Source: a virus
IMG/VR virus record: IMGVR_UViG_3300045988_147927
Location: 128,001 to 192,000 of that record
Length of the DNA stretch: 64,000 bases
Reading direction: 5' to 3' (one strand)
Shown: positions 1 through 64,000 of the stretch, piece by piece
Numbering within the stretch: position 1 is the stretch's first letter
How the letters are laid out: each line of letters opens with the position of its first letter
Notes under the pieces: model-generated
Told to the model about the DNA's origin: nothing
Databases searched by the model: none
The model's input: only the letters and a program-made list of their open reading frames with translations
Translations under genes and position numbers: made by a program

Positions 1-6
1 GAAGAT

Positions 7-240
7 GTGTATGATGTTGAAGTTAAATCTAATAGTTATACTGATGATGAATTATCTTCATTTGTTATGAAGTTGTTAATTAATAGAATTGATAGTAATA
101 ATTATGCTGAGTATATTCGTGTTTCTGATACATGGGGATTCATTCAAGATTTAGCACGATTACATAATTCTGTTAGTAGTGAGGATGTTCAAGAGGCCAT
201 TGAAGAGTTTGTAAGAGATATTATTTTCTTTGGTGATTAG
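7..240 (+). CDS. hypothetical protein
   Basis: ORF in the dominant + orientation; no recognisable motif. Confidence 0.3.
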   Translation: MYDVEVKSNSYTDDELSSFVMKLLINRIDSNNYAEYIRVSDTWGFIQDLARLHNSVSSEDVQEAIEEFVRDIIFFGD

Positions 241-299
241 ACATAGTATTATAAATAAATGTATAGTCTATGCAGATACATGAAGAGGTAAGGTGTTAC

Positions 300-683
300 A
301 TGGATACTTTTATATTCATATGTCAATTTGTAGGATTTGTAGTAGTTGGTTTTATAGGTTTATGTATATTCATATATATGCTTAAAGAGTTTTACTTTAT
401 AATCTATGATTTGATATTATCATTTCGTGTAGATACGAAGAAGATACATTTAGGAGATAGTGCTACTAAAATATTGCTTATATCATTCTATAATGAGGGT
501 TATAGGTATGTTAGTATGAAATATCATGAAGATGGTAAAAATTCGCTACAGGTGGCATTTTCAAAAGAATTAGGGTATTGTGAGGATGTATATATTGATG
601 ACTATATAGCTATGCAGTTATATAGTTGTGGTATAGCTGATACAATCACATATTCAATAGAAGATTTGATTGGTAGATTGTAG
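300..683 (+). CDS. hypothetical membrane protein
   Basis: In-frame ATG at 300 preceded by aaggtg; N-terminal hydrophobic stretch FIFICQFVGFVVVGFIGLCIFIYML. Confidence 0.4.
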   Translation: MDTFIFICQFVGFVVVGFIGLCIFIYMLKEFYFIIYDLILSFRVDTKKIHLGDSATKILLISFYNEGYRYVSMKYHEDGKNSLQVAFSKELGYCEDVYIDDYIAMQLYSCGIADTITYSIEDLIGRL

Positions 684-690
684 GTGTTGT

Positions 691-942
691 ATGGATAAAA
701 GGTTTTTAGATTCTAAGTATGTTGATATTAATATTCTTAATGATATTAATGAGACTAGAGAAATAAATTGTAATAGGTTTTTAGGTTTAATAACTTCTAT
801 GAAGAATAAGGCTAAAAATGATTTTAATGAATCACAAGCTAATAAAGATAGTGCTAATGGGGAAGAAGCTATTACACTTCATGCTGAGTATGAGTTACTA
901 GACCTTATTGAAAGTTTAGCTTTAGATTATTTAAAAAGTTAA
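691..942 (+). CDS. hypothetical protein
   Basis: ATG at 691 preceded by aggtg; the ORF track places an upstream TTG start at 670. Confidence 0.35.
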   Translation: MDKRFLDSKYVDINILNDINETREINCNRFLGLITSMKNKAKNDFNESQANKDSANGEEAITLHAEYELLDLIESLALDYLKS

Positions 943-1007
943 TAGTTAGATAGTTTCGTACCTTAGATATGTTCTAGGTTTACAATTATCTGTATAGTTA
1001 TGCATAG

Positions 1008-1047
1008 ATTGAGGTATTTTCGTATAGGGAATTACCTCAATTTTTTG
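1008..1047 (+). terminator. rho-independent terminator candidate
   Basis: Stem attgaggta / tacctcaat followed by a T-run. Confidence 0.55.
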
Positions 1048-1122
1048 TATATAATAGTCATTTTAGTGTATACTATATTTACGAGGTTATGACAGGTTTA
1101 CAATACAAAGGATGGTGAGATT

Positions 1123-1629
1123 ATGTCAAGTTGGTATAGAGGGTATATGAAAGTTAAGGGTTCGTATGATGATATCAATACGTTTTTAAATGATGTAATT
1201 AATATGAAGGTGTACAATAATCAAAAACTATCTCATGAAGTTGATAAGGGTGTGTCATTATATAGTGATGATGGGTATGTGGCAATTTCTTATGGGTATG
1301 ATAGTGGTACTTTTAATAATGTGTATGTATTAAAGGGTGTAGAGAACAAAGTACTATTTTCATTTACCAATAGTGATGTTGTTAAATCATCTGATAGTGA
1401 GTATATTGCTGTGTTTGGTATGGAGTGGGCTTGGGGATTAAATGTTCCATATCTAATTAAGTTGAGTAAGAAATACAGTCTCTACTTTAAAGGTAACTTC
1501 TACAATAGTGATAGTTGTAGTGTAGGTTATGTTGATGTGTATAAGGGTAAAGATAGAAGCACAAGCAAGAAGTATGAATCATATTCTGAGTATTTGTGGG
1601 ACTGTGATGGATATGGTGTGGGTGATTAG
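1123..1629 (+). CDS. hypothetical protein
   Basis: RBS ggatggtgag upstream. N-terminus MSSWYRGYMKVKGSYDDINTFL vaguely resembles DUF1281/YubB-type ferredoxin-like phage proteins (weak). Confidence 0.4.
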   Translation: MSSWYRGYMKVKGSYDDINTFLNDVINMKVYNNQKLSHEVDKGVSLYSDDGYVAISYGYDSGTFNNVYVLKGVENKVLFSFTNSDVVKSSDSEYIAVFGMEWAWGLNVPYLIKLSKKYSLYFKGNFYNSDSCSVGYVDVYKGKDRSTSKKYESYSEYLWDCDGYGVGD

Positions 1630-1631
1630 TT

Positions 1632-1883
1632 ATGTTTAAGATACGATTGAAGTTTATTTTTTGTATGATAGTCGATTTATCTTTCATGAGTTTACTAATT
1701 ATAGGTTTTTATAACAAGTTTCAGGATGCTGGTGTAGTAGAGTGTTTAGTGTTTGTAATAGCATTATGCTTATGGTCTTATTTCAACCATCTTAACTACT
1801 ATTTTTATCATCTAGATAAAGAAGAATACTATAAGATTAAAACATTAAGAGAGATTGAAAGAACATTTAGATTGTTGAAGTGA
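1632..1883 (+). CDS. hypothetical membrane protein
   Basis: Two hydrophobic segments; tightly packed against the upstream gene. Confidence 0.4.
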   Translation: MFKIRLKFIFCMIVDLSFMSLLIIGFYNKFQDAGVVECLVFVIALCLWSYFNHLNYYFYHLDKEEYYKIKTLREIERTFRLLK

Positions 1884-1890
1884 GGTTTGT

Positions 1891-2742
1891 ATGATATATC
1901 TTATCGGTGATATTCATGGTGATATCACACAGATAATGAAAGAGAATTTAAAGAAGAGTGGTATTAATATTAAATATAATGATACAGTAATCGTACTTGG
2001 AGATTTTGGTGTCATGTTTAGTGATACTGAGCAACAAAGGGAGTCATTAGAGTATATAAGTAGATTAAATTATAATATTGCTTTTATAGATGGTAATCAT
2101 GAGAATTTTGATTATTTGAATAAACAAGAAGTATGTACTAAATGGGGGAATAGAGTTCATAAGTTGGCAGATAGGTGTTTTCATTTAATTAGAGGGAATA
2201 TCTATAGAATTGAAGGACATAATTTCTTATGTTTTGGTGGGGCAACATCTGTAGATAAAGAGTATCGTGTATTAGGTAGTACATATTGGAATGAAGAGTT
2301 GCCTGATAGGGAAGATATTGATAGGTTGGAAAAGTCTTTAGATAGTGGTAAGAATATAGATTATGTACTAACACATACTTGCAGTAATGTGGCATTAAAT
2401 GATATGAAAACAATTAAACCTTTTGGTGATAGGTGTAAGGCTAGAGATATTCTAGATGGTGTAGAGGAATATCTTAGTGGAAAGTCATTTAAGTGGTTTT
2501 TTGGACATTTTCATACATATGAGGTAGTGGATAAGAAACATATATGCTTATATAATGAGGATGTATATTCTATATCTAGGAATAATGATGTGGAGTATAT
2601 TAATCATTCTTTTGATAGTGATACATATAGGTTTTATGACTATCTAGCTGTTAAAAGGTTCAATGATATGATTGGTACAATAGGTACTGAAAATATTAGT
2701 AAAGTTAAAGAGTATTATAAAGTAGGTGATGGTATTGATTGA
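1891..2742 (+). CDS. calcineurin-like metallophosphoesterase
   Basis: Motifs GDIHGD, GDFG, GNHEN, GHFH in canonical order. Confidence 0.75.
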   Translation: MIYLIGDIHGDITQIMKENLKKSGINIKYNDTVIVLGDFGVMFSDTEQQRESLEYISRLNYNIAFIDGNHENFDYLNKQEVCTKWGNRVHKLADRCFHLIRGNIYRIEGHNFLCFGGATSVDKEYRVLGSTYWNEELPDREDIDRLEKSLDSGKNIDYVLTHTCSNVALNDMKTIKPFGDRCKARDILDGVEEYLSGKSFKWFFGHFHTYEVVDKKHICLYNEDVYSISRNNDVEYINHSFDSDTYRFYDYLAVKRFNDMIGTIGTENISKVKEYYKVGDGID

Positions 2743-3091
2743 TTCGGATATAGCTGATTTACACAACACTTTATTGAGATTTATTCATTGTGATTGTGTT
2801 TGTAGCAGTGTAGTTGATTCAGAGTCAAGGGAGATTTACTCTTTTACTGATGATATGTATGGTTCTTTTATTATTGAGTACATTCCTTATACTTTAGGTG
2901 GGTACAAAAAAGATTTGATTATTGTTAGGTATCATGAGTTTAATACTATCTATATGTATTATGATGTTATAAAAAAGTGTATCGTCTTTGAGAAGAATAA
3001 TAGAGTATTACATAATATTGATGTTATTGAAGATGATATAAAGTATATTTATAATAAAATCTACAGTATTAAAAATAATATAAATTCGTAA
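2726..3091 (+). CDS. hypothetical protein
   Basis: ORF overlapping the upstream stop; no motif. Confidence 0.4.
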   Translation: MMVLIDSDIADLHNTLLRFIHCDCVCSSVVDSESREIYSFTDDMYGSFIIEYIPYTLGGYKKDLIIVRYHEFNTIYMYYDVIKKCIVFEKNNRVLHNIDVIEDDIKYIYNKIYSIKNNINS

Positions 3092-3098
3092 GTGTATG

Positions 3099-3130
3099 GT
3101 GAGTAATTTCAAAAATTACTCACTTTTTTT
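3099..3130 (+). terminator. rho-independent terminator
   Basis: 11-bp perfect stem gtgagtaattt / aaattactcac, 3-nt loop, T7 run. Confidence 0.75.
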
Positions 3131-3151
3131 GTGTATTTTTAGTTTTTAGTA

Positions 3152-3180
3152 TTTACAAAATATAGAGTGTGTGTTATTAT
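3152..3180 (+). promoter_or_regulatory. sigma70-like promoter candidate
   Basis: TTTACA - 17 nt - TATTAT. Confidence 0.45.
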
Positions 3181-3186
3181 TGGTAC

Positions 3187-3272
3187 ATAAGGAACATTAC
3201 ATAAGTTTACAATTTCATTAGGGTAGTGTTGTAAACTTAACAACGCACAACATATATAGTAATGTTCCTTAT
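3187..3272 (+). promoter_or_regulatory. nested inverted repeat in the adhesin leader
   Basis: 14-bp perfect IR ataaggaacattac / gtaatgttccttat enclosing 10-bp IR taagtttaca / tgtaaactta. Confidence 0.5.
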
Positions 3273-3310
3273 ACCTAACATTTTTAATTTAGTATAAGGA
3301 GATGTGAATT

Positions 3311-5452
3311 ATGAAAATGAATAAGGTATTATTAACAACTGCTATTGTAGCATCAATTTCTAGTTGTGCTTTTGCTAGCGGTTCAAACACAGGATACAAT
3401 AATGTATCTAATGGTGATTATGGTTCTGTGATTGGCAGTAACAATGTAGCTGAGGCAACTGCAACAAGTTCTATGACATTAGGTGATACAAATGTTACTA
3501 AAATGCCTAACTCTTTGACATTCGGTCAAGGTAACATCAACAACGGGGAAAATTCTTTTGTTGGTGGTGATAAATCTAAGGCAGTTGGACGAGACACTTT
3601 TGCATTTGGTTCTAGTGCTGAAGCATTAGTTGATTATACTGTGGCTATTGGTAGTCAAGCAAGAACTAATGCCTATGACACTATTGCGATTGGTAATGGT
3701 GCCTATGTTAGTGGTGAAAGTTCCGTAGTTCTTGGCCGAACAAATACTGTTACAGGTGCTGATTCTGTAGTTGTTGGTGCTAATAATGGTACTATTAGTG
3801 CTGGTCAGACAGCTATTGTTGGATATAATAACAAAGTATTAGATGATTCTAAGGAGCAGTTAATCTTTGGTTCTAATTCTCAAACTAAAGGTCAGGGTAC
3901 TGTTGCTATTGGTACACATGCTAGTGCCACACAGATTGATGCTTTAGCTTTTGGTAATAACACTATTGCTGATGTACAAAATGGTGTTGCTGTTGGTACT
4001 AATAGTGTTACAGAGTTAGCTGTGGGTACATCTACTGTAAAAGATAATGCTACAGATATTCGTTTCTCTAACTCTAACTTCGCAGGTAATACACCTGATA
4101 GTGTAGTGTCTTTTGGTACACATGGTCGAGCTGGTGCTGGTGGTGTTACAGAGTACACAAGACAATTACAAAATGTTTCTGCTGGTAGAGTTTCCTCTAC
4201 TTCTACTGATGCTGTTAATGGTTCTCAGTTATATGATGTAGCTCTTGAAGCTCAAAAGTATAATACTTTAGTTGATGGCGTTAATACAACTGTTACATCT
4301 AAAGACAATGACTCTGGAAGAAAAGAGTATAAAGTTAATGTTAATAAAACATTAAAAGATATGGATGCTGTTGAGTTTGGTAAAGTTACAGATAATACTC
4401 ATGCTGGTATTAATAAAGATGGTGCTTATTTCTTTAATGGTAGTGAGCATATTAATATTAAACCTACAGGTATTCAAATTGAAAATACTGATACACTAAC
4501 ACAGGCTACATTCAATAATGAGGGTATGCAAGTATCTGATGATAATGCTACTATTCGTTTTACTACTACAGATATTAGTGCTGGTGGACAACAAATTCAT
4601 GATGTCAAAGCAGGTACTAAAGATACAGATGTTGTTAATGTTAAACAGTTGAAGGATACGATTAGTAATGTTGGTGATAGTATTTCTGTAAAAGCTAATA
4701 ACTATACAGATAAACAGGTTGCTCATGTAGGTGCTAATGCCGCTGCTTTGAGTGCCTTGCACCCATTATCTTTTAACCCTAATGAAAAAGTTGAATATTC
4801 CGTAGGTTATGGTAACTATAAGGGTTCTAATGCTGTCGCAGTTGGTGTGTTCGCACACCCTAATGAAAATACATTATTATCTCTAGGTGCTACGTTTGGC
4901 ACTGGAGATAATATGATTAATGCTGGTGCTACATTCCGTGTAGGTAAATCATATAAGCAAGTTACTAATTCTAATGTAGCTGTGGCTAAAGATGTTCAAG
5001 ATTTAGCTAAAAAATATGAGGCATTGGCTCAAAAATATGATAATCTTGTCAAGAGTTTAAATCATACTAATGGAACTGACTATGATGTAGTGTTCCCTGA
5101 TGTACCTAAAGGGCATTGGGCATATGACTTTGTTAAAGACTTATCCGATAAAGGATATTTAGTTGGTTATCCAGATGGTACATTTAAAGGTGATAAGTCT
5201 ATGACACGTTATGAGTTCGCAACAGCTGTATATCGTGCTTTACAAAATGGTGCGTTAATGGATGCTAATATGGTTAAAGCTATCAAAGAGTTTAAACCTG
5301 AATTAAAAGATGTTGAGGATGCACAAAGATTTGTTATCAAGCATGAGAGTGGTTCTGGTAATGAAATTCATAAAGTAGAACGAGTGAATGTCAATACAAA
5401 AAATGTAGATGGTATGTATCGTGATGTTTATGGTACTAATCTAAAAGCATAG
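3311..5452 (+). CDS. YadA-like trimeric autotransporter adhesin with C-terminal SLH domain
   Basis: Signal peptide MKMNKVLLTTAIVASISSCAFA. G/N/S/T-rich head repeats. Neck motifs TDAVNGSQLY and TDVVNVKQLK. YadA-type 4-strand anchor (ALSALHPLSF...NAGATFRVG). Then a coiled coil and SLH motif FPDVPKGHWAYDFV...GYPDGTFKGDKSMTRYEFA (about 5092-5250). Confidence 0.85.
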   Translation: MKMNKVLLTTAIVASISSCAFASGSNTGYNNVSNGDYGSVIGSNNVAEATATSSMTLGDTNVTKMPNSLTFGQGNINNGENSFVGGDKSKAVGRDTFAFGSSAEALVDYTVAIGSQARTNAYDTIAIGNGAYVSGESSVVLGRTNTVTGADSVVVGANNGTISAGQTAIVGYNNKVLDDSKEQLIFGSNSQTKGQGTVAIGTHASATQIDALAFGNNTIADVQNGVAVGTNSVTELAVGTSTVKDNATDIRFSNSNFAGNTPDSVVSFGTHGRAGAGGVTEYTRQLQNVSAGRVSSTSTDAVNGSQLYDVALEAQKYNTLVDGVNTTVTSKDNDSGRKEYKVNVNKTLKDMDAVEFGKVTDNTHAGINKDGAYFFNGSEHINIKPTGIQIENTDTLTQATFNNEGMQVSDDNATIRFTTTDISAGGQQIHDVKAGTKDTDVVNVKQLKDTISNVGDSISVKANNYTDKQVAHVGANAAALSALHPLSFNPNEKVEYSVGYGNYKGSNAVAVGVFAHPNENTLLSLGATFGTGDNMINAGATFRVGKSYKQVTNSNVAVAKDVQDLAKKYEALAQKYDNLVKSLNHTNGTDYDVVFPDVPKGHWAYDFVKDLSDKGYLVGYPDGTFKGDKSMTRYEFATAVYRALQNGALMDANMVKAIKEFKPELKDVEDAQRFVIKHESGSGNEIHKVERVNVNTKNVDGMYRDVYGTNLKA

Positions 5453-5457
5453 TGTTA

Positions 5458-5494
5458 TTAGGGCAGTGTTTAAAATCACTGCCCTAATTTTTTA
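5458..5494 (+). terminator. rho-independent terminator
   Basis: Stem ttagggcagtg / cactgccctaa followed by T6. Confidence 0.8.
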
Positions 5495-5516
5495 TCAATT
5501 TATAACTTAACAAAAC

Positions 5517-5545
5517 TTTACAATATAATATCGGTATGTTATAAT
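5517..5545 (+). promoter_or_regulatory. sigma70-like promoter
   Basis: TTTACA - 17 nt - TATAAT; the upstream context taacaaaactttacaatat recurs at about 52806. Confidence 0.6.
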
Positions 5546-5579
5546 GGTGGTGTAGTGATAGTGATAAAGGAGAAGAAAA

Positions 5580-5801
5580 ATGAAAAAATTAATTATTCTA
5601 TCTTTATTAGGTGCTTTTGTTTTTGGTATTGGAAGTGCTTTTGCTGAAACTGTACACTTTCATTATAATGGTGGGTATACATTTAATTCATTTAAAACAA
5701 AATACCCTAAATTAAAGAGAGAAGATAGTGATAAGAAAGATGGAGACCCTGTATATCTTCATTATGAGGATGATGGAAAGACTGTTAATCTACACTACTA
5801 A
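5580..5801 (+). CDS. small secreted protein
   Basis: RBS aaaggag; signal peptide MKKLIILSLLGAFVFGIGSAFA. Confidence 0.5.
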   Translation: MKKLIILSLLGAFVFGIGSAFAETVHFHYNGGYTFNSFKTKYPKLKREDSDKKDGDPVYLHYEDDGKTVNLHY

Positions 5802-5854
5802 TTATGTTTTCAAGTTATGTTTTTATTTTTAGATTTTATAAAGGAGATTTGATT

Positions 5855-6178
5855 ATGAATATCTATAGTGAATTTAACAGAATGTCAAGAGGTCATGTAG
5901 CTGATATTAATAATTGTGATATGTTAGATAATGAAACTATTCGTTCAGCTAGAGCTTTTTGTAACAATGCTTTTAAGTGGGATAGCAGTGCAGGGGAGGT
6001 TGTTGCTGAGTGCTTGCATAAAAAGTTATTAGATTGTATTTATAGATGTGAGTTTAATAAATTAAAAGATGAGTTTGATGAGAGTGTGGCTATGAGAAAA
6101 GCTAAAGAATATGTAAAGACTTTAGAGGAAGGTAGCAACGAGGCTTTGCATAATATTTATAAAAGGTATGGTGTTTGA
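5855..6178 (+). CDS. hypothetical protein
   Basis: ATG at 5855 with RBS aaaggag; the ORF track extends to 5804. Confidence 0.45.
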   Translation: MNIYSEFNRMSRGHVADINNCDMLDNETIRSARAFCNNAFKWDSSAGEVVAECLHKKLLDCIYRCEFNKLKDEFDESVAMRKAKEYVKTLEEGSNEALHNIYKRYGV

Positions 6179-6495
6179 TGGGTTATTGTAATATCTATAA
6201 GATAGATACTTTTAATGATGTAGGTAAAGGTTTTTGTTACGTTAAGTTGGTTGGCATTGACTCTCAATTCTTAGTACCTAAGTTTTGGGTTAGGAACGAG
6301 AGTCTAATGTGCTTATGTAGAAAAGGAAGTCTATTCAAGGACTGTATTCTAACAAATGATATAGTATTTTATATGGGTATTTTAAGATACATTAAAGATG
6401 TAGAATATAACGATGGTGATTGTGTTGATGGTATTATGATAAATGTTAATTTTTGTCAACTTTTTAAAATGATAAAAATTCAAGATGTTTATTAG
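6175..6495 (+). CDS. hypothetical protein
   Basis: ATGA overlap with the upstream gene. Confidence 0.4.
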   Translation: MMGYCNIYKIDTFNDVGKGFCYVKLVGIDSQFLVPKFWVRNESLMCLCRKGSLFKDCILTNDIVFYMGILRYIKDVEYNDGDCVDGIMINVNFCQLFKMIKIQDVY

Positions 6496-6503
6496 GAGTT
6501 ATT

Positions 6504-8825
6504 ATGTTAAGTCAAGAGTTGAGACCTAAGACATTAGATGATATGGCTGGTCAGGAAGAGGCTAAGAAGTTAATTAAAGCTATTATTAAGAATCCTGAAA
6601 AAGCACCAAAGGTGTTGTTGTTTTGTGGTAGTTTTGGTACTGGTAAATGTGTTTCTAAAGGTACTAGAGTCCACACAAATAAAGGGTATTTGAAAATAGA
6701 GGACATTGTTGATAACCAATCATATGATAATGATGGGTTTATGAGTATTTCTAATAGTGATATTCGTGTGTTAGGTGGTAATTTAGCAACTCATCATTAT
6801 TATGGTGGGAATAAAAAGGTTATAAAGGTTAGTTCTAAAGAATTTTCTATTAGTGGTACACTGAATCATAGAGTTAGGGTATTTGATAATGATGGATTAT
6901 CGTGGAAAAGACTAGATAGGATAACTACTGAAGATTATGTTGCCATTCCTAAGAATGATGACATACTATTCTCTAATGCAACAAAAGAGTATTCCTTTTT
7001 TGATGAAAATGTAAGTGAGTTTGATAAGGGATATTTTTGTGGTAGTGTAGTATCTTCTTTACTTATTAATAAAAGGTATGTTAAGAGTTTAGATGATATT
7101 ATAAATGTATATACTGATAATAGTGGTATTAATGATTATATTAGCAGTATTGTACGTAGTGGTTGTTATCATGATGGTATCATTCAAGGTGATAGTATTA
7201 AGGATTTTATTATTGATAATGATTTTAATATAGATACTATACCTGAAATTGTGTTTTCATCGAATAAAGAGTATATAAAGGGATTCATAGGTTCTCTATT
7301 CGATTTTCTTGGTACTAGCACATTTAGTATAACTAAACTCACTAAGAGTATAGCAATAGATATTCAGAATCTATTATCATTGTATGGGTGTATAAATTCA
7401 ATTAAAAATTTATATGGTAATCGTGCCGAAATAGATATTGAGTTGACTGATAGTAGGTATTTTATTTTAGAGGAATTAAATTTAAAAAACAAAACATTAT
7501 TATCACAGTACAGAGATATAGTTGATAGAGGGTGTGATGAGTATATACCTAACAACTTATATACTAGAGATATTGCAAGATATATAAATAGTGTTTTCAT
7601 TGATAACTATAAAGGTGATATACCGTTTAGTGCATATCGTAGTATCAAGAATACATTCAATTTTATAAAAAATTATCGTAATAAGATAATGAAGGTAGAG
7701 CATTTTCAAGATATACTAGATGAGGGTGATATTTGTAGTATTGACTTTAGTAGATATAGTAAAGTAGAAAAGTTTAGAGATTTATTAAGTAAATACCATT
7801 TTTCAAAGGTTTCTAAAATAGTTGATAATGGTATAGAAGATATCGTGTATGATTTGACTGTAGATACAATACATTCATTTGTTGCTAATGGTATTATAAA
7901 TCATAACACAACTTCATCTAGAATTGTCGGTAGAGAGTTAAATGGGATTAAAGATGAAAATTATGATTTATTAAATTCACCTTTTTATTATGAGTTCGAT
8001 TCTACAGTTGTCGGTAATGTGGAAAAGATTAAAGAGTTGCGAGATATATTCACTGTAGAGTATGGTGATTATTGGAGAGTTGTAACCTTAGACGAAGTGC
8101 ATACAGTATCTAGTCAGGCTCAGGCAGCCATGCTTAAAATGTTTGAAGAAACAAAAGGTAAAACTATTTATATCTTAGCTACCACAGACCCTCAAAAGTT
8201 GTTACCTACAATTCGTAGTCGGGCATTAGAGATTAATTTTAATGATGTTCCTGTAGAGGCGATTGTAGAGAATTTAACTAAAGTATCTGATGAAAGAAAT
8301 TTAAATCTTTCTGATGAGATTAAGTTGTTAATAGCTGATAGGTCTGGTGGACATATGCGTAATGCACATATGCTATTAGATAAGTATTTACTATTAGGTG
8401 ATGAAGATTTTAGGGATAGTATCAAATCTTCTATAACATTGTTCTGTGATTATTTGATAGCAGTTTACAATAATGACAAGGATACTATACTAAATACTAT
8501 CAATGAGTTACTAAGTATTCCTAAAGATAATCTTCAATCTGATTGGTCTATTATTATGACTGAAAGTTTACGTTCATATTGTGGATTTGATTGTAGACAT
8601 AAAGATATTCAGAGACTTGTTGATACTTATAAAGGTGATTTTAATATTATTGCTCAATGCTATATGTCAACATGGGTTAAGAATATGTTTGTTGATACAC
8701 CTTATACACAGGCTACTCTATTGAATTTATATAAAGTAGTTAGAGGAGCTTTGGATAAGAAAAAGCAACAGAGTGCTGTAGGTGTTCAAAGTAATGTGGG
8801 TAGATATGGTAAACCTGTTAGATAG
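6504..8825 (+). CDS. AAA+ clamp-loader ATPase (DNA pol III gamma/tau- or gp44-like) containing an intein
   Basis: Exteins rejoin as GSFGTGK|TTSSRIV, restoring Walker A. Walker B is LDEVH. Sensor region ATTDPQKLLPTIRSRA. Confidence 0.8.
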   Translation: MLSQELRPKTLDDMAGQEEAKKLIKAIIKNPEKAPKVLLFCGSFGTGKCVSKGTRVHTNKGYLKIEDIVDNQSYDNDGFMSISNSDIRVLGGNLATHHYYGGNKKVIKVSSKEFSISGTLNHRVRVFDNDGLSWKRLDRITTEDYVAIPKNDDILFSNATKEYSFFDENVSEFDKGYFCGSVVSSLLINKRYVKSLDDIINVYTDNSGINDYISSIVRSGCYHDGIIQGDSIKDFIIDNDFNIDTIPEIVFSSNKEYIKGFIGSLFDFLGTSTFSITKLTKSIAIDIQNLLSLYGCINSIKNLYGNRAEIDIELTDSRYFILEELNLKNKTLLSQYRDIVDRGCDEYIPNNLYTRDIARYINSVFIDNYKGDIPFSAYRSIKNTFNFIKNYRNKIMKVEHFQDILDEGDICSIDFSRYSKVEKFRDLLSKYHFSKVSKIVDNGIEDIVYDLTVDTIHSFVANGIINHNTTSSRIVGRELNGIKDENYDLLNSPFYYEFDSTVVGNVEKIKELRDIFTVEYGDYWRVVTLDEVHTVSSQAQAAMLKMFEETKGKTIYILATTDPQKLLPTIRSRALEINFNDVPVEAIVENLTKVSDERNLNLSDEIKLLIADRSGGHMRNAHMLLDKYLLLGDEDFRDSIKSSITLFCDYLIAVYNNDKDTILNTINELLSIPKDNLQSDWSIIMTESLRSYCGFDCRHKDIQRLVDTYKGDFNIIAQCYMSTWVKNMFVDTPYTQATLLNLYKVVRGALDKKKQQSAVGVQSNVGRYGKPVR
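6648..7907 (+). mobile_element. intein (420 aa) inserted in the Walker A P-loop
   Basis: Starts with Cys (CVSKGTRV). Block-B-like GTLNHRV. Ends VANGIINHN followed by a +1 Thr. Central region has degenerate LAGLIDADG-like segments (FDKGYFCGSVV, YIKGFIGSLFDFLGT). Confidence 0.8.
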
Positions 8826-8855
8826 TAAAGTTTTATAATTTTTTGTAATTTAGTG

Positions 8856-8884
8856 TTGATTTATATAATATTGTGTGGTATTAT
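8856..8884 (+). promoter_or_regulatory. sigma70-like promoter candidate
   Basis: TTGATT - 17 nt - TATTAT, firing into the hairpin array. Confidence 0.45.
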
Positions 8885-8895
8885 ATAAATATAGT

Positions 8896-9170
8896 TAGAC
8901 ACCACACAAAATATAGTGTGCTTAACAACCTCTATTATTACACTCCTGAGTGTGGTGTCTATTATTAAAATTTGATTTACAATTTTAGACTCTGACAGCA
9001 ATTAGTACTTTCTGGGAATAAGTAACGAGTCTAGTATTCATTGTAATTGATAGGAGATTTAGACACTGACAGCAAATTTATAAGAATGACACAGTCAATT
9101 TTATTCTAAAAACAGTGTCTAGTTCATAATTTAATCTCCTTTTAAATATATAAGACCCACACAGCAATAT
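8896..9170 (+). repeat. array of four related TAGAC-type units, three forming hairpins (candidate small RNAs or protein-binding sites)
   Basis: tagacaccacac...gtgtggtgtcta (8896-8961); tagactc tgacagcaa...gagtcta (8986-9033); tagacactg acagcaa...cagtgtcta (9060-9121, flanked by ggagatt/aatctcc); taagacccacacagcaa (9151-). Confidence 0.4.
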
Positions 9171-9232
9171 ATAATCATGGTAAAAAAAGATGAGAAATGA
9201 AAGTAGCGAAAGTTAATAGCCTTCACTATTAT

Positions 9233-9386
9233 AAATACCACCTTGTAATGTCTGTTAAGGTCATATCATATAGTTTACAATAATTACTAGATTGGTTTAG
9301 GGTCTTGTATGAAAATGCTAATCTAGTGGTCATGTGAGTATAATTGTAAACTTTGATGTGATTAGGATATTTATAGGGTGGTATTT
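9233..9386. repeat. large imperfect palindrome
   Basis: Three matched blocks on each arm: aaataccacc/ggtggtattt, agtttacaat/attgtaaact, actagatt/aatctagt. Confidence 0.45.
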
Positions 9387-9388
9387 TT

Positions 9389-9745
9389 TTGCTTGAAAAT
9401 GAAGATATTGAAAAGTACTCTTTTGATGACATATTAAAGAGTGCAGAAGCTAACTTTAATTTAATACTAGATGAGATAAGTTCATGTATTTATGTAAAAG
9501 ATTTTGAAAGTATTATGATGTTGCCTGAAAATTTCATTGTCGAGGGTTTAACTTATAATGAAATGTATAATAAGTTATTAGGGTATTATTCTTATCAAAT
9601 ATCTATGTTGGAATCGCAATATGGAAAAAGAAAAGGGTTTTTAACATTCATAAGGTCTCTGGATAAAATCTTTAGAAATCATGTCAAACTTGTTACTGAT
9701 AGATTGTTAAGAGCTGGTATTGTACTCCCTGTTTATATTCATTAA
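9389..9745 (+). CDS. hypothetical protein
   Basis: TTG-start ORF per the track; no motif. Confidence 0.4.
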   Translation: MLENEDIEKYSFDDILKSAEANFNLILDEISSCIYVKDFESIMMLPENFIVEGLTYNEMYNKLLGYYSYQISMLESQYGKRKGFLTFIRSLDKIFRNHVKLVTDRLLRAGIVLPVYIH

Positions 9746-9765
9746 TAAGAGAAGGAGATTGAATT

Positions 9766-11328
9766 ATGAATTTTATGGAAGCATTAAAGAATAATGAAAA
9801 AGTATTGACAGAGAATGGTGCGGTTGCCTATGCTACAAGTGGTAGTTATCTAGTAGATATTAATAATTCAGTACCTAAGTTACGTAAATTATCAGTAATT
9901 CATATGGATAATGGTAATGATGATAGTGCTAAAGAAATCATTAAAATGTTTTCTGATGCAGTACAAGAAGATTCTAATTATGCATTAAAGTGGTTAATGT
10001 ATCTTAGGGATATTCGAGGTGGTATGGGAGAGCGTTCGTCTTATCGTATTATTTTAAAATATATAGCTGATAATGCTTTTGAGGTTTTTGATAGATTATT
10101 ACTATCTAAGAAGTTAGAAGATATTGGAAGATATGATGATTTATTATATCTTTGGTATAAAACTAAAAACAGTAAATCTAAAGAGTTGTTGTTTGCATAT
10201 TTAAAAGCACAGTTTCTAGATGATATTAGAGGCTTTGAAGGTGGTAAATCTATCTCATTGTTAGCAAAATGGTTGCCATCTGAAAACACTTCATCTAGTG
10301 ATACTAGAAATATGGCTAAGGCTTTTAGAAAATCTTTAAGACTAACTTCTAAGATGTATAGAAAGTACCTATCAGCTCTACGTAAACATTTAGATGTTGT
10401 AGAGCGTAAGATGTCTAGAAATATGTGGGAAGATATTGATTATAATAAAGTTCCATCTAAGGCAAATCTAATTTATAAGGGTGCTTTTATGAGTCATGAT
10501 TCAGAGAGGAGAAATTCCTTTTTAGAATCTGTTAAAAATGGTAATGCTAAAATTAATGCCAATAGTATGTATTTATATGATATCATTAATAAATACATTG
10601 ATTCTTATGGTTGGAGATGTAATGTATTGCCTTTAGATGATACTTTAGAGGCATTGTGGGATTCACAAGAAGTACCTGAAAGTTATGAAGATATTCTAGT
10701 TGTGCGTGATGGTAGTTCGTCTATGTTATGTGGTGTTAGTACATCTTCAAGTGTTAGTGTTATGGATGTTGGAGATTCTTTAACATTGTATACTGCACAA
10801 CATAATAAATCTAAAGAATTTAAAAATAAGTTTATTACATTTAGCCACAGTCCAAAATTCGTTGATTTATCTAGTTTTGATACATTACATGATAAGTTGC
10901 GTGAATTGAGACATAGATATACTGATTGTAGTAATACTGATGTTGCAAGCGTCTTCCACTTAATTTTAGAGACAGCTATAAAACATAAAATGAAACAAGA
11001 GGATTTACCTAAAACTGTTTTAGTTGTTTCAGATATGCAATTTGATAGGGCTATGGGTAGGTATGGTGAGTCTTTATTTGATACTTTGTCAAGACAATAT
11101 AAAGAAGAAGGGTATAGTTTACCTAGGTTAGTTTTTTGGAATGTCGGTTCATATGATAATACAATTCCTTTACAACAGAATGAGAAGGGGTTAGTGTTGA
11201 TGAGTGGTTTCTCTAAATCTAATTTAGATATGTTATTGAGTGATAACTTAGACCCTCTTAGTGTTTTAAAAGATGAGTTAGATAGAAAATACTCATTTAT
11301 TGATAATATTATACCTAAAAGTGTGTAA
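9766..11328 (+). CDS. DUF2828-like protein with vWA-like C-terminal region
   Basis: RBS aaggag. N-terminal LTENGAVAYATSGSYLVD and DIRGGMGERS resemble the DUF2828 signature. Later VVRDGSSSM and VVSDMQFD resemble vWA strands. Confidence 0.55.
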   Translation: MNFMEALKNNEKVLTENGAVAYATSGSYLVDINNSVPKLRKLSVIHMDNGNDDSAKEIIKMFSDAVQEDSNYALKWLMYLRDIRGGMGERSSYRIILKYIADNAFEVFDRLLLSKKLEDIGRYDDLLYLWYKTKNSKSKELLFAYLKAQFLDDIRGFEGGKSISLLAKWLPSENTSSSDTRNMAKAFRKSLRLTSKMYRKYLSALRKHLDVVERKMSRNMWEDIDYNKVPSKANLIYKGAFMSHDSERRNSFLESVKNGNAKINANSMYLYDIINKYIDSYGWRCNVLPLDDTLEALWDSQEVPESYEDILVVRDGSSSMLCGVSTSSSVSVMDVGDSLTLYTAQHNKSKEFKNKFITFSHSPKFVDLSSFDTLHDKLRELRHRYTDCSNTDVASVFHLILETAIKHKMKQEDLPKTVLVVSDMQFDRAMGRYGESLFDTLSRQYKEEGYSLPRLVFWNVGSYDNTIPLQQNEKGLVLMSGFSKSNLDMLLSDNLDPLSVLKDELDRKYSFIDNIIPKSV

Positions 11329-11349
11329 AACATAGATTGTTTGTATATA

Positions 11350-11384
11350 ATAGAGTAGATATATGATATCTACTCTATTTTTGT
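11350..11384 (+). terminator. rho-independent terminator
   Basis: 13-bp stem atagagtagatat / atatctactctat, 3-nt loop, then TTTT. Confidence 0.7.
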
Positions 11385-11387
11385 GTT

Positions 11388-11426
11388 ATAATAATTATAA
11401 GAGTGTTTTGGTCTTATAATTATTAT
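11388..11426. promoter_or_regulatory. 14-bp perfect inverted repeat upstream of the sigma gene
   Basis: ataataattataag - 11 nt - cttataattattat. Confidence 0.45.
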
Positions 11427-11443
11427 AGTTTGGGGAATATTGA

Positions 11444-12040
11444 ATGGCTTTACAATTATATGAAGATGATTTAAATAATGAAGAGGTATTATCTAAGAAA
11501 TTAATAACTTTAGCAGAGATTGTTGTTAGAAAGCACTTTTATGCGAGTACAGCTGATAAGGATGATTTAGTTTCTATAGGTGTTCTAAAGGCTATTAGGA
11601 TGATTCATTCTGATAATTTTAGAAGTGATAAAGGTAATTTGTGTACTTTTTTGTATACTGGTATGAGGAATGATATTCACAATTATTTATATCATAAAAA
11701 TAAGTTTGATACTGTTGATATAGATAATACTTTTGATGATGGTGGAAAATTAGATTTTTATTTTGAAGATGAAGTAGCTAAGATAGATTACTCTTTAGTT
11801 CATTTAATATGCATGAAGTTTTCTAAGCAGTTTGGTAATTTTATTGAAGATGAGGTTATTAAAAAACTAAAGTACTATGGATTTACTATTGATGGTTATG
11901 TGGAAAAAGAGAAGGTTGACACATCTATTAGGGTAGACATTTCTTGTAGGGAAGATATTGTGCAACGTGCTTTAGGTCTGTTGTTTTGGGAATTGAAGCA
12001 ACATGAGATGAGTGTAATGTTACAGAATGGTTTAGATTAG
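11444..12040 (+). CDS. phage RNA polymerase sigma factor-like protein
   Basis: Sigma70 region-2-like segment DDLVSIGVLKAIRMIHSDNFRSDKGNLCTFLYTGMRNDIHNYLYH. Confidence 0.55.
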   Translation: MALQLYEDDLNNEEVLSKKLITLAEIVVRKHFYASTADKDDLVSIGVLKAIRMIHSDNFRSDKGNLCTFLYTGMRNDIHNYLYHKNKFDTVDIDNTFDDGGKLDFYFEDEVAKIDYSLVHLICMKFSKQFGNFIEDEVIKKLKYYGFTIDGYVEKEKVDTSIRVDISCREDIVQRALGLLFWELKQHEMSVMLQNGLD

Positions 12041-12053
12041 GGGTTATATAGAT

Positions 12054-12500
12054 ATGAGTAGTTCTTTTGGTTCTCTTTCTACTATTACTATGAGTGATGA
12101 CGAGAAGGATTTATTTGCTGAGTATTTACAGATTAGTATAGGGAATCCTGTATTAGAATTTGTTAGGTATTTACTTGGTGATGATTATTTAAAGTTTGTT
12201 GATATATGTAGTGGCACAAACTTTACAATACCTAGTAATAGGGCTTTAGAGAGGGATATTAATTATATTAAAATATTTTTGTATGTTAAAAAATCAAATT
12301 TTACAAATGGTTCTATAGTTGATGCAGGTAGTGTGTATAAGAAAACAGAGTTAGCAATTAAAAGAATTGTGTTAAAGGTTTCTAAAGTACTTGGTATTGA
12401 AGATGAGTTAAGAGGTGTTGCTTTAGAGAATTATATAGAAAATATAAAATCTTGTGAAAATAAGAGTAGTGTTAAAGAGGGTTGTGTTGAGGATAGTTAA
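12054..12500 (+). CDS. hypothetical protein
   Basis: ORF between the sigma and packaging genes. Confidence 0.4.
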   Translation: MSSSFGSLSTITMSDDEKDLFAEYLQISIGNPVLEFVRYLLGDDYLKFVDICSGTNFTIPSNRALERDINYIKIFLYVKKSNFTNGSIVDAGSVYKKTELAIKRIVLKVSKVLGIEDELRGVALENYIENIKSCENKSSVKEGCVEDS

Positions 12501-13195
12501 TGACATCTCCTATTGATAATGAAGATTTGATATCAATACTTTCAAAAGGTAGTGATACAAATGATGATACTAAGGAAAGTGATAACACTATAGATGTAGA
12601 GTGTAGTGTTAATGATACAGAAGATGTTGAAGAAGAGAGTAGTGGGTTAGTTAGTAGTAAGAAGAAAAATGGAAGTTCTGTTCAGAGTTCTTTATCAAAT
12701 CTAGCAACTGCTATAGAGGTATTGAATAGAAAGAATGAGGATACGGAGAATACTTTTAAGGGTAGTGGTGATGTAGGTACTGATTTAAGTCGGTGGATTG
12801 ATGGTAAAGATTTAACACCATCTGATGATTTAAATAGATATGTAAGTTCCTCAGATGTTAAATTCAAATATGGGTTATCACATAGTACCATGAATAATTT
12901 TGATTTAATGACAAAATTAAAGAAGTTTTTAGATGGTGCTAATGAGATGTTATTTAATGAGGAGGCTGTACTAAATTTATCTCCTTATGAATTAGAGAAT
13001 AGGGTGAGAACTGCATTTACGATGTATGCTGAGCTTGCTAAGATTAATCAAAGGACTGTTTTAGCTTTAGAGCAACAACGTAGAAGATATAATGATGGTA
13101 CGAGTGAGGTTGATAAGTTAGCATTACTATTATCATCAGTGCCTACAGAAAAACTCAAAGATATTTTGACAGCTGTTCAGAAAATGGAAGGTTGA
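12500..13195 (+). CDS. hypothetical protein (small terminase only by position)
   Basis: Immediately upstream of terL; acidic N-terminus; no diagnostic motif. Confidence 0.35.
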   Translation: MTSPIDNEDLISILSKGSDTNDDTKESDNTIDVECSVNDTEDVEEESSGLVSSKKKNGSSVQSSLSNLATAIEVLNRKNEDTENTFKGSGDVGTDLSRWIDGKDLTPSDDLNRYVSSSDVKFKYGLSHSTMNNFDLMTKLKKFLDGANEMLFNEEAVLNLSPYELENRVRTAFTMYAELAKINQRTVLALEQQRRRYNDGTSEVDKLALLLSSVPTEKLKDILTAVQKMEG

Positions 13196-13198
13196 TAG

Positions 13199-14057
13199 AT
13201 GAATAGTAGGGTAGAGGATTTATTAGGTTCTTCTAGTTCTTATACTTCCATGACAGATAAAGAGAGAGAATACTTTATAGCACTTCTTAAAGAGGAGATG
13301 CACAAGAGGGAAGAGTCTGGTAAGTATGAGCAGATACGTGATATTGTAAGAATTGAAGAGTGGATTAATTCTGATTATTACATAGGGACAGACCAAAAAA
13401 GTATATACCCATACTGGAAAGATTTTATAGTAGACATATTCAGAGATACTAGAAAAGATAGTGAAAAGATTAATTCCGTCATATTAAGTGGTTCAATCGG
13501 CGTTGGTAAATCAACTGTTGCTGAGTTAATCATGATGCGTAAGATGTATGAGTTGTCTTGTTTTAAAAATATCAATGCTATGTTTAACTTAATGTCTAAA
13601 ACTAATATAATGTTCCTGTATTTTTCAGTAAGTCAAAAACAAGCTGAGCGTACTGGGTTTGGTGAGTTTAGGTCTTTGGTTGACAGTTCTCCTTATTTTA
13701 ATGAGAACTTTTTACGTAATCAAAGATTGTCATCTTTATTAGTGTTTCCAGAGGGTATTAATTTTGCATATGGTTCTAGTGCTAGTGATAGTATTGGTAT
13801 GTCAGTTATATGTTCAATGCTCGATGAAGCAAACTTTTTGGGTGGTAATGGGCCTTCTAATGATAGTGAGAAAGCAACAGATTTATATGCTAATATAGTT
13901 AATAGGTCTAATTCTAGGTTTATTGTTGATGGTGGTGTCAATCATTCATTAAACATTTTAGTTTCATCAGCAACCTTTGAAAATTCTGCTACTGAGCGTC
14001 AAATTAGGTTATCTAGGAATGACCCACATACGATTGTTGCCGCACCAGCTCAATGGG
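13199..14057 (+). CDS. terL: terminase large subunit, exon 1 (ATPase)
   Basis: Walker A GSIGVGKST, Walker B SMLDEANF, coupling motif VSSAT. The ORF runs into a stop at 14065 inside the insertion. Junction is +/- a few nt. Confidence 0.8.
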
Positions 14058-14560
14058 AAAGATAGCAGTATGTAACTCTACATACTGTATAAAAACCCCT
14101 ATTTCATAAGTGATTATGAGATAGCTTGAATTTAAATACTAGGAAATCCTAAAGCTAGTTAAACTACAGCATAATTGGAAACAGTAAGTGCGAATGTTGC
14201 GAAAGTAGAAAGAATTAACTAGATGGCATATGGTGAAATAAAAGCATGTCTTGTGATAAGATATGTCCTAAGTGCTGTAAATAATGGATGTTTAGTTACC
14301 AACTATTACATTTTGTGTAGTAGAGGTTCAACGACTAGGAGATTGAGTCTCCCTGATTAAATGTCAGATAACCTCTATAGGGTAGAGGGAAAGTAAAGCT
14401 ACAAGCATTTATAATGACAAGACATTATAAAAATGGTAGAAGAAAAATATTCACATCTTTTTGTTAAGATGAACAAATAGTCTACGCTTATGTGAAAGCA
14501 TAAGAGGTCTGCTAGTGATAGTAAGACTGCGTTAGAGGTTGCGTTCTAGCGTGAATAAGA
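14058..14560 (+). ncRNA. group I intron ribozyme core (ORF-less part)
   Basis: Shared blocks with the capsid introns: cctaaag, actaca, gttgcgaaagtagaaa, ggtgaaataaaag, gttcaacgact, atagtct + gtgaaagcat hairpin. Confidence 0.65.
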
Positions 14561-14594
14561 TAAATATGTCTAAATTATAATATTACACGTAAAG

Positions 14595-14622
14595 TTGACA
14601 CTCTTAATGTTTTCTATATAAT
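14595..14622 (+). promoter_or_regulatory. near-consensus sigma70 promoter inside the intron
   Basis: TTGACA - 16 nt - TATAAT, upstream of RBS gaggagg and tnpB. Confidence 0.65.
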
Positions 14623-14734
14623 TTAAGTTGTATAGAGAGGAGGTGTCAGCTTGGAATAAAAATTAAATAGTAACGATAACAAAATATATAGGTCAGTTAA
14701 GATTAGGTTATTACCAACAAAAGAGCAAGAGATT

Positions 14735-15877
14735 TTGTTTTGGAAGAGTGTAGGTGTTGCTAGATGGTCTTATAATTACTTTTTATCAGAGAGTTATAGG
14801 GTATATCAAGAATGGTTAGAAGATAAAAGTAAACCAAAGCATATATCTGAGATGGAGGTTAGAAAGTATATTAATAATCATCTTAAAAAGACTACACATA
14901 CATGGCTTAAAGAGGTTGGAAGTAATGTAATGAAACAGGGTGTCAAAGATGCCAACATAGCATTACAGAATTTCTTTAAATATAACAAAGGTTATCCTAA
15001 GTTTAAATCTAAGAAAAGGTCTAAGCCTAGTTTCTATGTTAATTACGAAAGTTTAAAACGTACACCAAATGGATTTCGTGGTGAGAGAATTGGTTATGTT
15101 AAAACTAAGGAATCACTACCTATGATTGGTAAGAATCAAAAATACCGTAGACCTAGAATTAGTTTTGATGGTAGATTTTGGTACTTATCTGTTAGCTTTG
15201 AGGTTAAGAGGTTAGATGTTAAATTATCAGATACTAAGTTAGGTATAGACTTGGGCATTAAAGAGTTAGCTGTTGTTTCTAGTCAGAGTGGTACTGATAT
15301 TAAGAAGTATCATAATATAAATAAAACTTGTGAAGTAAAGAGATTAGAGAAAAAGCTAAAACGTGAGCAACGTAAGTTTTCACGTAAGATTCTTGTACAT
15401 AAAGGTCTTTGTAATAATAAAACTAATCATAAAAAAGAACTAGAATTATGTAAAAACATTCAAAAACAAAAGAGTATAATTCAGAGATTATATAGACGAT
15501 TGTTAAATATCAGGACTAATTATTTACATCAAACAACTACTGAGATAGTGAAAACCAAACCATCTCATATAGTTTTAGAAGATTTGAATGTTAGTGGAAT
15601 GATGAAAAATCGTCATTTATCAAAGTCTATTATGTGTCAAAAATGGTATGAGTTTAGGAGACAGATAGAGTATAAAGCTGAATTATATGGTATTGAAGTT
15701 GTATTAGCAGATAGATTTTATCCTAGTTCTAAGACTTGTAGTTGTTGTGGTAATGTCAAGAGAGACTTAAAATTATCTGACAGAGTATATAGATGTGATT
15801 GTTGTGGTAATGTTGTTGATAGAGATGTCAATGCATCAATCAATTTAGCTAATTATAATATAGAAAGTGTCAAATAA
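14735..15877 (+). CDS. tnpB: TnpB-like RNA-guided nuclease (IS200/IS605 OrfB family)
   Basis: RuvC residues in GIDLGIKE, VLEDLNV, DRDVNASINL. Zn ribbon CSCCGN...CDCCGN. Homology to the second TnpB extends upstream to about 14660 (SVKIRLLPTKEQ), but the RBS-proximal TTG at 14651 is followed by an in-frame TAA. Confidence 0.85.
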   Translation: MFWKSVGVARWSYNYFLSESYRVYQEWLEDKSKPKHISEMEVRKYINNHLKKTTHTWLKEVGSNVMKQGVKDANIALQNFFKYNKGYPKFKSKKRSKPSFYVNYESLKRTPNGFRGERIGYVKTKESLPMIGKNQKYRRPRISFDGRFWYLSVSFEVKRLDVKLSDTKLGIDLGIKELAVVSSQSGTDIKKYHNINKTCEVKRLEKKLKREQRKFSRKILVHKGLCNNKTNHKKELELCKNIQKQKSIIQRLYRRLLNIRTNYLHQTTTEIVKTKPSHIVLEDLNVSGMMKNRHLSKSIMCQKWYEFRRQIEYKAELYGIEVVLADRFYPSSKTCSCCGNVKRDLKLSDRVYRCDCCGNVVDRDVNASINLANYNIESVK

Positions 15878-16063
15878 AAGATACTCTATATATGTACCTA
15901 TCGTTACTAGGGAATTTAAGCCTTTGGGGTGTTATAACAAACAAGAGTAGTTGAAGTTATTTTAACAACGAAATTGAACGTAATGATTAAGGAAGATATA
16001 TCGTGAGGTATATCAAAGTGTAAGTGTGTGATATTTATAATATGTACATATTTATCGTAACGG
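15878..16063 (+). ncRNA. candidate omega-RNA scaffold / intron 3' segment
   Basis: Position immediately 3' of tnpB up to the exon-2 boundary; local hairpins (gatata..tatatc, gttg..caac). Inference from TnpB biology. Confidence 0.4.
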
Positions 16064-17277
16064 ACGTCAAGCCAAACAATTTTAGTAAAAAGTTCTTCTA
16101 TGTATTTAAAGGTTCTAATTACTTAGAGGCTAATATCGTTAATTCTACAGATGATGTAAATAACTTTAGGGTTTCTGAGGGATTAGGGAAGCAGAAGTAT
16201 ATTGATGGATTAGAAGATTATAAATCTATTAATAAGGCTATTGAAGAATTACCTCCACATATGCAGACTAAGTTTTTAAGAGTTCCTGTAGATTTGAGGG
16301 CTGGTTTTGAGACTAACTTATTGAGGTCTTTACAAGATATTGGTGGTGTATCTACAGGCTCACAAGGTAAGCTATTTAGTTCTCCTATGGTATTACAAGA
16401 TTGTGTTGATGAGAATAGGCATCACCCATTCGTTTCTAAAGAGATAATAATTTCTACTGGTGATGATATTCAAGTTAAGGATTATTTAAGAGATGATTTT
16501 AGGTTAAAGTATCCTGAGAGACCTAGATATTTACATATTGACCAATCATTTAGGACAGATAGTACTGGTATATCTAGTGTGTATGTTGATGATATTATAG
16601 AAGAAGATGGTGTTAAGAAGCCTGTTTTTGGTGTTGATTTTATGCTACGTATCAATCCACCTAAATCACCTAAGAAGATAGCTATATATAAGATACGTAA
16701 TTTTGTCATTTATCTTGCTAATACAGTTGGTATGAGGATAGGTAAGTTGACATATGATATATTCAATTCTGAGGAATCAAGACAGATTCTTGAAGAGATG
16801 GGGTTTAATGTTGGTTATTTGTCAGTAGATAGAACTGATAGACCTTACCTTGATTTAGTAGAGATTATGTATGAGAAGAGGATTAAGTTATATGACTATC
16901 CTATTTTGAGGTATGAGTTACTTAATCTTTTACATGATAGGGTTAAAAGGAAAGTAGACCACCCTAAAGTAGTTACAGATGCAGGGTTTGTTGATTATGA
17001 TGGTAAAGGTAATGATGGTGTTACAGGGACTAGGGTAGGTTCTAAGGATGTTGCCGATAGTTTATGTGGTGCTATTCAAAATGCTTTGCAGAGTACTGTT
17101 TCTGATGCAGAGGGGAATAAGGGAACTTTTAATGATTTTCTTATTGCAAATCGTATAGGTTCTTATGTTGGTATAGATACACCTAATGATGTTTCTGTAG
17201 AAGAGTTAATTGATAGACAGATTGATGATATGATAGAAGATATTGAAGTATATGGTATCAATAATTTTAGATATTAA
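16064..17277 (+). CDS. terL: terminase large subunit, exon 2 (nuclease half)
   Basis: Continues exon 1 in frame (...AQW|DVKPNNF...). 859 + 1214 nt = 2073 nt, i.e. 691 codons including the stop. Confidence 0.8.
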
Positions 17278-17291
17278 GAAGAGGTTATTAT

Positions 17292-19016
17292 ATGGCATGG
17301 TATGATTTATTTATTGGTAAGAGGGGGAATATTACCAATAATAGTAGTCAGAGTGATACAATAGAGGATTTAAATACAATAAAAGAGAATACAACTGGTG
17401 ATATCATACGAGAGGTTAAGATTGTTGAGGATGGTAGAGTAGGTTCTTTTTTTGATGGGAACATAGAATCAATACACTCAAAACAAAATATTAATGAGGG
17501 TAAGGTAAATTTATCACCAAGTAATTTACAACAGTTGATAGGTAATGATGATACAAATGCTTTGGGGCAAGTTATCGATGGTATTCGTGGTGATTATAGT
17601 TTAAGTGATATATTTTTAGAGAATGAAGAAATGTCTAAGGATTCTGTTATAGGTGCAGCTATGGAGATTCTAGCAGATGATTCTTGTACAGTTGATGAAA
17701 CAACTCATTTTGCTATTATGGTAGATTCTACTGATGAGGGGTTAAAGAAATTTATAGAAGATTTTTTGAGAAATAATATCAATATAGAAGATAGGCTTTG
17801 GTCTTGGGCGTATGAGATTGTTAAGCATGGTGATTTTAAACTTAGGAGAAGAGAGTATTATGCTGGTTCTGAAAAGAGTGGTATAAAGTCTGTTTATTAT
17901 GAAGATGTAATAAATCCCTACCTTGTTTCTAGGATTGAGTATATGGGGAACGTATTAGGATATGAGGATGAGGATTATGCCTTTGAGAGTGGTTCATATC
18001 AAGATGCTGGTCAGTTTGGTACTGTTGGTAGTGGTATAAGTGGTAGTGCTAGGTTCGAGAAGAGTGATGAATTTGTTCATTTTATATCATCTAAACTATC
18101 TAAGAGGGAAAAAATTAAGTTAAATGTTAAGAAGGCTGATAACACACGAGAAGAGGTTACTTGTTATCGTGTAGTAGGTACTTCTATAGTAGACAGTGCT
18201 AGGACTATGTTTAGGATTAATGCTTTAATTGATAATATTCTTGTTTTATCACGTATTGCAAGGTCTACACAATTTAACCTTGTAAAGGTTGAGGTTGGTA
18301 ATGCTGGTGCAGGACAAACACAACAAATGTTATCAGATGTTAGAAGGAGATTTCAAGCTAATACTAAGATGCAAAAAGGTGTAGGGTTTAGGTCTGACCC
18401 ATCTCCAATTCCTATAAATAGTAATATTTATCTTCCTACAAGAGATGGTAAGGGTGATGTTACAGTAGAGAGTATTGGTGATGGTGTAGACGTGCAGTCT
18501 ATTGTTGATGTTGATTACTTTACTGATAAACTTTTTGCTAGTTTAAAAGTTCCTAAACAGTATTTAGGTTTTGCAGAATCATTAGGTTCTATGGGTAATA
18601 ATTCCCTTGTTAAACAGGATTTAAGGTATGCTCGTTCTGTTTCTAGGGTTCAACAAATCTTGATTAATGGTATTACAGATTTAGTTGAGAATTACTTAAA
18701 ATATAGGGGTAGAGGTTCTGATGTTGGTGCTTTTAGTATTAGGATGAGACCATTACCTACAAGTGAGACATCAACAAAAGTTGAAGAGTTTGTTTCAAAT
18801 CTACAAATGATTGATTCAAGTAGTGCTTTTTTAGAATCTTATGCTGATTATATTGACAAGGCTAAGTGGTTGAAGTCGATGTTAAATCTTATAAATGTAG
18901 ACCCTAGTGATGTAGCTACAGATAAGTTTAAAGAGATAATCAAGTCTATTGAAGATGGTTCGTATAATGAAGAAGATTTTGCTAGTAGTGAGCCTGAAGA
19001 TAGTGAAATGTATTAG
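17292..19016 (+). CDS. portal protein
   Basis: Position directly after terL, 574 aa, portal-like segment DVDYFTDKLFASLKVPKQYLGF, acidic C-terminus. Confidence 0.65.
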   Translation: MAWYDLFIGKRGNITNNSSQSDTIEDLNTIKENTTGDIIREVKIVEDGRVGSFFDGNIESIHSKQNINEGKVNLSPSNLQQLIGNDDTNALGQVIDGIRGDYSLSDIFLENEEMSKDSVIGAAMEILADDSCTVDETTHFAIMVDSTDEGLKKFIEDFLRNNINIEDRLWSWAYEIVKHGDFKLRRREYYAGSEKSGIKSVYYEDVINPYLVSRIEYMGNVLGYEDEDYAFESGSYQDAGQFGTVGSGISGSARFEKSDEFVHFISSKLSKREKIKLNVKKADNTREEVTCYRVVGTSIVDSARTMFRINALIDNILVLSRIARSTQFNLVKVEVGNAGAGQTQQMLSDVRRRFQANTKMQKGVGFRSDPSPIPINSNIYLPTRDGKGDVTVESIGDGVDVQSIVDVDYFTDKLFASLKVPKQYLGFAESLGSMGNNSLVKQDLRYARSVSRVQQILINGITDLVENYLKYRGRGSDVGAFSIRMRPLPTSETSTKVEEFVSNLQMIDSSSAFLESYADYIDKAKWLKSMLNLINVDPSDVATDKFKEIIKSIEDGSYNEEDFASSEPEDSEMY

Positions 19017-19053
19017 TTGTTAATGTATGGACATTAATGTATAATATTAGTAT

Positions 19054-19299
19054 ATGATTTTTTACTTTATTAGATGGTGGTGCTACATTTTGGCTAGATA
19101 TGTTCCTTGTAAGGATTGTTCTGATAGATACATTGGTTGTCATAGTAAATGTGATAAATATGCTTTATTTAAATTAAATGGTGAGGTACAAAAGATTCGT
19201 AGGATTAATGAAATAGATGTAGATTCCTATTACATTAAGAAGAATTTAAAGTTACGAGATAAGTACAAAGGTGATTATTATGTCAGAGTTATTAAATAA
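19054..19299 (+). CDS. small cysteine-rich protein
   Basis: CKDCSDRYIGCHSKCDKY cluster, reminiscent of Cys-rich phage proteins. Confidence 0.4.
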   Translation: MIFYFIRWWCYILARYVPCKDCSDRYIGCHSKCDKYALFKLNGEVQKIRRINEIDVDSYYIKKNLKLRDKYKGDYYVRVIK

Positions 19300-19678
19300 T
19301 TCATTATTTGATAGGCTAGAGGAGGCTATATTAAATAATGATATAGAGTTGGTAAAAGAGATTGAAAGTCAGATTATTAGTGGTAAAGATTATTCTTTAG
19401 ATAAAGATATGATTCTTTCTATTATTAAGAAGGAACCAGGTAGGGTTATTAAAAATATTATTAATTCTGATGACTTTGATGAGATATCTTCTATGAAGGC
19501 TTGTAGCTCTCTTTTAACGCATAATATCATAGAGGCACAAATAACTGGTAGGTCTATTGAGGATTATCCTGTTAAGGAATTATATGTTATACTTGGTAAG
19601 TTTATTAATGATGGTTTAGATGAGGGTAAGAATGAGTTCAAAAAATTTGTTACTGAGAGATACAAAAAATTCATTTAG
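19271..19678 (+). CDS. hypothetical protein
   Basis: ORF only. Confidence 0.4.
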   Translation: MIIMSELLNNSLFDRLEEAILNNDIELVKEIESQIISGKDYSLDKDMILSIIKKEPGRVIKNIINSDDFDEISSMKACSSLLTHNIIEAQITGRSIEDYPVKELYVILGKFINDGLDEGKNEFKKFVTERYKKFI

Positions 19679-20468
19679 CCTTGACTTGGGAGATGTTCTA
19701 GGTGAGCATCTCCCTTTTTCTTTTTTAATAGATACTGACAGAGATGCTAGATACTATGAAGATTTCATGACTAAATATCAAGCAATAGCTTTTGATGGTA
19801 GATATGATAAGTATCTTAAAGAAGGGTACACATTACAAGAGATTAATGAGGCTACTAAGAAGGAGTTATTACAGGGTGCTGATAGTGCTAGAAAAAAGAG
19901 AGCGAAAAAGTTAATCACTAAATATGTAGGTGTTAATAATGATGGGTGTGTAGAGTTCTTAACGAATAGTCAATACACTCCGAATAAGAAATATCAGCAA
20001 CTTATAAAATTGAATGATGTTAAAGATATAGGTGCTTTAAAAGAGTTTAAAAAGAGTGATATAACTCGATTATTATTAAATGGGGATTTATCTGTATATT
20101 GTAGTTGTGAAGATTTTTTATATAAAGGCTATAAATATATGGCTTGGAATATGGGGTATGGTTTAGATAAGGAGAATAGATTCCCTAAAATCAAAAACCC
20201 TAGATTAGAGGGTACTATATGCAAGCATTTGATAGCTGTATTGACAGTTATTATGTTTAATAATGCTAAAATATCTTCTGATATATTCAAATCTAGAGTT
20301 GTTGGTAAGATGAGGACTAAGGGAAATACAAATCTAAGTAAGTTGAGGGAAAAGGAAGTAATTTCAAAGAGAAGTTATTGGAAAGGTTTGGGTAAAGGGA
20401 TTGCTAAGTCTAGGAATAGTAGAGCAAGGTCTAAGATTAGGGCAAATAAGGTTAGTAGGCATAGGTAA
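19632..20468 (+). CDS. SWIM zinc-finger protein
   Basis: CSCEDF...ICKHLIAV fits CxC...CxH. Basic C-terminal tail. Start is ambiguous (19620 or 19632). Confidence 0.5.
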   Translation: MSSKNLLLRDTKNSFSLDLGDVLGEHLPFSFLIDTDRDARYYEDFMTKYQAIAFDGRYDKYLKEGYTLQEINEATKKELLQGADSARKKRAKKLITKYVGVNNDGCVEFLTNSQYTPNKKYQQLIKLNDVKDIGALKEFKKSDITRLLLNGDLSVYCSCEDFLYKGYKYMAWNMGYGLDKENRFPKIKNPRLEGTICKHLIAVLTVIMFNNAKISSDIFKSRVVGKMRTKGNTNLSKLREKEVISKRSYWKGLGKGIAKSRNSRARSKIRANKVSRHR

Positions 20469-20516
20469 TATATATAAATTTATATAAGTTTATTTTTTGT
20501 GTAAGGAGTATGAATT

Positions 20517-22070
20517 TTGTCTAGGTATTTATTAAAATTTAAATTAGACTCTCCATCTGTTAGAAGTATTTTTGGTGATAAACTTAGGGATATTTATCAT
20601 TTACCGGATTTAAAAGATACTAATATTAAGAATAAAGAGGCTAAGAATATCTATACCAGTCTTTTTAGAAATTTAGAAATTAGTAAGGCTAATGATAAGT
20701 CAGTTAGTAATACACAAGAATCTTTACCGTCAGGTTTTGCTGTTGTTGAAGGTGAAGAGATTATGTGTAGTTATGAAGATTCTGATGTACAGACATACAA
20801 GTTGTTTGGTATGGATGTTGGTGAGGATTTTTGTTCCTATGTAAAGTCATATAGTGGGAGTTTTCAAGTTTATAACTTATATAACCCTGATTGGATTTTA
20901 AGTCTGAATATAAAGGTTAGAAGGAGTGATAATACTTTTATTAGTGATAATTTGGTTAGTGAGGTAGCTAATAGTGTTTTCGGTTCTTCTGCTGGGTATG
21001 ATATTGCAAGGGCTGTAGCGACTGCTATGAAATGTGGTGGTCTTTATCAGATGCAAAAAGAAATTGATAGTAATGATAGTAGTAGAACAGTTCAGGAGAT
21101 TCTAGGGAGTAGTATTTTTAGTGATATTGTTAGAGCCTATACAGAAGATAATTCATCTGAGGATAATAATACTGTTTTACCTGATAGTGTTGTATACAAT
21201 ATCGTTAAAAGTAAGGATGAAGTTATTAGAGATGCCAAAGGTGATTTAGGTGGCAATGATGTTCCTCTAATTGTGTTAAAATACTTATTCACTTATTGGG
21301 GGATTGTTGCTGATAACTATGCTAGAATCAAAGGTGCATTAGGTACTATTGATACATTGTCATATATCATGAGGCTACAGTTAGGGGATAAGAAATTCTT
21401 TAAAGACTTTAGGGATTGCTATGAGATTTATGAGAATGATGAGTCTAGTCTTGATAATGAAGATTTCTCTAGTGCTAAGTTGTTAGATAAAGTTACTTCT
21501 CCTGTATCTGTTTCTTTTGGTGGGATTAGTATTAATATTCCTTATTATGATTACCCTATAAATTGCCCTGCTTTTGAAGCTCTTAAAAATATTGATATTA
21601 CTTCTTCTTTTAGGGATGTTATGGAGTCAAATGTGGATATGTATGATACGTTTGACTTAGTTGATACTATTGATATGAGTGATGAAGAAGTACAGGCTAT
21701 GGCTAATATAGATGCTTTAAGGTATATGGATAATGGTGAGTCTACTTTTAATATATCATCCTACGATATGTCTAATGAGGAAGAGAGGAGTTTATTCTTT
21801 GAGTCTGCAATTAAGACATATGATAAGAAGTTAAAAGTATATAAACCTGAGAAAAATAATGCAGTAGTAAATTCATTATTTGATGTTATCGAGAGAGGAA
21901 GTCTTGAATCACTAAAACTAATGCCTGTGTCTGATACTGTTGATGGTAGTGATAATGTTGTTAATTTGACTGGTACAGAGTTGCAATTACAAGCTGATAA
22001 GAAAGTACTTAGGAGAGTATTGATGTTGGTAAGTAAGTTGAGTGCTAAATTATTAAAACAGTTCTTATAG
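20517..22070 (+). CDS. hypothetical protein (head-module position)
   Basis: TTG start with RBS aaggag. Confidence 0.45.
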   Translation: MSRYLLKFKLDSPSVRSIFGDKLRDIYHLPDLKDTNIKNKEAKNIYTSLFRNLEISKANDKSVSNTQESLPSGFAVVEGEEIMCSYEDSDVQTYKLFGMDVGEDFCSYVKSYSGSFQVYNLYNPDWILSLNIKVRRSDNTFISDNLVSEVANSVFGSSAGYDIARAVATAMKCGGLYQMQKEIDSNDSSRTVQEILGSSIFSDIVRAYTEDNSSEDNNTVLPDSVVYNIVKSKDEVIRDAKGDLGGNDVPLIVLKYLFTYWGIVADNYARIKGALGTIDTLSYIMRLQLGDKKFFKDFRDCYEIYENDESSLDNEDFSSAKLLDKVTSPVSVSFGGISINIPYYDYPINCPAFEALKNIDITSSFRDVMESNVDMYDTFDLVDTIDMSDEEVQAMANIDALRYMDNGESTFNISSYDMSNEEERSLFFESAIKTYDKKLKVYKPEKNNAVVNSLFDVIERGSLESLKLMPVSDTVDGSDNVVNLTGTELQLQADKKVLRRVLMLVSKLSAKLLKQFL

Positions 22071-22085
22071 TGTCGAGAGATTCTA

Positions 22086-23384
22086 ATGGATATAATTACT
22101 AAAGATAATAGATACTTTATTCAGATAGATGAGTTAGATGGGTTACATAAGAATTTAGGTTTGAGTAATTCATTTATAAGAAGTGTGCAGATAGCAAATA
22201 GGTCTGTCAAGATAAAGAATGGGTTAGATATTGATAAAAATTACCTAGTGATTGATAGAGTTACTGATAATGATGCGACATTTATTAATCTTTTTGGTAT
22301 ATGTGTTGATACAAAGACATTTAATATAGCTTTTGGTTTAAATGTTGAATCAGATGATTATATTTTAGTTGGAAATGTTGGCAAATTATTATGTAATGTG
22401 CTAGAGATTAAAAGGTTGCCTGATTGGTTTGATGTTAAGTATCTGCTAGGTTTACTTAAATATGATACAGTTAATACTATATACAATTTTGATAAGATAT
22501 TAGTTGAGATGTATAAGTGTAATTTTAATTGTGATGTTGATACTAGCAATTCTATTGTATATGAGATTGTTAAGCAAAAAGAGTCAGAAAAAGATACGTT
22601 TATTAATGACCCTTTAATTCATAAAGTTATGTATAGCAATACTTTGTACTTATATAAATTTATTAATAAGTGTTTAGTTATACATCAGACCTTTACAAGA
22701 CAGGCAATGTTTTTCTTTAACAATTTTATATTAGAGAGTTCATATGATGAGATGTACTCTAATTATCTTATGTTGTTTTCAAGTGGTGAATTTTCAATCA
22801 AGAATTTATATCAATATTCAGATAGTAATGTTGATATGCTGTATTTGTATTATTTGAGTAAAGGTATTCCTTGTGTATACTTAAATGCATTAATGTCTTA
22901 TGCTTTGTTTTTGAGGCAGAGAGTTATAATGTTTAAAAATTTAAAGAGGTCAAATGTATTGTCTAATATGGATAGTATTGTTAGATGTGCTTTGAAGATA
23001 CAGTCTAGTTGTTATAGTAGTAATGATAAATCACAGATATTTGTATATAATTGTATTCAGTTGTTGAAATATAAAGATAAGTATGACATATTTGTTTTTG
23101 CCATAGATAGCAATAATACATATTTAGTTGAGTATATATTAAGTGGGTTAGGGATACTTGATATGCTTAGTGATAATAATATAAGTGTTGTTGAGTTTTG
23201 TAAGTATACATTAGATTACGATAAGAATGTGCAGTGTTTAGTTGATGGGATGTCTTTGTATAGAAAACCAATAATAGATGGACAGTCTAATTTTGTTCAT
23301 GTTGGTGTGTCAAGGATATACAATGTGTGTAAGACATTTAATACGTTTAGTAAGTCATTATTGAATTTATTTAATAGAGATTGA
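22086..23384 (+). CDS. hypothetical protein
   Basis: ORF only. Confidence 0.45.
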   Translation: MDIITKDNRYFIQIDELDGLHKNLGLSNSFIRSVQIANRSVKIKNGLDIDKNYLVIDRVTDNDATFINLFGICVDTKTFNIAFGLNVESDDYILVGNVGKLLCNVLEIKRLPDWFDVKYLLGLLKYDTVNTIYNFDKILVEMYKCNFNCDVDTSNSIVYEIVKQKESEKDTFINDPLIHKVMYSNTLYLYKFINKCLVIHQTFTRQAMFFFNNFILESSYDEMYSNYLMLFSSGEFSIKNLYQYSDSNVDMLYLYYLSKGIPCVYLNALMSYALFLRQRVIMFKNLKRSNVLSNMDSIVRCALKIQSSCYSSNDKSQIFVYNCIQLLKYKDKYDIFVFAIDSNNTYLVEYILSGLGILDMLSDNNISVVEFCKYTLDYDKNVQCLVDGMSLYRKPIIDGQSNFVHVGVSRIYNVCKTFNTFSKSLLNLFNRD

Positions 23385-23998
23385 GGGGGTTGCAGTTGAG
23401 GGGTTACTTATTTTATAAGGATAAGACTTTGATAGAATTACGAAAGTTTCTAACAAGTGGTGATTCTATTTTTGGCAAGTTTAGACCACAGGCTATGGAT
23501 TTCATCAAGTATGCTAAGAATGAGTTAGATACTGAGCTTGATACAATGGCAAATAATGGTGGGTTTGAGTTGGATAGTATTGTACTTGAAAAAGTCTTTC
23601 CTACAAAATATAAATGGTTTGTTAGAGATGTCAAGTTAAAGGCTCTTAGGTCTTATTTAAAAGAAGTTGAGTCAAGGATACAAGAGTTTCAAGGTGGTAA
23701 AGAGGATAATTTAAGGTTATTGATAGGGGTACACTTTTTAAGGTTTGTTTTATTGACAAAATTAGTTACATTATATGTATCTACATATAGTGAGATGAAA
23801 AGAGTGGGTTTGAATGTTGATAATCTAACAATAAGTGAGATTGGTATAGGTCAATCAATTTTAAAATACATTCTATCTTTTGAAGAGTTTGACAATAAGA
23901 CTATAGATGATTGGTTGAATTTGGTAGTAGATAGTAATTTGATGAAATATTATTTCTCTACAATGAAGAGAATAATGTCTATTTTAGATTTTAAGTAA
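23381..23998 (+). CDS. hypothetical protein
   Basis: ORF; alternative TTG start at 23396 after gaggggg. Confidence 0.4.
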   Translation: MRGLQLRGYLFYKDKTLIELRKFLTSGDSIFGKFRPQAMDFIKYAKNELDTELDTMANNGGFELDSIVLEKVFPTKYKWFVRDVKLKALRSYLKEVESRIQEFQGGKEDNLRLLIGVHFLRFVLLTKLVTLYVSTYSEMKRVGLNVDNLTISEIGIGQSILKYILSFEEFDNKTIDDWLNLVVDSNLMKYYFSTMKRIMSILDFK

Positions 23999-24012
23999 TA
24001 TAGGGGATATAG

Positions 24013-27000
24013 ATGTATAGTATTAATAACTTTTTCCCTTTTATTGATAGGGCTGATTTTGTAAGGAATATTAGGGAAGTTCATAATATTTCTGAATTTT
24101 TTGGGTTTGAAGTTACAAAGACTGATTTTGATGTGGATACTAAGGGTGATAGTCATGTCTTAAAGGCATATAGGGTATTACCTAGTAACACACTATTTTT
24201 AATGGAAGTTCCTAGTGTTGTAAAAGATGTATTTAATGGTATTTATGGGCAGGAAGTTACTGTAGATATTATTGAATTAGATTATCAAGGAATTTCTAAT
24301 TTAATTAATTGTGAAGAAGTGAATGACAGTCTATGTGCTACTTTATATTGTAATGGTGGTTTTGATTCAGAGAATATTATTACAGATACTTTTATAAATG
24401 CTTGCGGTAATGGTATCGAAGTTCCTTATGATGTAGCAAAAGATTTCCTTATTCTAGAAGATTCTGATAGAAAGTCTAGGGATGTAAATATAAATGATTG
24501 GTTGTATGATAATGAGCATATTGATGAAAGTTATATTATGGAGTCAGCTGCTGATACATTACAACTGTTAAAAGATAGACGTAAGAATGGTAAAGATAAC
24601 TATGCTGAGGAAGTTAAAGGTAAGGATGCAATTTACACTTGGTTAGATGCTTATTTCTCTTTACCTGAAGGTGAGGAAATTAAAAGTGGTGGTAGGGAAG
24701 TTGTTCCACTTTTAATAGGGCCAACCGCCGTTTTCAAATCTGCTACAATTAAAGAATTGTGTAAAAAGTATAATTACAGAATGGTTGACTTTAGGGTTGC
24801 ATTTACTTCTAGGTTGGATTATAGTGGTCTATTTCAAATTGGTGAGGTAGAGGGTAAGAAGTATAGCTATGCTTGTCCTATGGAAGAATTGGTTGTATGT
24901 TCTGATGGTTTCCGTGAGTTTTGTAAGCAGTCTTATCAAAAATTAGAAGATATTTTACAAAAGGGGTATATTGAAAAAGATGTAGCCTCTGATGGTAATG
25001 TAGTTGAGAAAGAGCAACAAACCATATCAGATGAGCAGAGAGAGAAGATTGTAAAATTACAATTACAATATAAGGAGTACATGAAAACACCAGTACTATT
25101 CTTTGATGAAATTACACGTTGCTCTAATAAAGGTGTTAATGGTATTCTTGTACAATTATTGAATCAAAAAAGATTAAATGATATGACATTTAATGGGTGT
25201 AAATTTGTTGCCGCTACAAACTTAGATATTCAAAAGGGTTTAGAACGTGAAGAGTATAAGATGGAGTTAGAGACATTATATGATGTTAATACTGACCTTG
25301 ATGTTGCGTACTCCAATAGGTTCATTCCTTTGAAGGTATATCCTGAAGATGTTCAAGATAGATGGTTTGAGTGGGCAAAATCTTTAACATCTAAGAAAGG
25401 ATTTACAGATACACCTAATATACACCCAGTAGTATTAGAGTTCTTAGAGAAGAATAGGGATTATGTATATAATGATAAACCTGTAATAGATGCTATTGCT
25501 AATGGATTATCAGATAATGAACAAAGAACAGCAGTTTTCCCTAATTATCGTACATGGGATATGTTGTCTGAGTACTTGTATTCTATTGATGAGAGTGCTA
25601 GTATTGACAATGATGATAAAGATGGTGCAGAAGAGAAGTTATATAAGCGTAGATTAGTTGAGGGTTATATATCTAAGTGGTGTTGTGATAAGTTTTTACC
25701 TTTCTTAGAATCAAAAGGATATAAAGAATATGATTCTGTTAAAGAACCAGTAGAAGATACTGTAAGTGATTTTCTAGATACTGCTTTAGAGAATAATTCT
25801 CCTGCCATGTTAATCGGGCCGTCATCATTAGGTAAGACCAGCAGGGTTAAAGCATATATGAAAAAAGTTAAGTTACGTACTGGTTTAGAGCCAGTTTTAA
25901 TTAATGTAAACTTAGCTAGTAAAGATGCTGTTGACCTTATGGGTATGCCTGTTAAACAATCATTAACTGAATATGTTGGTGGTGGTATATTAAAGGGTTC
26001 AGGTTTAGAAGAGGTTTCTAAAGAATTACAGAATATTGTAAAAAGTGTTTCTAGTGATATCAAATATGGTATGACAGATTTATTGACTTTGAGGGCGCCA
26101 GACAAGACTGTTAAGGATAGGTTTATCACTGCACTTAAAGAGGGTAGAGAAGTTATTTTATTCTTTGATGAAGTTAATAGGGTTCAATCAAGTACTGTCA
26201 CTTCTGCCGTTTTTGAGGCTGTTTCAGATAGTAGGTTTGGTGGTGTAGATTTTTCTGAGTATAAAGACAGAGTAAAAATCATCGCAGCTTGTAATATGGC
26301 TTGGGAAGGTATGGAAGAAGATGGTGGTGGTTATGGTGATACTGGTACACTAGACCCTGCATTTGCCGCTAGGTTCTCTATTTATTGGAAAAAAGAATAT
26401 GATGAGCAGGATGTTAAGTCTTGGATTAGTTTTATGGAGTCTGAGAGAGAAGATGGTACTATTGATGGTACATTACTAGATTTCTTTAAAGATTTAGATA
26501 CTAAACAGGCTTTAAAAATTATGGCTAGTGTAGAAAAACGTACATTAGAAGATGCACAACCTTCTACTCGTAATATGTTACAGCTGTCAAAAGATATAAA
26601 ATCTATGCGTGGTAGGAATACATCTAAAGGTTTTATGCCGAAGGCTTTCAATGGTAAAATATTGTTTACTGACGATGTTCAAGCACAATATGAAAACTTG
26701 GTATTTGATAGGCAGTCTAATTCATTAGAAGTTCAAGTTCAAAAAACTATTAAGTTTATAGATTCATTGTTGTATGGTAAAGACTTATGGGAGTCTTTAT
26801 TAATAAATGATTCTGTAAAAGTAGGTGGTACTTCAATTTCTGCAAGTGATATTGTAGATAGTTTGGAGGCTTGTTCTTTAGATTTAAAACAGTACAACTT
26901 AAAGGCTATGTCATCTGATGATAGAGATGAGTGTAGTAATACTCTTGATTTGGTTCAGGATTTAGCAGATTTTATTAGGAGTTTAGATATCAAGACTTCT

Positions 27001-27528
27001 AATAAACGTGAAGATATTTTCAAAATGTATCTAGGTGAGAGTATTCTTGGTGAGTTTACAAAATACTTTAACAATACTTTTGGTACAGGATTAGACGAAG
27101 ATATTACTATAGAACAGTTAAAAGATGATACTTTGATTATTCCTTATATGAAGTTAGTACAAAGGAATTTCTCTAAGTTTAGTGGTAATACTGAAAAGAT
27201 TGTTAATTACTGTTTAGGTTTGTGTAAAGACTTTATGGGTGTTCATGGGACATCATTACCTAATAAACATTATGCTATGTTTTTGAGTGGTATTAAGGAT
27301 ATATTACCTAATGCTGATAATATGGTTCTTTTCTTGCGATTGTCTGGTGAAGATATTGAAAAGATGTATGAAATGGCAGAGGCTGTGGGTGATGATTGGA
27401 TTATAGATATCACAAGTGATTATGGTACTCGTGTTACTAAAGAATATATTGATAATATTCGAAAACTAATTAGTGATAGCAAAAAAACAAAGAAAAGTAT
27501 TAGTAAATCTAAGTTTACAGTTTTATAG
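24013..27528 (+). CDS. tandem AAA+ ATPase, MoxR/CobS/dynein-related (AAA_5-like)
   Basis: Module 1: LLIGPTAVFKS + VLFFDEITR. Module 2: MLIGPSSLGKTS + ILFFDEVNR. Confidence 0.7.
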   Translation: MYSINNFFPFIDRADFVRNIREVHNISEFFGFEVTKTDFDVDTKGDSHVLKAYRVLPSNTLFLMEVPSVVKDVFNGIYGQEVTVDIIELDYQGISNLINCEEVNDSLCATLYCNGGFDSENIITDTFINACGNGIEVPYDVAKDFLILEDSDRKSRDVNINDWLYDNEHIDESYIMESAADTLQLLKDRRKNGKDNYAEEVKGKDAIYTWLDAYFSLPEGEEIKSGGREVVPLLIGPTAVFKSATIKELCKKYNYRMVDFRVAFTSRLDYSGLFQIGEVEGKKYSYACPMEELVVCSDGFREFCKQSYQKLEDILQKGYIEKDVASDGNVVEKEQQTISDEQREKIVKLQLQYKEYMKTPVLFFDEITRCSNKGVNGILVQLLNQKRLNDMTFNGCKFVAATNLDIQKGLEREEYKMELETLYDVNTDLDVAYSNRFIPLKVYPEDVQDRWFEWAKSLTSKKGFTDTPNIHPVVLEFLEKNRDYVYNDKPVIDAIANGLSDNEQRTAVFPNYRTWDMLSEYLYSIDESASIDNDDKDGAEEKLYKRRLVEGYISKWCCDKFLPFLESKGYKEYDSVKEPVEDTVSDFLDTALENNSPAMLIGPSSLGKTSRVKAYMKKVKLRTGLEPVLINVNLASKDAVDLMGMPVKQSLTEYVGGGILKGSGLEEVSKELQNIVKSVSSDIKYGMTDLLTLRAPDKTVKDRFITALKEGREVILFFDEVNRVQSSTVTSAVFEAVSDSRFGGVDFSEYKDRVKIIAACNMAWEGMEEDGGGYGDTGTLDPAFAARFSIYWKKEYDEQDVKSWISFMESEREDGTIDGTLLDFFKDLDTKQALKIMASVEKRTLEDAQPSTRNMLQLSKDIKSMRGRNTSKGFMPKAFNGKILFTDDVQAQYENLVFDRQSNSLEVQVQKTIKFIDSLLYGKDLWESLLINDSVKVGGTSISASDIVDSLEACSLDLKQYNLKAMSSDDRDECSNTLDLVQDLADFIRSLDIKTSNKREDIFKMYLGESILGEFTKYFNNTFGTGLDEDITIEQLKDDTLIIPYMKLVQRNFSKFSGNTEKIVNYCLGLCKDFMGVHGTSLPNKHYAMFLSGIKDILPNADNMVLFLRLSGEDIEKMYEMAEAVGDDWIIDITSDYGTRVTKEYIDNIRKLISDSKKTKKSISKSKFTVL

Positions 27529-27601
27529 TTTAGTATTTTAAGTAGAGGTGGTAGTAGCAGATATGTAGTAGTATAAATGTTACTACTATCTCTATTATTT
27601 T

Positions 27602-28009
27602 ATGAGAGGTAAAATTCTTATGTTGGATGTTTCTTATATTGATAATTTTGTAAGTAGATTACCTATAGATAGTATGGATTTTGGGGATAATGTTATTTCT
27701 AATGGTGATATTGTTGAGTGTTATGCTCCAGAATACAGTTTTTCTATTATTAATAATGCTATAAGGAGTTATAACCCTTATAGTTCTAAGATTGTTGATA
27801 ATGGCACTACATATGTTGAGGTTAAAGATACTATTTATGTTGATGGGTTAAAGACAGATGTAAGGTATCTATTTTTACAAGGTGACTTTGGTAAGGGTAC
27901 TAGGGTTAAAATGATTACTGATAGTGTATATGCCTATGTTAATCACGAGGTTAAGCAATTTAGTGGGTTCAATACATATAGTGCTTATATTGATAAATTC
28001 GTAGTGTAG
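27602..28009 (+). CDS. hypothetical protein
   Basis: ORF; a likelier start is ATG 27620 after gagagg. Confidence 0.4.
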   Translation: MRGKILMLDVSYIDNFVSRLPIDSMDFGDNVISNGDIVECYAPEYSFSIINNAIRSYNPYSSKIVDNGTTYVEVKDTIYVDGLKTDVRYLFLQGDFGKGTRVKMITDSVYAYVNHEVKQFSGFNTYSAYIDKFVV

Positions 28010-28019
28010 AGGTGACAAT

Positions 28020-29855
28020 ATGGGTTTATCAAATAAGATTAGAGATAGAAAGAAAAGAGTTATTAATTTTATTAATTCTTTGTCTGATAGGTATGTAGAA
28101 TCTTTGGGTGGATATACGCCTTCTATTAATGAGGGTAGCGATAATAAGATTGTCGATTTAGATGCTGTTCAGAGCATTATTGATGAAAATAGTTTTGAAA
28201 AGATAACTTTTGGTAAGGATATGGTGAATCCTTATGATAGTAAGGCAGAAGTTAGGATTTTCTTTATGACAAATAAGAATAAAACTATTGATGATACGAT
28301 GCCTAATACTTATAGGATAGCAATAGAAGAGGTACATGATAGGTATAGTGATGAGATAAGTTATGAGGTTAAATATGGTTTTATTGGAAGGACTAAAGTA
28401 ACAGATTTTAATGAATCACCTTTAAAATATAATACAAAAGATGCAACAATGACTTTTGATATTTTGGCAAGTAAGTGTGATAGTGATGTTATATATGATT
28501 CCTTAGTAGGTGTTGTAAAAGAAAACTTGCATAATTTTGATATTATGGCATATAGTATGTTTACAAGTAATGACTTAAAACATCTGAGAAGTAGAGCAGT
28601 TTCTACTTTGGCTGTTGGTCTACATAAAAGGACAGGTAAATTCATTTATTATTTTAACCCTGATTTTATTTTGAGGGAGGCATTAGAGGAATACTGTAAT
28701 AATGGTGATATGTATAGGTCATTAAAGGATTGTTATGTTTATCTTTTAACTTTCTTTATTGCACATGAGATGGCACATCTAGTTACTAATAATAGTACAC
28801 ATAGTATTAAGAATAGCTTTGTTGATTTAGATGACACATATGCTAGTGGTGGTGTTGATAATGTTGTAATGGATGGGTTTATTAATGCTAAGTTAAAGAT
28901 AGTGTTATCAAGATTGCCTAACATTTCAAATAAGGCTAAAGGTATTGGTGGTGTTTTTCCTAGTAATTGCATTACAGATATTATTCATTTGAGGGCACAG
29001 CATAATGTGGGGCTAAAAAGTTTTAAATCATTCGATGAGATGACAGAAGTTGTTATAGCATCTATAGATAATGTATCTAAATTGTTTGGTGAAGAGACAG
29101 AAGTAAAATTTTATAATGAGACTAGGAAAGATAGTATTAGTCCTTATGTTGGTGCTGATATATTTTGCAATATTTACATAAATGGTTCTTTTAAGAAGTT
29201 GAGGAGTAGTTCTCATATCTTTCAAAAAGTAATAAATGATATTATTAGGTCAATCACCGATGGGAAAATCTATTGGTCTAAAAATGGTGGTATTACTGAT
29301 GAAGAAAAAGTTTCTGATAAAGAGATTTTAAAAGATGGTACTTTAGTTAAGGTTAAAGGAACATCTGTTGTTGGTATTGTTAAATCTCATAGAGAGATAC
29401 CTAAAGGAAAGTATATTGTACAAGAAGTGTATAGTGTAAATTACACTAAAATAGATAAAGTAGATGATACTGATTTGGGAGATGGTAAGATTCTACATAC
29501 ACCAATATATGTTGATAGTGGTAATTTTTATGCTGAGTTAGATAGGAAATATATATTACCTATAGAATCTTCTTATGGTTCTTGGATAGAAGATACGAAT
29601 AAGAGTGATAAAACAGAGTTATCTGAGGAAGATTTAGCTGATAATGATGGTAGTGGTATGGGTGAGATGGATGGTTCCAGTAGTGATAGTGGTTCTAGTG
29701 GAAATTCACCTAAATCAATTAGTGTTGGTGATATTGTGTGGGTTGCTAAGAAAAAAAGGTTCGGAATTGTAACATCTATTGTTAATGGTGTGTTCCATGT
29801 AGAGGATGTTAGGGAAGAGCCTTGTGTTGTTTTAGATGATTCTGATAATCATTAA
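28020..29855 (+). CDS. putative zinc metallopeptidase (HExxH) with C-terminal SH3/Tudor-like repeats
   Basis: FFIAHEMAHLV; two short beta-rich segments (LVKVKGTSVVGIV, VGDIVWVAKKKRFGIV); acidic Ser/Gly linker. Confidence 0.5.
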   Translation: MGLSNKIRDRKKRVINFINSLSDRYVESLGGYTPSINEGSDNKIVDLDAVQSIIDENSFEKITFGKDMVNPYDSKAEVRIFFMTNKNKTIDDTMPNTYRIAIEEVHDRYSDEISYEVKYGFIGRTKVTDFNESPLKYNTKDATMTFDILASKCDSDVIYDSLVGVVKENLHNFDIMAYSMFTSNDLKHLRSRAVSTLAVGLHKRTGKFIYYFNPDFILREALEEYCNNGDMYRSLKDCYVYLLTFFIAHEMAHLVTNNSTHSIKNSFVDLDDTYASGGVDNVVMDGFINAKLKIVLSRLPNISNKAKGIGGVFPSNCITDIIHLRAQHNVGLKSFKSFDEMTEVVIASIDNVSKLFGEETEVKFYNETRKDSISPYVGADIFCNIYINGSFKKLRSSSHIFQKVINDIIRSITDGKIYWSKNGGITDEEKVSDKEILKDGTLVKVKGTSVVGIVKSHREIPKGKYIVQEVYSVNYTKIDKVDDTDLGDGKILHTPIYVDSGNFYAELDRKYILPIESSYGSWIEDTNKSDKTELSEEDLADNDGSGMGEMDGSSSDSGSSGNSPKSISVGDIVWVAKKKRFGIVTSIVNGVFHVEDVREEPCVVLDDSDNH

Positions 29856-29867
29856 GGTAGGTGTAAT

Positions 29868-31481
29868 ATGGCTAAAAAACAATTAAAAAAGAGAATATTT
29901 GTACCTACAGGTAATGATTTAGGTAATTTTAATGTTTTTGATTTGCAGCCTGTAGAGTTGACATTTGTAGATTCAGATGAAGGAAATAAAGAGAGCAATT
30001 CTAAAGGTGCTGGTGGTGGTTCTTCTGTACCTGACCCTGTAGATAATAATCCGTTAAGTAAAAGTTCTAGTAAAGACTCTAGTGGTGATGGCTCAAAAGA
30101 TAATAATCCATATAGTAATGGATATGATGAAGATAATAACGGTGATGAGTTTGATAAATCTGAGAGAGATTTAAACAATGATTTATATGGCGATGATTTA
30201 GACAAGGATGAGGCTGAAAAATCTCAGCAAAATAATCAAGATGGTGATGGAGAGGGTTCATCTGGTGGTGAGAGTGGCTCTTCCAGTGCAGGTGGTATGG
30301 GTAGTAATGGTGAGAATGACTTCTCACCACCTAATTATGACAGTAGCATGGCAAATGGTGAGGGTGATGATTCATCAGAAAATAAGTCAGAGATGGAAAG
30401 TGCCTTAGATAATGAGGAAGAGAATAAGTCAGATATATCAAAAGAGAGGTCTAATGAGGTAGATAATCAAAACTCTCAAAACTCTCAAAACTCTCAAAAC
30501 TCTCAAAACTCTCAAAACTCTCAAAACTCACAGAATGGGGATAATTCTCAAAATGGAGATAACTCACAAAATGGTGAAAACTCTCAAAATGGAGATAGCT
30601 CACAAAATGGTGATAGTTCTCAAAATAAGCTAACTGATAGTGATGAATTTCAGAAGGCACATGAGACTAAGAACAATGATTTTGATGATACTAAAGGTAA
30701 AGAGATTGCTGATAAGATGGTAAGAGATGCCGCTAAAAAAGTTCAAGAGGAATTAGATAAGGATGAGACATTAGCAAATACTAATAGTGATTCTTTAGAT
30801 AATTATAAAGACTTCGGTGCTGGTGCTATGACTACTCTATTTAAGAGTACAGGTATGGTAGCTGATTGGAAAGTCAAATTAAATAAATTATTTAGGATGG
30901 CTTTAGGTCAGAGGGTGTTTATGAATCCTGATATGATTAATAAGCGTATTGAAGATGCACCTCCAGGGAGAGAAGATATTGAGTCAACAATGATTAAAGT
31001 TGGTATATTACTAGACTGTTCATCATCTATGGGTGGTTCTGCTTTCAAAAAGGTTATCACGCAGATGGATGCTATGATACGTGCTGATAAGGGTATGAAA
31101 AAAGTACAGTTTTATATTATGCCATTTTCAGAATGGTCTGTAGAAGAGAGCATTAAACTTATGAAGAGGTGTAAAGGTACACAATTAAAGCAGACTTTAT
31201 TGACTTTTGGGCCAAAAGGTTCTACTTATATAACAAATGCTGTTGAGGCATTGATGAGGAAGATTAAGAATCCTGATACTGTTATTGTTATGTCAGACTG
31301 TGAAATATGGGATGATGATGCTTTTGCTAGAAATTCATATTGTAAAAAGTTGGTTACTAAATTCAGAAAACGCTTAATATGGGTTATGCCTAGTAAGAGT
31401 GGCCTAGGTTATATGGCTAAATTCGATAAATTCGCTAAAAAAGAAGATAGGTATTTAGTCTTTAAAGGTGACGGGGATTAA
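29868..31481 (+). CDS. VWA-domain protein with long acidic low-complexity N-terminal half (CobT-like architecture)
   Basis: MIDAS GILLDCSSSMGG; later VIVMSDCE; preceding D/E/S/N/G-rich region. Confidence 0.7.
   Translation: MAKKQLKKRIFVPTGNDLGNFNVFDLQPVELTFVDSDEGNKESNSKGAGGGSSVPDPVDNNPLSKSSSKDSSGDGSKDNNPYSNGYDEDNNGDEFDKSERDLNNDLYGDDLDKDEAEKSQQNNQDGDGEGSSGGESGSSSAGGMGSNGENDFSPPNYDSSMANGEGDDSSENKSEMESALDNEEENKSDISKERSNEVDNQNSQNSQNSQNSQNSQNSQNSQNGDNSQNGDNSQNGENSQNGDSSQNGDSSQNKLTDSDEFQKAHETKNNDFDDTKGKEIADKMVRDAAKKVQEELDKDETLANTNSDSLDNYKDFGAGAMTTLFKSTGMVADWKVKLNKLFRMALGQRVFMNPDMINKRIEDAPPGREDIESTMIKVGILLDCSSSMGGSAFKKVITQMDAMIRADKGMKKVQFYIMPFSEWSVEESIKLMKRCKGTQLKQTLLTFGPKGSTYITNAVEALMRKIKNPDTVIVMSDCEIWDDDAFARNSYCKKLVTKFRKRLIWVMPSKSGLGYMAKFDKFAKKEDRYLVFKGDGD
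30468..30624 (+). repeat. in-frame tandem repeats (9-nt x6, then 18-nt x5)
   Basis: caaaactct x6 encoding NSQ repeats, then caaaatgg(a/t)ga(t/a)a(a/g)(c/t)tc(a/t)-type units encoding NGDNSQ variants. Confidence 0.9.
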
Positions 31482-31520
31482 AAATCACATTACCTGTATG
31501 TGTTACTTATATATTAAATT

Positions 31521-31554
31521 GTACTAAGTGTGGTGTTAGTGTTGCACTTAGTAC
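31521..31554. other. 10-bp perfect hairpin without a U-tract
   Basis: gtactaagtg - 14 nt - cacttagtac. Either a terminator for the VWA gene or a subterminal hairpin of the tnpB element. Confidence 0.4.
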
Positions 31555-31730
31555 AAACATATTAATTTTAAATATTAATTTAATATATAGTTTTAGTAAT
31601 AACTCATCAACAGTTTGTAATATTATTTATAATAATATAGATATTTGTTGTAGTTAATGTTTTATTATTAAAAAGCCAAAATATTGATTTTGATTGAAAG
31701 AACATCTTCTTAAAAGTTTCTTAGTTATAA

Positions 31731-31759
31731 TTGATATTTATACACTTCTTTGGTATTAT
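31731..31759 (+). promoter_or_regulatory. sigma70-like promoter candidate for tnpB-2
   Basis: TTGATA - 17 nt - TATTAT. Confidence 0.4.
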
Positions 31760-31810
31760 AATAGATAATTAATGCTATCTATTAGTAGTATGGAAAAGAG
31801 GTGAGATATC

Positions 31811-32908
31811 TTGAATAAAAGTTTTAAAGTTAGGATTTATCCTACAAAAGAGCAATGTGTTCTTTTAGAAAAGACCTTTGGTGCAAACAGGTTTGTTTAT
31901 AATTACTTTCTCAACTTAAAAAGTAAGTTGTATGAGTTTTATAAAATAAATCTTAGTTACAACAATTCTTCTAAAGTGCTAACAGAATTAAAGAAAACTA
32001 AAACTTGGCTTAAAGAGGTTGATAGTAAATCTTTAATTCAAACACTTAGGGATTTAGATAGAGCATATCAAAACTTTTTTAGTGGTAGAGGTAAATACCC
32101 TAATTTTAAAAAGAAACAAGATAAAAACTCTTATCGTACTAATCAAAGCATTAAATTAGTCAATTCTTTTATTTCTATTCCAAAGGTAGGTCTACTTAGA
32201 TATAAAGATAAGTGTAAATTTGATGATAAACATATTCTTAAAATTTATAATGTAACAATATCTAAGACATCTAGTGGAAAATATTATGCTAGTATATCAG
32301 CTGAGGTCTATATACCTAATTTTGAGAAAACCAATCAAAGTTGTGGTATAGACTTAGGTTTAAAAGATTTTGCAATTTTAGATACTGGTGAAAAGATAAA
32401 GAATCCTAGAATATTAAAGCATCTTGAAGTTAAGTATAGAAAATTAGCTAAAGCTGTTTCAAGAAAAGTTAAAGGTTCAGCTAATTATCAAAAAGCTAAG
32501 TTAAAGTTAGCAAGGTTTCATGAGAAAGTTACGAATATTCGTAAAGATTTTCTTCATAAATTATCTACTAACTTAGTAAAAACTTATGATATTATTTGTG
32601 TTGAGACTCTTAAAGTTAAAAATATGATGAAAAATCATACATTAGCAAAATCATTTCAAGATGTAGCACATTCTGAGTTTATAAGACAGTTAGAATATAA
32701 AGCTAAGTGGTATGGTAAAACTATCTCTAAAATAGATAGATTTTATCCATCAAGTCAGGTATGTTCTAATTGTGGATATAAAAACAAAGATGTTAAAAAT
32801 CTTAGTATTCGTGAGTGGATTTGTCCAGAGTGTGGGGTTCATCATGATAGAGATATCAATGCATCAATTAATATTTTGAATGAGGGATTACGACTTATAG
32901 AAGTGTAA
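31811..32908 (+). CDS. tnpB: TnpB-like RNA-guided nuclease (IS200/IS605 OrfB family)
   Basis: TTG start after aaagaggtgag. [11 protein letters not shown]-terminus. RuvC residues in [25 protein letters not shown]. Zn ribbon CSNCGY...CPECGV. Confidence 0.85.
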
Positions 32909-33033
32909 ATATATAATTATAACCGTGGGACACATGGGGATAGCCTATTGTCTGGTTGTAAGACTCTTTTAACATAGTATTAAAAGAGCGAACCGTTGGG
33001 TAGGAACTTCAATGACTTATAAGTCATGAGAGG
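32909..33033 (+). ncRNA. candidate omega-RNA scaffold / right end of the tnpB element
   Basis: Hairpin ctctttta..taaaagag (32964-32988) and 16-nt perfect palindrome atgacttataagtcat (33012-33027), directly abutting the next gene. Confidence 0.4.
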
Positions 33034-34860
33034 ATGTCAGAGGGGATAGATATTTATATTATGGGTAATTTAGAGAAACAATACTTATCAGATACGAGTG
33101 TTTTTGATAGGTCGCTGTATGAGAGTTATGAGCCTGATACAAAATTTGATGGTTCAAATAATGCAGTGTTGCGTATTATCCGAGGACCATTAGCAGAGTG
33201 GGATAAGTTAAATCGTAATGGTAGGTTATATTCTGAGAAGTTGTGGGATAGGGTGTTAGAAACACCGTATGTTAAAGAACAGCTCATGTATAATACACTT
33301 TTTGGTGAGGCTAATCACCCAGTAGATAGAATGGAAGTAGATTTTGAGAGGGTTTCTCATAGAATTGCTAAGATGTGGAAAGTGCCACAATCAAATCAAA
33401 TTTATGGTGAGATTCATATCTTGGATACTCCTTTTGGTCGGATTATCAATACATTGTATGAAGCTGGTGGTGTTATTGGATATTCATCAAGGGCTGGTGG
33501 TGCTTTACATCAACGTAAGGATTATATTGAAGTAGATGAAAATCAATATAATTTTGTTACATTTGATGCTGTTCCATTCCCGTCTGTACAATCTGCTAGA
33601 CCTAGTGATTTTGTAACAGAGGGTGCTGAAATTCAAAAACACGCTTTAACAAAAGATGTTCATAATGCTCTTTTTAAGATTATTAAAGAGTGTGATGAAA
33701 AAGACTTTAATAATATTAAGTCTTTTATAAATAGCATTGAGGGTTATGATTTAACACCTGAAAAGTTATTACTTGAAAGTGTTGAAAATATAACTTTTAA
33801 TAATGGTGATGAAGAAGTTATTGTCCGAGACACTATTGAGGACAATAAGGAAGAATCGCTTGTAGATACTTTACAAAGTACTTTACAGTCAGTTAAGGCT
33901 CAAAAACAATCTTTAGAGAAAGAGAATAGAGGTTTAAAAGATAGCTTAAATAATGCTTTAAATAAAATCTCAACTGTTCTACAGGATGCTAAAGATAAAG
34001 AGGTTGCAACACAAGATGAGATTTCAAATCTAAAAGACACTATTGCAAGAAAAGAAGTTAAAATCAATGAGTTGCAAGAAGAGATTGATATGTTACAAGA
34101 TGAGCTTGATGGTTTACAAACTGTCGAGGAGGCTTGTAAGGCTTTGAAGTATCAAAACTCTACTTTACTTAAAGAGGGTGTAGAGGATAACAATAGGGAA
34201 TTAGAATCGAAGTTATCTGTTAAAGAGGAAGAAAACAAATCTTTGTTGAAAGATAATAAAAATCTTTCAAAAGAAAAAGAAGAGTTACATTCTGAATTAA
34301 AAGAGGCTTATGGTGAGATTGCTGATACTGTTAAAGATATTAATAGTAAGGATGCTATTATTAAGGCACAACAAGATACTATTAATTCTTTAAAGAGTGA
34401 TGTTAAGTCTACACAAGAAGAATTAGATAAGGTAGATGAAGATTATCAAAGTGCTTTAGATAGACGTGATAATCAAATTGAGCAGTATGAGGAAAGAATT
34501 AAAGAGTTAGAAGATAAGATTAGGGAATTGAGTTCAGAGGTAGAAGATATCGATGAGTCATATTCAAAATCAAAATCATACACTAAATCTTTAAAAAATG
34601 ACTTAATTTCAGTTATTGCTGGTAATTATGGTTTAACAAATGAAAGTGTTAAAGCTAAGTTACCTGTAGGGTTTGGTAAGTCAGAAATTTATACTGTGTG
34701 TGAATCGATGAGTCGCAATAGTAGTAAAAATTTAATAAGCAATTCTATTGTAGATACTCAAATTGTTAATGAATCAACTAAAAACAGGGTTACTGATATT
34801 CATTCTAACAATAGGGGTAGTAGATTAAGTGAAATAATCTCTACAAATAGAAGAGGTTAG
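33034..34860 (+). CDS. prohead protease (T4 gp21/U9-like) fused to a coiled-coil scaffolding region
   Basis: LNRNGRLYSEKLW and LFGEANHP resemble gp21 motifs. About 300 aa of heptad-rich E/K/L sequence follows. Start is ambiguous (33034 or 33061). Confidence 0.6.
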   Translation: MSEGIDIYIMGNLEKQYLSDTSVFDRSLYESYEPDTKFDGSNNAVLRIIRGPLAEWDKLNRNGRLYSEKLWDRVLETPYVKEQLMYNTLFGEANHPVDRMEVDFERVSHRIAKMWKVPQSNQIYGEIHILDTPFGRIINTLYEAGGVIGYSSRAGGALHQRKDYIEVDENQYNFVTFDAVPFPSVQSARPSDFVTEGAEIQKHALTKDVHNALFKIIKECDEKDFNNIKSFINSIEGYDLTPEKLLLESVENITFNNGDEEVIVRDTIEDNKEESLVDTLQSTLQSVKAQKQSLEKENRGLKDSLNNALNKISTVLQDAKDKEVATQDEISNLKDTIARKEVKINELQEEIDMLQDELDGLQTVEEACKALKYQNSTLLKEGVEDNNRELESKLSVKEEENKSLLKDNKNLSKEKEELHSELKEAYGEIADTVKDINSKDAIIKAQQDTINSLKSDVKSTQEELDKVDEDYQSALDRRDNQIEQYEERIKELEDKIRELSSEVEDIDESYSKSKSYTKSLKNDLISVIAGNYGLTNESVKAKLPVGFGKSEIYTVCESMSRNSSKNLISNSIVDTQIVNESTKNRVTDIHSNNRGSRLSEIISTNRRG

Positions 34861-34926
34861 AGTGATATATTAGTTTTTAGTTGATAGTCTATATGTTAAA
34901 TAAAAATTTTATGGGGAAAGTTATTA

Positions 34927-35724
34927 ATGAAAACTAATATTTACGAACAATATCGTCCATTATTGGAATCTTGGAAAGGTTATACTGATGTTGTAAAACA
35001 GCACGTAGATGGCTATTCTGATGTAGAAGCTACACAACTATCTATGTTGCTTGAAAATACTAAATCTGAATTGGAAATGACAAAAGGTCGCATGATGAAT
35101 GGTACAGCTATTCATGAAGGCACTGATATTTCTATGGTTAATACATTTACATCTAATGTATTTGATATTATCACAGCTGTCATGCCAAATTTGATTGCGA
35201 ATGATATCGTCAGTGTTCAACCTCTTGACCGTAGGAATGGACAAGTATTCTTCTTGAAATTCACTTATGGTAATAATAAAGGTGCTATTAAAGCTGGTAC
35301 TGATATGATTTCTTCTCAACGTGGTTTCGTTGGTGGTGATTATAGTGGTGAACACGTAAGTGGTGAATCATTGACAATCACTTCTAATGCAGTATCTCAA
35401 AAAGTATTGCATACTCCAATTAAACCTGGTACATTCCGTTTGACTTCACCTGATAAAATCGGCGATGAATTATTGGATGTTCCTAATGCAGATGGTATCA
35501 CAGGTACTATTACAGATACTGCACCTACTGGTTTGGGTGCTGGTACTGTAAACTATGTTACTGGTGAAATTACATTGACTGGTGTAACAGTTGCACATCT
35601 AGAAGCTGATTTTGACTATGACCAAAATAGTTTCGATGCTCCTGTAGACCAAGTTGATGTACGTGTGGTTTCTGAGCCTGTAGTTGCTCGTCCACGTAAA
35701 TTAAAATCCGTATATATGTTCGAT
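34927..35724 (+). CDS. major capsid protein, exon 1
   Basis: Follows the protease-scaffold gene. The exon end cgaT can pair with gtcg 36 nt into the intron (G.U at the splice site). Confidence 0.7.
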
Positions 35725-36921
35725 AAAACTTGTGCATAATAGTTTTCATTTATGCAATGTCGCCTTATCATAGAAATATGGTGAGTGATAACTCTACGAA
35801 TTGCTGGAAGTTCCTAAAGTATAACACACTACAACGTAACTCGAAAGGGTAAGCGTGAAAGTTGCGAAAGCAGAAAAAAGTTGTTATAATACCCTATGAT
35901 GAAATAAAAGGTATTTTAGTATTATACTAAAATATTTCTAAGGGGGATAATAAGAATGGATAATCAGCAGTCAGTGGTTACATATATTGAATGTCCTTAT
36001 TGTGGTAAGAAATTAAAATTTTTAAATGCAACTCATCTTAAACGTCATGGCAAAACAGTTAGTGATGTTAAATCAGAGTTTCCAAATCAATCTTTAGCCT
36101 CTCAGTCTTATAGAGATAGGCAGAGAGAAGATACAAGAGATAGGTGGGAAGAGGAAGGTTATAGAGATAGAGTTTCTGCTACATTAAAAATTACACAAAA
36201 TAGGGAAGATATAAAAGAGAAAATAGCTAATGGGAATAGAGTTAAATGGTCTAATGAAGATTATAAAAGGAGGGTATCTAAGAAGATAAGAGATACTCAA
36301 AATAGACCAGATAAGAAATTACATATGTCTAAGTTATCTTCAATGGCTTTAACAGATGGAACTATAGGTGATATATGGAAGCATGTTACTTATGGTGATA
36401 AAGTGTTGTGTTTGAGGAGTTCATTAGAGTTAAAGACTTTTAATTACTTAGTTGAATTAAATATTCCTTTTGAGTATGAAAGTATTAGATATGAGTATAA
36501 GATTGATGGTTTTAGTTTATTTCATGTAATTGATTTTTATTTATCTCAATATAATTTAATTATAGAGGTTAAACCTAAGTATAAATTTAAAGAAGGGTTT
36601 ATTAAAAATCACAATGAAGAGTATCGAAAAATCATCGCAAAACGTGATGGTGGTATTGCTCTCGGGTATAACTATATTTTCATAACAGAGGATAATTTAG
36701 ACAGTAAAGACTCTTTTTATAAAGCTATTAGTAAGTATATGTAGTCAAAGATTCAACGACTAACCCAGACATGGGTGTAGGTTATTATGAAAGATAGCCG
36801 AAGTGTAGAGTACCTAAGTTACAATAGGTAATATGGTAAAGATATAGTCTGTTCTCATGTGAAAGCATGAGTTTTGAATTGTTAAACTTTCATTAAATAC
36901 AATTCAATTTGATACAATTAG
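35725..36921 (+). mobile_element. group I intron 1 with endonuclease ORF
   Basis: Blocks aattgctggaag, cctaaag, actacaacgtaa, gggtaagcgtgaaagttgcgaaagcagaaaa, gatgaaataaaag, then ORF, then attcaacgacta, gatatagtct + gtgaaagcatgag hairpin. Ends in G. Confidence 0.75.
35956..36744 (+). CDS. intron-encoded PD-(D/E)XK-type homing endonuclease with N-terminal Zn-finger
   Basis: RBS aggggga. CPYCGKKLKFLNATHLKRHG. C-terminal core ...VIDFYL...LIIEVKPK. Confidence 0.6.
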   Translation: MDNQQSVVTYIECPYCGKKLKFLNATHLKRHGKTVSDVKSEFPNQSLASQSYRDRQREDTRDRWEEEGYRDRVSATLKITQNREDIKEKIANGNRVKWSNEDYKRRVSKKIRDTQNRPDKKLHMSKLSSMALTDGTIGDIWKHVTYGDKVLCLRSSLELKTFNYLVELNIPFEYESIRYEYKIDGFSLFHVIDFYLSQYNLIIEVKPKYKFKEGFIKNHNEEYRKIIAKRDGGIALGYNYIFITEDNLDSKDSFYKAISKYM

Positions 36922-37019
36922 GTTGCATACGATTTAAAAATGTCATTCGGCTTAGATATGGATACAGTTATCCTAAAAGCTACGAGTGGTGAAATTGGTT
37001 ACGAAATTGACAATGAGAT
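36922..37019 (+). CDS. major capsid protein, exon 2 (33 codons)
   Basis: VAYDLKMSFGLDMDTVILKATSGEIGYEIDNE-. The exon end gagaT pairs with gtctc in the intron. Confidence 0.6.
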
Positions 37020-38202
37020 TAACGTAGATAATGCTATTATGTTGTTAGTAGCTTAAATAATACATAGTCTCCGTACATAGTGATATGTGCGAAAAATAAT
37101 CTATTTAATTGCTGGAAAGTCCTAAAGCTAACTAAACTACAACGTAATCATGAAATATGGGTAAGCGTGAGAGTTGCTAAAGCAGAAAAAATTAGTTAGA
37201 TGACATAAGGTGAAATAAAAGCTATAATATGATATAATTATAGTCCTAAGTGTTGTAATAATGGATAATCAGCCGCTAAGTCCTTAATAGGGAAAAGTTC
37301 AACGACTATCCGAAAGCAACAAAAGTTGTGAGTAGATAATGAGAATTATCAAAAGGAGTACGGCTCTAGTGAGTGGGTGAGAATCCCTTAAATGGAAATG
37401 GTAGATGTGTACAAAGGATGGTTTAAAATTACATATAGAATGTCCTATATGTCATAAGAAGTATAAGATGATATCAAATAATCATCTTGTTAAAAAACAT
37501 AATATTACATTAGAAGAGTTTAGAGATATCTATAAAGGTTATCCTACAGAGAGTGAGTATTTACAAAAGGTTAGAGTGGATGTTGGATTAGCAATAGGCT
37601 CTAAAGAGAGTGTTAAGTCTTTTAGAAGTGCTAAAGCTAAGAGACAGCATGAGAGTGGAAATCTCAATCCGTCTAAAACACTTAATTATTTGTGGGAAAA
37701 TAAAAAAAGATTGGATGCGTGAAAGACAGCATATAGGTAATAGTACTGAAGCTGAGTTTAAACGTAAATCAGAAGTTTCTAGACGTTTATGGTCTTGTCC
37801 TGAGTGGGTTAATTCTCGTAGGGATAGGAATGTGAGATGTGAATTAAATGGTTATGTTTTATATGTTAGAAGTTCTTATGAAAAGGTAGCTTGCCAGTTC
37901 TTAGATTCTTTGGGTGTTAAATTTGAGTATGAAACAAAAGTATTCAAATATTACTATGATGGAAGATTTAGAAATTATATTGTTGATTTATATCTTCCTT
38001 TACATGATGTTTATTTAGAGGTAAAACCTAAAGACCTAGAATCAGATGATAAAAATAAAGCTAAAATACAGTCTGTAATTGATAGTGGTAATATAATTAC
38101 TTATGTTGATGAGGATTGGATATGTTCTATAGATGATTTTAAACATCATTTGAGTAAGTACATAAAGATATAGTCTGCTCTATGGTGAAAGTCATAGAAG
38201 GG
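37020..38202 (+). mobile_element. group I intron 2 with frameshifted endonuclease ORF
   Basis: Same conserved blocks as intron 1, but the ORF sits after the gttcaacgacta block. Ends ...agaagG. Confidence 0.7.
37405..38173 (+). pseudogene. PD-(D/E)XK-type homing endonuclease, split by a frameshift in an A7 run
   Basis: ORFs 37405-37722 and 37610-38173 together parallel the intron-1 enzyme (CPICHKKYKMISNNHLVKKH ... VDLYL...YLEVKPK). The frames switch at aaaaaaa, 37702-37708. Confidence 0.6.
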
Positions 38203-38596
38203 TATAATGGAAACGATTATACTCGTAACAAAAGGTATGCAAGACCTTTTAAAAATTGCTGGTAGCCAATCTACTTGGAATAAACTTCCTGAGTATAAAG
38301 GTCAAGACGTTAAAACACATGAAGCTACATTGTTTAATGCTATCAATGATGCGTCCAATACAATTCTTGGTAACACTAAACGCTATGAAGCTACATTTAT
38401 TATCTGTGGTAAAAATGCCGCTACATACATTGAATCCTTGAACACAAATATCGGTCAAGTACGTGAAATCTTCAAACGTGTGTCTACAAATGGTATCGTT
38501 GGTGGTCCACACTTGGTAGGTATCTTGGATGAAAAATATAAAGTATATAAAAATCCATACTACCCTGATAATGAAATCTTGGTAGGTGCTAAGGGT
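38203..38596 (+). CDS. major capsid protein, exon 3
   Basis: Corresponds to track ORF 38207-38617. The exon end gggT pairs with gccc in intron 3. Confidence 0.65.
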
Positions 38597-38991
38597 GAAC
38601 ATATTAATGTTGCTTAATGATAAACATTTTGCCCTTGTAAAACCCTGTGAATTGCTGGGACGTGCTAAAGACTGTTATACCAAAGTGTAAAAATTAACAG
38701 TATGAGTTGTGGGTTAGCACTCCACAACGATGAAATGTACAATCAGCAGCCTTATATATTTAAAGATAGAATATATGGGGTTCATCGACTATCGAAAACA
38801 GAGATGTAAAGTAAGACTGGTAACTCGGTCAAGGTTATTATAGGTTACATCTTTTAAGTGAGTAGAGTAGGAATTAAAGTTCCGAAGTGCAGGGAGTTAT
38901 TACTGATAACCTAAAGGTAATAACTATGATATAGTCAGTGCTAACAAGAAATATGTTAGTTATTTAATTTAATAGTCAGTTAAAATGTTAG
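38597..38991 (+). ncRNA. group I intron 3 (ORF-less)
   Basis: aattgctggga, gctaaag, gttcatcgacta, gatatagtca blocks. Ends in G before gaaatgttc. Confidence 0.65.
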
Positions 38992-39177
38992 GAAATGTTC
39001 ATTGAAGCTGGCTATATTTATGCTCCATACTTGCCTTTATTCGCAAGTCAATTATTGGTTGATGCAGACTTCAAAGCACAACGTGGGTTCTGTACACTAT
39101 ACGCCAAAAAAGCAGTAAATAAATATATGTATCATCGTTTGACTTTGGTAGATAACAAACAAGTAGCCGCTAACTAA
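38992..39177 (+). CDS. major capsid protein, exon 4
   Basis: EMFIEAGYIYAPYLPLFASQ..., a capsid-like C-terminus. The four exons sum to 798+98+394+186 = 1476 nt, in frame. Confidence 0.65.
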   Translation, partial: EMFIEAGYIYAPYLPLFASQLLVDADFKAQRGFCTLYAKKAVNKYMYHRLTLVDNKQVAAN

Positions 39178-39255
39178 TTAAGGTTAAAATAGCTACATAA
39201 TATTCAGTAATATGTATTGAATATACTTTACAAAACTAAATAATATATCCAATTA

Positions 39256-39292
39256 ATAGAGATGAGTTTTATACTCATCTCTATTTTTATTT
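39256..39292 (+). terminator. rho-independent terminator
   Basis: 12-bp stem atagagatgagt / actcatctctat followed by a T-run. Confidence 0.75.
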
Positions 39293-39320
39293 GAATATCT
39301 TTGTGTTTATGTTGTATAAT
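39291..39320 (+). promoter_or_regulatory. sigma70-like promoter
   Basis: TTGAAT - 18 nt - TATAAT. Confidence 0.5.
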
Positions 39321-39366
39321 TTAAATGTACATAGATGTAAGATATTGTAAAATAATGTAAGGTTAG

Positions 39367-40143
39367 TTGGAGGGTATATTGATAGTGAAAGATATTTTAG
39401 CTAAAGATGGTATATTGTGTGGTATTCCTAGTGATAGGAGTTGTAATTTGATTGTATTGTTCTCTGGTGGATTTGATTCTACTGCATTATTACATATGGC
39501 AGTTAATACTAAGAAGAAATATAATACTATAAAAACAGTATATGCTTTGTATGTTAAAAGTAATCTATTAGATGAAGGGAAAGTTAAGTTAGAGGAAAAT
39601 CATGTAAAAAAGTTTATTTCTTATATTAATCAAGATGAGGAGATTGTAAAGTTAGTTACTTATGAGAGTTCATTTAGTGATTTAGAAGAGTATGCTTATA
39701 GTGAAAATTCATATGACTTAATATTTATTAATGCTATTAATTCAGTAGTACATATGATGGGTGGTGCTGATGTTAATATAGTATTGAATGGCTCATTAGA
39801 TGGAGATTCAAGGGTATATCATCTACCATATTATAAAAGTATGGTTGAAGGCTTCAATAAAGAGTATAGGGGTGTAGATGTGGTTATGATGTTCCCACTT
39901 ATGCAGATTAATAAACCTAGAATTATAGATTATTTACTCAACAACAATTTATATCAGTATTGTACTTGTTGTGAGAGTCCTAATAGTGATGTCTTTTGTA
40001 ATAGTTGTAAGGAGCATTTAAGGGCTTTATATGAATTATTACTTATCTATGATGTGTATGGTGATATTGAGCCTAAAGATGGAAATGAAGAGTTTGTTCG
40101 TGGTGAAATAAATAGGATACATGGGGTTGAGTCTGATGAGTGA
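39367..40143 (+). CDS. PP-loop ATPase, QueC-like
   Basis: VLFSGGFDSTALLH (SGGxDS). C-terminal Cys cluster YCTCCESPNSDVFCNSCKEHL. Alternative start GTG 39385. Confidence 0.55.
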   Translation: MEGILIVKDILAKDGILCGIPSDRSCNLIVLFSGGFDSTALLHMAVNTKKKYNTIKTVYALYVKSNLLDEGKVKLEENHVKKFISYINQDEEIVKLVTYESSFSDLEEYAYSENSYDLIFINAINSVVHMMGGADVNIVLNGSLDGDSRVYHLPYYKSMVEGFNKEYRGVDVVMMFPLMQINKPRIIDYLLNNNLYQYCTCCESPNSDVFCNSCKEHLRALYELLLIYDVYGDIEPKDGNEEFVRGEINRIHGVESDE

Positions 40144-42085
40144 TACTAACGATAAAAGACACTTATGGGGTGGTAAGGGTAAAAGAACATATAATAATGG
40201 TGTGATAGCTAAAAGATATTTTGAAGGTGAGCAACCTGAAGGATTTGTACTTGGAATGTTACCACGTACTGATGAGCAAAAGGCTAAAAGTAATGCTAAG
40301 AGGGTTAAAACTACAATAGAGAAGTACGGTGTTTCTAATGTAGCACAGTCTAAAGATGTGTATGAAAAGATGTTAGAGACAAATCTTAAAAAGTATGGTG
40401 TTGAGCATCCACAGACTCTTGAATCTCAAAAAGAAAAGGTAAAGAAAACAAATCTAGAGAGATATGGTACTACTAATGGTAAGGTGTTAAAACCAAAAGT
40501 AGATAAGCCTAAAAAAGAGAAAAAAGTAAAATTACCTAAAGTTAAAGATACTCGTAAAGGACATTACTATAATAATAGTATCATCACTAGAAAAATTAAA
40601 GAGGGTGATGTTATACCTGATGGGTTTGTTAGAGGAATGTTATTAAGTGATGAACTTAAAAAGAATAGGTCAGCTAAGGCTAAAGAGACATTTCTCAAAA
40701 AATATGGTGTAGATAACCCTGCTAAGTCTAAAGAGGTACTAGTTAAGATACAGAAAACAAATTTAGATAGGTATGGTGTTGAATGTTCTGCACAATCAGA
40801 AGTTGTTAAAGAAAAGATAAAAGCTACAAATCTTAAAAAATACGGTGTTGAGTATTCTTTTCAAGCAGAGGAAGTTAAGGATAAAATCAAAGCTACAAGT
40901 CTAGAGAGGTATGGTGTAGAAAATCCATCTAAGTCAGAAGTTATTAAGAGTAAGATTGTTGAATCTAATCGTAAGAATTTAGGTGTAGATTATCCTATGC
41001 AGTCTAAGGATGTGATGGATAAGTCTAGGGCAACTTCTTTTGAAAAGTATGGAACTGAGTATCCTAATCAGTCAGAAATTGTTAAATCTAAGATTGACGC
41101 TAGTACTTTAGAGCATTATGGTGTTAATCGTGCTTGTAAGTTAGATGAATTTAAGCAAAAAATCGTAGATACTAATAGAGAACGGTATGGTGTAGATTAT
41201 ACTTGTTTAATATATAGTGGTAAGTTAAAGGGTAATGACAGTAGTTACAACCGTTCTTTTGCTGAGTTATTAGATATTAATAACATTACATATGAGAGAG
41301 AGTTTTTATTACAAAAATATTCCTATGATTTTAAAGTAGGGAATACTTTGATTGAGATAGACCCCACTGCTACTCATAATACTTATTTCAGCCCTTATGG
41401 TGATAATAGAATTGATGTTAATTATCATAGAGATAAGACTAAGTTAGCTAAAGATAATGGATATAGTGTAATTCATATATTTGAATGGGATGATATTAAT
41501 AAAGTTATGCAATTATTGAAAAATAGGGTTACTGTATATGCTAGAAAATGTGAAGTAAGGATGGTTAGTGATGTAGATACTGGTAATTACTTAGATACAT
41601 ACCATTTACAGGGTACTTGTAGAGGACAGAAAATTAGATTAGGTCTATATTATGATAATCAATTAGTATCATTAATGACTTTTGGTAAATCACGTTTTAA
41701 TAAAAATTGTGAATATGAATTATTGAGATATTGTGCTAGTTACAATGTAGTAGGTGGTGCTGAGAAGTTATTTAAGTACTTTGTAGATAATTATAAACCT
41801 AGCAGCATTGTGTCATATTGTGATACATCAAAATTTAGTGGTAAGGTGTATGATACTTTGAGTTTTGAGTTTATTAAGACAAACAAACCTAGAAAGCATT
41901 GGTATAGTATGAAAGAGAAACGTCATATTACTGATGGATTATTATTAAGTCAGGGATATGATAGATTATTTAAAGAGAATCATGGTAAAGGCACTTCTAA
42001 TGAAGAGTTAATTCTTAGTAGAGGGTATTTACCTGTATATGATTGTGGTCAATCAACTTATATTTGGAGAAGTGATAATGTCTAG
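40136..42085 (+). CDS. free-standing homing-endonuclease-like protein with KYGV repeats
   Basis: YNNG..(x)..P(E/D)GFV.GM motifs x2. At least 8 repeats of about 32 aa (KYGV-NP-QS-EV-K-K-T). PD-(D/E)XK-like core YSYDFKVGNTLIEIDPTATHN. Conserved ~170-aa C-terminal domain. Confidence 0.5.
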   Translation: MSDTNDKRHLWGGKGKRTYNNGVIAKRYFEGEQPEGFVLGMLPRTDEQKAKSNAKRVKTTIEKYGVSNVAQSKDVYEKMLETNLKKYGVEHPQTLESQKEKVKKTNLERYGTTNGKVLKPKVDKPKKEKKVKLPKVKDTRKGHYYNNSIITRKIKEGDVIPDGFVRGMLLSDELKKNRSAKAKETFLKKYGVDNPAKSKEVLVKIQKTNLDRYGVECSAQSEVVKEKIKATNLKKYGVEYSFQAEEVKDKIKATSLERYGVENPSKSEVIKSKIVESNRKNLGVDYPMQSKDVMDKSRATSFEKYGTEYPNQSEIVKSKIDASTLEHYGVNRACKLDEFKQKIVDTNRERYGVDYTCLIYSGKLKGNDSSYNRSFAELLDINNITYEREFLLQKYSYDFKVGNTLIEIDPTATHNTYFSPYGDNRIDVNYHRDKTKLAKDNGYSVIHIFEWDDINKVMQLLKNRVTVYARKCEVRMVSDVDTGNYLDTYHLQGTCRGQKIRLGLYYDNQLVSLMTFGKSRFNKNCEYELLRYCASYNVVGGAEKLFKYFVDNYKPSSIVSYCDTSKFSGKVYDTLSFEFIKTNKPRKHWYSMKEKRHITDGLLLSQGYDRLFKENHGKGTSNEELILSRGYLPVYDCGQSTYIWRSDNV

Positions 42086-43481
42086 TAGGGTTAAAAAGAA
42101 ATATTATCATAATGGCATTGTTAATAAAATGTATGAGGAGGGTAAACAGCCAGATGGTTTTGTACTAGGAATGTTACCACGTACAAAAGAAAAACAAGAT
42201 GCTATTAATAAAAAGAGAGAAGAGACTACATTAAAGAAGTATGGTGTTTCTCATGTGTCGCATTTAAGTGATGTTAAGTCTAAAAAGAAAAAGTCTTTAC
42301 TAGAGCATTATGGGGTAGATAATCCATCTAAGTCTAAGGAGATACAAAATAAGAAAAGAGATATCTTTATTAAGAAGTATGGTGTAGATAACCCTATGAA
42401 GTCTGAAGAGATTAAACAGAAGTTTAGGGATAACTATAACACTAAATATGGTGTAGATAATCCTTTTCAATTAGATGTTGTTAAAGATAAAATCAAAGAT
42501 ACTAGTAGGGAAAATTTAGGTGTAGATTATCCTACTCAATGTCAAGAGGTTAGAGATAAGGTTAGGAATACCTTTATGGAACGATATGGTGTACCGTATA
42601 CATTTATGTTGTCTAAAGAGTGGATAGAGGCTAATGATAGTAAACCTAACAGAGATTTTGCTGAGTTGTTAGATACTAACAATATTAAGTATGAACGTGA
42701 GTTTAGGTGTGGTAAGTATTCATATGATTTTAAAATAGGGAATACACTTATAGAGATAAACCCTACAGCTACACACAATACTCATTTTAGTCCTTATGGT
42801 GATAATAGAATTGATTCAAATTATCACAGAGATAAATCTAAGTTAGCTAATGATAATGATTATAGTGTAATACATATATTTGACTGGGATGATAAGAATA
42901 AGATTATCAATCTTCTTAGAGATAGGGATATAGTATATGCTAGAAAATGTGATATAAGATTAGTTGATAGTGTAGAGTGTAATCAATATCTTATGACATA
43001 CCATTTACAGGGTAAGTGTAATAATCAAACAATTAGATTAGGGTTATATTATGATAATCAATTAGTATCATTAATGACTTTTGGTAAGCCTAGATATAAC
43101 AGTAGGTATGAGTATGAGTTGTTGAGATACTGTGCTAGTCATAATGTAATAGGTGGTGCTGAGAAGTTATTTAAGTATTTTATTAATACCTATAAACCTA
43201 GCAGCATTGTGTCATATTGTGATACATCAAAATTTAGTGGTAAAGCCTATGACACTTTGGGGTTTAATAGGGTTAATGATAATAAACCATCTTGCCATTG
43301 GTATAGTGTAGAAGAAGATAAACATATAACTGATAATTTGTTGCGTATGCAAGGGTATGATAGACTTTTCAAAGAAAATCATGGTAAAGGGACTTCTAAT
43401 GAAGAATTAATTCTAGCTAGGGGATATTTACCAGTATATGATTGTGGACAGTCTACTTATGTTTATATTAATAAAAAATAA
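42078..43481 (+). CDS. paralog of the upstream homing-endonuclease-like protein
   Basis: ATGTCTAG start/stop overlap. Same architecture with fewer KYGV repeats. Long identical nucleotide stretches in the C-terminal domain. Confidence 0.5.
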   Translation: MSSRVKKKYYHNGIVNKMYEEGKQPDGFVLGMLPRTKEKQDAINKKREETTLKKYGVSHVSHLSDVKSKKKKSLLEHYGVDNPSKSKEIQNKKRDIFIKKYGVDNPMKSEEIKQKFRDNYNTKYGVDNPFQLDVVKDKIKDTSRENLGVDYPTQCQEVRDKVRNTFMERYGVPYTFMLSKEWIEANDSKPNRDFAELLDTNNIKYEREFRCGKYSYDFKIGNTLIEINPTATHNTHFSPYGDNRIDSNYHRDKSKLANDNDYSVIHIFDWDDKNKIINLLRDRDIVYARKCDIRLVDSVECNQYLMTYHLQGKCNNQTIRLGLYYDNQLVSLMTFGKPRYNSRYEYELLRYCASHNVIGGAEKLFKYFINTYKPSSIVSYCDTSKFSGKAYDTLGFNRVNDNKPSCHWYSVEEDKHITDNLLRMQGYDRLFKENHGKGTSNEELILARGYLPVYDCGQSTYVYINKK

Positions 43482-43659
43482 CAAATAAAATTAATGTGTA
43501 CTATATATAGGAGTGGATATATTAATTTTAGAATTTGTAAAATAGTTTGGATATATTGATTTAGTTTTGTTAGTCGATATATGTTACTGAGGATGTATAG
43601 GATTCTATTGAAGTATTCTATATGTCCTTTATTTTACATTAGAGAAATAGGAGATATTG

Positions 43660-44199
43660 ATGGGTTTAGAGTTATATAATACAACTAAAAACACAATTCG
43701 TATTCCTGAGTACAATTATAATGGCACATTGGTGTTTGCTCCTAATGAAGCAAAACCATTGGATAGTTTAGATAAGGTTGGTTTCTTCCGTCCTTATGCT
43801 AGGGCTGGTATTATTGTGAGGAATAGTGATGTTGACTTAGGTTTATCTCAACGTACTATTGATGACATTAAGCATGCTAAAGAGGAATTAAAAGGTCATG
43901 TTTCTAAAGTGGCTGATAGTGTTGTTGATAGTGTTAAGAATGTTTCAGATAAAACTAAAGATGCAGTTAAATCTGTAACTGATAATGCTGGTAAAATTGC
44001 TAGTGATGTTGTAGAAGATACAGTTAGTGATGTTACTGAAAAAGTAGAAAAAGTAAAAAAATTCACTGCTGATTTTCTTGATACTTTAACATTAAAAGAG
44101 TTGAAAGCTACTGCTAAAGAAGTAGGTGTAGATGCTGATAGTGTTAATAAAAAAGCAGACGTTAAGGAAATGATTTTATCTGCACAAAATAAAAAATAG
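43660..44199 (+). CDS. hypothetical protein with C-terminal HeH/Rho_N-like motif
   Basis: RBS aggaga; LTLKELKATAKEVGVDADSVNKKADVKEMI. Confidence 0.45.
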   Translation: MGLELYNTTKNTIRIPEYNYNGTLVFAPNEAKPLDSLDKVGFFRPYARAGIIVRNSDVDLGLSQRTIDDIKHAKEELKGHVSKVADSVVDSVKNVSDKTKDAVKSVTDNAGKIASDVVEDTVSDVTEKVEKVKKFTADFLDTLTLKELKATAKEVGVDADSVNKKADVKEMILSAQNKK

Positions 44200-44220
44200 A
44201 TATATAGAGGGTGAGTAGTC

Positions 44221-45051
44221 ATGAGTAGAATAGACGATAATTTACTTGTAGATAGTAGTTCATTTAGTAATGACTACATGGAATCACTTTCTAAAGAACG
44301 CAGAGATATTATTGAGGATTGTATGGTGGCTTTAGGTTATCCTGTAATCACTCTATATATTACTCAGCGTCAAATTGACAGGTTAATAGATTTTGCAACT
44401 CGTAGGTGTGAGAGTAAGGTATCGTTACCATATTTAGCAACTTTTAGTGTCGGAAATGGTGTTGTTGATGTTAGTGGTTATGATATGTTAGCTGTTAGAC
44501 AGATATATAATGGAGTTGGCAGTGGGGTATCTACAGAAAATGCTAATTTAGTGGCAAACCCAGATAGTCCTAATAGTGGTTGTAATATTTCAATGAGTAA
44601 TTGTGATATTTGTAATCAATTATGCCAGTATCGTGGTATGCAGTCTTTAGCTGGCTCATATGGTACAAAAGGGATATATGATTATGTAGCATATGCTGGT
44701 GCTAAGTCAGAGTTAAATGTGCTAATGACTAATGATTGGTATTTAGACCCTACTGATAATAAGTTATATGTTGATGGTTTTAGTGGTGTTGTTACAGTAG
44801 AGTATGTGAAATCTAATAATTCTTTTGAGGATATAGCTAAGGATAACTTTTGGAGGCAGTGGATTCGTGATTATACACTTGCTATGGTTAAAATCACTGA
44901 GGGACGTATTCGTTCTAAGTATAAGATTAGTAGTGGTGTGTTTGAGATTGAGTCTGATGAGTTGATAAGTGAAGGTAACAATGATAAACAGGAATTAGAG
45001 CAACGATTGGAAGATGGTGGCTTTGGTTATTGGAATATCATGAGAGGTTAG
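44221..45051 (+). CDS. hypothetical structural-module protein
   Basis: RBS gagggtgag; no diagnostic motif. Confidence 0.45.
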   Translation: MSRIDDNLLVDSSSFSNDYMESLSKERRDIIEDCMVALGYPVITLYITQRQIDRLIDFATRRCESKVSLPYLATFSVGNGVVDVSGYDMLAVRQIYNGVGSGVSTENANLVANPDSPNSGCNISMSNCDICNQLCQYRGMQSLAGSYGTKGIYDYVAYAGAKSELNVLMTNDWYLDPTDNKLYVDGFSGVVTVEYVKSNNSFEDIAKDNFWRQWIRDYTLAMVKITEGRIRSKYKISSGVFEIESDELISEGNNDKQELEQRLEDGGFGYWNIMRG

Positions 45052-45076
45052 TTATATTCTTAGGAAGGTAGTATTA

Positions 45077-45601
45077 ATGAAGTTTACAAATTGCCCTTTT
45101 GGTGATAATACTCCAACACTTATTGGTGGTGTAGGTGGAGGACAGCAAGTTAGGTGGTTGTACTCCGAGTTTGACCATTTTTTAAATGTGTGGGGTAAAA
45201 ATAATGGTGTTAATGTTACTTTCAATCTAAGGTCTAAAGATGATATTGATGCTAAATTAGATATGCTACATCAATATGTTTTAAATGGTTCTTTGTCAAA
45301 AGAAGATTTGTGTGAGTTAGAGGAAAGGTTAAGGACATATAGTAACCTTTCAAGTGGTGGTAATGGTAGTCATACTCATTCTGCTATAGTTTCTGAGGCA
45401 CATAAAAAGGGTGAGAAATATACAACTTATCAAGATGGTAAGTTGGTAGAGAAAGTTGGTAGGGGTAAGCGTAAGCATATTACTCAGGCTCAACTTAAAG
45501 CCTTAGCTGAGGCTAGGAAAAAGGCTCATTCAGATGAGGCTCGTGCTAAAAGAAGAAAATCTATTCAAGCAAGGCGAGATGCCAAGATTTTAGATATTTA
45601 A
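45077..45601 (+). CDS. hypothetical protein with basic C-terminus
   Basis: ORF with RBS; K/R-rich tail. Confidence 0.4.
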   Translation: MKFTNCPFGDNTPTLIGGVGGGQQVRWLYSEFDHFLNVWGKNNGVNVTFNLRSKDDIDAKLDMLHQYVLNGSLSKEDLCELEERLRTYSNLSSGGNGSHTHSAIVSEAHKKGEKYTTYQDGKLVEKVGRGKRKHITQAQLKALAEARKKAHSDEARAKRRKSIQARRDAKILDI

Positions 45602-45661
45602 CATTATACATAAAATTAGTTATACAAAATAAATTTTTGATTTTAGGGGGATACCTTATAA

Positions 45662-46855
45662 ATGAGGCAAGTAAGAAAATTAAGCAATTTGATTGCTGAT
45701 GAGTTGGAAATGCAGGGTATGAAGTCTGGTTCTGCTTTGTTTGAATCAACAGTTTCTAGCATTGTTAAAAGTGTTAATGAAGCATTGAAAGATGCTGACC
45801 GTAAAGATGCTGGTAATACTGATGTTTTTGAAGAAGTAGAAGAGGGTTCTTTCTACTTTGCTACTGACGATACAGTTCTAGGTGACTATGAGGTTAATCA
45901 AGATGAAATTGTAGAGTTGGTTACGAATGGTGAACCTTGCATTGTTAATATTTATGATGTTGATGGTGAGTTGCGTGAAGATGGTGTAGAAGTACCTGCC
46001 GAGGCTTTTGTAGCATTTGTTGAAGATGCTGATGAAGTTGTGGTAGAGGATGCTGAAGAACTCTTTGATGAAGATGATGAAGAAATCGAAGAAGGTGCTA
46101 AAATCTCTTTCAAGGGTGGTAAAAAACGTAAAATCAACGCTAAAAAAGCAAAACTTCTTTTGAAATCTAAACAAAAAGGTGAGAAGTGGAAAGTTCAAGG
46201 CGATAAATTGGTTCGTAGGTCTGCCGCAGAAATCAAAGCATCTAAGAAAAATATTAAGAAAGCTAAAAAAGGTAAAGCTAAAGCTAAGAAAAACCGCAAA
46301 AAAGCCATGAAGGCAAATGAATGTGTTGTTGTAGAGGGTTTTGATATTTCTGCAAATGGCACAATCTTCCATGTAGAAGATGGTGATATCTTAACATATG
46401 AAGATGGTTTCTTGACTGTAACACGTGATGGTGTAGAAGTATTCTCTAATTTGACAGTTTCTGAATCTTTCATTTCTCGTTGCATTTCTGAGGGTGTTGT
46501 TGAAGATGATGACACTGAAGAATTGGATGAATCTAAAAAATCTAAATGTGTTAAAGAAGATTCTGAGGAAGAAGATTCTGAGGAAGAAGATTCTGAGGAA
46601 GATATTGATGAAGATGATGATTCCGATGAGGATGATGAAGAAGATTCCGATGAGGAAGAAGATTCTGATGAAGATGAAGTTTCTGAATCTATGTTGACTT
46701 GGAAAGTTGGTAAAGGTTATTGCTTAGTGTCAGAGGGTAGGGAATTACAAATGGGTAATCGTATCCGTGCTAGGGCAATGCTTTTAAATGAAGGTTTTGA
46801 AGTTAAATCTTCTGACTTAGATAAAGCAGCTAGTGGTAAAGTTGTAGTTCTTTAG
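45662..46855 (+). CDS. charge-block protein (acidic / lysine-rich / poly-acidic)
   Basis: RBS aggggga; KKAKKGKAKAKKNRKKAMK block and SEEEDSEEEDSEEDIDEDDDSDEDDEEDSDEEEDSDEDE block. Confidence 0.5.
   Translation: MRQVRKLSNLIADELEMQGMKSGSALFESTVSSIVKSVNEALKDADRKDAGNTDVFEEVEEGSFYFATDDTVLGDYEVNQDEIVELVTNGEPCIVNIYDVDGELREDGVEVPAEAFVAFVEDADEVVVEDAEELFDEDDEEIEEGAKISFKGGKKRKINAKKAKLLLKSKQKGEKWKVQGDKLVRRSAAEIKASKKNIKKAKKGKAKAKKNRKKAMKANECVVVEGFDISANGTIFHVEDGDILTYEDGFLTVTRDGVEVFSNLTVSESFISRCISEGVVEDDDTEELDESKKSKCVKEDSEEEDSEEEDSEEDIDEDDDSDEDDEEDSDEEEDSDEDEVSESMLTWKVGKGYCLVSEGRELQMGNRIRARAMLLNEGFEVKSSDLDKAASGKVVVL
46556..46600 (+). repeat. 15-nt perfect tandem repeat x3 (degenerate copies continue to about 46680)
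   Basis: gaagattctgaggaa x3. Confidence 0.85.
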
Positions 46856-46870
46856 TAGAGGTGTCTTAGA

Positions 46871-47680
46871 ATGGGTAAATTGTATTTGAGTGATACATTA
46901 AATCTCATTCTATCAGATGATTATAACGTAGAAGATAGTGATATTAAAAGGCTATCTTCTACTTTTTATAATTTAGGTATTTCTGATAATAATGAGTTAT
47001 ATGGGATTCTATTTATGATTTATTCCATAGCTAAATCTGATATTACATTACCTGTTTCGGTTGGTTTATTTAGAGATATATGGGATTCTAATGGTGGTGT
47101 CAGTTTAGATTTTGTGTCAACATTAGCTAATTTTGTCAAGGGTGGTTTTATTAAGTTAAGTAAACAAAAACTAGATGGTGGTCTTAGTGGTAATATCACA
47201 GGTGATGAGAGTCTAGAAAGTATTATTGTGTTTGTTAATGGTACTGATTTACTTAATAGTTGTGTTCAAGTTTTCAAGGATTTTATAAAATCTAAAGAAG
47301 TTTCAATACAAGAGGGTGTTGGTGTTAATGAAGTGCCGTCTTTTGTTAAAACTTATATTAAGAGATTATATGATGTTTTAGATGATTTGAGTGTTTATGT
47401 TGAGTTGGAATCTTTTTCTGATGAAGATTCAGTTAGAAGGGTTAATTTAAATATTAATAACACTTCTAAATATGACATTAGTGATAGTGCTATTGAAAAG
47501 TTAGCTAAGTCTTTTATTAAGAATGGTGAGAGACGTGTTGTTGATGTAGAGTGCTATAAGGATAGTAGTAGAACTTTGTTCTTAGGTATTGATTTTAGGA
47601 AAGATACAAAAGATTTTAATTTCTCATGTGCAGATATTTTTAATTTCATTGAGGATTTAGAAGTTAATCATGTGAGGTAA
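46871..47680 (+). CDS. hypothetical protein
   Basis: ORF with RBS agaggtg. Confidence 0.4.
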   Translation: MGKLYLSDTLNLILSDDYNVEDSDIKRLSSTFYNLGISDNNELYGILFMIYSIAKSDITLPVSVGLFRDIWDSNGGVSLDFVSTLANFVKGGFIKLSKQKLDGGLSGNITGDESLESIIVFVNGTDLLNSCVQVFKDFIKSKEVSIQEGVGVNEVPSFVKTYIKRLYDVLDDLSVYVELESFSDEDSVRRVNLNINNTSKYDISDSAIEKLAKSFIKNGERRVVDVECYKDSSRTLFLGIDFRKDTKDFNFSCADIFNFIEDLEVNHVR

Positions 47681-47695
47681 TGTATAGAGTGGTGG

Positions 47696-48151
47696 GTGTA
47701 TATGGAAATTATAAATCGTGGTGGAACTAATATATTAAAGGCTATACAACAAGGTGCTAAAGAAGTTAGTAAGAGAAATGGTATAGCTGATATGCATCTT
47801 GTTGATGATAGTACTGTTCAGTCTAAGGTTGAAGAGGCTTTTGGTTCTATACCCAATTCTAGTCATACATCTGGTGGACAGGAAGTTTTTACAAACTATA
47901 ATTCTGTTGCTAAGGTAAGTTCAAATATAGCTAAAAATGTATCTTTTGAGGATAAATTAGTCTTGAAGTTACAGAAATGTATAGAGACTCTTGCTGATAC
48001 TGGTGAGTACTATAATGCTGTTGATGCCTTATTCACTTTATATACTATGGATTCTCTGACAGATGGTGTTGTTGATAGTATCACAAGAAGAGATTTAAAA
48101 GAGATAAAGAGTATTGTATCTGAGTTTAAAGAGATGGTAGACTCTTTATAA
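47696..48151 (+). CDS. hypothetical protein
   Basis: ORF; the likely start is ATG 47702. Confidence 0.4.
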   Translation: MYMEIINRGGTNILKAIQQGAKEVSKRNGIADMHLVDDSTVQSKVEEAFGSIPNSSHTSGGQEVFTNYNSVAKVSSNIAKNVSFEDKLVLKLQKCIETLADTGEYYNAVDALFTLYTMDSLTDGVVDSITRRDLKEIKSIVSEFKEMVDSL

Positions 48152-48212
48152 GTTTTGATAGTATGGTATAATATATGTTATTATGTCATATTATTTATAA
48201 AGAGGTTATATT

Positions 48213-49232
48213 ATGAATCATAGCACAAAAGAATGTTTGTATCATATTATTAATAGACAAGATGAGATACTAATAGTAGATGTGTCTAATTATCTATATA
48301 GATATGTTTGGGCATACAGAGATTTGAGTATTGATATTAATGGTAGTAATGTTCAAATAGGGCATATTTATGGGTTTCTTAGATTTGTTACTTCTTTGTA
48401 TCGTACTTTCAATAACCCGTCTATTATATTAGCATTAGATGGGTGTGATTTAAGTCGAAGAGAGATAAATTCTAATTATAAATCTAATAGGGAAAAGTCA
48501 AGTGATGTTAAATCGTTGATAAAATCTACTACTGACGATATTTTATCAATGCTTAGATTATTGCCTAGTGTTTATAGTTGTTATGATAGTTCTTTTGAGG
48601 CAGATGATTGTATAGGTTCTATAGCTAATTCTGTATCGTCTTTGTGTTGTAAGAATAAAATTAATAAGAATGTATACATAATGTCTAATGATAAGGATAT
48701 GTATCAGTTAGTTAGGGATAATGCATATGCTAAAGTTAATATTATTAGGAAATTAGTTAGTGGTAGATGTTGGAGAGATAAGTCTGAGATTGTTAATGAA
48801 GAAGTTGTGAGAGATACTTTTAATGGTGTATCTCCTACAGATTTAGTAAAGTTTCGTTCAATCGTAGGGGATAGCTCTGATAATCTTAAAGGATATTACA
48901 GGTTTTTAAAGAGTAAAGCTAGTGATATTGCTACTAATTTTGAGTATAGTTTACAGGATAATAGATTGGTTCAAAAAGATGGTTCGCTAGTTTGTAAAGA
49001 TATACTTGAAAAGTATTTACCTATTATTAATAGCAATTTTCACATTTTTGAAAGCAATTACAAAATTATGAAAATCAAGGATTTTGATTATGAAATATCA
49101 CCTATTTCAAGTAATTGTTCATGTGAGGATATTAATAATAGTTTGTCTTTGATTAAATTATATCGTTTGAATGAATTTTTTAATTTTTGTAAATTTATAT
49201 CACCATATAGGGATATTATAGTTAATTCTTAG
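48213..49232 (+). CDS. 5'-3' exonuclease / flap endonuclease (RNase H-like, PIN-5'nuc)
   Basis: LIVDVSNYLYR, ALDG, FEADDCIGS, SNDKDMYQLV, VGDSSDNLKG. Confidence 0.8.
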   Translation: MNHSTKECLYHIINRQDEILIVDVSNYLYRYVWAYRDLSIDINGSNVQIGHIYGFLRFVTSLYRTFNNPSIILALDGCDLSRREINSNYKSNREKSSDVKSLIKSTTDDILSMLRLLPSVYSCYDSSFEADDCIGSIANSVSSLCCKNKINKNVYIMSNDKDMYQLVRDNAYAKVNIIRKLVSGRCWRDKSEIVNEEVVRDTFNGVSPTDLVKFRSIVGDSSDNLKGYYRFLKSKASDIATNFEYSLQDNRLVQKDGSLVCKDILEKYLPIINSNFHIFESNYKIMKIKDFDYEISPISSNCSCEDINNSLSLIKLYRLNEFFNFCKFISPYRDIIVNS

Positions 49233-49234
49233 TT

Positions 49235-49486
49235 ATGTATTATGTGTATATATTAGAATGTAATGATGGTACATTATATACAGGATATACAAGCAATGTT
49301 GAGAATAGAGTCAAACAGCATAACAAAGGTATAGGTGCTAAATATACTAGAGGGAGAGTTCCTTGTCGGTTAGTATATGTTGAAGAATTTCAAACAAAGA
49401 GTGGTGCTATGAGCAGGGAATGGTACATAAAACATAAGATTAATAGAGATGGTAAGTTGAAGTTAATATATGATTATAATAATTAA
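49235..49486 (+). CDS. GIY-YIG domain nuclease (UPF0213/YhbQ-like)
   Basis: YYVYILECNDGTLYTGYTSNVENRVKQHN...SREWYIKH. Confidence 0.85.
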   Translation: MYYVYILECNDGTLYTGYTSNVENRVKQHNKGIGAKYTRGRVPCRLVYVEEFQTKSGAMSREWYIKHKINRDGKLKLIYDYNN

Positions 49487-49544
49487 ATTTTAGGTATTTA
49501 TAATGTTTTCACTAAATTATTATAGTCATGGTTAGGTAGTGTGT

Positions 49545-49664
49545 ATGGAGAATTTGGTAGTTTTTTTAGCAAGTATCCCTTTTATTTTGGGGATTTGTGT
49601 TGCTGTATTTGCGTATTGTATATTCTGTATGGTTAGTGCTTTATGGAAGCATTTTAAAAAATAG
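49545..49664 (+). CDS. 39-aa single-pass membrane peptide (not in the ORF track)
   Basis: MENLVVFLASIPFILGICVAVFAYCIFCMVSALWKHFKK; followed directly by a strong terminator; weak RBS. Confidence 0.35.
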   Translation: MENLVVFLASIPFILGICVAVFAYCIFCMVSALWKHFKK

Positions 49665-49673
49665 AGTTATATT

Positions 49674-49715
49674 AAGAGTGTATAAATATTTTATATTTAT
49701 ACACTCTTTTTTTAT
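49674..49715 (+). terminator. rho-independent terminator
   Basis: 15-bp stem aagagtgtataaata / tatttatacactctt followed by T7. Confidence 0.75.
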
Positions 49716-49785
49716 GTAAAAATTTAGGTAGATATGTTAAAATTTATTATGTGTAGGTATATGTTTAGATAGTGAGGAGATTGAT

Positions 49786-50094
49786 ATGTTAGAATTATCA
49801 AATATCGTTTATGTTGCTCACCCTTATAGTGGTTTACAGAAAAATTATGATAAAGTGTCAGTTATTATGAGTACGTTATGTAATAAATTCCCTAATATTA
49901 CATTTATCTCACCTATTCATGCTTATGGGTTTATGTATGAGAGTGTAGATTATAATAAGGGAATAGAAATGTGTTTTAAGTTGTTGGAGTTATGTGATAC
50001 TGTACTATTATGTGGTGAGTGGGTTGATTCAAAGGGGTGTTGTATGGAGAAACAGTATGCAGAGTTACATGGTAAGAAAGTAGAGGTTCTATAG
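49786..50094 (+). CDS. nucleoside 2-deoxyribosyltransferase-like (DUF4406/DUF1937-like) protein
   Basis: VYVAHPYSG ... LELCDTVLLCGEWVDSKGCCMEKQYA pattern. Confidence 0.45.
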   Translation: MLELSNIVYVAHPYSGLQKNYDKVSVIMSTLCNKFPNITFISPIHAYGFMYESVDYNKGIEMCFKLLELCDTVLLCGEWVDSKGCCMEKQYAELHGKKVEVL

Positions 50095-50496
50095 ATGGGT
50101 ATTTCTGATATTATAGAGAGTCTTGATAGTAAAGCAGATTTAGAGAGTAGGAATATTAGATTTGTTAAGAAAGGTCAGTATAAAGAAGTATCTGATGGGT
50201 ATCATACAATAGGTGATTTATACGAACATAGGACATATCTTTTTGCTATGATTTGTAAGCTGTATGTGCCTACAGTATATATGTGGAAAACTAAAAAACA
50301 TGAAGATGGTACAATGTATGATGATATGTTTTTAGTTGGTATTGATTTACCTGAAGGTCAAATATCATATCATATCAATAATAGGTACTGGGATTTATTT
50401 GATGGTGTTGAAGAAATACCTAATGCACCTGAGTTTGATGGTTATACATCTGATGATGTTATCAATCGTATAGGGAGGTATATTAAGGATGGCTAA
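50095..50496 (+). CDS. hypothetical protein
   Basis: Translationally coupled ORF. Confidence 0.4.
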   Translation: MGISDIIESLDSKADLESRNIRFVKKGQYKEVSDGYHTIGDLYEHRTYLFAMICKLYVPTVYMWKTKKHEDGTMYDDMFLVGIDLPEGQISYHINNRYWDLFDGVEEIPNAPEFDGYTSDDVINRIGRYIKDG

Positions 50497-51469
50497 ATTT
50501 GATGATATATTCAAATCTATGTGTGATGATATTTTGAGTAATGGTACTATTTCTGATGGTGAGGAAGTCAGACCTAAGTGGGAGGATGGGTCAGATGCTC
50601 ACACTATTAAGAAGTTCGCAGTTGTTAATAGATATGATGTTGGTAAGGAGTTTCCGATACCTACTCAAAGACCTATAGCTTATAAGTCATGTGTGGAAGA
50701 GATGTTGTGGATATGGCAAAAACATTCTAATAATGTGAAAGACTTAAACACTCGGATATGGGATAGCTGGGCAGATAGTGATGGTACTATAGGTACTGCA
50801 TATGGGTATCAGATAGGTAAGTTATCTACATATAGGATACATTCAGATGATATTGTGAGTGATATTAGTGATGTATTTGAGGATTTGTTTTATGATAGGG
50901 AATATAATTGTTTTTATAATAATGGTGGAAGTCATTATATTTCTTATGAATGTATTGAAGATAATGTATATGATGTTAAGATGAATCAGATTGATAAGGT
51001 GCTATTTGATTTAGTTCATACACCTTTCTCACGTAGGATTATTGCTCATATGTATAATTTTGATGAGTTGAGTACAATGAATTTATATCCTTGTGCTTAT
51101 TCTTGTACATTTAATGTTACTTTAGATGATAAAGGTAATAAGGTGTTAAATCTTCTATTAAATCAGAGGAGTCAGGATATTCTAGCTGCTAATGCTTGGA
51201 ATGTAGTACAGTATTCAGTATTATTACATATGGTGGCTCGTCATGTTAATATGAGGGTTGGTGAATTAGTTCATGTGATTGCTGATGCTCATATTTATGA
51301 CAGGCACATTCCTATTATAAAAGAGTTAATTAGTAGGGAGACATATAAGGCACCTGAGTTTATTCTTAACAAAGATAAGAATAACTTCTATGATTTTACT
51401 GTTGATGATGTGTCATTTAAAGATTATAAACATGGTGAACAGATTAAAAATATACCTATTGCAGTTTAG
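50489..51469 (+). CDS. thyA: thymidylate synthase family (ThyA-like; a dUMP hydroxymethylase is not excluded)
   Basis: FPIPTQRP, EEMLWIW, TAYGYQ, catalytic YPCAY, LNQRSQD, AWNVVQYS, DAHIYDRH. Carries a ~50-aa insertion. Confidence 0.75.
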   Translation: MAKFDDIFKSMCDDILSNGTISDGEEVRPKWEDGSDAHTIKKFAVVNRYDVGKEFPIPTQRPIAYKSCVEEMLWIWQKHSNNVKDLNTRIWDSWADSDGTIGTAYGYQIGKLSTYRIHSDDIVSDISDVFEDLFYDREYNCFYNNGGSHYISYECIEDNVYDVKMNQIDKVLFDLVHTPFSRRIIAHMYNFDELSTMNLYPCAYSCTFNVTLDDKGNKVLNLLLNQRSQDILAANAWNVVQYSVLLHMVARHVNMRVGELVHVIADAHIYDRHIPIIKELISRETYKAPEFILNKDKNNFYDFTVDDVSFKDYKHGEQIKNIPIAV

Positions 51470-51494
51470 TTATTTTAGGAGAGGTTGTGTTAAA

Positions 51495-51614
51495 ATGAAA
51501 AAGGCATTACGTGTAATATTGTTATTGGTAGTACTTAATTCAAGTATTGCAAGATTGATTAATATATTCAAATGCTATATGAAGTGTTATAGAGAGGTTT
51601 GTTATGAAAGATAA
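51495..51614 (+). CDS. small hydrophobic/Cys-rich peptide
   Basis: RBS aggagagg; MKKALRVILLLVVLNSS... Confidence 0.3.
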   Translation: MKKALRVILLLVVLNSSIARLINIFKCYMKCYREVCYER

Positions 51615-51843
51615 AAAAGCTATTAAGAAGATTATGAATATTATAGAGAAAGTAGCAGTACATGATAATGATTGTGTATCATATTTTGATATGGATGATT
51701 TTAAAGTACAGAAGAGAATGAAGAGGAAAGAGATTGTACAGACTATTGATAGTGTGATAGATGTTCTTAATGATGATACTGGTACATACACAAAAGAGGA
51801 TGCACTAGATTTACTTGTTAAGATAAGAAATAATACACTATAA
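51604..51843 (+). CDS. hypothetical protein
   Basis: ORF only. Confidence 0.4.
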   Translation: MKDKKAIKKIMNIIEKVAVHDNDCVSYFDMDDFKVQKRMKRKEIVQTIDSVIDVLNDDTGTYTKEDALDLLVKIRNNTL

Positions 51844-52081
51844 TATAGTTATTATAAGGTAATAAATAGGTACACTATATTGTATGAATATATGAGAGTA
51901 TGATTGTATCATATAGGATAGATATAGTGTATCTTCATAATCACATACTAATAATAATAAAGATATAACTAATATAATAATTACTATATAACATATTATT
52001 AATACACTAGATATTAATAAATAAATTTCTTCTAACGAAGAAAAGTATTTATTTACTATGTGGAGGTAGTATAAAGATATT

Positions 52082-52165
52082 AGTAAAACTAATATAGTAA
52101 AACTAATATAGTAAAACTAATATAGTAAAACTAATATAGTAAAATTAATATAGTAAAATTAATAT
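52082..52165. repeat. 14-nt tandem repeat x6
   Basis: agtaaaactaatat x4, then agtaaaattaatat x2. Confidence 0.9.
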
Positions 52166-52260
52166 AAGTATAAAAAATAGGGTACAGGGATAATACTAAC
52201 TGTATTTTATTAGAGAAAAGAAATAAACAAAAAGTGAGTATTCAAGAGAGATATAATAGA

Positions 52261-52400
52261 GGTTCTATATACTGTATTATACTAAAGAAGAGATATAGAG
52301 AGATACTATAAGTTCTATGTATTATAGTATTCATAAAAGGAAACATAGAAAGGATAAGAGAGAATTAATTTAGGTTCTATATACTAATTAAGTTCTAAAA
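52261..52400. repeat. dispersed (G/A)GTTCTAT repeats x4
   Basis: ggttctatatact (52261), agttctatgtatt (52311), ggttctatatact (52374), agttctaaaag (52391). Confidence 0.5.
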
Positions 52401-52408
52401 GAAAAGAT

Positions 52409-52500
52409 ATAGGAAATATAAAAATAGGAATATAAAAATAGGAAATATAAAAATAGGAATATAAAATATAGGAAATATAAAAAAGAAGATAGGGGATATA
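52409..52500. repeat. 14/15-nt tandem repeat, about 5-6 copies
   Basis: ataggaaatataaaa / ataggaatataaaa alternating, running into the RBS of the next ORF. Confidence 0.8.
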
Positions 52501-52504
52501 GGAT

Positions 52505-52786
52505 ATGAAGAAGATACCAATCACTGAGGATAAATTAGAGATATATAGGAAATTAGAGGAGAATGATTTGTATGATGGATTGAGAGTAGGGATGATACGG
52601 AAATTGTTAGTAGGATTAGGGATTAGGGTGAGTGGTAGTACTGTAGCACATAGTGATGATTTACGAGTATTATTAAAGAATACAGTAAAGAGAGTGTTGT
52701 ATCGAGAAGAGTTGTTGAAATTAGGGATAGATGGTCGAAGAGTCAATAAAGAGATTGATGAGAGGGTTCGTATGGACAAATCATAG
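52505..52786 (+). CDS. hypothetical protein
   Basis: ORF only. Confidence 0.4.
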   Translation: MKKIPITEDKLEIYRKLEENDLYDGLRVGMIRKLLVGLGIRVSGSTVAHSDDLRVLLKNTVKRVLYREELLKLGIDGRRVNKEIDERVRMDKS

Positions 52787-52815
52787 ATATTCTAGGTTAT
52801 ATAAATTAACAAAAC

Positions 52816-52844
52816 TTTACAATATCATAGAGATATAGTAAGAT
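52816..52844 (+). promoter_or_regulatory. sigma70-like promoter candidate
   Basis: TTTACA - 17 nt - TAAGAT; shares taacaaaactttacaatat with the 5508 promoter. Confidence 0.4.
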
Positions 52845-52886
52845 ATTGTATGAAAGAGATAGATATACTATAAAGGAGATATTTCT

Positions 52887-53996
52887 ATGAAAGATATAAT
52901 TATGATGTCAATTTATGGTAGACATAATAGATGTAATGTAAGTATGTATGATTCAAATACATATAAGGGATTGAAGAGTAGTGTTATAGAAGTAGATGCT
53001 AATTTGTATCGAGATTTGAGTGTAGAGTTTGGGTTGATACGAATGGCATTAGGGATGATACGTAGTGTAGAGACAGTTGCATTTAAGAATGTAGGAACGA
53101 TGTTACAGTCTAAGAAGGTAACAGTCACTACTCATTATGAGGGATATTCTAGTGATATCACTATGTATATGTTGCAAGAGATATACTATGTTAATCAGGT
53201 TCATTATGATGATTATGTATTAGGTGTAGAGGTGTCATTAGATAGGTATAATCAATTTAGGGTTGCTATGGATACATCATATACAGCTATGTTGGAGTAT
53301 ATGAGGCATATATTACAAAGTGTGTTAGAGACATTAATGCGTGAGTATTTACATTTAGGTATAGAGTATGGTGATATTCAAAGTCATGTGTATCAAGATG
53401 TGGTATCTGTGTTGAGGTTACAATGTAAAGTGATGACAGAGAGTGTACCCTATGCTATTTTGTATCAAAGTGGGTTTGATGTGAGTGATACTGAACAGTC
53501 AATGTACTATGATGTAGATGGGATAGGTTCTATAGGTGTTACTATTGATGGGATACAATTTGTTACTAAGATACATGAGAGTTCCTATGATGATACGTTT
53601 GGTGATATTAAAGGTAGTGTAGCCACTACTATAAAGATGCAACTCTATCTAAAGATATTGTGTACTACTAAGAGTGTGTTAGAGACTATTTCATCTTATA
53701 TGGGTAGAGAAGGTCGATATGTGAGAGGTGTGTATGGTATATGGGGCATTCATGTAGGTACTAAGTTAAGTATATTGCATAAGCAGATATTAGATAGTAA
53801 TGATATGTTGGTGTTTTATAAAGATGGTGTACATCATAATTATTATGAAGTAGTAGATACCTATGGTATTGTACGTATACCTATAAAAGTATTTCAAAAG
53901 AGAGTGATGTTGAATACAGTGATACAATTACAATCTATAAAAGATACGGTATATGATTATGTAGATGGTATATTAGATACTTTATATAATTATTGA
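52887..53996 (+). CDS. hypothetical protein, paralog family member
   Basis: RBS aaaggag. C-terminus IPIKVFQKRVMLNTV matches CPITVFTYRVMLNNC in the next ORF. Confidence 0.45.
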   Translation: MKDIIMMSIYGRHNRCNVSMYDSNTYKGLKSSVIEVDANLYRDLSVEFGLIRMALGMIRSVETVAFKNVGTMLQSKKVTVTTHYEGYSSDITMYMLQEIYYVNQVHYDDYVLGVEVSLDRYNQFRVAMDTSYTAMLEYMRHILQSVLETLMREYLHLGIEYGDIQSHVYQDVVSVLRLQCKVMTESVPYAILYQSGFDVSDTEQSMYYDVDGIGSIGVTIDGIQFVTKIHESSYDDTFGDIKGSVATTIKMQLYLKILCTTKSVLETISSYMGREGRYVRGVYGIWGIHVGTKLSILHKQILDSNDMLVFYKDGVHHNYYEVVDTYGIVRIPIKVFQKRVMLNTVIQLQSIKDTVYDYVDGILDTLYNY

Positions 53997-54046
53997 TGAG
54001 TGGTTAATAGGGTATATGGTTATATAGGTTAATAAGGTATAGGGGT

Positions 54047-54994
54047 ATGAAAGAAAAGGTTAGATTACAGGATGGTGGGTTATCCGTAGAGATAGAGTAT
54101 GATTTTAGAATTGTTATTACTAGAAGTCAGTTTTCTGTAGTCAGTAGTAAGAGTAAAGCATCTAGGCAATTCTTAGAGAAGTCGATGGTAGGTTTTAATC
54201 TATGTCATTTGATGAGTGTAGGGCTTGATTTACATCGTGTAGATACGTTTAATGTATTTACAAATTCTGCACATAGGTATACACGAATACAGTATAGTGG
54301 GTATGTAGTCCATTTATATCGGTGGTTAGATGGTGTATTTGGTGATTATGTTCTAACTGTGTTTGTTGAGTTACAGGATATATCATTACAAGATGCTTAT
54401 AAGAATTTCAATAAGGCCATGTCTATGCCAATATGTAATTATGAATATCAAAGAGATAGTATCATTATTAAATCACTTTATTTCACTGTTATTAAAGATG
54501 TGTATGAGTGGTTGTCTTATTTCTTATTAGGTATCTATCTAACTGCAAGTGATATTGTTAGGGTTGATGGTAGTAAGAGTTCCATGTATTCATTGTGTAA
54601 GGATGTGTTGGTGTATAAGGTATTGTTAAGGTGTTTAGAAGATACATCATATTGTGTTGATACTAATAAGTATGTGGTAGTGTCCATACGAGATAGGGAT
54701 GTGTTACCTAAAGATATTAGTAATATGGATATATTAAATGTATTAAGTATTATGGACTATTGTCAAAATGCTGTTAATAGTGTTGTTAATAGGGGTGTAG
54801 GTACTGTGGATTGTATGAGAACTGTTACGTTTCACACATTGTATAAGTCAAAGCCATATACAAGTTTTGATGTAGTAGAGTGTCCTATTACTGTATTTAC
54901 ATATAGGGTTATGTTAAATAATTGTATGGATGTGAGTGATTTTTACAATAGGGTTCATCAGTATTGGTGTAGTTTAGATACATTTAATTATTGA
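54047..54994 (+). CDS. hypothetical protein, paralog family member
   Basis: Shared C-terminal segment and ...NY terminus with the upstream ORF. Confidence 0.45.
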   Translation: MKEKVRLQDGGLSVEIEYDFRIVITRSQFSVVSSKSKASRQFLEKSMVGFNLCHLMSVGLDLHRVDTFNVFTNSAHRYTRIQYSGYVVHLYRWLDGVFGDYVLTVFVELQDISLQDAYKNFNKAMSMPICNYEYQRDSIIIKSLYFTVIKDVYEWLSYFLLGIYLTASDIVRVDGSKSSMYSLCKDVLVYKVLLRCLEDTSYCVDTNKYVVVSIRDRDVLPKDISNMDILNVLSIMDYCQNAVNSVVNRGVGTVDCMRTVTFHTLYKSKPYTSFDVVECPITVFTYRVMLNNCMDVSDFYNRVHQYWCSLDTFNY

Positions 54995-55004
54995 GGTTGG
55001 TAGG

Positions 55005-55670
55005 ATGACTGAGTTTTACATAACAATCACTAAAGAGGAGAATAAGATAGTATTTTCTTTTAAGAAGGATTTTGTGTTTTTTCCATGTACAAGTGTTAGG
55101 TGGTTTGAAGTTGATTTGTCTGTGTATGTGGATATCTTATTTCAATATCGTGGTGATACTACATTTACTATTGAACGAAGTGGGTATACTTTTATATTCG
55201 ATATGCATGGTGGTGTTAGGCGAGATGATGGGTATATTAAGATTACAATAATGTCCTATATACCAGAGAATGATATTAGGTTGTATGATGCCTCATATGG
55301 TGATATCAATCATTGTTGTAGAGTGATTAATGATACATTGTCTAGTGAGGATACTATTAATCATATGTTGAGTGTGGTTGTTGGACATGAGGTATCGTTA
55401 CAACATACTATTACACTGGGAGCATTATCACATATTACATTACATATATTTTGTGATGTAAGGTTATTGGAAGGGTATGCATATTTTATATGTCGAGAGA
55501 ATGAAGAGTTTGATATAGTTACGATGGTTTCTACGTGTCATAGGTTACGTAGTAATAGTATTAAACAATTAAATGCATTACCTGGTATAGTTGGCAGAGA
55601 CTATCAATATTTTCTCTTAATACTAAGTTTATGTGTGATATTGATGTTAGTGAGGTTGTGGATACAGTAG
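55005..55670 (+). CDS. hypothetical protein (possibly a related, shorter member)
   Basis: Same Y/V/I-rich composition; hydrophobic C-terminus. Confidence 0.4.
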   Translation: MTEFYITITKEENKIVFSFKKDFVFFPCTSVRWFEVDLSVYVDILFQYRGDTTFTIERSGYTFIFDMHGGVRRDDGYIKITIMSYIPENDIRLYDASYGDINHCCRVINDTLSSEDTINHMLSVVVGHEVSLQHTITLGALSHITLHIFCDVRLLEGYAYFICRENEEFDIVTMVSTCHRLRSNSIKQLNALPGIVGRDYQYFLLILSLCVILMLVRLWIQ

Positions 55671-55896
55671 GTGTTATGTTAAATAAGGGATATACCATAT
55701 CTACAGATAAGGTTGTACATAGTATGTATAGTGGTAAAGCATTTGTCTACTAATATTCATTTATTTACGTTATTTACGTTGTGTTGCGATTTTATATGTT
55801 TAATGTATAAATTAATGTATAGTTATTAAAATTAGCACACAAGTTAATATAAGCGTTTTTATAAGGTATTTTTATAGTGTTGAGGTTTTGGTTTTT

Positions 55897-56397
55897 ATGG
55901 TTAATATGATTATGTGTTTAGATGTGTGTAATGGGTTAGGTAGGGATAATGATTTATTGTATCGATTACCTAGTGATATGAAAATGTTTAGACAAAGGAC
56001 ATTAGGTATGATTGTTATTATGGGACGAAAGACTTTTGAAAGTTTACCTAAGGTATTACCACATCGTGAGCATTGGGTGATTACTAATCAAGAGGGATAT
56101 ATTGTACCTGATGGTGTTAAGGTATTTCATTCAAAAGAAGAGGTATTACAGGAATTAGGGGATAGGAGAGCCTTTGTAATAGGTGGTAGTTCTATTTATC
56201 ATATGTTTTTAGACGTGTGTACTAATATCTATGTAACACGTGTCAATGATACTAAAAAGGCTGATACTGTGTTTGATTTTGATGAATCACAGTTTAGTCA
56301 TAGTCAGATTGGTATGGGGTTAAAGGAGAAAGATGAGGTAAGTGGTAGATGGGTAAATTATACTTTTGATATGTATACAAGGAAAAAATTAAAATAA
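55897..56397 (+). CDS. folA: dihydrofolate reductase
   Basis: MIMCLDVCNGLGRDNDLLYRLPSDMKMFRQRT, VIMGRKTFESLP, FVIGGSSIY. The track starts at TTG 55888. Confidence 0.8.
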   Translation: MVNMIMCLDVCNGLGRDNDLLYRLPSDMKMFRQRTLGMIVIMGRKTFESLPKVLPHREHWVITNQEGYIVPDGVKVFHSKEEVLQELGDRRAFVIGGSSIYHMFLDVCTNIYVTRVNDTKKADTVFDFDESQFSHSQIGMGLKEKDEVSGRWVNYTFDMYTRKKLK

Positions 56398-56400
56398 TAC

Positions 56401-56430
56401 TTTACAAAACATTACAACTTGTGGTATTGT
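56401..56430 (+). promoter_or_regulatory. sigma70-like promoter candidate
   Basis: TTTACA - 18 nt - TATTGT. Confidence 0.4.
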
Positions 56431-56474
56431 GTAAGTAGAAAATATAGTGTTTATTTAAAAGGAGATTTTTCACT

Positions 56475-58304
56475 ATGAATAAGAAAACAATGTTAACAGC
56501 TTTAATTATTTCATCTATGGCAATGAGTGTAGGTGCTGTAGATAATGTTGCTGGTACAGGTAATGGTATCGCTTATGGTAGTGGTAGTCATGCACCTAAA
56601 GTAGAAAATATTGCTATTGGTGGTAATGCATCTATCAGCTATTCCAATGGTAATAGTAATGCTACAGGTGATATTGTAGTTGGTAAAGATGCTAATATCA
56701 ATAACTATGCTAGTCAAGGTGGTAGTGTTGCTATTGGTAAAAATGCTAAAGTAGAGAATATGGCAGGTGGTCAGGAGGCAAGTTTTGCTTTTGGACAAAC
56801 TTCATATAGTGGTGGTATGTTTTCATCTTCACGTATTCCAGCAGACCCAACAAAGGTAGTAGGAAGTGTGGTTGTTGGTGATAATACGTTTGCTCGTACT
56901 GGTTCTACTATGGTTGGTTCACACAATTATAAAGGTGAGTTAGGTGATACTACAGTTGATACTGCCACTACTCGTAAAGATAATTTAGGTGTGTATGCTA
57001 CTACTATTGGTGCTAATAGTTTTAGTAATGGTGCTTTTATTACTAATACTGGTACATATAACATTGTGTCTAGTGATTATAAAGGTGGTCGCTCAGATGA
57101 TATGTTTGGTATCTCTATTAAGAATATGGGCGCTACTGTAAATGGTTCATTCAATAGTATTGAGTCTAAGACTGCTGATGGGTATGGTGCAGGTATTGCT
57201 AATACTGTAACAGGTGTTGCCAATCGTACTTTCAATACGAATGGTACTTTAGTGTATGGTGCAGGTAATGTGGTAACTAATTCGATTGGTTCATTAAGTG
57301 GATTCCCTACAAGTGGTGGTAATTCTGCTAAGGATTTTTCTAATAGATTACGTGATGGTGTAAGGAGTTCTCATGGTGCTGGTGCTACTATGGTTTTTGG
57401 TGGTGGTAATGTCGCTGATTATACAAAACGTACCTCTATTATTGGTGTTAATAATGTAGTGGCTGGTGATAGTACACATAGTAGTGAAGATAATTTTGTA
57501 GTTGGTTATCAAAATACAGGTGTTAGTTTGAATGGTACTACTGTTATTGGTTCTAATCGTTCTGTAGCTAATACCAATAATACTGTAATTATTGGTAATG
57601 TGGTAGATAGTACAGGTTCTATTACTGCAAGTAATGCTGTAGCTATTGGTACTGATACTAATGTTTTGTTTGATGGTGGTGTGGCTTTAGGTTCTAAATC
57701 ATATTCTAATCGTAGTGCTAATGAAAATGGTGGGTATGATGTAGTTACTAAGATGTCATCTAGTGATACTTCTAGTGTATGGAAACCTACAGATAGTGCT
57801 GTTTCAGTAGGTAATGGTGTTGAAGTAACTCGTAGAATTACTTCTGTTGCCGCTGGTTTAGAAGATACAGATGCTGTTAATGTGGCTCAATTAAAGCGTG
57901 TTGTTGATATTGTTGGTGATAATTCATTACAAGAATCAAAATCTTACACTGATAAAGAAGTAGGTAAAGTAGGGGCATCATCTAATGCATTGGCAGGGTT
58001 AAAATTCCTAGATTATAACCCTAATGATAAGTGGTCTTTTGCCACAAGTTTAGGTCATTATCAAGGTTCTAGTGCAGTAGCTTTGGGTGTTGCATATCAA
58101 CCTAATGCGAATGTCATGTTACATGGTGGTGTAGTGCTAGATGGAAAATCATCTTATAATATTGGTGCTAGTTTTAAAGTTGGTAATGGTGGCAATAAGG
58201 TTGTAGATACAAATGCCTATGGTATGATTAAAAAACTACAGGAAGATAATGAACAGTTGCGAAAAGAATTAGAAGATATTAAGTTCATGTTAAATAATAA
58301 GTAG
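56475..58304 (+). CDS. YadA-like trimeric autotransporter adhesin (no SLH)
   Basis: RBS aaaaggag. Signal peptide MNKKTMLTALIISSMAMSVGAV. Head repeats. Neck EDTDAVNVAQLK. Anchor ALAGLKFLDY...NIGASFKVG. Short C-terminal coiled coil. Confidence 0.85.
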   Translation: MNKKTMLTALIISSMAMSVGAVDNVAGTGNGIAYGSGSHAPKVENIAIGGNASISYSNGNSNATGDIVVGKDANINNYASQGGSVAIGKNAKVENMAGGQEASFAFGQTSYSGGMFSSSRIPADPTKVVGSVVVGDNTFARTGSTMVGSHNYKGELGDTTVDTATTRKDNLGVYATTIGANSFSNGAFITNTGTYNIVSSDYKGGRSDDMFGISIKNMGATVNGSFNSIESKTADGYGAGIANTVTGVANRTFNTNGTLVYGAGNVVTNSIGSLSGFPTSGGNSAKDFSNRLRDGVRSSHGAGATMVFGGGNVADYTKRTSIIGVNNVVAGDSTHSSEDNFVVGYQNTGVSLNGTTVIGSNRSVANTNNTVIIGNVVDSTGSITASNAVAIGTDTNVLFDGGVALGSKSYSNRSANENGGYDVVTKMSSSDTSSVWKPTDSAVSVGNGVEVTRRITSVAAGLEDTDAVNVAQLKRVVDIVGDNSLQESKSYTDKEVGKVGASSNALAGLKFLDYNPNDKWSFATSLGHYQGSSAVALGVAYQPNANVMLHGGVVLDGKSSYNIGASFKVGNGGNKVVDTNAYGMIKKLQEDNEQLRKELEDIKFMLNNK

Positions 58305-58317
58305 TTGATTTTTTATA

Positions 58318-58358
58318 TTGGTGAGGTATATACTTTTCGTATCTCACCAATATTTTTG
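58318..58358 (+). terminator. terminator candidate
   Basis: ttggtgag...ctcaccaa stem followed by TATTTTT. Confidence 0.5.
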
Positions 58359-58376
58359 TATGAGGAGATTTTGATT

Positions 58377-58877
58377 ATGCATTATACAACTTTTGCTAGT
58401 ACTTGTGATAATTTAGGTGTTGTTGCTCATATTACTGATTTTAACGATAAATCAGATGTTATCGAACAGATTAATCATTATAGATGGGATTCTCAAATTA
58501 TTAAAGAGAGTGATGATGAGATTGTAGCACTCATATATTTAAGGGTTGGTATCGGTAAAAATTTTCAATCAATCTCTAAAAAACTTGGATGTATGGTACA
58601 GGTTAATCCTTATAGTGTGGTGTATGGGTTAGGTGCAGTTACAACCTATAAGGATGGTAATATCATTAATTATTATGATGATGTTGATGAGAGATATGAG
58701 TGGTGGCTCACATGGGGCGATAAGGATACACTTATGGGGTTTGGGTTTATTGACCTAGATGAGGGTGATAGTCCTTTTGCATTAATGGATAATGAGTTAA
58801 TTGGTTATGAGTTTACAGATGAAGAAGTAGAGTTATTTACTGATAGACTTAATAGTGGATATAATTGTGGTTTTTGA
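58377..58877 (+). CDS. hypothetical protein
   Basis: ATG 58377 with RBS gaggag; the track ORF begins at 58305. Confidence 0.4.
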   Translation: MHYTTFASTCDNLGVVAHITDFNDKSDVIEQINHYRWDSQIIKESDDEIVALIYLRVGIGKNFQSISKKLGCMVQVNPYSVVYGLGAVTTYKDGNIINYYDDVDERYEWWLTWGDKDTLMGFGFIDLDEGDSPFALMDNELIGYEFTDEEVELFTDRLNSGYNCGF

Positions 58878-58895
58878 GTTTGAGGTGTTATTAAA

Positions 58896-59153
58896 TTGAA
58901 TATCAATGTTACAGTAAGCAAGTCTGTGTTTAAAGTAGGTGTAGTTTTAAAGTGTTTGTGGATGTGTATAAAAACTTTACCTAAAAGTGGATACTATGGG
59001 TGGATGAAATGTATGTCAGAGTATTTGTGCTACAATGGTTTAATAGGTGGTAAAGATATGCTTTCTCTTATTGATGATTGTCATCAACATGGAAAATTAA
59101 ATTACTATGAGTATAAAGATTTACGTAAGTTAGTTATTGAAAAATATTTATAG
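58896..59153 (+). CDS. hypothetical protein
   Basis: TTG-start ORF. Confidence 0.35.
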   Translation: MNINVTVSKSVFKVGVVLKCLWMCIKTLPKSGYYGWMKCMSEYLCYNGLIGGKDMLSLIDDCHQHGKLNYYEYKDLRKLVIEKYL

Positions 59154-59162
59154 GTGTGAGAT

Positions 59163-60524
59163 ATGTATATAATCTGTAGATTTACTAATACTGAAGGAAT
59201 AGAAAATTTTAATAAGGTTAATGCTGATAGAGGTATTTATATTCATTCAGATATGGTTGAATATAACCTAGATACTGGTGTTTATAGATGTAGTGGATTA
59301 AATGCCTATAATACTGTTGACACTTCGTCTGATGAAAGGTATGACTATTGGCTAGGTATGCCTAGATTTGTTAATAATAAAGTAAGATATGTTGCAACTA
59401 TAAAATTTACAACAAAAAATTTAGGGATTGAAGAGCTTGAAAAGATATTTTCTCAGAAAATATCTCCAAAGACTAAGAGTCTTAAATATCCTAAACAAGA
59501 TGTTTTTGCAAACCGTTATTTGAGAGTTGTTGGTGGTGATAATCCGAGTTATCCAGTATACGTTGTTTCAAAAGGCAGATATGAAAAGACTTTAGCAAAG
59601 ACTGTTAGAGTTTTGAATAGGATGAATGTTCCTCATTTTGTTGTTGTTGAACCTGATGAAGTTGGTTTGTATAGAGAGTCATTCAATGCTCTTGGGTATA
59701 CTTATAGTACTATACTTGAGCTAGATATGTCTTATAAAGACAATTATGCTACTCTTGATGATAGAGGTAATACTATTGGTAAAGGTCCTGGTGGTGCTAG
59801 GAACTTTTGCTGGGATGATTCTATTAAGAGAGGGTTTTCTTATCACTGGGTTTTAGATGATAATATTGAGTGGTTTAGGTATTTTACAGATAATTTTCAA
59901 AGAAAAACTCTTAGTGGTGTTTGTTTTAAAGCAGCTGAGGATTTTATCACTAGATTTAAGAATGTAGCAATGGGTTCTCTTAATTATAGTATGTTTTTAG
60001 ATGCTAGAAATACTGCATATCCATATATAAAAAATACTAGAATGTATTCTATTATTTTCATTAGGAATGATATACCTTATAGGTGGAGAGGTAGGTATAA
60101 TGAAGATACTATAATATCTTTGGATTGTTTGTCAGATGGTTGGTGTACTATTCAGATGTGTGCTTTTACTGCTGACAAGTTAGCTACACAACGTATAGGT
60201 GGTGGCAACTCATATATGTTTTATTTCAAAGAAGGTACTGATAATAAATCTCAAATGTTAGTTGATGTTTATCCTCAATATGCTCAAAAGGTTTTTAAGT
60301 TTAACAGAATACATCATTATGTTGACTATAGTATCTTTAATGGTAGGCTTGAATATAAAGATGATTTTGATATATCTAAGTTATCTAAGGTTGATAATTA
60401 TGGTATGAAGATGGTAAAAATACCTAAAGAGTGGGATTACACTGAAAAAGATTCAAGGGAATACATAGAATCTCATATTGATGAGTGTGAAGTTGTTGAT
60501 ATGTTTGAAGGATTTAGTGTTTGA
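59163..60524 (+). CDS. hypothetical protein (possible GT-A-like transferase; weak)
   Basis: PVYVVSKGR strand followed later by WVLDDNIEWF (DxD-like). Assignment not verified. Confidence 0.3.
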   Translation: MYIICRFTNTEGIENFNKVNADRGIYIHSDMVEYNLDTGVYRCSGLNAYNTVDTSSDERYDYWLGMPRFVNNKVRYVATIKFTTKNLGIEELEKIFSQKISPKTKSLKYPKQDVFANRYLRVVGGDNPSYPVYVVSKGRYEKTLAKTVRVLNRMNVPHFVVVEPDEVGLYRESFNALGYTYSTILELDMSYKDNYATLDDRGNTIGKGPGGARNFCWDDSIKRGFSYHWVLDDNIEWFRYFTDNFQRKTLSGVCFKAAEDFITRFKNVAMGSLNYSMFLDARNTAYPYIKNTRMYSIIFIRNDIPYRWRGRYNEDTIISLDCLSDGWCTIQMCAFTADKLATQRIGGGNSYMFYFKEGTDNKSQMLVDVYPQYAQKVFKFNRIHHYVDYSIFNGRLEYKDDFDISKLSKVDNYGMKMVKIPKEWDYTEKDSREYIESHIDECEVVDMFEGFSV

Positions 60525-60538
60525 TTTGTTTACATAAC

Positions 60539-60568
60539 TTTACAATTTGATATATAGTGTGTTATAAT
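60539..60568 (+). promoter_or_regulatory. sigma70-like promoter
   Basis: TTTACA - 18 nt - TATAAT. Confidence 0.5.
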
Positions 60569-60600
60569 AACCTTGTAAATATTACAAGGTTATTTTTTTT
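60567..60600 (+). terminator. rho-independent terminator overlapping the -10 box
   Basis: 12-bp stem ataaccttgtaa / ttacaaggttat followed by T7. Confidence 0.6.
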
Positions 60601-60615
60601 ATGTGAGGTGCTATT

Positions 60616-61158
60616 ATGTCAGATTCTAGACTTGGTTTTTACAAAATACTTGGTAACATTGATGGTAATGATACAATACTTATGTCTTTAGCAAAAGTAA
60701 AATATACTAAAGATGAAAATACATATTTAATGTTAAAGAAGGATACTTTATATGAGGAGTTGTTGTTTGATTTATCAGACTCATATGATGTTTTAGAAAT
60801 TTCAGAGATTGAGTATTATGGTGATTTAGATAAAGAATTTAAATTAGAAGTTTCTAATTATTTTGGTTCTGCATCATCAACATATATTTCTATTGGTAGT
60901 GTACATAGAAGGTTAATTGGCAAATCTTTCGATGTTACCTTTAATAGTGGGTATCACAGTATATACTTTGAATTTTTAGATTATAATAATGTTAAAATTC
61001 ATTATCGTAAATTACATTTAGATGTTAATTATGGAGATACTGAGATAGGTTTGGATGATTTAGAAATTATTTTAAGAGCCATTAGGTTATTTAACATGGG
61101 TATACGTAAAGAAGTTTCTAGTGATAGTATTAGAAGAGCTTTTCATAATGAGGGATAA
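60616..61158 (+). CDS. hypothetical protein
   Basis: RBS gtgaggtg. Confidence 0.4.
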   Translation: MSDSRLGFYKILGNIDGNDTILMSLAKVKYTKDENTYLMLKKDTLYEELLFDLSDSYDVLEISEIEYYGDLDKEFKLEVSNYFGSASSTYISIGSVHRRLIGKSFDVTFNSGYHSIYFEFLDYNNVKIHYRKLHLDVNYGDTEIGLDDLEIILRAIRLFNMGIRKEVSSDSIRRAFHNEG

Positions 61159-61159
61159 A

Positions 61160-62062
61160 ATGATTCATTATAGGAATGGTAATGCAGATATAACATTATA
61201 TGATGATGGTACTAGGATTATTGAGACTGATGATAGTATTCTCAGATTAGATACGCCTCTTAACATTGATATAAGGGTATCTAAAAGATGTCCTTATGGA
61301 TATAATGCTGACACAGGTGTTAGTGTTTGTAGTTTTTGTCATGAATCAGCTACTACAGATGGTGATGTGTGTGATTATGATAAATTGTTAGATGTTATCA
61401 TGGCTGCTGATTTACCAAAAGGTACTGAGTTGGCAATAGGTGCAAATCAAATATCTGATGATTTTATAGAGTTTGTTAAGGATTTGTATAATCTAGGTTT
61501 TATAGTTAATGTAACTGTTAATGAGAGATATATTGCAGATGGTGGTGATAGGCATCTTAAAAAGGTTATGCAGTATATCAAGGGGTTAGGTATTAGTTTT
61601 CGTACATTAGATGGTAGTATGGGTTTACCTGAATGGATATCAGATTATAGTAATACTGTTGTTCATGTGATATGTGGTATTGATAGTCTTAGGGATGTGT
61701 GTAAGTTGCATAAAAAATATCGTAAAGTACTTGTTCTAGGTGAGAAAGATTTTGGGTTTAATGCTAATAAAGTAGACCTAACTTCTAATTCTCATATTGA
61801 ATGGGATACACATATTATGAAATTGACTAAGTTGTTTGATATAGTTTCTTTTGATAATTTAGCTTTAGAGCAGTTACACATTAAAGATAAAATCTCTAAA
61901 GAGGAGTATCAGGCTTTTTATCAAGGTGAGCATTCAATGTATATTAATGCTGTTGATGAGTATTTTGCACCTAGTAGTAGAATAATGGATGTTATTAAGA
62001 AGTTTGATGAGATTAGTTTACGTGAATATTTTAAAATGAAGGAGAACATGATATGCGATTAG
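61160..62062 (+). CDS. Cys-cluster protein, possible non-canonical radical-SAM-like enzyme
   Basis: ATG 61160 after gaggga. SKRCPYGYNADTGVSVCSFCHES gives CX12CX2C. Confidence 0.35.
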   Translation: MIHYRNGNADITLYDDGTRIIETDDSILRLDTPLNIDIRVSKRCPYGYNADTGVSVCSFCHESATTDGDVCDYDKLLDVIMAADLPKGTELAIGANQISDDFIEFVKDLYNLGFIVNVTVNERYIADGGDRHLKKVMQYIKGLGISFRTLDGSMGLPEWISDYSNTVVHVICGIDSLRDVCKLHKKYRKVLVLGEKDFGFNANKVDLTSNSHIEWDTHIMKLTKLFDIVSFDNLALEQLHIKDKISKEEYQAFYQGEHSMYINAVDEYFAPSSRIMDVIKKFDEISLREYFKMKENMICD

Positions 62063-62841
62063 TTAGAAATGGTGTATTTGAGACAAATAGTTCTTCTGCC
62101 CATTCTTTGGCTTATAAGAATACAGTCTTGCGTGATTATGATTATAAACCAAGCAAAGATTTGTGTTTATCTATTAAGGAATTGAGGCTAACAGAAAAAC
62201 CAAAGGAATATGAAATGTATTCATATATGCCGTTATATTTTGATGAGTATGGATGGGGGTTCGATATATTGACTTCCCCAGCAGAAAAGTTAAGTTATTT
62301 AATGTCATCTGTTTATCCGTATAAAACTTGGGGAATTGTTAAAGAAGACCAATTTTTCAAGCAAGTGATTCAATGGTTAAGTGAATTGGATATTGTGGTA
62401 GAATTGCCAGAGGAATATGGTGAATCTTCTGAAGTTGATGCCTATGTTGACCATCAATCTTGGAATGTCGTTACAAAGGATATGTTTCAAACAAAAGAAG
62501 ATTTGTTGACATATCTATTTAATAACGACATTGTAATCTATATTGAAAATGATAATTCTGATGTCATGCAAAACTGGGTTGATACACCAAAAGAAGAAAT
62601 TGATTATCGTCAAGCAATGTATTGGTGTGTTTCACAAAGTAAATGTGTAAGACGAAAATCTTGGGATGATGGTGTGTATTTGATTTATGATGTTGTAGAG
62701 GATGATGAAAATCATTATAGATTGGATTATTTATTGGTAGACAACAAAATTAAAACCAATTATAAACCGACTGAAGATGATAAAAATGCAAATGACTGGA
62801 CAGTTGCTTTGGAGGTATCTAAATATGAAATTAATTCGTAA
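62053..62841 (+). CDS. ETNSSSAHS-family protein fused to a C-terminal DUF2829 (Tad2-like) domain
   Basis: N-terminal MRLVRNGVFETNSSSAHSLAYKN, FDEYGWGFDIL, VDHQS, IENDN. C-terminal YRQAMYWCVSQSKCVRRKSWDDGVYL...KPTEDDKNANDWTV matches the DUF2829 pattern. Confidence 0.5.
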   Translation: MRLVRNGVFETNSSSAHSLAYKNTVLRDYDYKPSKDLCLSIKELRLTEKPKEYEMYSYMPLYFDEYGWGFDILTSPAEKLSYLMSSVYPYKTWGIVKEDQFFKQVIQWLSELDIVVELPEEYGESSEVDAYVDHQSWNVVTKDMFQTKEDLLTYLFNNDIVIYIENDNSDVMQNWVDTPKEEIDYRQAMYWCVSQSKCVRRKSWDDGVYLIYDVVEDDENHYRLDYLLVDNKIKTNYKPTEDDKNANDWTVALEVSKYEINS

Positions 62842-63373
62842 TGGTGTGTTTGAAACAAATTCTAGTTCCGCACATTCTTTAGCTTATAAGAATGAAGATG
62901 TTTTACGAGGTGTTTATGAAAGTAATGGTGTTAAAGATTTTAAAGATGGTAGATATAGACTAACTGAAATACCTGAAAAGTATAAGAATTATGTATTACA
63001 CCCTAGATTTGATGAGTATGGGTGGGGATTTGACATATTAGAAACACCTGATGAAAAATTAAGTTATATCTTAACTAATGAGTATGAAGATGTAAAATCT
63101 TTACAGAAGGTATATAATGGTAAGTTTTTTGTAACTATTGTTAAGTGGTTGCAAGAGTTTGGTATAAATGTTAGCATTAAAAAATTACAATTAGATGAGT
63201 GGGGATACGTTGATGGGTATATTGACCATGAGAGTAAATTTGTAATTCCAAAGGATATTTTTCATGATAAAGAGGATTTAATCACTTATCTGTTCAATGA
63301 TGATATTGTTGTGTACATTGAGAATGATAATGAAGAGTGTATGCAGTGGCTAAAGAAGAGTAATAAAAAGTGA
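62825..63373 (+). CDS. ETNSSSAHS-family protein (paralog, no DUF2829)
   Basis: RBS ggaggt. MKLIRNGVFETNSSSAHSLAYKN, FDEYGWGFDIL, IDHES, IENDN. Confidence 0.5.
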   Translation: MKLIRNGVFETNSSSAHSLAYKNEDVLRGVYESNGVKDFKDGRYRLTEIPEKYKNYVLHPRFDEYGWGFDILETPDEKLSYILTNEYEDVKSLQKVYNGKFFVTIVKWLQEFGINVSIKKLQLDEWGYVDGYIDHESKFVIPKDIFHDKEDLITYLFNDDIVVYIENDNEECMQWLKKSNKK

Positions 63374-63393
63374 TTAAATATGGAGGTTAAATT

Positions 63394-64000
63394 ATGAAAG
63401 CGTTAGTGTTACTTAGGGGTTGTCCAGGAAGTGGTAAATCGACTCTTGTTAATGATTTAGGTTTGGGACAGTATACATTGTGTCCAGATAAACTTAGATT
63501 GATGTATGGTTCTTCTGTAATGTTAGAAGATGGTACTTATGGTATTGACCAATCATGTAATAAGGAAGTGTTTGATACTTTTTATAAGATGTTGGAGTAT
63601 CGTATGAGTAAAGGTGAGTTTACTGTTATAGATGCTACACACTGTTCCTCTGTAAAAACTGTAAAAAAACAAATTTCTGAATATAGAAAATTAGCTAAGA
63701 GATATAATTATAGAATTTATCAACATGATATGACTACAGATTTATTAAAGATATCTGAGCAGAATGAAATGCGTAATGGTACATATTCTTTTGTACCACA
63801 TTATATTGTTGATAAGATGTTACGTGTTATGGAAAGTATGGATACGTTACATCGAGAGATTAAAAAGATAGATTTAGAGGAATTTATCAATTCGTACAAT
63901 ACTGATACTATATGTAATGATACTCAATATGATAAAGTAAAAGTAATAGGTGATATACATTCTTGTAATAGTGTTCTTAAAGATGCTTTAGAAGATTTTA
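63394..64000 (+). CDS. polynucleotide kinase (P-loop) + metallophosphoesterase, Pnkp-like; 3'-truncated by the window end
   Basis: RBS tggagg. LRGCPGSGKSTL Walker A, VIDATH, then VKVIGDIHS starting a phosphoesterase domain. Open to position 64000. Not in the ORF track. Confidence 0.6.
   Translation, partial: MKALVLLRGCPGSGKSTLVNDLGLGQYTLCPDKLRLMYGSSVMLEDGTYGIDQSCNKEVFDTFYKMLEYRMSKGEFTVIDATHCSSVKTVKKQISEYRKLAKRYNYRIYQHDMTTDLLKISEQNEMRNGTYSFVPHYIVDKMLRVMESMDTLHREIKKIDLEEFINSYNTDTICNDTQYDKVKVIGDIHSCNSVLKDALEDF

What the first reader, a model, noticed from the sequence alone, without database searches (positions are those of the whole stretch)
62053..63373. Paralogous 'ETNSSSAHS' proteins, one fused to a DUF2829/Tad2-like domain
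Two adjacent genes share an almost identical N-terminus (M(R/K)L(V/I)RNGVFETNSSSAHSLAYKN), plus FDEYGWGFDIL, a (V/I)DH(Q/E)S motif and YIENDN. That is an enzyme-like set of invariant polar residues that I cannot assign to a known family. The first copy alone carries a C-terminal segment (from about 62590) matching the DUF2829 pattern (K.VRRKSW..G.Y ... P...D..A.DW.V), the fold of the Thoeris anti-defence sponge Tad2. A putative hydrolase fused to a signal-nucleotide-binding domain, next to an RNA-repair-type Pnkp gene, is a plausible counter-defence module.
Basis: partly seen in the sequence, partly recalled or inferred. Interest (0 to 1): 0.65.

Follow-up and report, generated by a model that had tools for sequence, protein, structure and literature searches.

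The report
Phage radical-SAM module with Tad2 fusion
Two neighbouring phage genes encode copies of an unstudied protein that begins with an invariant 14-residue tag and always sits beside a radical-SAM enzyme gene. One copy also carries a domain of the kind phages use to soak up bacterial alarm molecules, so this looks like an undescribed, widespread phage module, possibly for host takeover or counter-defence.

Summary
ORF A (62053-62841, 262 aa) and ORF B (62825-63373, 182 aa) are paralogues: 53% identity, E 6e-54. ORF A residues 184-251 match Pfam PF11195 (Tad2-like/DUF2829) above the curated cut-off.

The shared domain matches nothing in Pfam, NCBIfam, PADLOC or PDB sequences, and Foldseek finds no fold match. 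Its only hit is phrog_28997, of unknown function.

The gene just upstream (61160-62062) is a radical SAM (rSAM) enzyme, overlapping ORF A by 10 nt. The pairing is general:
- More than 6,000 protein clusters belong to the family.
- 28 of 30 divergent phage lineages fetched through the tag motif have this rSAM within 6 kb.
- 80 of 80 loci fetched through the rSAM have at least one tag-bearing gene.
- Fusion proteins exist in both orders.

Loci carry 1-10 proteins whose only common element is the N-terminal box [IV]-R-x3-F-E-T-N-S-S-S-x-H-[SA].

Best reading (about 0.4): the rSAM recognises this box and probably modifies it, maturing a diversifying protein set. ORF A adds a nucleotide-binding domain. 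The main rival is that the box is a docking or cofactor-binding module. A counter-defence role is plausible but untested, and "hydrolase" is unsupported.

The parts
61160..62062 (+). Radical SAM enzyme (300 aa) of a phage-specific family. Its cluster motif carries an insertion, Cx12Cx2C (RCPYGYNADTGVSVCSFCHE), and its end overlaps the start of ORF A by 10 nt.
   Evidence: phrog_16999 'Fe-S oxidoreductase', E 5e-22. It scores 6e-131 against an HMM built from 7 sequences that included the window protein and its near-identical L001 copy, so that score is partly self-scoring. Independent support for membership: 29-58% identity to the 19 other members of alignment A4, in which the three Cys are invariant across 20 members. 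Homologues pass Pfam PF04055; the window protein itself gets no PF04055 hit. The true start, MIHYRNGN at 61160, is taken from the called gene in L001.
62053..62841 (+). ORF A, 262 aa: N-box, ET1 core domain (residues 1 to about 175) and a C-terminal Tad2-like domain.
62062..62106 (+). N-box of ORF A (residues 4-18, VRNGVFETNSSSAHS).
   Evidence: Motif logos over 358 and 69 unique sequences. It lies within the only region shared between the ET1 and ET2 families (hhalign, 27 columns, probability 99.3%).
62602..62805 (+). DUF2829/Tad2-like domain of ORF A (residues 184-251).
   Evidence: PF11195 at E 5.5e-7, 30.5 bits, above the cut-off of 25. phrog_1048 at E 4.4e-5. Motifs RRKSW and ANDW align with KGWNG and ANDWVIV of HgmTad2/AcrIIA7, via a stand-alone relative.
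62825..63373 (+). ORF B, 182 aa: N-box plus ET1 core only. Its start overlaps the end of ORF A by 17 nt.
62834..62878 (+). N-box of ORF B (residues 4-18, IRNGVFETNSSSAHS).
60616..61158 (+). 180-aa protein of unknown function directly upstream of the rSAM gene. It is conserved in the closest relatives and may belong to the same operon. It has no N-box.
63394..64000 (+). N-terminal P-loop kinase part of a Pnkp/RNA-ligase-type repair enzyme, cut by the window end. It is a neighbour, not a conserved part of the module.
   Evidence: AAA_33 at E 1.5e-14; phrog_8238 'RNA ligase' at E 2.5e-54. The 754-aa orthologue carries AAA_33, Metallophos and RNA_lig_T4_1.

Best explanation
ORF A and ORF B belong to a large, uncharacterised phage protein family defined by an invariant N-terminal box, [IV]-R-x-x-x-F-E-T-N-S-S-S-x-H-[SA]. 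I call the whole set 'ET' proteins. The family works together with the dedicated single-cluster radical SAM enzyme encoded just upstream (61160-62062).

Shown: the three genes form a tightly overlapping operon. The rSAM/ET pairing is near-universal in both directions and is confirmed by natural fusion proteins. The N-box is the only element common to otherwise unalignable paralogues.

Inferred: the rSAM recognises the N-box, perhaps through its own family-specific N-terminal beta-hairpin extension (YxNGN..DGT). It then performs a radical-mediated post-translational change within the box, most simply H-atom abstraction at one of the invariant Ser, Asn or Thr residues. That would mature or arm all the ET proteins of the locus.

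The ET1 core of ORF A and ORF B has a second conserved polar set (W67, K78, Y81, D134-H135, N167-D168-N169 in ORF B numbering). This probably forms a ligand-binding or catalytic pocket. ORF A alone adds a DUF2829/Tad2-type domain that would bind a nucleotide-derived small molecule. The diversifying paralogue arrays and the Tad2-like fusion suggest host takeover or counter-defence, but that role is not shown.

The confidence of 0.4 is for the inferred mechanism (the rSAM modifies the box). The shown part, a functional rSAM/ET module to which ORF A and ORF B belong, I hold at about 0.95.
For: Operon:
- The rSAM stop overlaps the ORF A start by 10 nt, and ORF A overlaps ORF B by 17 nt. Each start has a Shine-Dalgarno sequence.

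Family size:
- A profile search found 2,182 50%-identity clusters at E<=1e-3 and more than 6,360 90%-identity clusters. All are unnamed and have no Pfam annotation.

Linkage, fetching through the N-box:
- The rSAM gene lies on the same strand within 6 kb in 70 of 77 IMG/VR loci, which is 28 of 30 lineages; the two exceptions are truncated contigs.
- The same holds in 66 of 79 loci from genome collections.

Linkage, fetching through the rSAM motif SFDNL[AG][IL]xQ, which is independent of the box:
- 80 of 80 loci carry at least one ET gene.

Fusions:
- Salmonella phage Arash gp146c is ET::rSAM.
- L045/L046 are rSAM::ET, with the box internal.
- A 461-aa BFVD 'Radical_SAM domain' protein is the best non-self structural match to the ET1 model.

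Box invariance:
- R 357/358, F 358/358, E 357, T 357, N 357, S-S 358, S 354, H 356.
- In the set fetched through the rSAM, 67 of 69 sequences have exact FETNSSS.

Modularity of the box:
- hhalign of ET1 against the short ET2 family aligns only the first 27 columns (probability 99.3%).
- Loci carry 1-10 box proteins with at least four unrelated C-terminal types.
- A degenerate paralogue in close relatives has lost the DH and NDN motifs but keeps the box.

Other support:
- AlphaFold models the core at pLDDT above 90 but leaves residues 1-40 at about 50-60, which fits a flexible arm.
- The rSAM profile is nearest to peptide and protein maturases and other small-substrate rSAMs, though only through the generic core.
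- Established precedents for one rSAM serving several tagged substrates are RiPP maturases, glycyl-radical activases and anSME with sulfatases.
Against: - No modification has been observed. The chemistry and the target residue are guesses.
- The rSAM has no SPASM or auxiliary cluster, which most known peptide-modifying rSAMs possess.
- Enzyme-substrate fusions in both orders are unusual. Such fusions are more typical of subunits or redox partners.
- Arash, where the domain is fused, has FATNSSS (E to A). The invariant Glu is therefore not indispensable there, which suits a docking role as well as it suits a substrate role.
- An invariant strand-turn-strand rich in Ser, Thr and His could equally be a phosphate- or cofactor-binding loop that AlphaFold cannot place without its ligand.
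- ET detection by HMM is partly driven by the motif itself, so the stated invariance is somewhat inflated.
Confidence: 0.4

Rival explanations
1. The N-box is a docking or cofactor-binding module, not a substrate. ET proteins would be accessory subunits of the rSAM. They could be dedicated electron donors, like flavodoxin in TYW1-type fusions, or interchangeable adaptors that present different ligands to the rSAM. For ORF A, that ligand would be whatever the Tad2-like domain binds.
For: Fusions occur in both orders, as is typical for subunits and redox partners. rSAM clusters need a one-electron donor; that is established biochemistry. The short ET2 family shows local profile similarity to Clostridium beijerinckii flavodoxin beta3-beta4/90s loop: hhalign probability 69%, 48 columns, score 33.3 against 15.0 +/- 2.6 (maximum 24.7) for block shuffles. 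The GE[YF]GWG loop of ET1 aligns with flavodoxin GSYGWG. Weak Foldseek hits include flavodoxin-like folds such as WrbA, NQO2 and the KatE C-domain. The Ser/Thr-rich box after a beta-strand resembles a phosphate-binding loop. Arash tolerates E to A in the box.
Against: None of the similarities is significant at database level. No PF00258 hit was listed in any Pfam scan of ET proteins. The PDB hits have E 0.27-0.9 and Foldseek gives E above 0.3. In the global hhalign the N-box does not align with the FMN P-loop (probability 15%). The spacing in ET1 between the box and the GWG loop is about 22-50 residues, too short for flavodoxin topology. A single electron donor would not explain up to 10 paralogues per rSAM, nor the extra DH/NDN motifs. 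The window itself has no ET2 gene.
Confidence: 0.3
2. The ET1 domain is an autonomous hydrolase acting on an immune signalling nucleotide. In ORF A it is fused to a Tad2-type sponge that captures the substrate. The rSAM neighbour contributes to a common pathway or is unrelated to the chemistry.
For: The Tad2-like domain is real. ET1 has conserved E, H, D-H and N-D-N residues that could bind metal. Relatives carry a stand-alone DUF2829 gene beside the ET genes (L014 7747-7968) and a Sequestin-family gene within about 9 kb (L001). The phage therefore invests in signal sponges.
Against: No hydrolase family or fold is detected by any search. The conserved element across the family is the box, not the DH/NDN motifs, which many paralogues lack. 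The near-obligate rSAM linkage and the fusions are left unexplained. Among the members examined, the Tad2-like fusion was seen only in the window's own clade. Only about half of the gcADPR-contacting positions of HgmTad2 are retained (hand alignment; bioRxiv 10.1101/2023.11.15.567273).
Confidence: 0.15
3. The N-box is a capsid-targeting and prohead-protease cleavage signal, like the one on T4 internal proteins, with cleavage after the Glu of V-F-E. It would mark a set of proteins packaged and injected with the DNA.
For: Arrays of paralogues share a short N-terminal segment and have variable bodies, and the box contains a hydrophobic-x-Glu motif. Both resemble T4 internal proteins; this comparison rests on my own knowledge. 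The window encodes a head maturation protease (33034-34860).
Against: This model does not explain the obligate rSAM linkage or the fusions. In L045 the box lies inside a fusion protein. Residues after the putative cut (TNSSSxHS) are as invariant as those before it. Arash Gp146 is absent from a permissive 116-protein virion proteome (PMC10585845).
Confidence: 0.03

Closest known systems
Tad2 / DUF2829 (PF11195) phage sponge proteins (SPO1 Tad2; HgmTad2 = AcrIIA7)
   Same: The C-terminal 70 residues of ORF A pass the Pfam model. They keep the two signature segments: (K/R)xxW near the start and AxDW at the end.
   Different: Known Tad2 proteins are stand-alone tetramers of about 90-105 aa. Here the domain is the tail of a 262-aa protein. 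The positions equivalent to N22/G23 of HgmTad2 are Asp-Asp, W87 is Tyr and T92 is Asp, so ligand specificity may differ. No binding data exist.
phrog_28997 (Microcystis phage Ma-LMM01 gp130 family, unknown function)
   Same: This is the same family as the ET1 domain. gp130 matches at E 5e-115, canonical members at 1e-10 to 1e-22 and ORF B at 8e-7. gp130 lies two genes from the rSAM gp128.
   Different: It is a name only, with no function, structure or literature. The PHROG does not capture the other box-bearing types or the link to the rSAM.
Radical SAM maturases with dedicated tagged protein or peptide substrates (anSME-sulfatase, glycyl-radical activases, RiPP rSAM maturases with multiple precursors, His-Xaa-Ser system)
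   Same: One rSAM gene sits next to one to many genes that share a short, strictly conserved sequence element and have variable remainders.
   Different: There is no SPASM or auxiliary cluster and no recognisable RRE. The 'substrates' are full-size folded proteins of 90-330 aa. The conserved element is an N-terminal FETNSSS box with no Cys or Gly target. The system is phage-borne. Modification is not demonstrated.
Flavodoxin-rSAM pairs and fusions (for example eukaryotic TYW1)
   Same: A small acidic alpha/beta protein is encoded with, or fused to, an rSAM. There is local similarity to the flavodoxin 90s loop.
   Different: No Pfam flavodoxin match. The box does not align with the FMN phosphate loop. 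The topology and length do not fit, and there are many paralogues per rSAM.
T4-type internal proteins with capsid targeting sequence
   Same: Diversified paralogues share only a short N-terminal segment.
   Different: ET proteins show obligate rSAM linkage and fusions, and the fused form is absent from the Arash virion proteome.

Membership tests
Tad2-like / DUF2829 (PF11195) | Match to the family HMM above the curated gathering score | tested here: met
   ORF A residues 184-251 match model positions 2-72 of 73 at E 5.5e-7 and 30.5 bits, against a cut-off of 25. ORF B has no match.
Tad2-like / DUF2829 (PF11195) | Conservation of the gcADPR-contacting residues defined in HgmTad2 (W21, N22, G23, W87, L88, S90, T92, D93) | tested here: inconclusive
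   I aligned by hand through a stand-alone relative to PDB 8kbi, using the residues listed in bioRxiv 10.1101/2023.11.15.567273. W21 is W, S90 is T, D93 is D and W87 is Y. N22 is D, G23 is D, L88 is K and T92 is D.
Tad2-like / DUF2829 (PF11195) | Stand-alone homotetramer of about 90-105 aa that sequesters Thoeris or CBASS signals | not testable with these tools
   The domain is fused to a 175-residue N-domain. Oligomeric state and ligand binding need experiments.
Radical SAM superfamily (gene 61160-62062) | Three-Cys [4Fe-4S] motif (canonical CxxxCxxC) and a match to PF04055 | tested here: met
   The three Cys are invariant in 20 family members; most have CxxxCxxC, while the window and L007 have Cx12Cx2C. 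Five homologues pass PF04055 at 30-51 bits against a cut-off of 29.5. The window protein itself is below detection in Pfam. Its family membership rests on 29-58% identity to the other 19 members of alignment A4. Its E 6e-131 against the family HMM is partly self-scoring, because that HMM included the window sequence.
SPASM/twitch peptide-maturase rSAMs | C-terminal auxiliary Fe-S cluster domain with extra conserved Cys | tested here: not met
   No conserved Cys outside the three cluster ligands. NCBIfam hits cover only the N-terminal core, far below the cut-offs.
Flavodoxin (PF00258) | Family HMM match, plus an FMN phosphate loop T/S-x-T-G-x-T after beta1 and a 90s aromatic loop | tested here: not met
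   No PF00258 hit was listed in any Pfam scan of ET proteins. hhalign of ET1 against flavodoxin gives probability 16%. ET2 against flavodoxin gives 69% locally but 15% globally, with the box not aligned to the P-loop.
Known hydrolase or phosphoesterase families (2H, metallophosphoesterase, HD, MBL and others, as implied by 'putative hydrolase') | Any profile or fold match to such a family | tested here: not met
   No match in Pfam, NCBIfam, PADLOC or PDB sequence searches, and none by Foldseek against PDB for either AlphaFold model.
rSAM-linked N-box ('ET') family, defined here | N-terminal [IV]-R-x3-F-E-T-N-S-S-S-x-H-[SA] box, plus an rSAM of the SFDNLAIEQL family within a few kb on the same strand | tested here: met
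   Both ORF A and ORF B carry the exact box, and the rSAM overlaps ORF A.

The most novel reading that the evidence does not exclude
This would be a widespread, previously unrecognised phage system. One dedicated radical SAM enzyme installs a post-translational modification on an invariant N-terminal FETNSSS tag, and thereby arms a rapidly diversifying arsenal of 1-10 effector proteins per genome. That arsenal includes a Tad2-type signal sponge, as in ORF A, and is used against host immunity or for host takeover. It would be the first radical-SAM-dependent protein maturation pathway in viruses.
Probability: 0.2. Interest if true: 0.85.

Novelty: new variant of a known kind. Interest (0 to 1): 0.68.

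Why it matters
If the reading is right, thousands of large phages carry a self-contained radical-SAM module whose partner proteins share one of the most strictly conserved short motifs seen in viral proteins. These phages include Lak megaphages, Microcystis phages and many gut and rumen phages. None of this is annotated or described.

The module would add a new substrate or partner class to radical SAM enzymology. It would also link that chemistry to a Tad2-type nucleotide-binding domain, pointing to a new way for phages to handle host signalling molecules.

Even without a known function, the box gives a precise, testable handle: a peptide, an enzyme and an expected mass change. It also gives a simple rule for annotating several thousand 'hypothetical' phage genes. 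Cultured carriers exist for experiments, namely the Ma-LMM01 group and Salmonella phage Arash.

Tried and rejected
1. Sequence assignment of the N-domain. Pfam, NCBIfam, PADLOC and PDB searches, with single sequences and with a 58-member profile, found nothing. PHROGs gave only an unknown-function family.

2. Fold assignment. I made two AlphaFold models (pLDDT 74 and 82.6). Foldseek against PDB gave no hit with E below 0.3. BFVD returned only a near-identical uncharacterised protein and an rSAM fusion.

3. Cultured relatives of the window. No DNA or protein match in INPHARED phages for ORF A or for 12 kb of the window. The exact ORF A protein is not on record.

4. Flavodoxin homology. I tested it with profiles and shuffles. 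There is local similarity only, so it is not established.

5. Capsid-targeting signal idea. Rejected on the Arash virion proteome and on the rSAM fusions.

6. Motif resemblances considered from memory and dropped, because motif order or fold did not fit and no search supported them: 2H phosphoesterase (HxS/T), HAD, SGNH, PP-loop, Toprim, RNase H-like, Ntn-hydrolase or pyruvoyl autoprocessing, and glycyl-radical motifs.

7. A third conserved partner gene. Clustering of all flank ORFs found none shared by more than 5 of 30 lineages.

8. Other domain fusions. I scanned ten long N-box proteins and found no Pfam domain.

9. Literature. No paper contains FETNSSS/ETNSSS, 'phage radical SAM' phrases or relevant rSAM anti-defence work.

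10. The query was a consensus-like sequence that I composed. It is not a natural protein.
Full report
**1. What is in the sequence**

- The region is part of a single-strand gene run in a low-GC (about 31%) phage genome.
- ORF A runs 62053-62841 (262 aa).
- ORF B is listed from 62777. All homologues begin MKLIRNG, and a GGAGG lies 9 nt upstream of ATG 62825, so ORF B is 62825-63373 (182 aa).
- Of 21 identical residues in the first 25 codons, 8 use different codons, including AGT/TCT serine switches. The identity is therefore maintained by selection on the protein.
- Pfam places ORF A residues 184-251 in PF11195 (Tad2-like, formerly DUF2829) at E 5.5e-7 and 30.5 bits, against a cut-off of 25. 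ORF B lacks this domain.

**2. The shared domain is unassigned**

- It has no Pfam or NCBIfam match, no PADLOC match and no PDB sequence match. This holds for the single proteins and for a 58-member profile.
- Its only hit is phrog_28997, which has no known function.
- Two AlphaFold models were made, with mean pLDDT 74 (30-sequence alignment) and 82.6 (111-sequence alignment). Neither found a fold match in the PDB; the best Foldseek E-value was 0.35.
- In the better model the core (residues 41-170) has pLDDT mostly above 90. The most conserved part, residues 1-40, stays at about 50-60.

**3. The family is large, and the key context was missed**

- A profile search over 1.84 billion representative proteins found 2,182 clusters at E<=1e-3.
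- The word-indexed search found more than 6,360 clusters at 90% identity. All are 'hypothetical'.
- In the first distant contexts I looked up, the gene sat next to a protein of about 300 aa, annotated as radical SAM in three of the five contexts and unannotated in the other two.
- These proteins are mutually homologous. They are also homologous to the window gene 61160-62062, which phrog_16999 calls 'Fe-S oxidoreductase'.
- Canonical members have CxxxCxxC and pass PF04055.
- The window protein has a 9-residue insertion, giving Cx12Cx2C, and a deviant GGE-equivalent motif (AIGANQ). All three Cys are invariant across the family.
- The end of the rSAM gene overlaps the ORF A start by 10 nt, and ORF A overlaps ORF B by 17 nt. 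The three genes therefore form one tightly coupled operon.

**4. How strong is the linkage?**

- I fetched 77 IMG/VR loci through the peptide pattern FETNSSSxH and scanned six-frame ORFs with family HMMs. The rSAM lies on the same strand within 6 kb in 70 loci.
- Collapsed at 45% identity, that is 28 of 30 lineages. The two exceptions are contigs cut close to the gene.
- In one-genome-per-species collections only 193 stretches match, almost all on MAG contigs. Of the 79 kept loci, 66 have the rSAM, and most of the rest are truncated.
- For the reciprocal test I fetched 80 loci through the rSAM motif SFDNL[AG][IL]xQ, which is independent of the box. All 80 have at least one box-bearing ORF nearby.
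- Among deposited phage genome records, box proteins and close rSAM homologues occur in the same sets: the cultured Microcystis Ma-LMM01 group and the metagenome-assembled Lak megaphages.
- Fusion proteins exist in both orders. Salmonella phage Arash gp146c, annotated 'methyltransferase', is ET::rSAM. L045/L046 encode rSAM::ET. A 461-aa BFVD 'Radical_SAM domain' protein is the best non-self structural match to my model.
- No third gene family is shared by more than 5 of the 30 lineages.

**5. The N-terminal box is the common denominator**

- Loci carry 1-10 ORFs that hit the family HMM.
- They fall into at least four body types:
  - ET1, the type of ORF A and ORF B, with motifs GE[FY]GW, KLSYL, GYIDHQS and IDNDNH.
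  - ET2, a short and very acidic type of 92-158 aa that ends in VAFGYYGxD.
  - Types of about 160 and 260 aa with INHQ or IDHA motifs.
  - A type of 200-330 aa with a C-terminal Cys motif.
- hhalign of ET1 against ET2 aligns only the first 27 columns (probability 99.3%, E 4e-20).
- Across 358 unique sequences the box is [IV]-R-x-[GNS]-[VTI]-F-E-T-N-S-S-S-x-H-[SA], with 354-358 of 358 at each fixed position.
- In the set fetched through the rSAM, which avoids pattern ascertainment, 67 of 69 sequences have exact FETNSSS, and R and H are present in 69 of 69.
- A degenerate third paralogue in the 65-70 kb relatives has lost the DH and NDN motifs but keeps the box.
- One caveat applies. HMM detection is partly driven by the box, so box-less relatives would be missed.

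**6. Interpretation**

- The one-to-many relation, the modular box, its near-absolute conservation over nine consecutive positions and its poor docking in the AlphaFold model fit one picture best. The box is the element that the rSAM recognises.
- My preferred mechanism, at about 0.4, is that the box is the site of a radical-mediated post-translational modification that matures all the box proteins of a locus.
- The rSAM has a family-specific, invariant N-terminal beta-hairpin extension (YxNGN..DGT). It could serve as the recognition element. This is inference.
- The main rival, at about 0.3, is that the box docks on the rSAM or binds a phosphate-containing cofactor. ET proteins would then be subunits, redox partners or adaptors.
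- Several points favour that rival:
  - The fusions occur in both orders.
  - Arash has an E-to-A change in the box.
  - ET2 has a local similarity to flavodoxin: hhalign probability 69% over 48 columns, score 33.3 against a shuffle mean of 15.0 +/- 2.6 and maximum of 24.7.
- That similarity is not significant at database level and does not include the box (global probability 15%).
- For ET1 the similarity shrinks to the G-x-Y-G-W-G loop, and the window has no ET2 gene.

**7. The Tad2-like domain**

- Its two signature segments align with HgmTad2/AcrIIA7 through a stand-alone relative. RRKSW-DD corresponds to KGW-NG, and T-E-D-D-K-N-A-N-D-W corresponds to S-Q-T-D-M-L-A-N-D-W.
- Of the eight gcADPR-contacting residues reported for HgmTad2 (bioRxiv 10.1101/2023.11.15.567273), about four are conserved or conservatively replaced. 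The phosphate-contacting N22/G23 are Asp-Asp.
- The domain very likely binds some nucleotide-derived ligand. The identity of that ligand is open.
- Among the family members examined, the fusion was seen only in the window's clade.
- Ten relatives also have a stand-alone 73-aa DUF2829 gene just downstream (L014 7747-7968).
- A relative carries a Sequestin-family gene within about 9 kb (L001).
- A counter-defence role is therefore reasonable but rests on association only.

**8.

- 'Hydrolase' is not supported by any search.
- Adjacency to the Pnkp/RNA-ligase gene holds only for the nearest relatives seen (L001, L002). In the 65-70 kb relatives a cytosine methyltransferase-like gene follows instead.
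- Pnkp-like kinases recur near the module in only 4 of 30 lineages.
- The verdict is 'partly supported'.

**9. Novelty**

- The ET family, the other box-bearing types and their link to an rSAM are absent from Pfam-A (2025), NCBIfam (2026), PADLOC and the PDB.
- They are also absent from the searchable literature. That library does not hold most subscription-journal papers.
- The general principle of an rSAM with dedicated tagged partners is known. I therefore file this as a new variant of a known kind, with an unclassified partner family.
- The more radical reading is given separately at probability 0.2: an rSAM-armed, diversifying effector arsenal in viruses.

**10. Limits**

- There is no experimental evidence for modification, cofactor binding, ligand binding or any phenotype.
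- Only 6 kb flanks were examined.
- The host of this phage was not determined.

Noticed in passing
window 59163-60524 (+); L001 5500-6663: A 453-aa TET-associated glycosyltransferase (PF20691 E 3.8e-34; phrog_842 beta-glucosyl-HMC-alpha-glucosyltransferase) lies two genes upstream of the rSAM. This hints that the phage has glycosylated hydroxymethyl-pyrimidine DNA. In the close relative L001 this stretch instead holds an IS605 OrfB/TnpB (Cas12f-like) gene and no TAGT gene is called.
   Followed up: partly
window 56475-58304 (+): A 609-aa protein with a signal-like N-terminus and a YadA-type stalk and anchor (YadA_stalk and YadA_anchor in the L001 orthologue). This is a trimeric autotransporter adhesin encoded inside a large phage genome.
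   Followed up: no
window 63394-64000 (+); L001 10571-12835: The downstream gene is a single-chain RNA repair enzyme. The orthologue is 754 aa with a P-loop kinase (AAA_33), a metallophosphatase and a T4 Rnl1-type ligase. That is Pnkp and RNA ligase in one polypeptide.
   Followed up: partly
L001 18583-18810: A 75-aa Sequestin-family (PF21825) gene lies about 8 kb downstream of the ORF B orthologue in the 204-kb relative. This region is beyond the window end.
   Followed up: no
L014 7747-7968, and 9 other close relatives: A stand-alone 73-aa DUF2829/Tad2-like gene lies just downstream of the ET genes, in loci whose ORF A orthologue also has the fused domain. These loci therefore carry two Tad2-like domains.
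   Followed up: partly
L081, L098 and L107 (for example L081 1393-10732): Ten paralogous genes in about 9 kb all start with MKTIR..VFETNSSS.H and have different bodies. This is the largest array seen.
   Followed up: partly
L155 79-1023, L151 5995-6690, L133 6662-7648: A further N-box protein type has a C-terminal Cys cluster (C..YF..GCL.[DE]C.CG[FM]) and lies directly upstream of the rSAM. It may bind a metal or an Fe-S cluster.
   Followed up: no
window 61286-61345 (rSAM residues 43-62); L007 2472-3374: The rSAM cluster loop carries a 9-residue insertion, giving Cx12Cx2C instead of CxxxCxxC. The usual GGGNP motif reads GANQ. The same variant occurs in an unrelated lineage (L007).
   Followed up: partly
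L077 995-2146; L059 7710-8528; L009 2067-2867: Sporadic neighbours of the module include a cysteine desulfurase-like gene and a Thg1-like tRNA-His guanylyltransferase gene, each in 3 of 30 lineages and each named only by my reading of the sequence, and a gene annotated 'histidyl tRNA synthetase' in Ma-LMM01 (gp131). Together they give a faint, recurrent hint of Fe-S assembly and tRNA functions.
   Followed up: no
window 9766-11328, 24013-27528, 40121-42085: Three other notable genes: a phrog_850 'RNA-binding protein' (E 5e-113); a 1171-aa ATPase with a 'porphyrin biosynthesis'-type segment (phrog_1297 and phrog_249); and a 654-aa HNH homing endonuclease. No tRNA genes were found in the 64-kb window.
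   Followed up: no
L044, L076, L082 (full 12-kb loci): A few ET genes have no rSAM within 6 kb, although sister phages of the same lineages do. The rSAM may sit elsewhere in these genomes or may have been lost.
   Followed up: no
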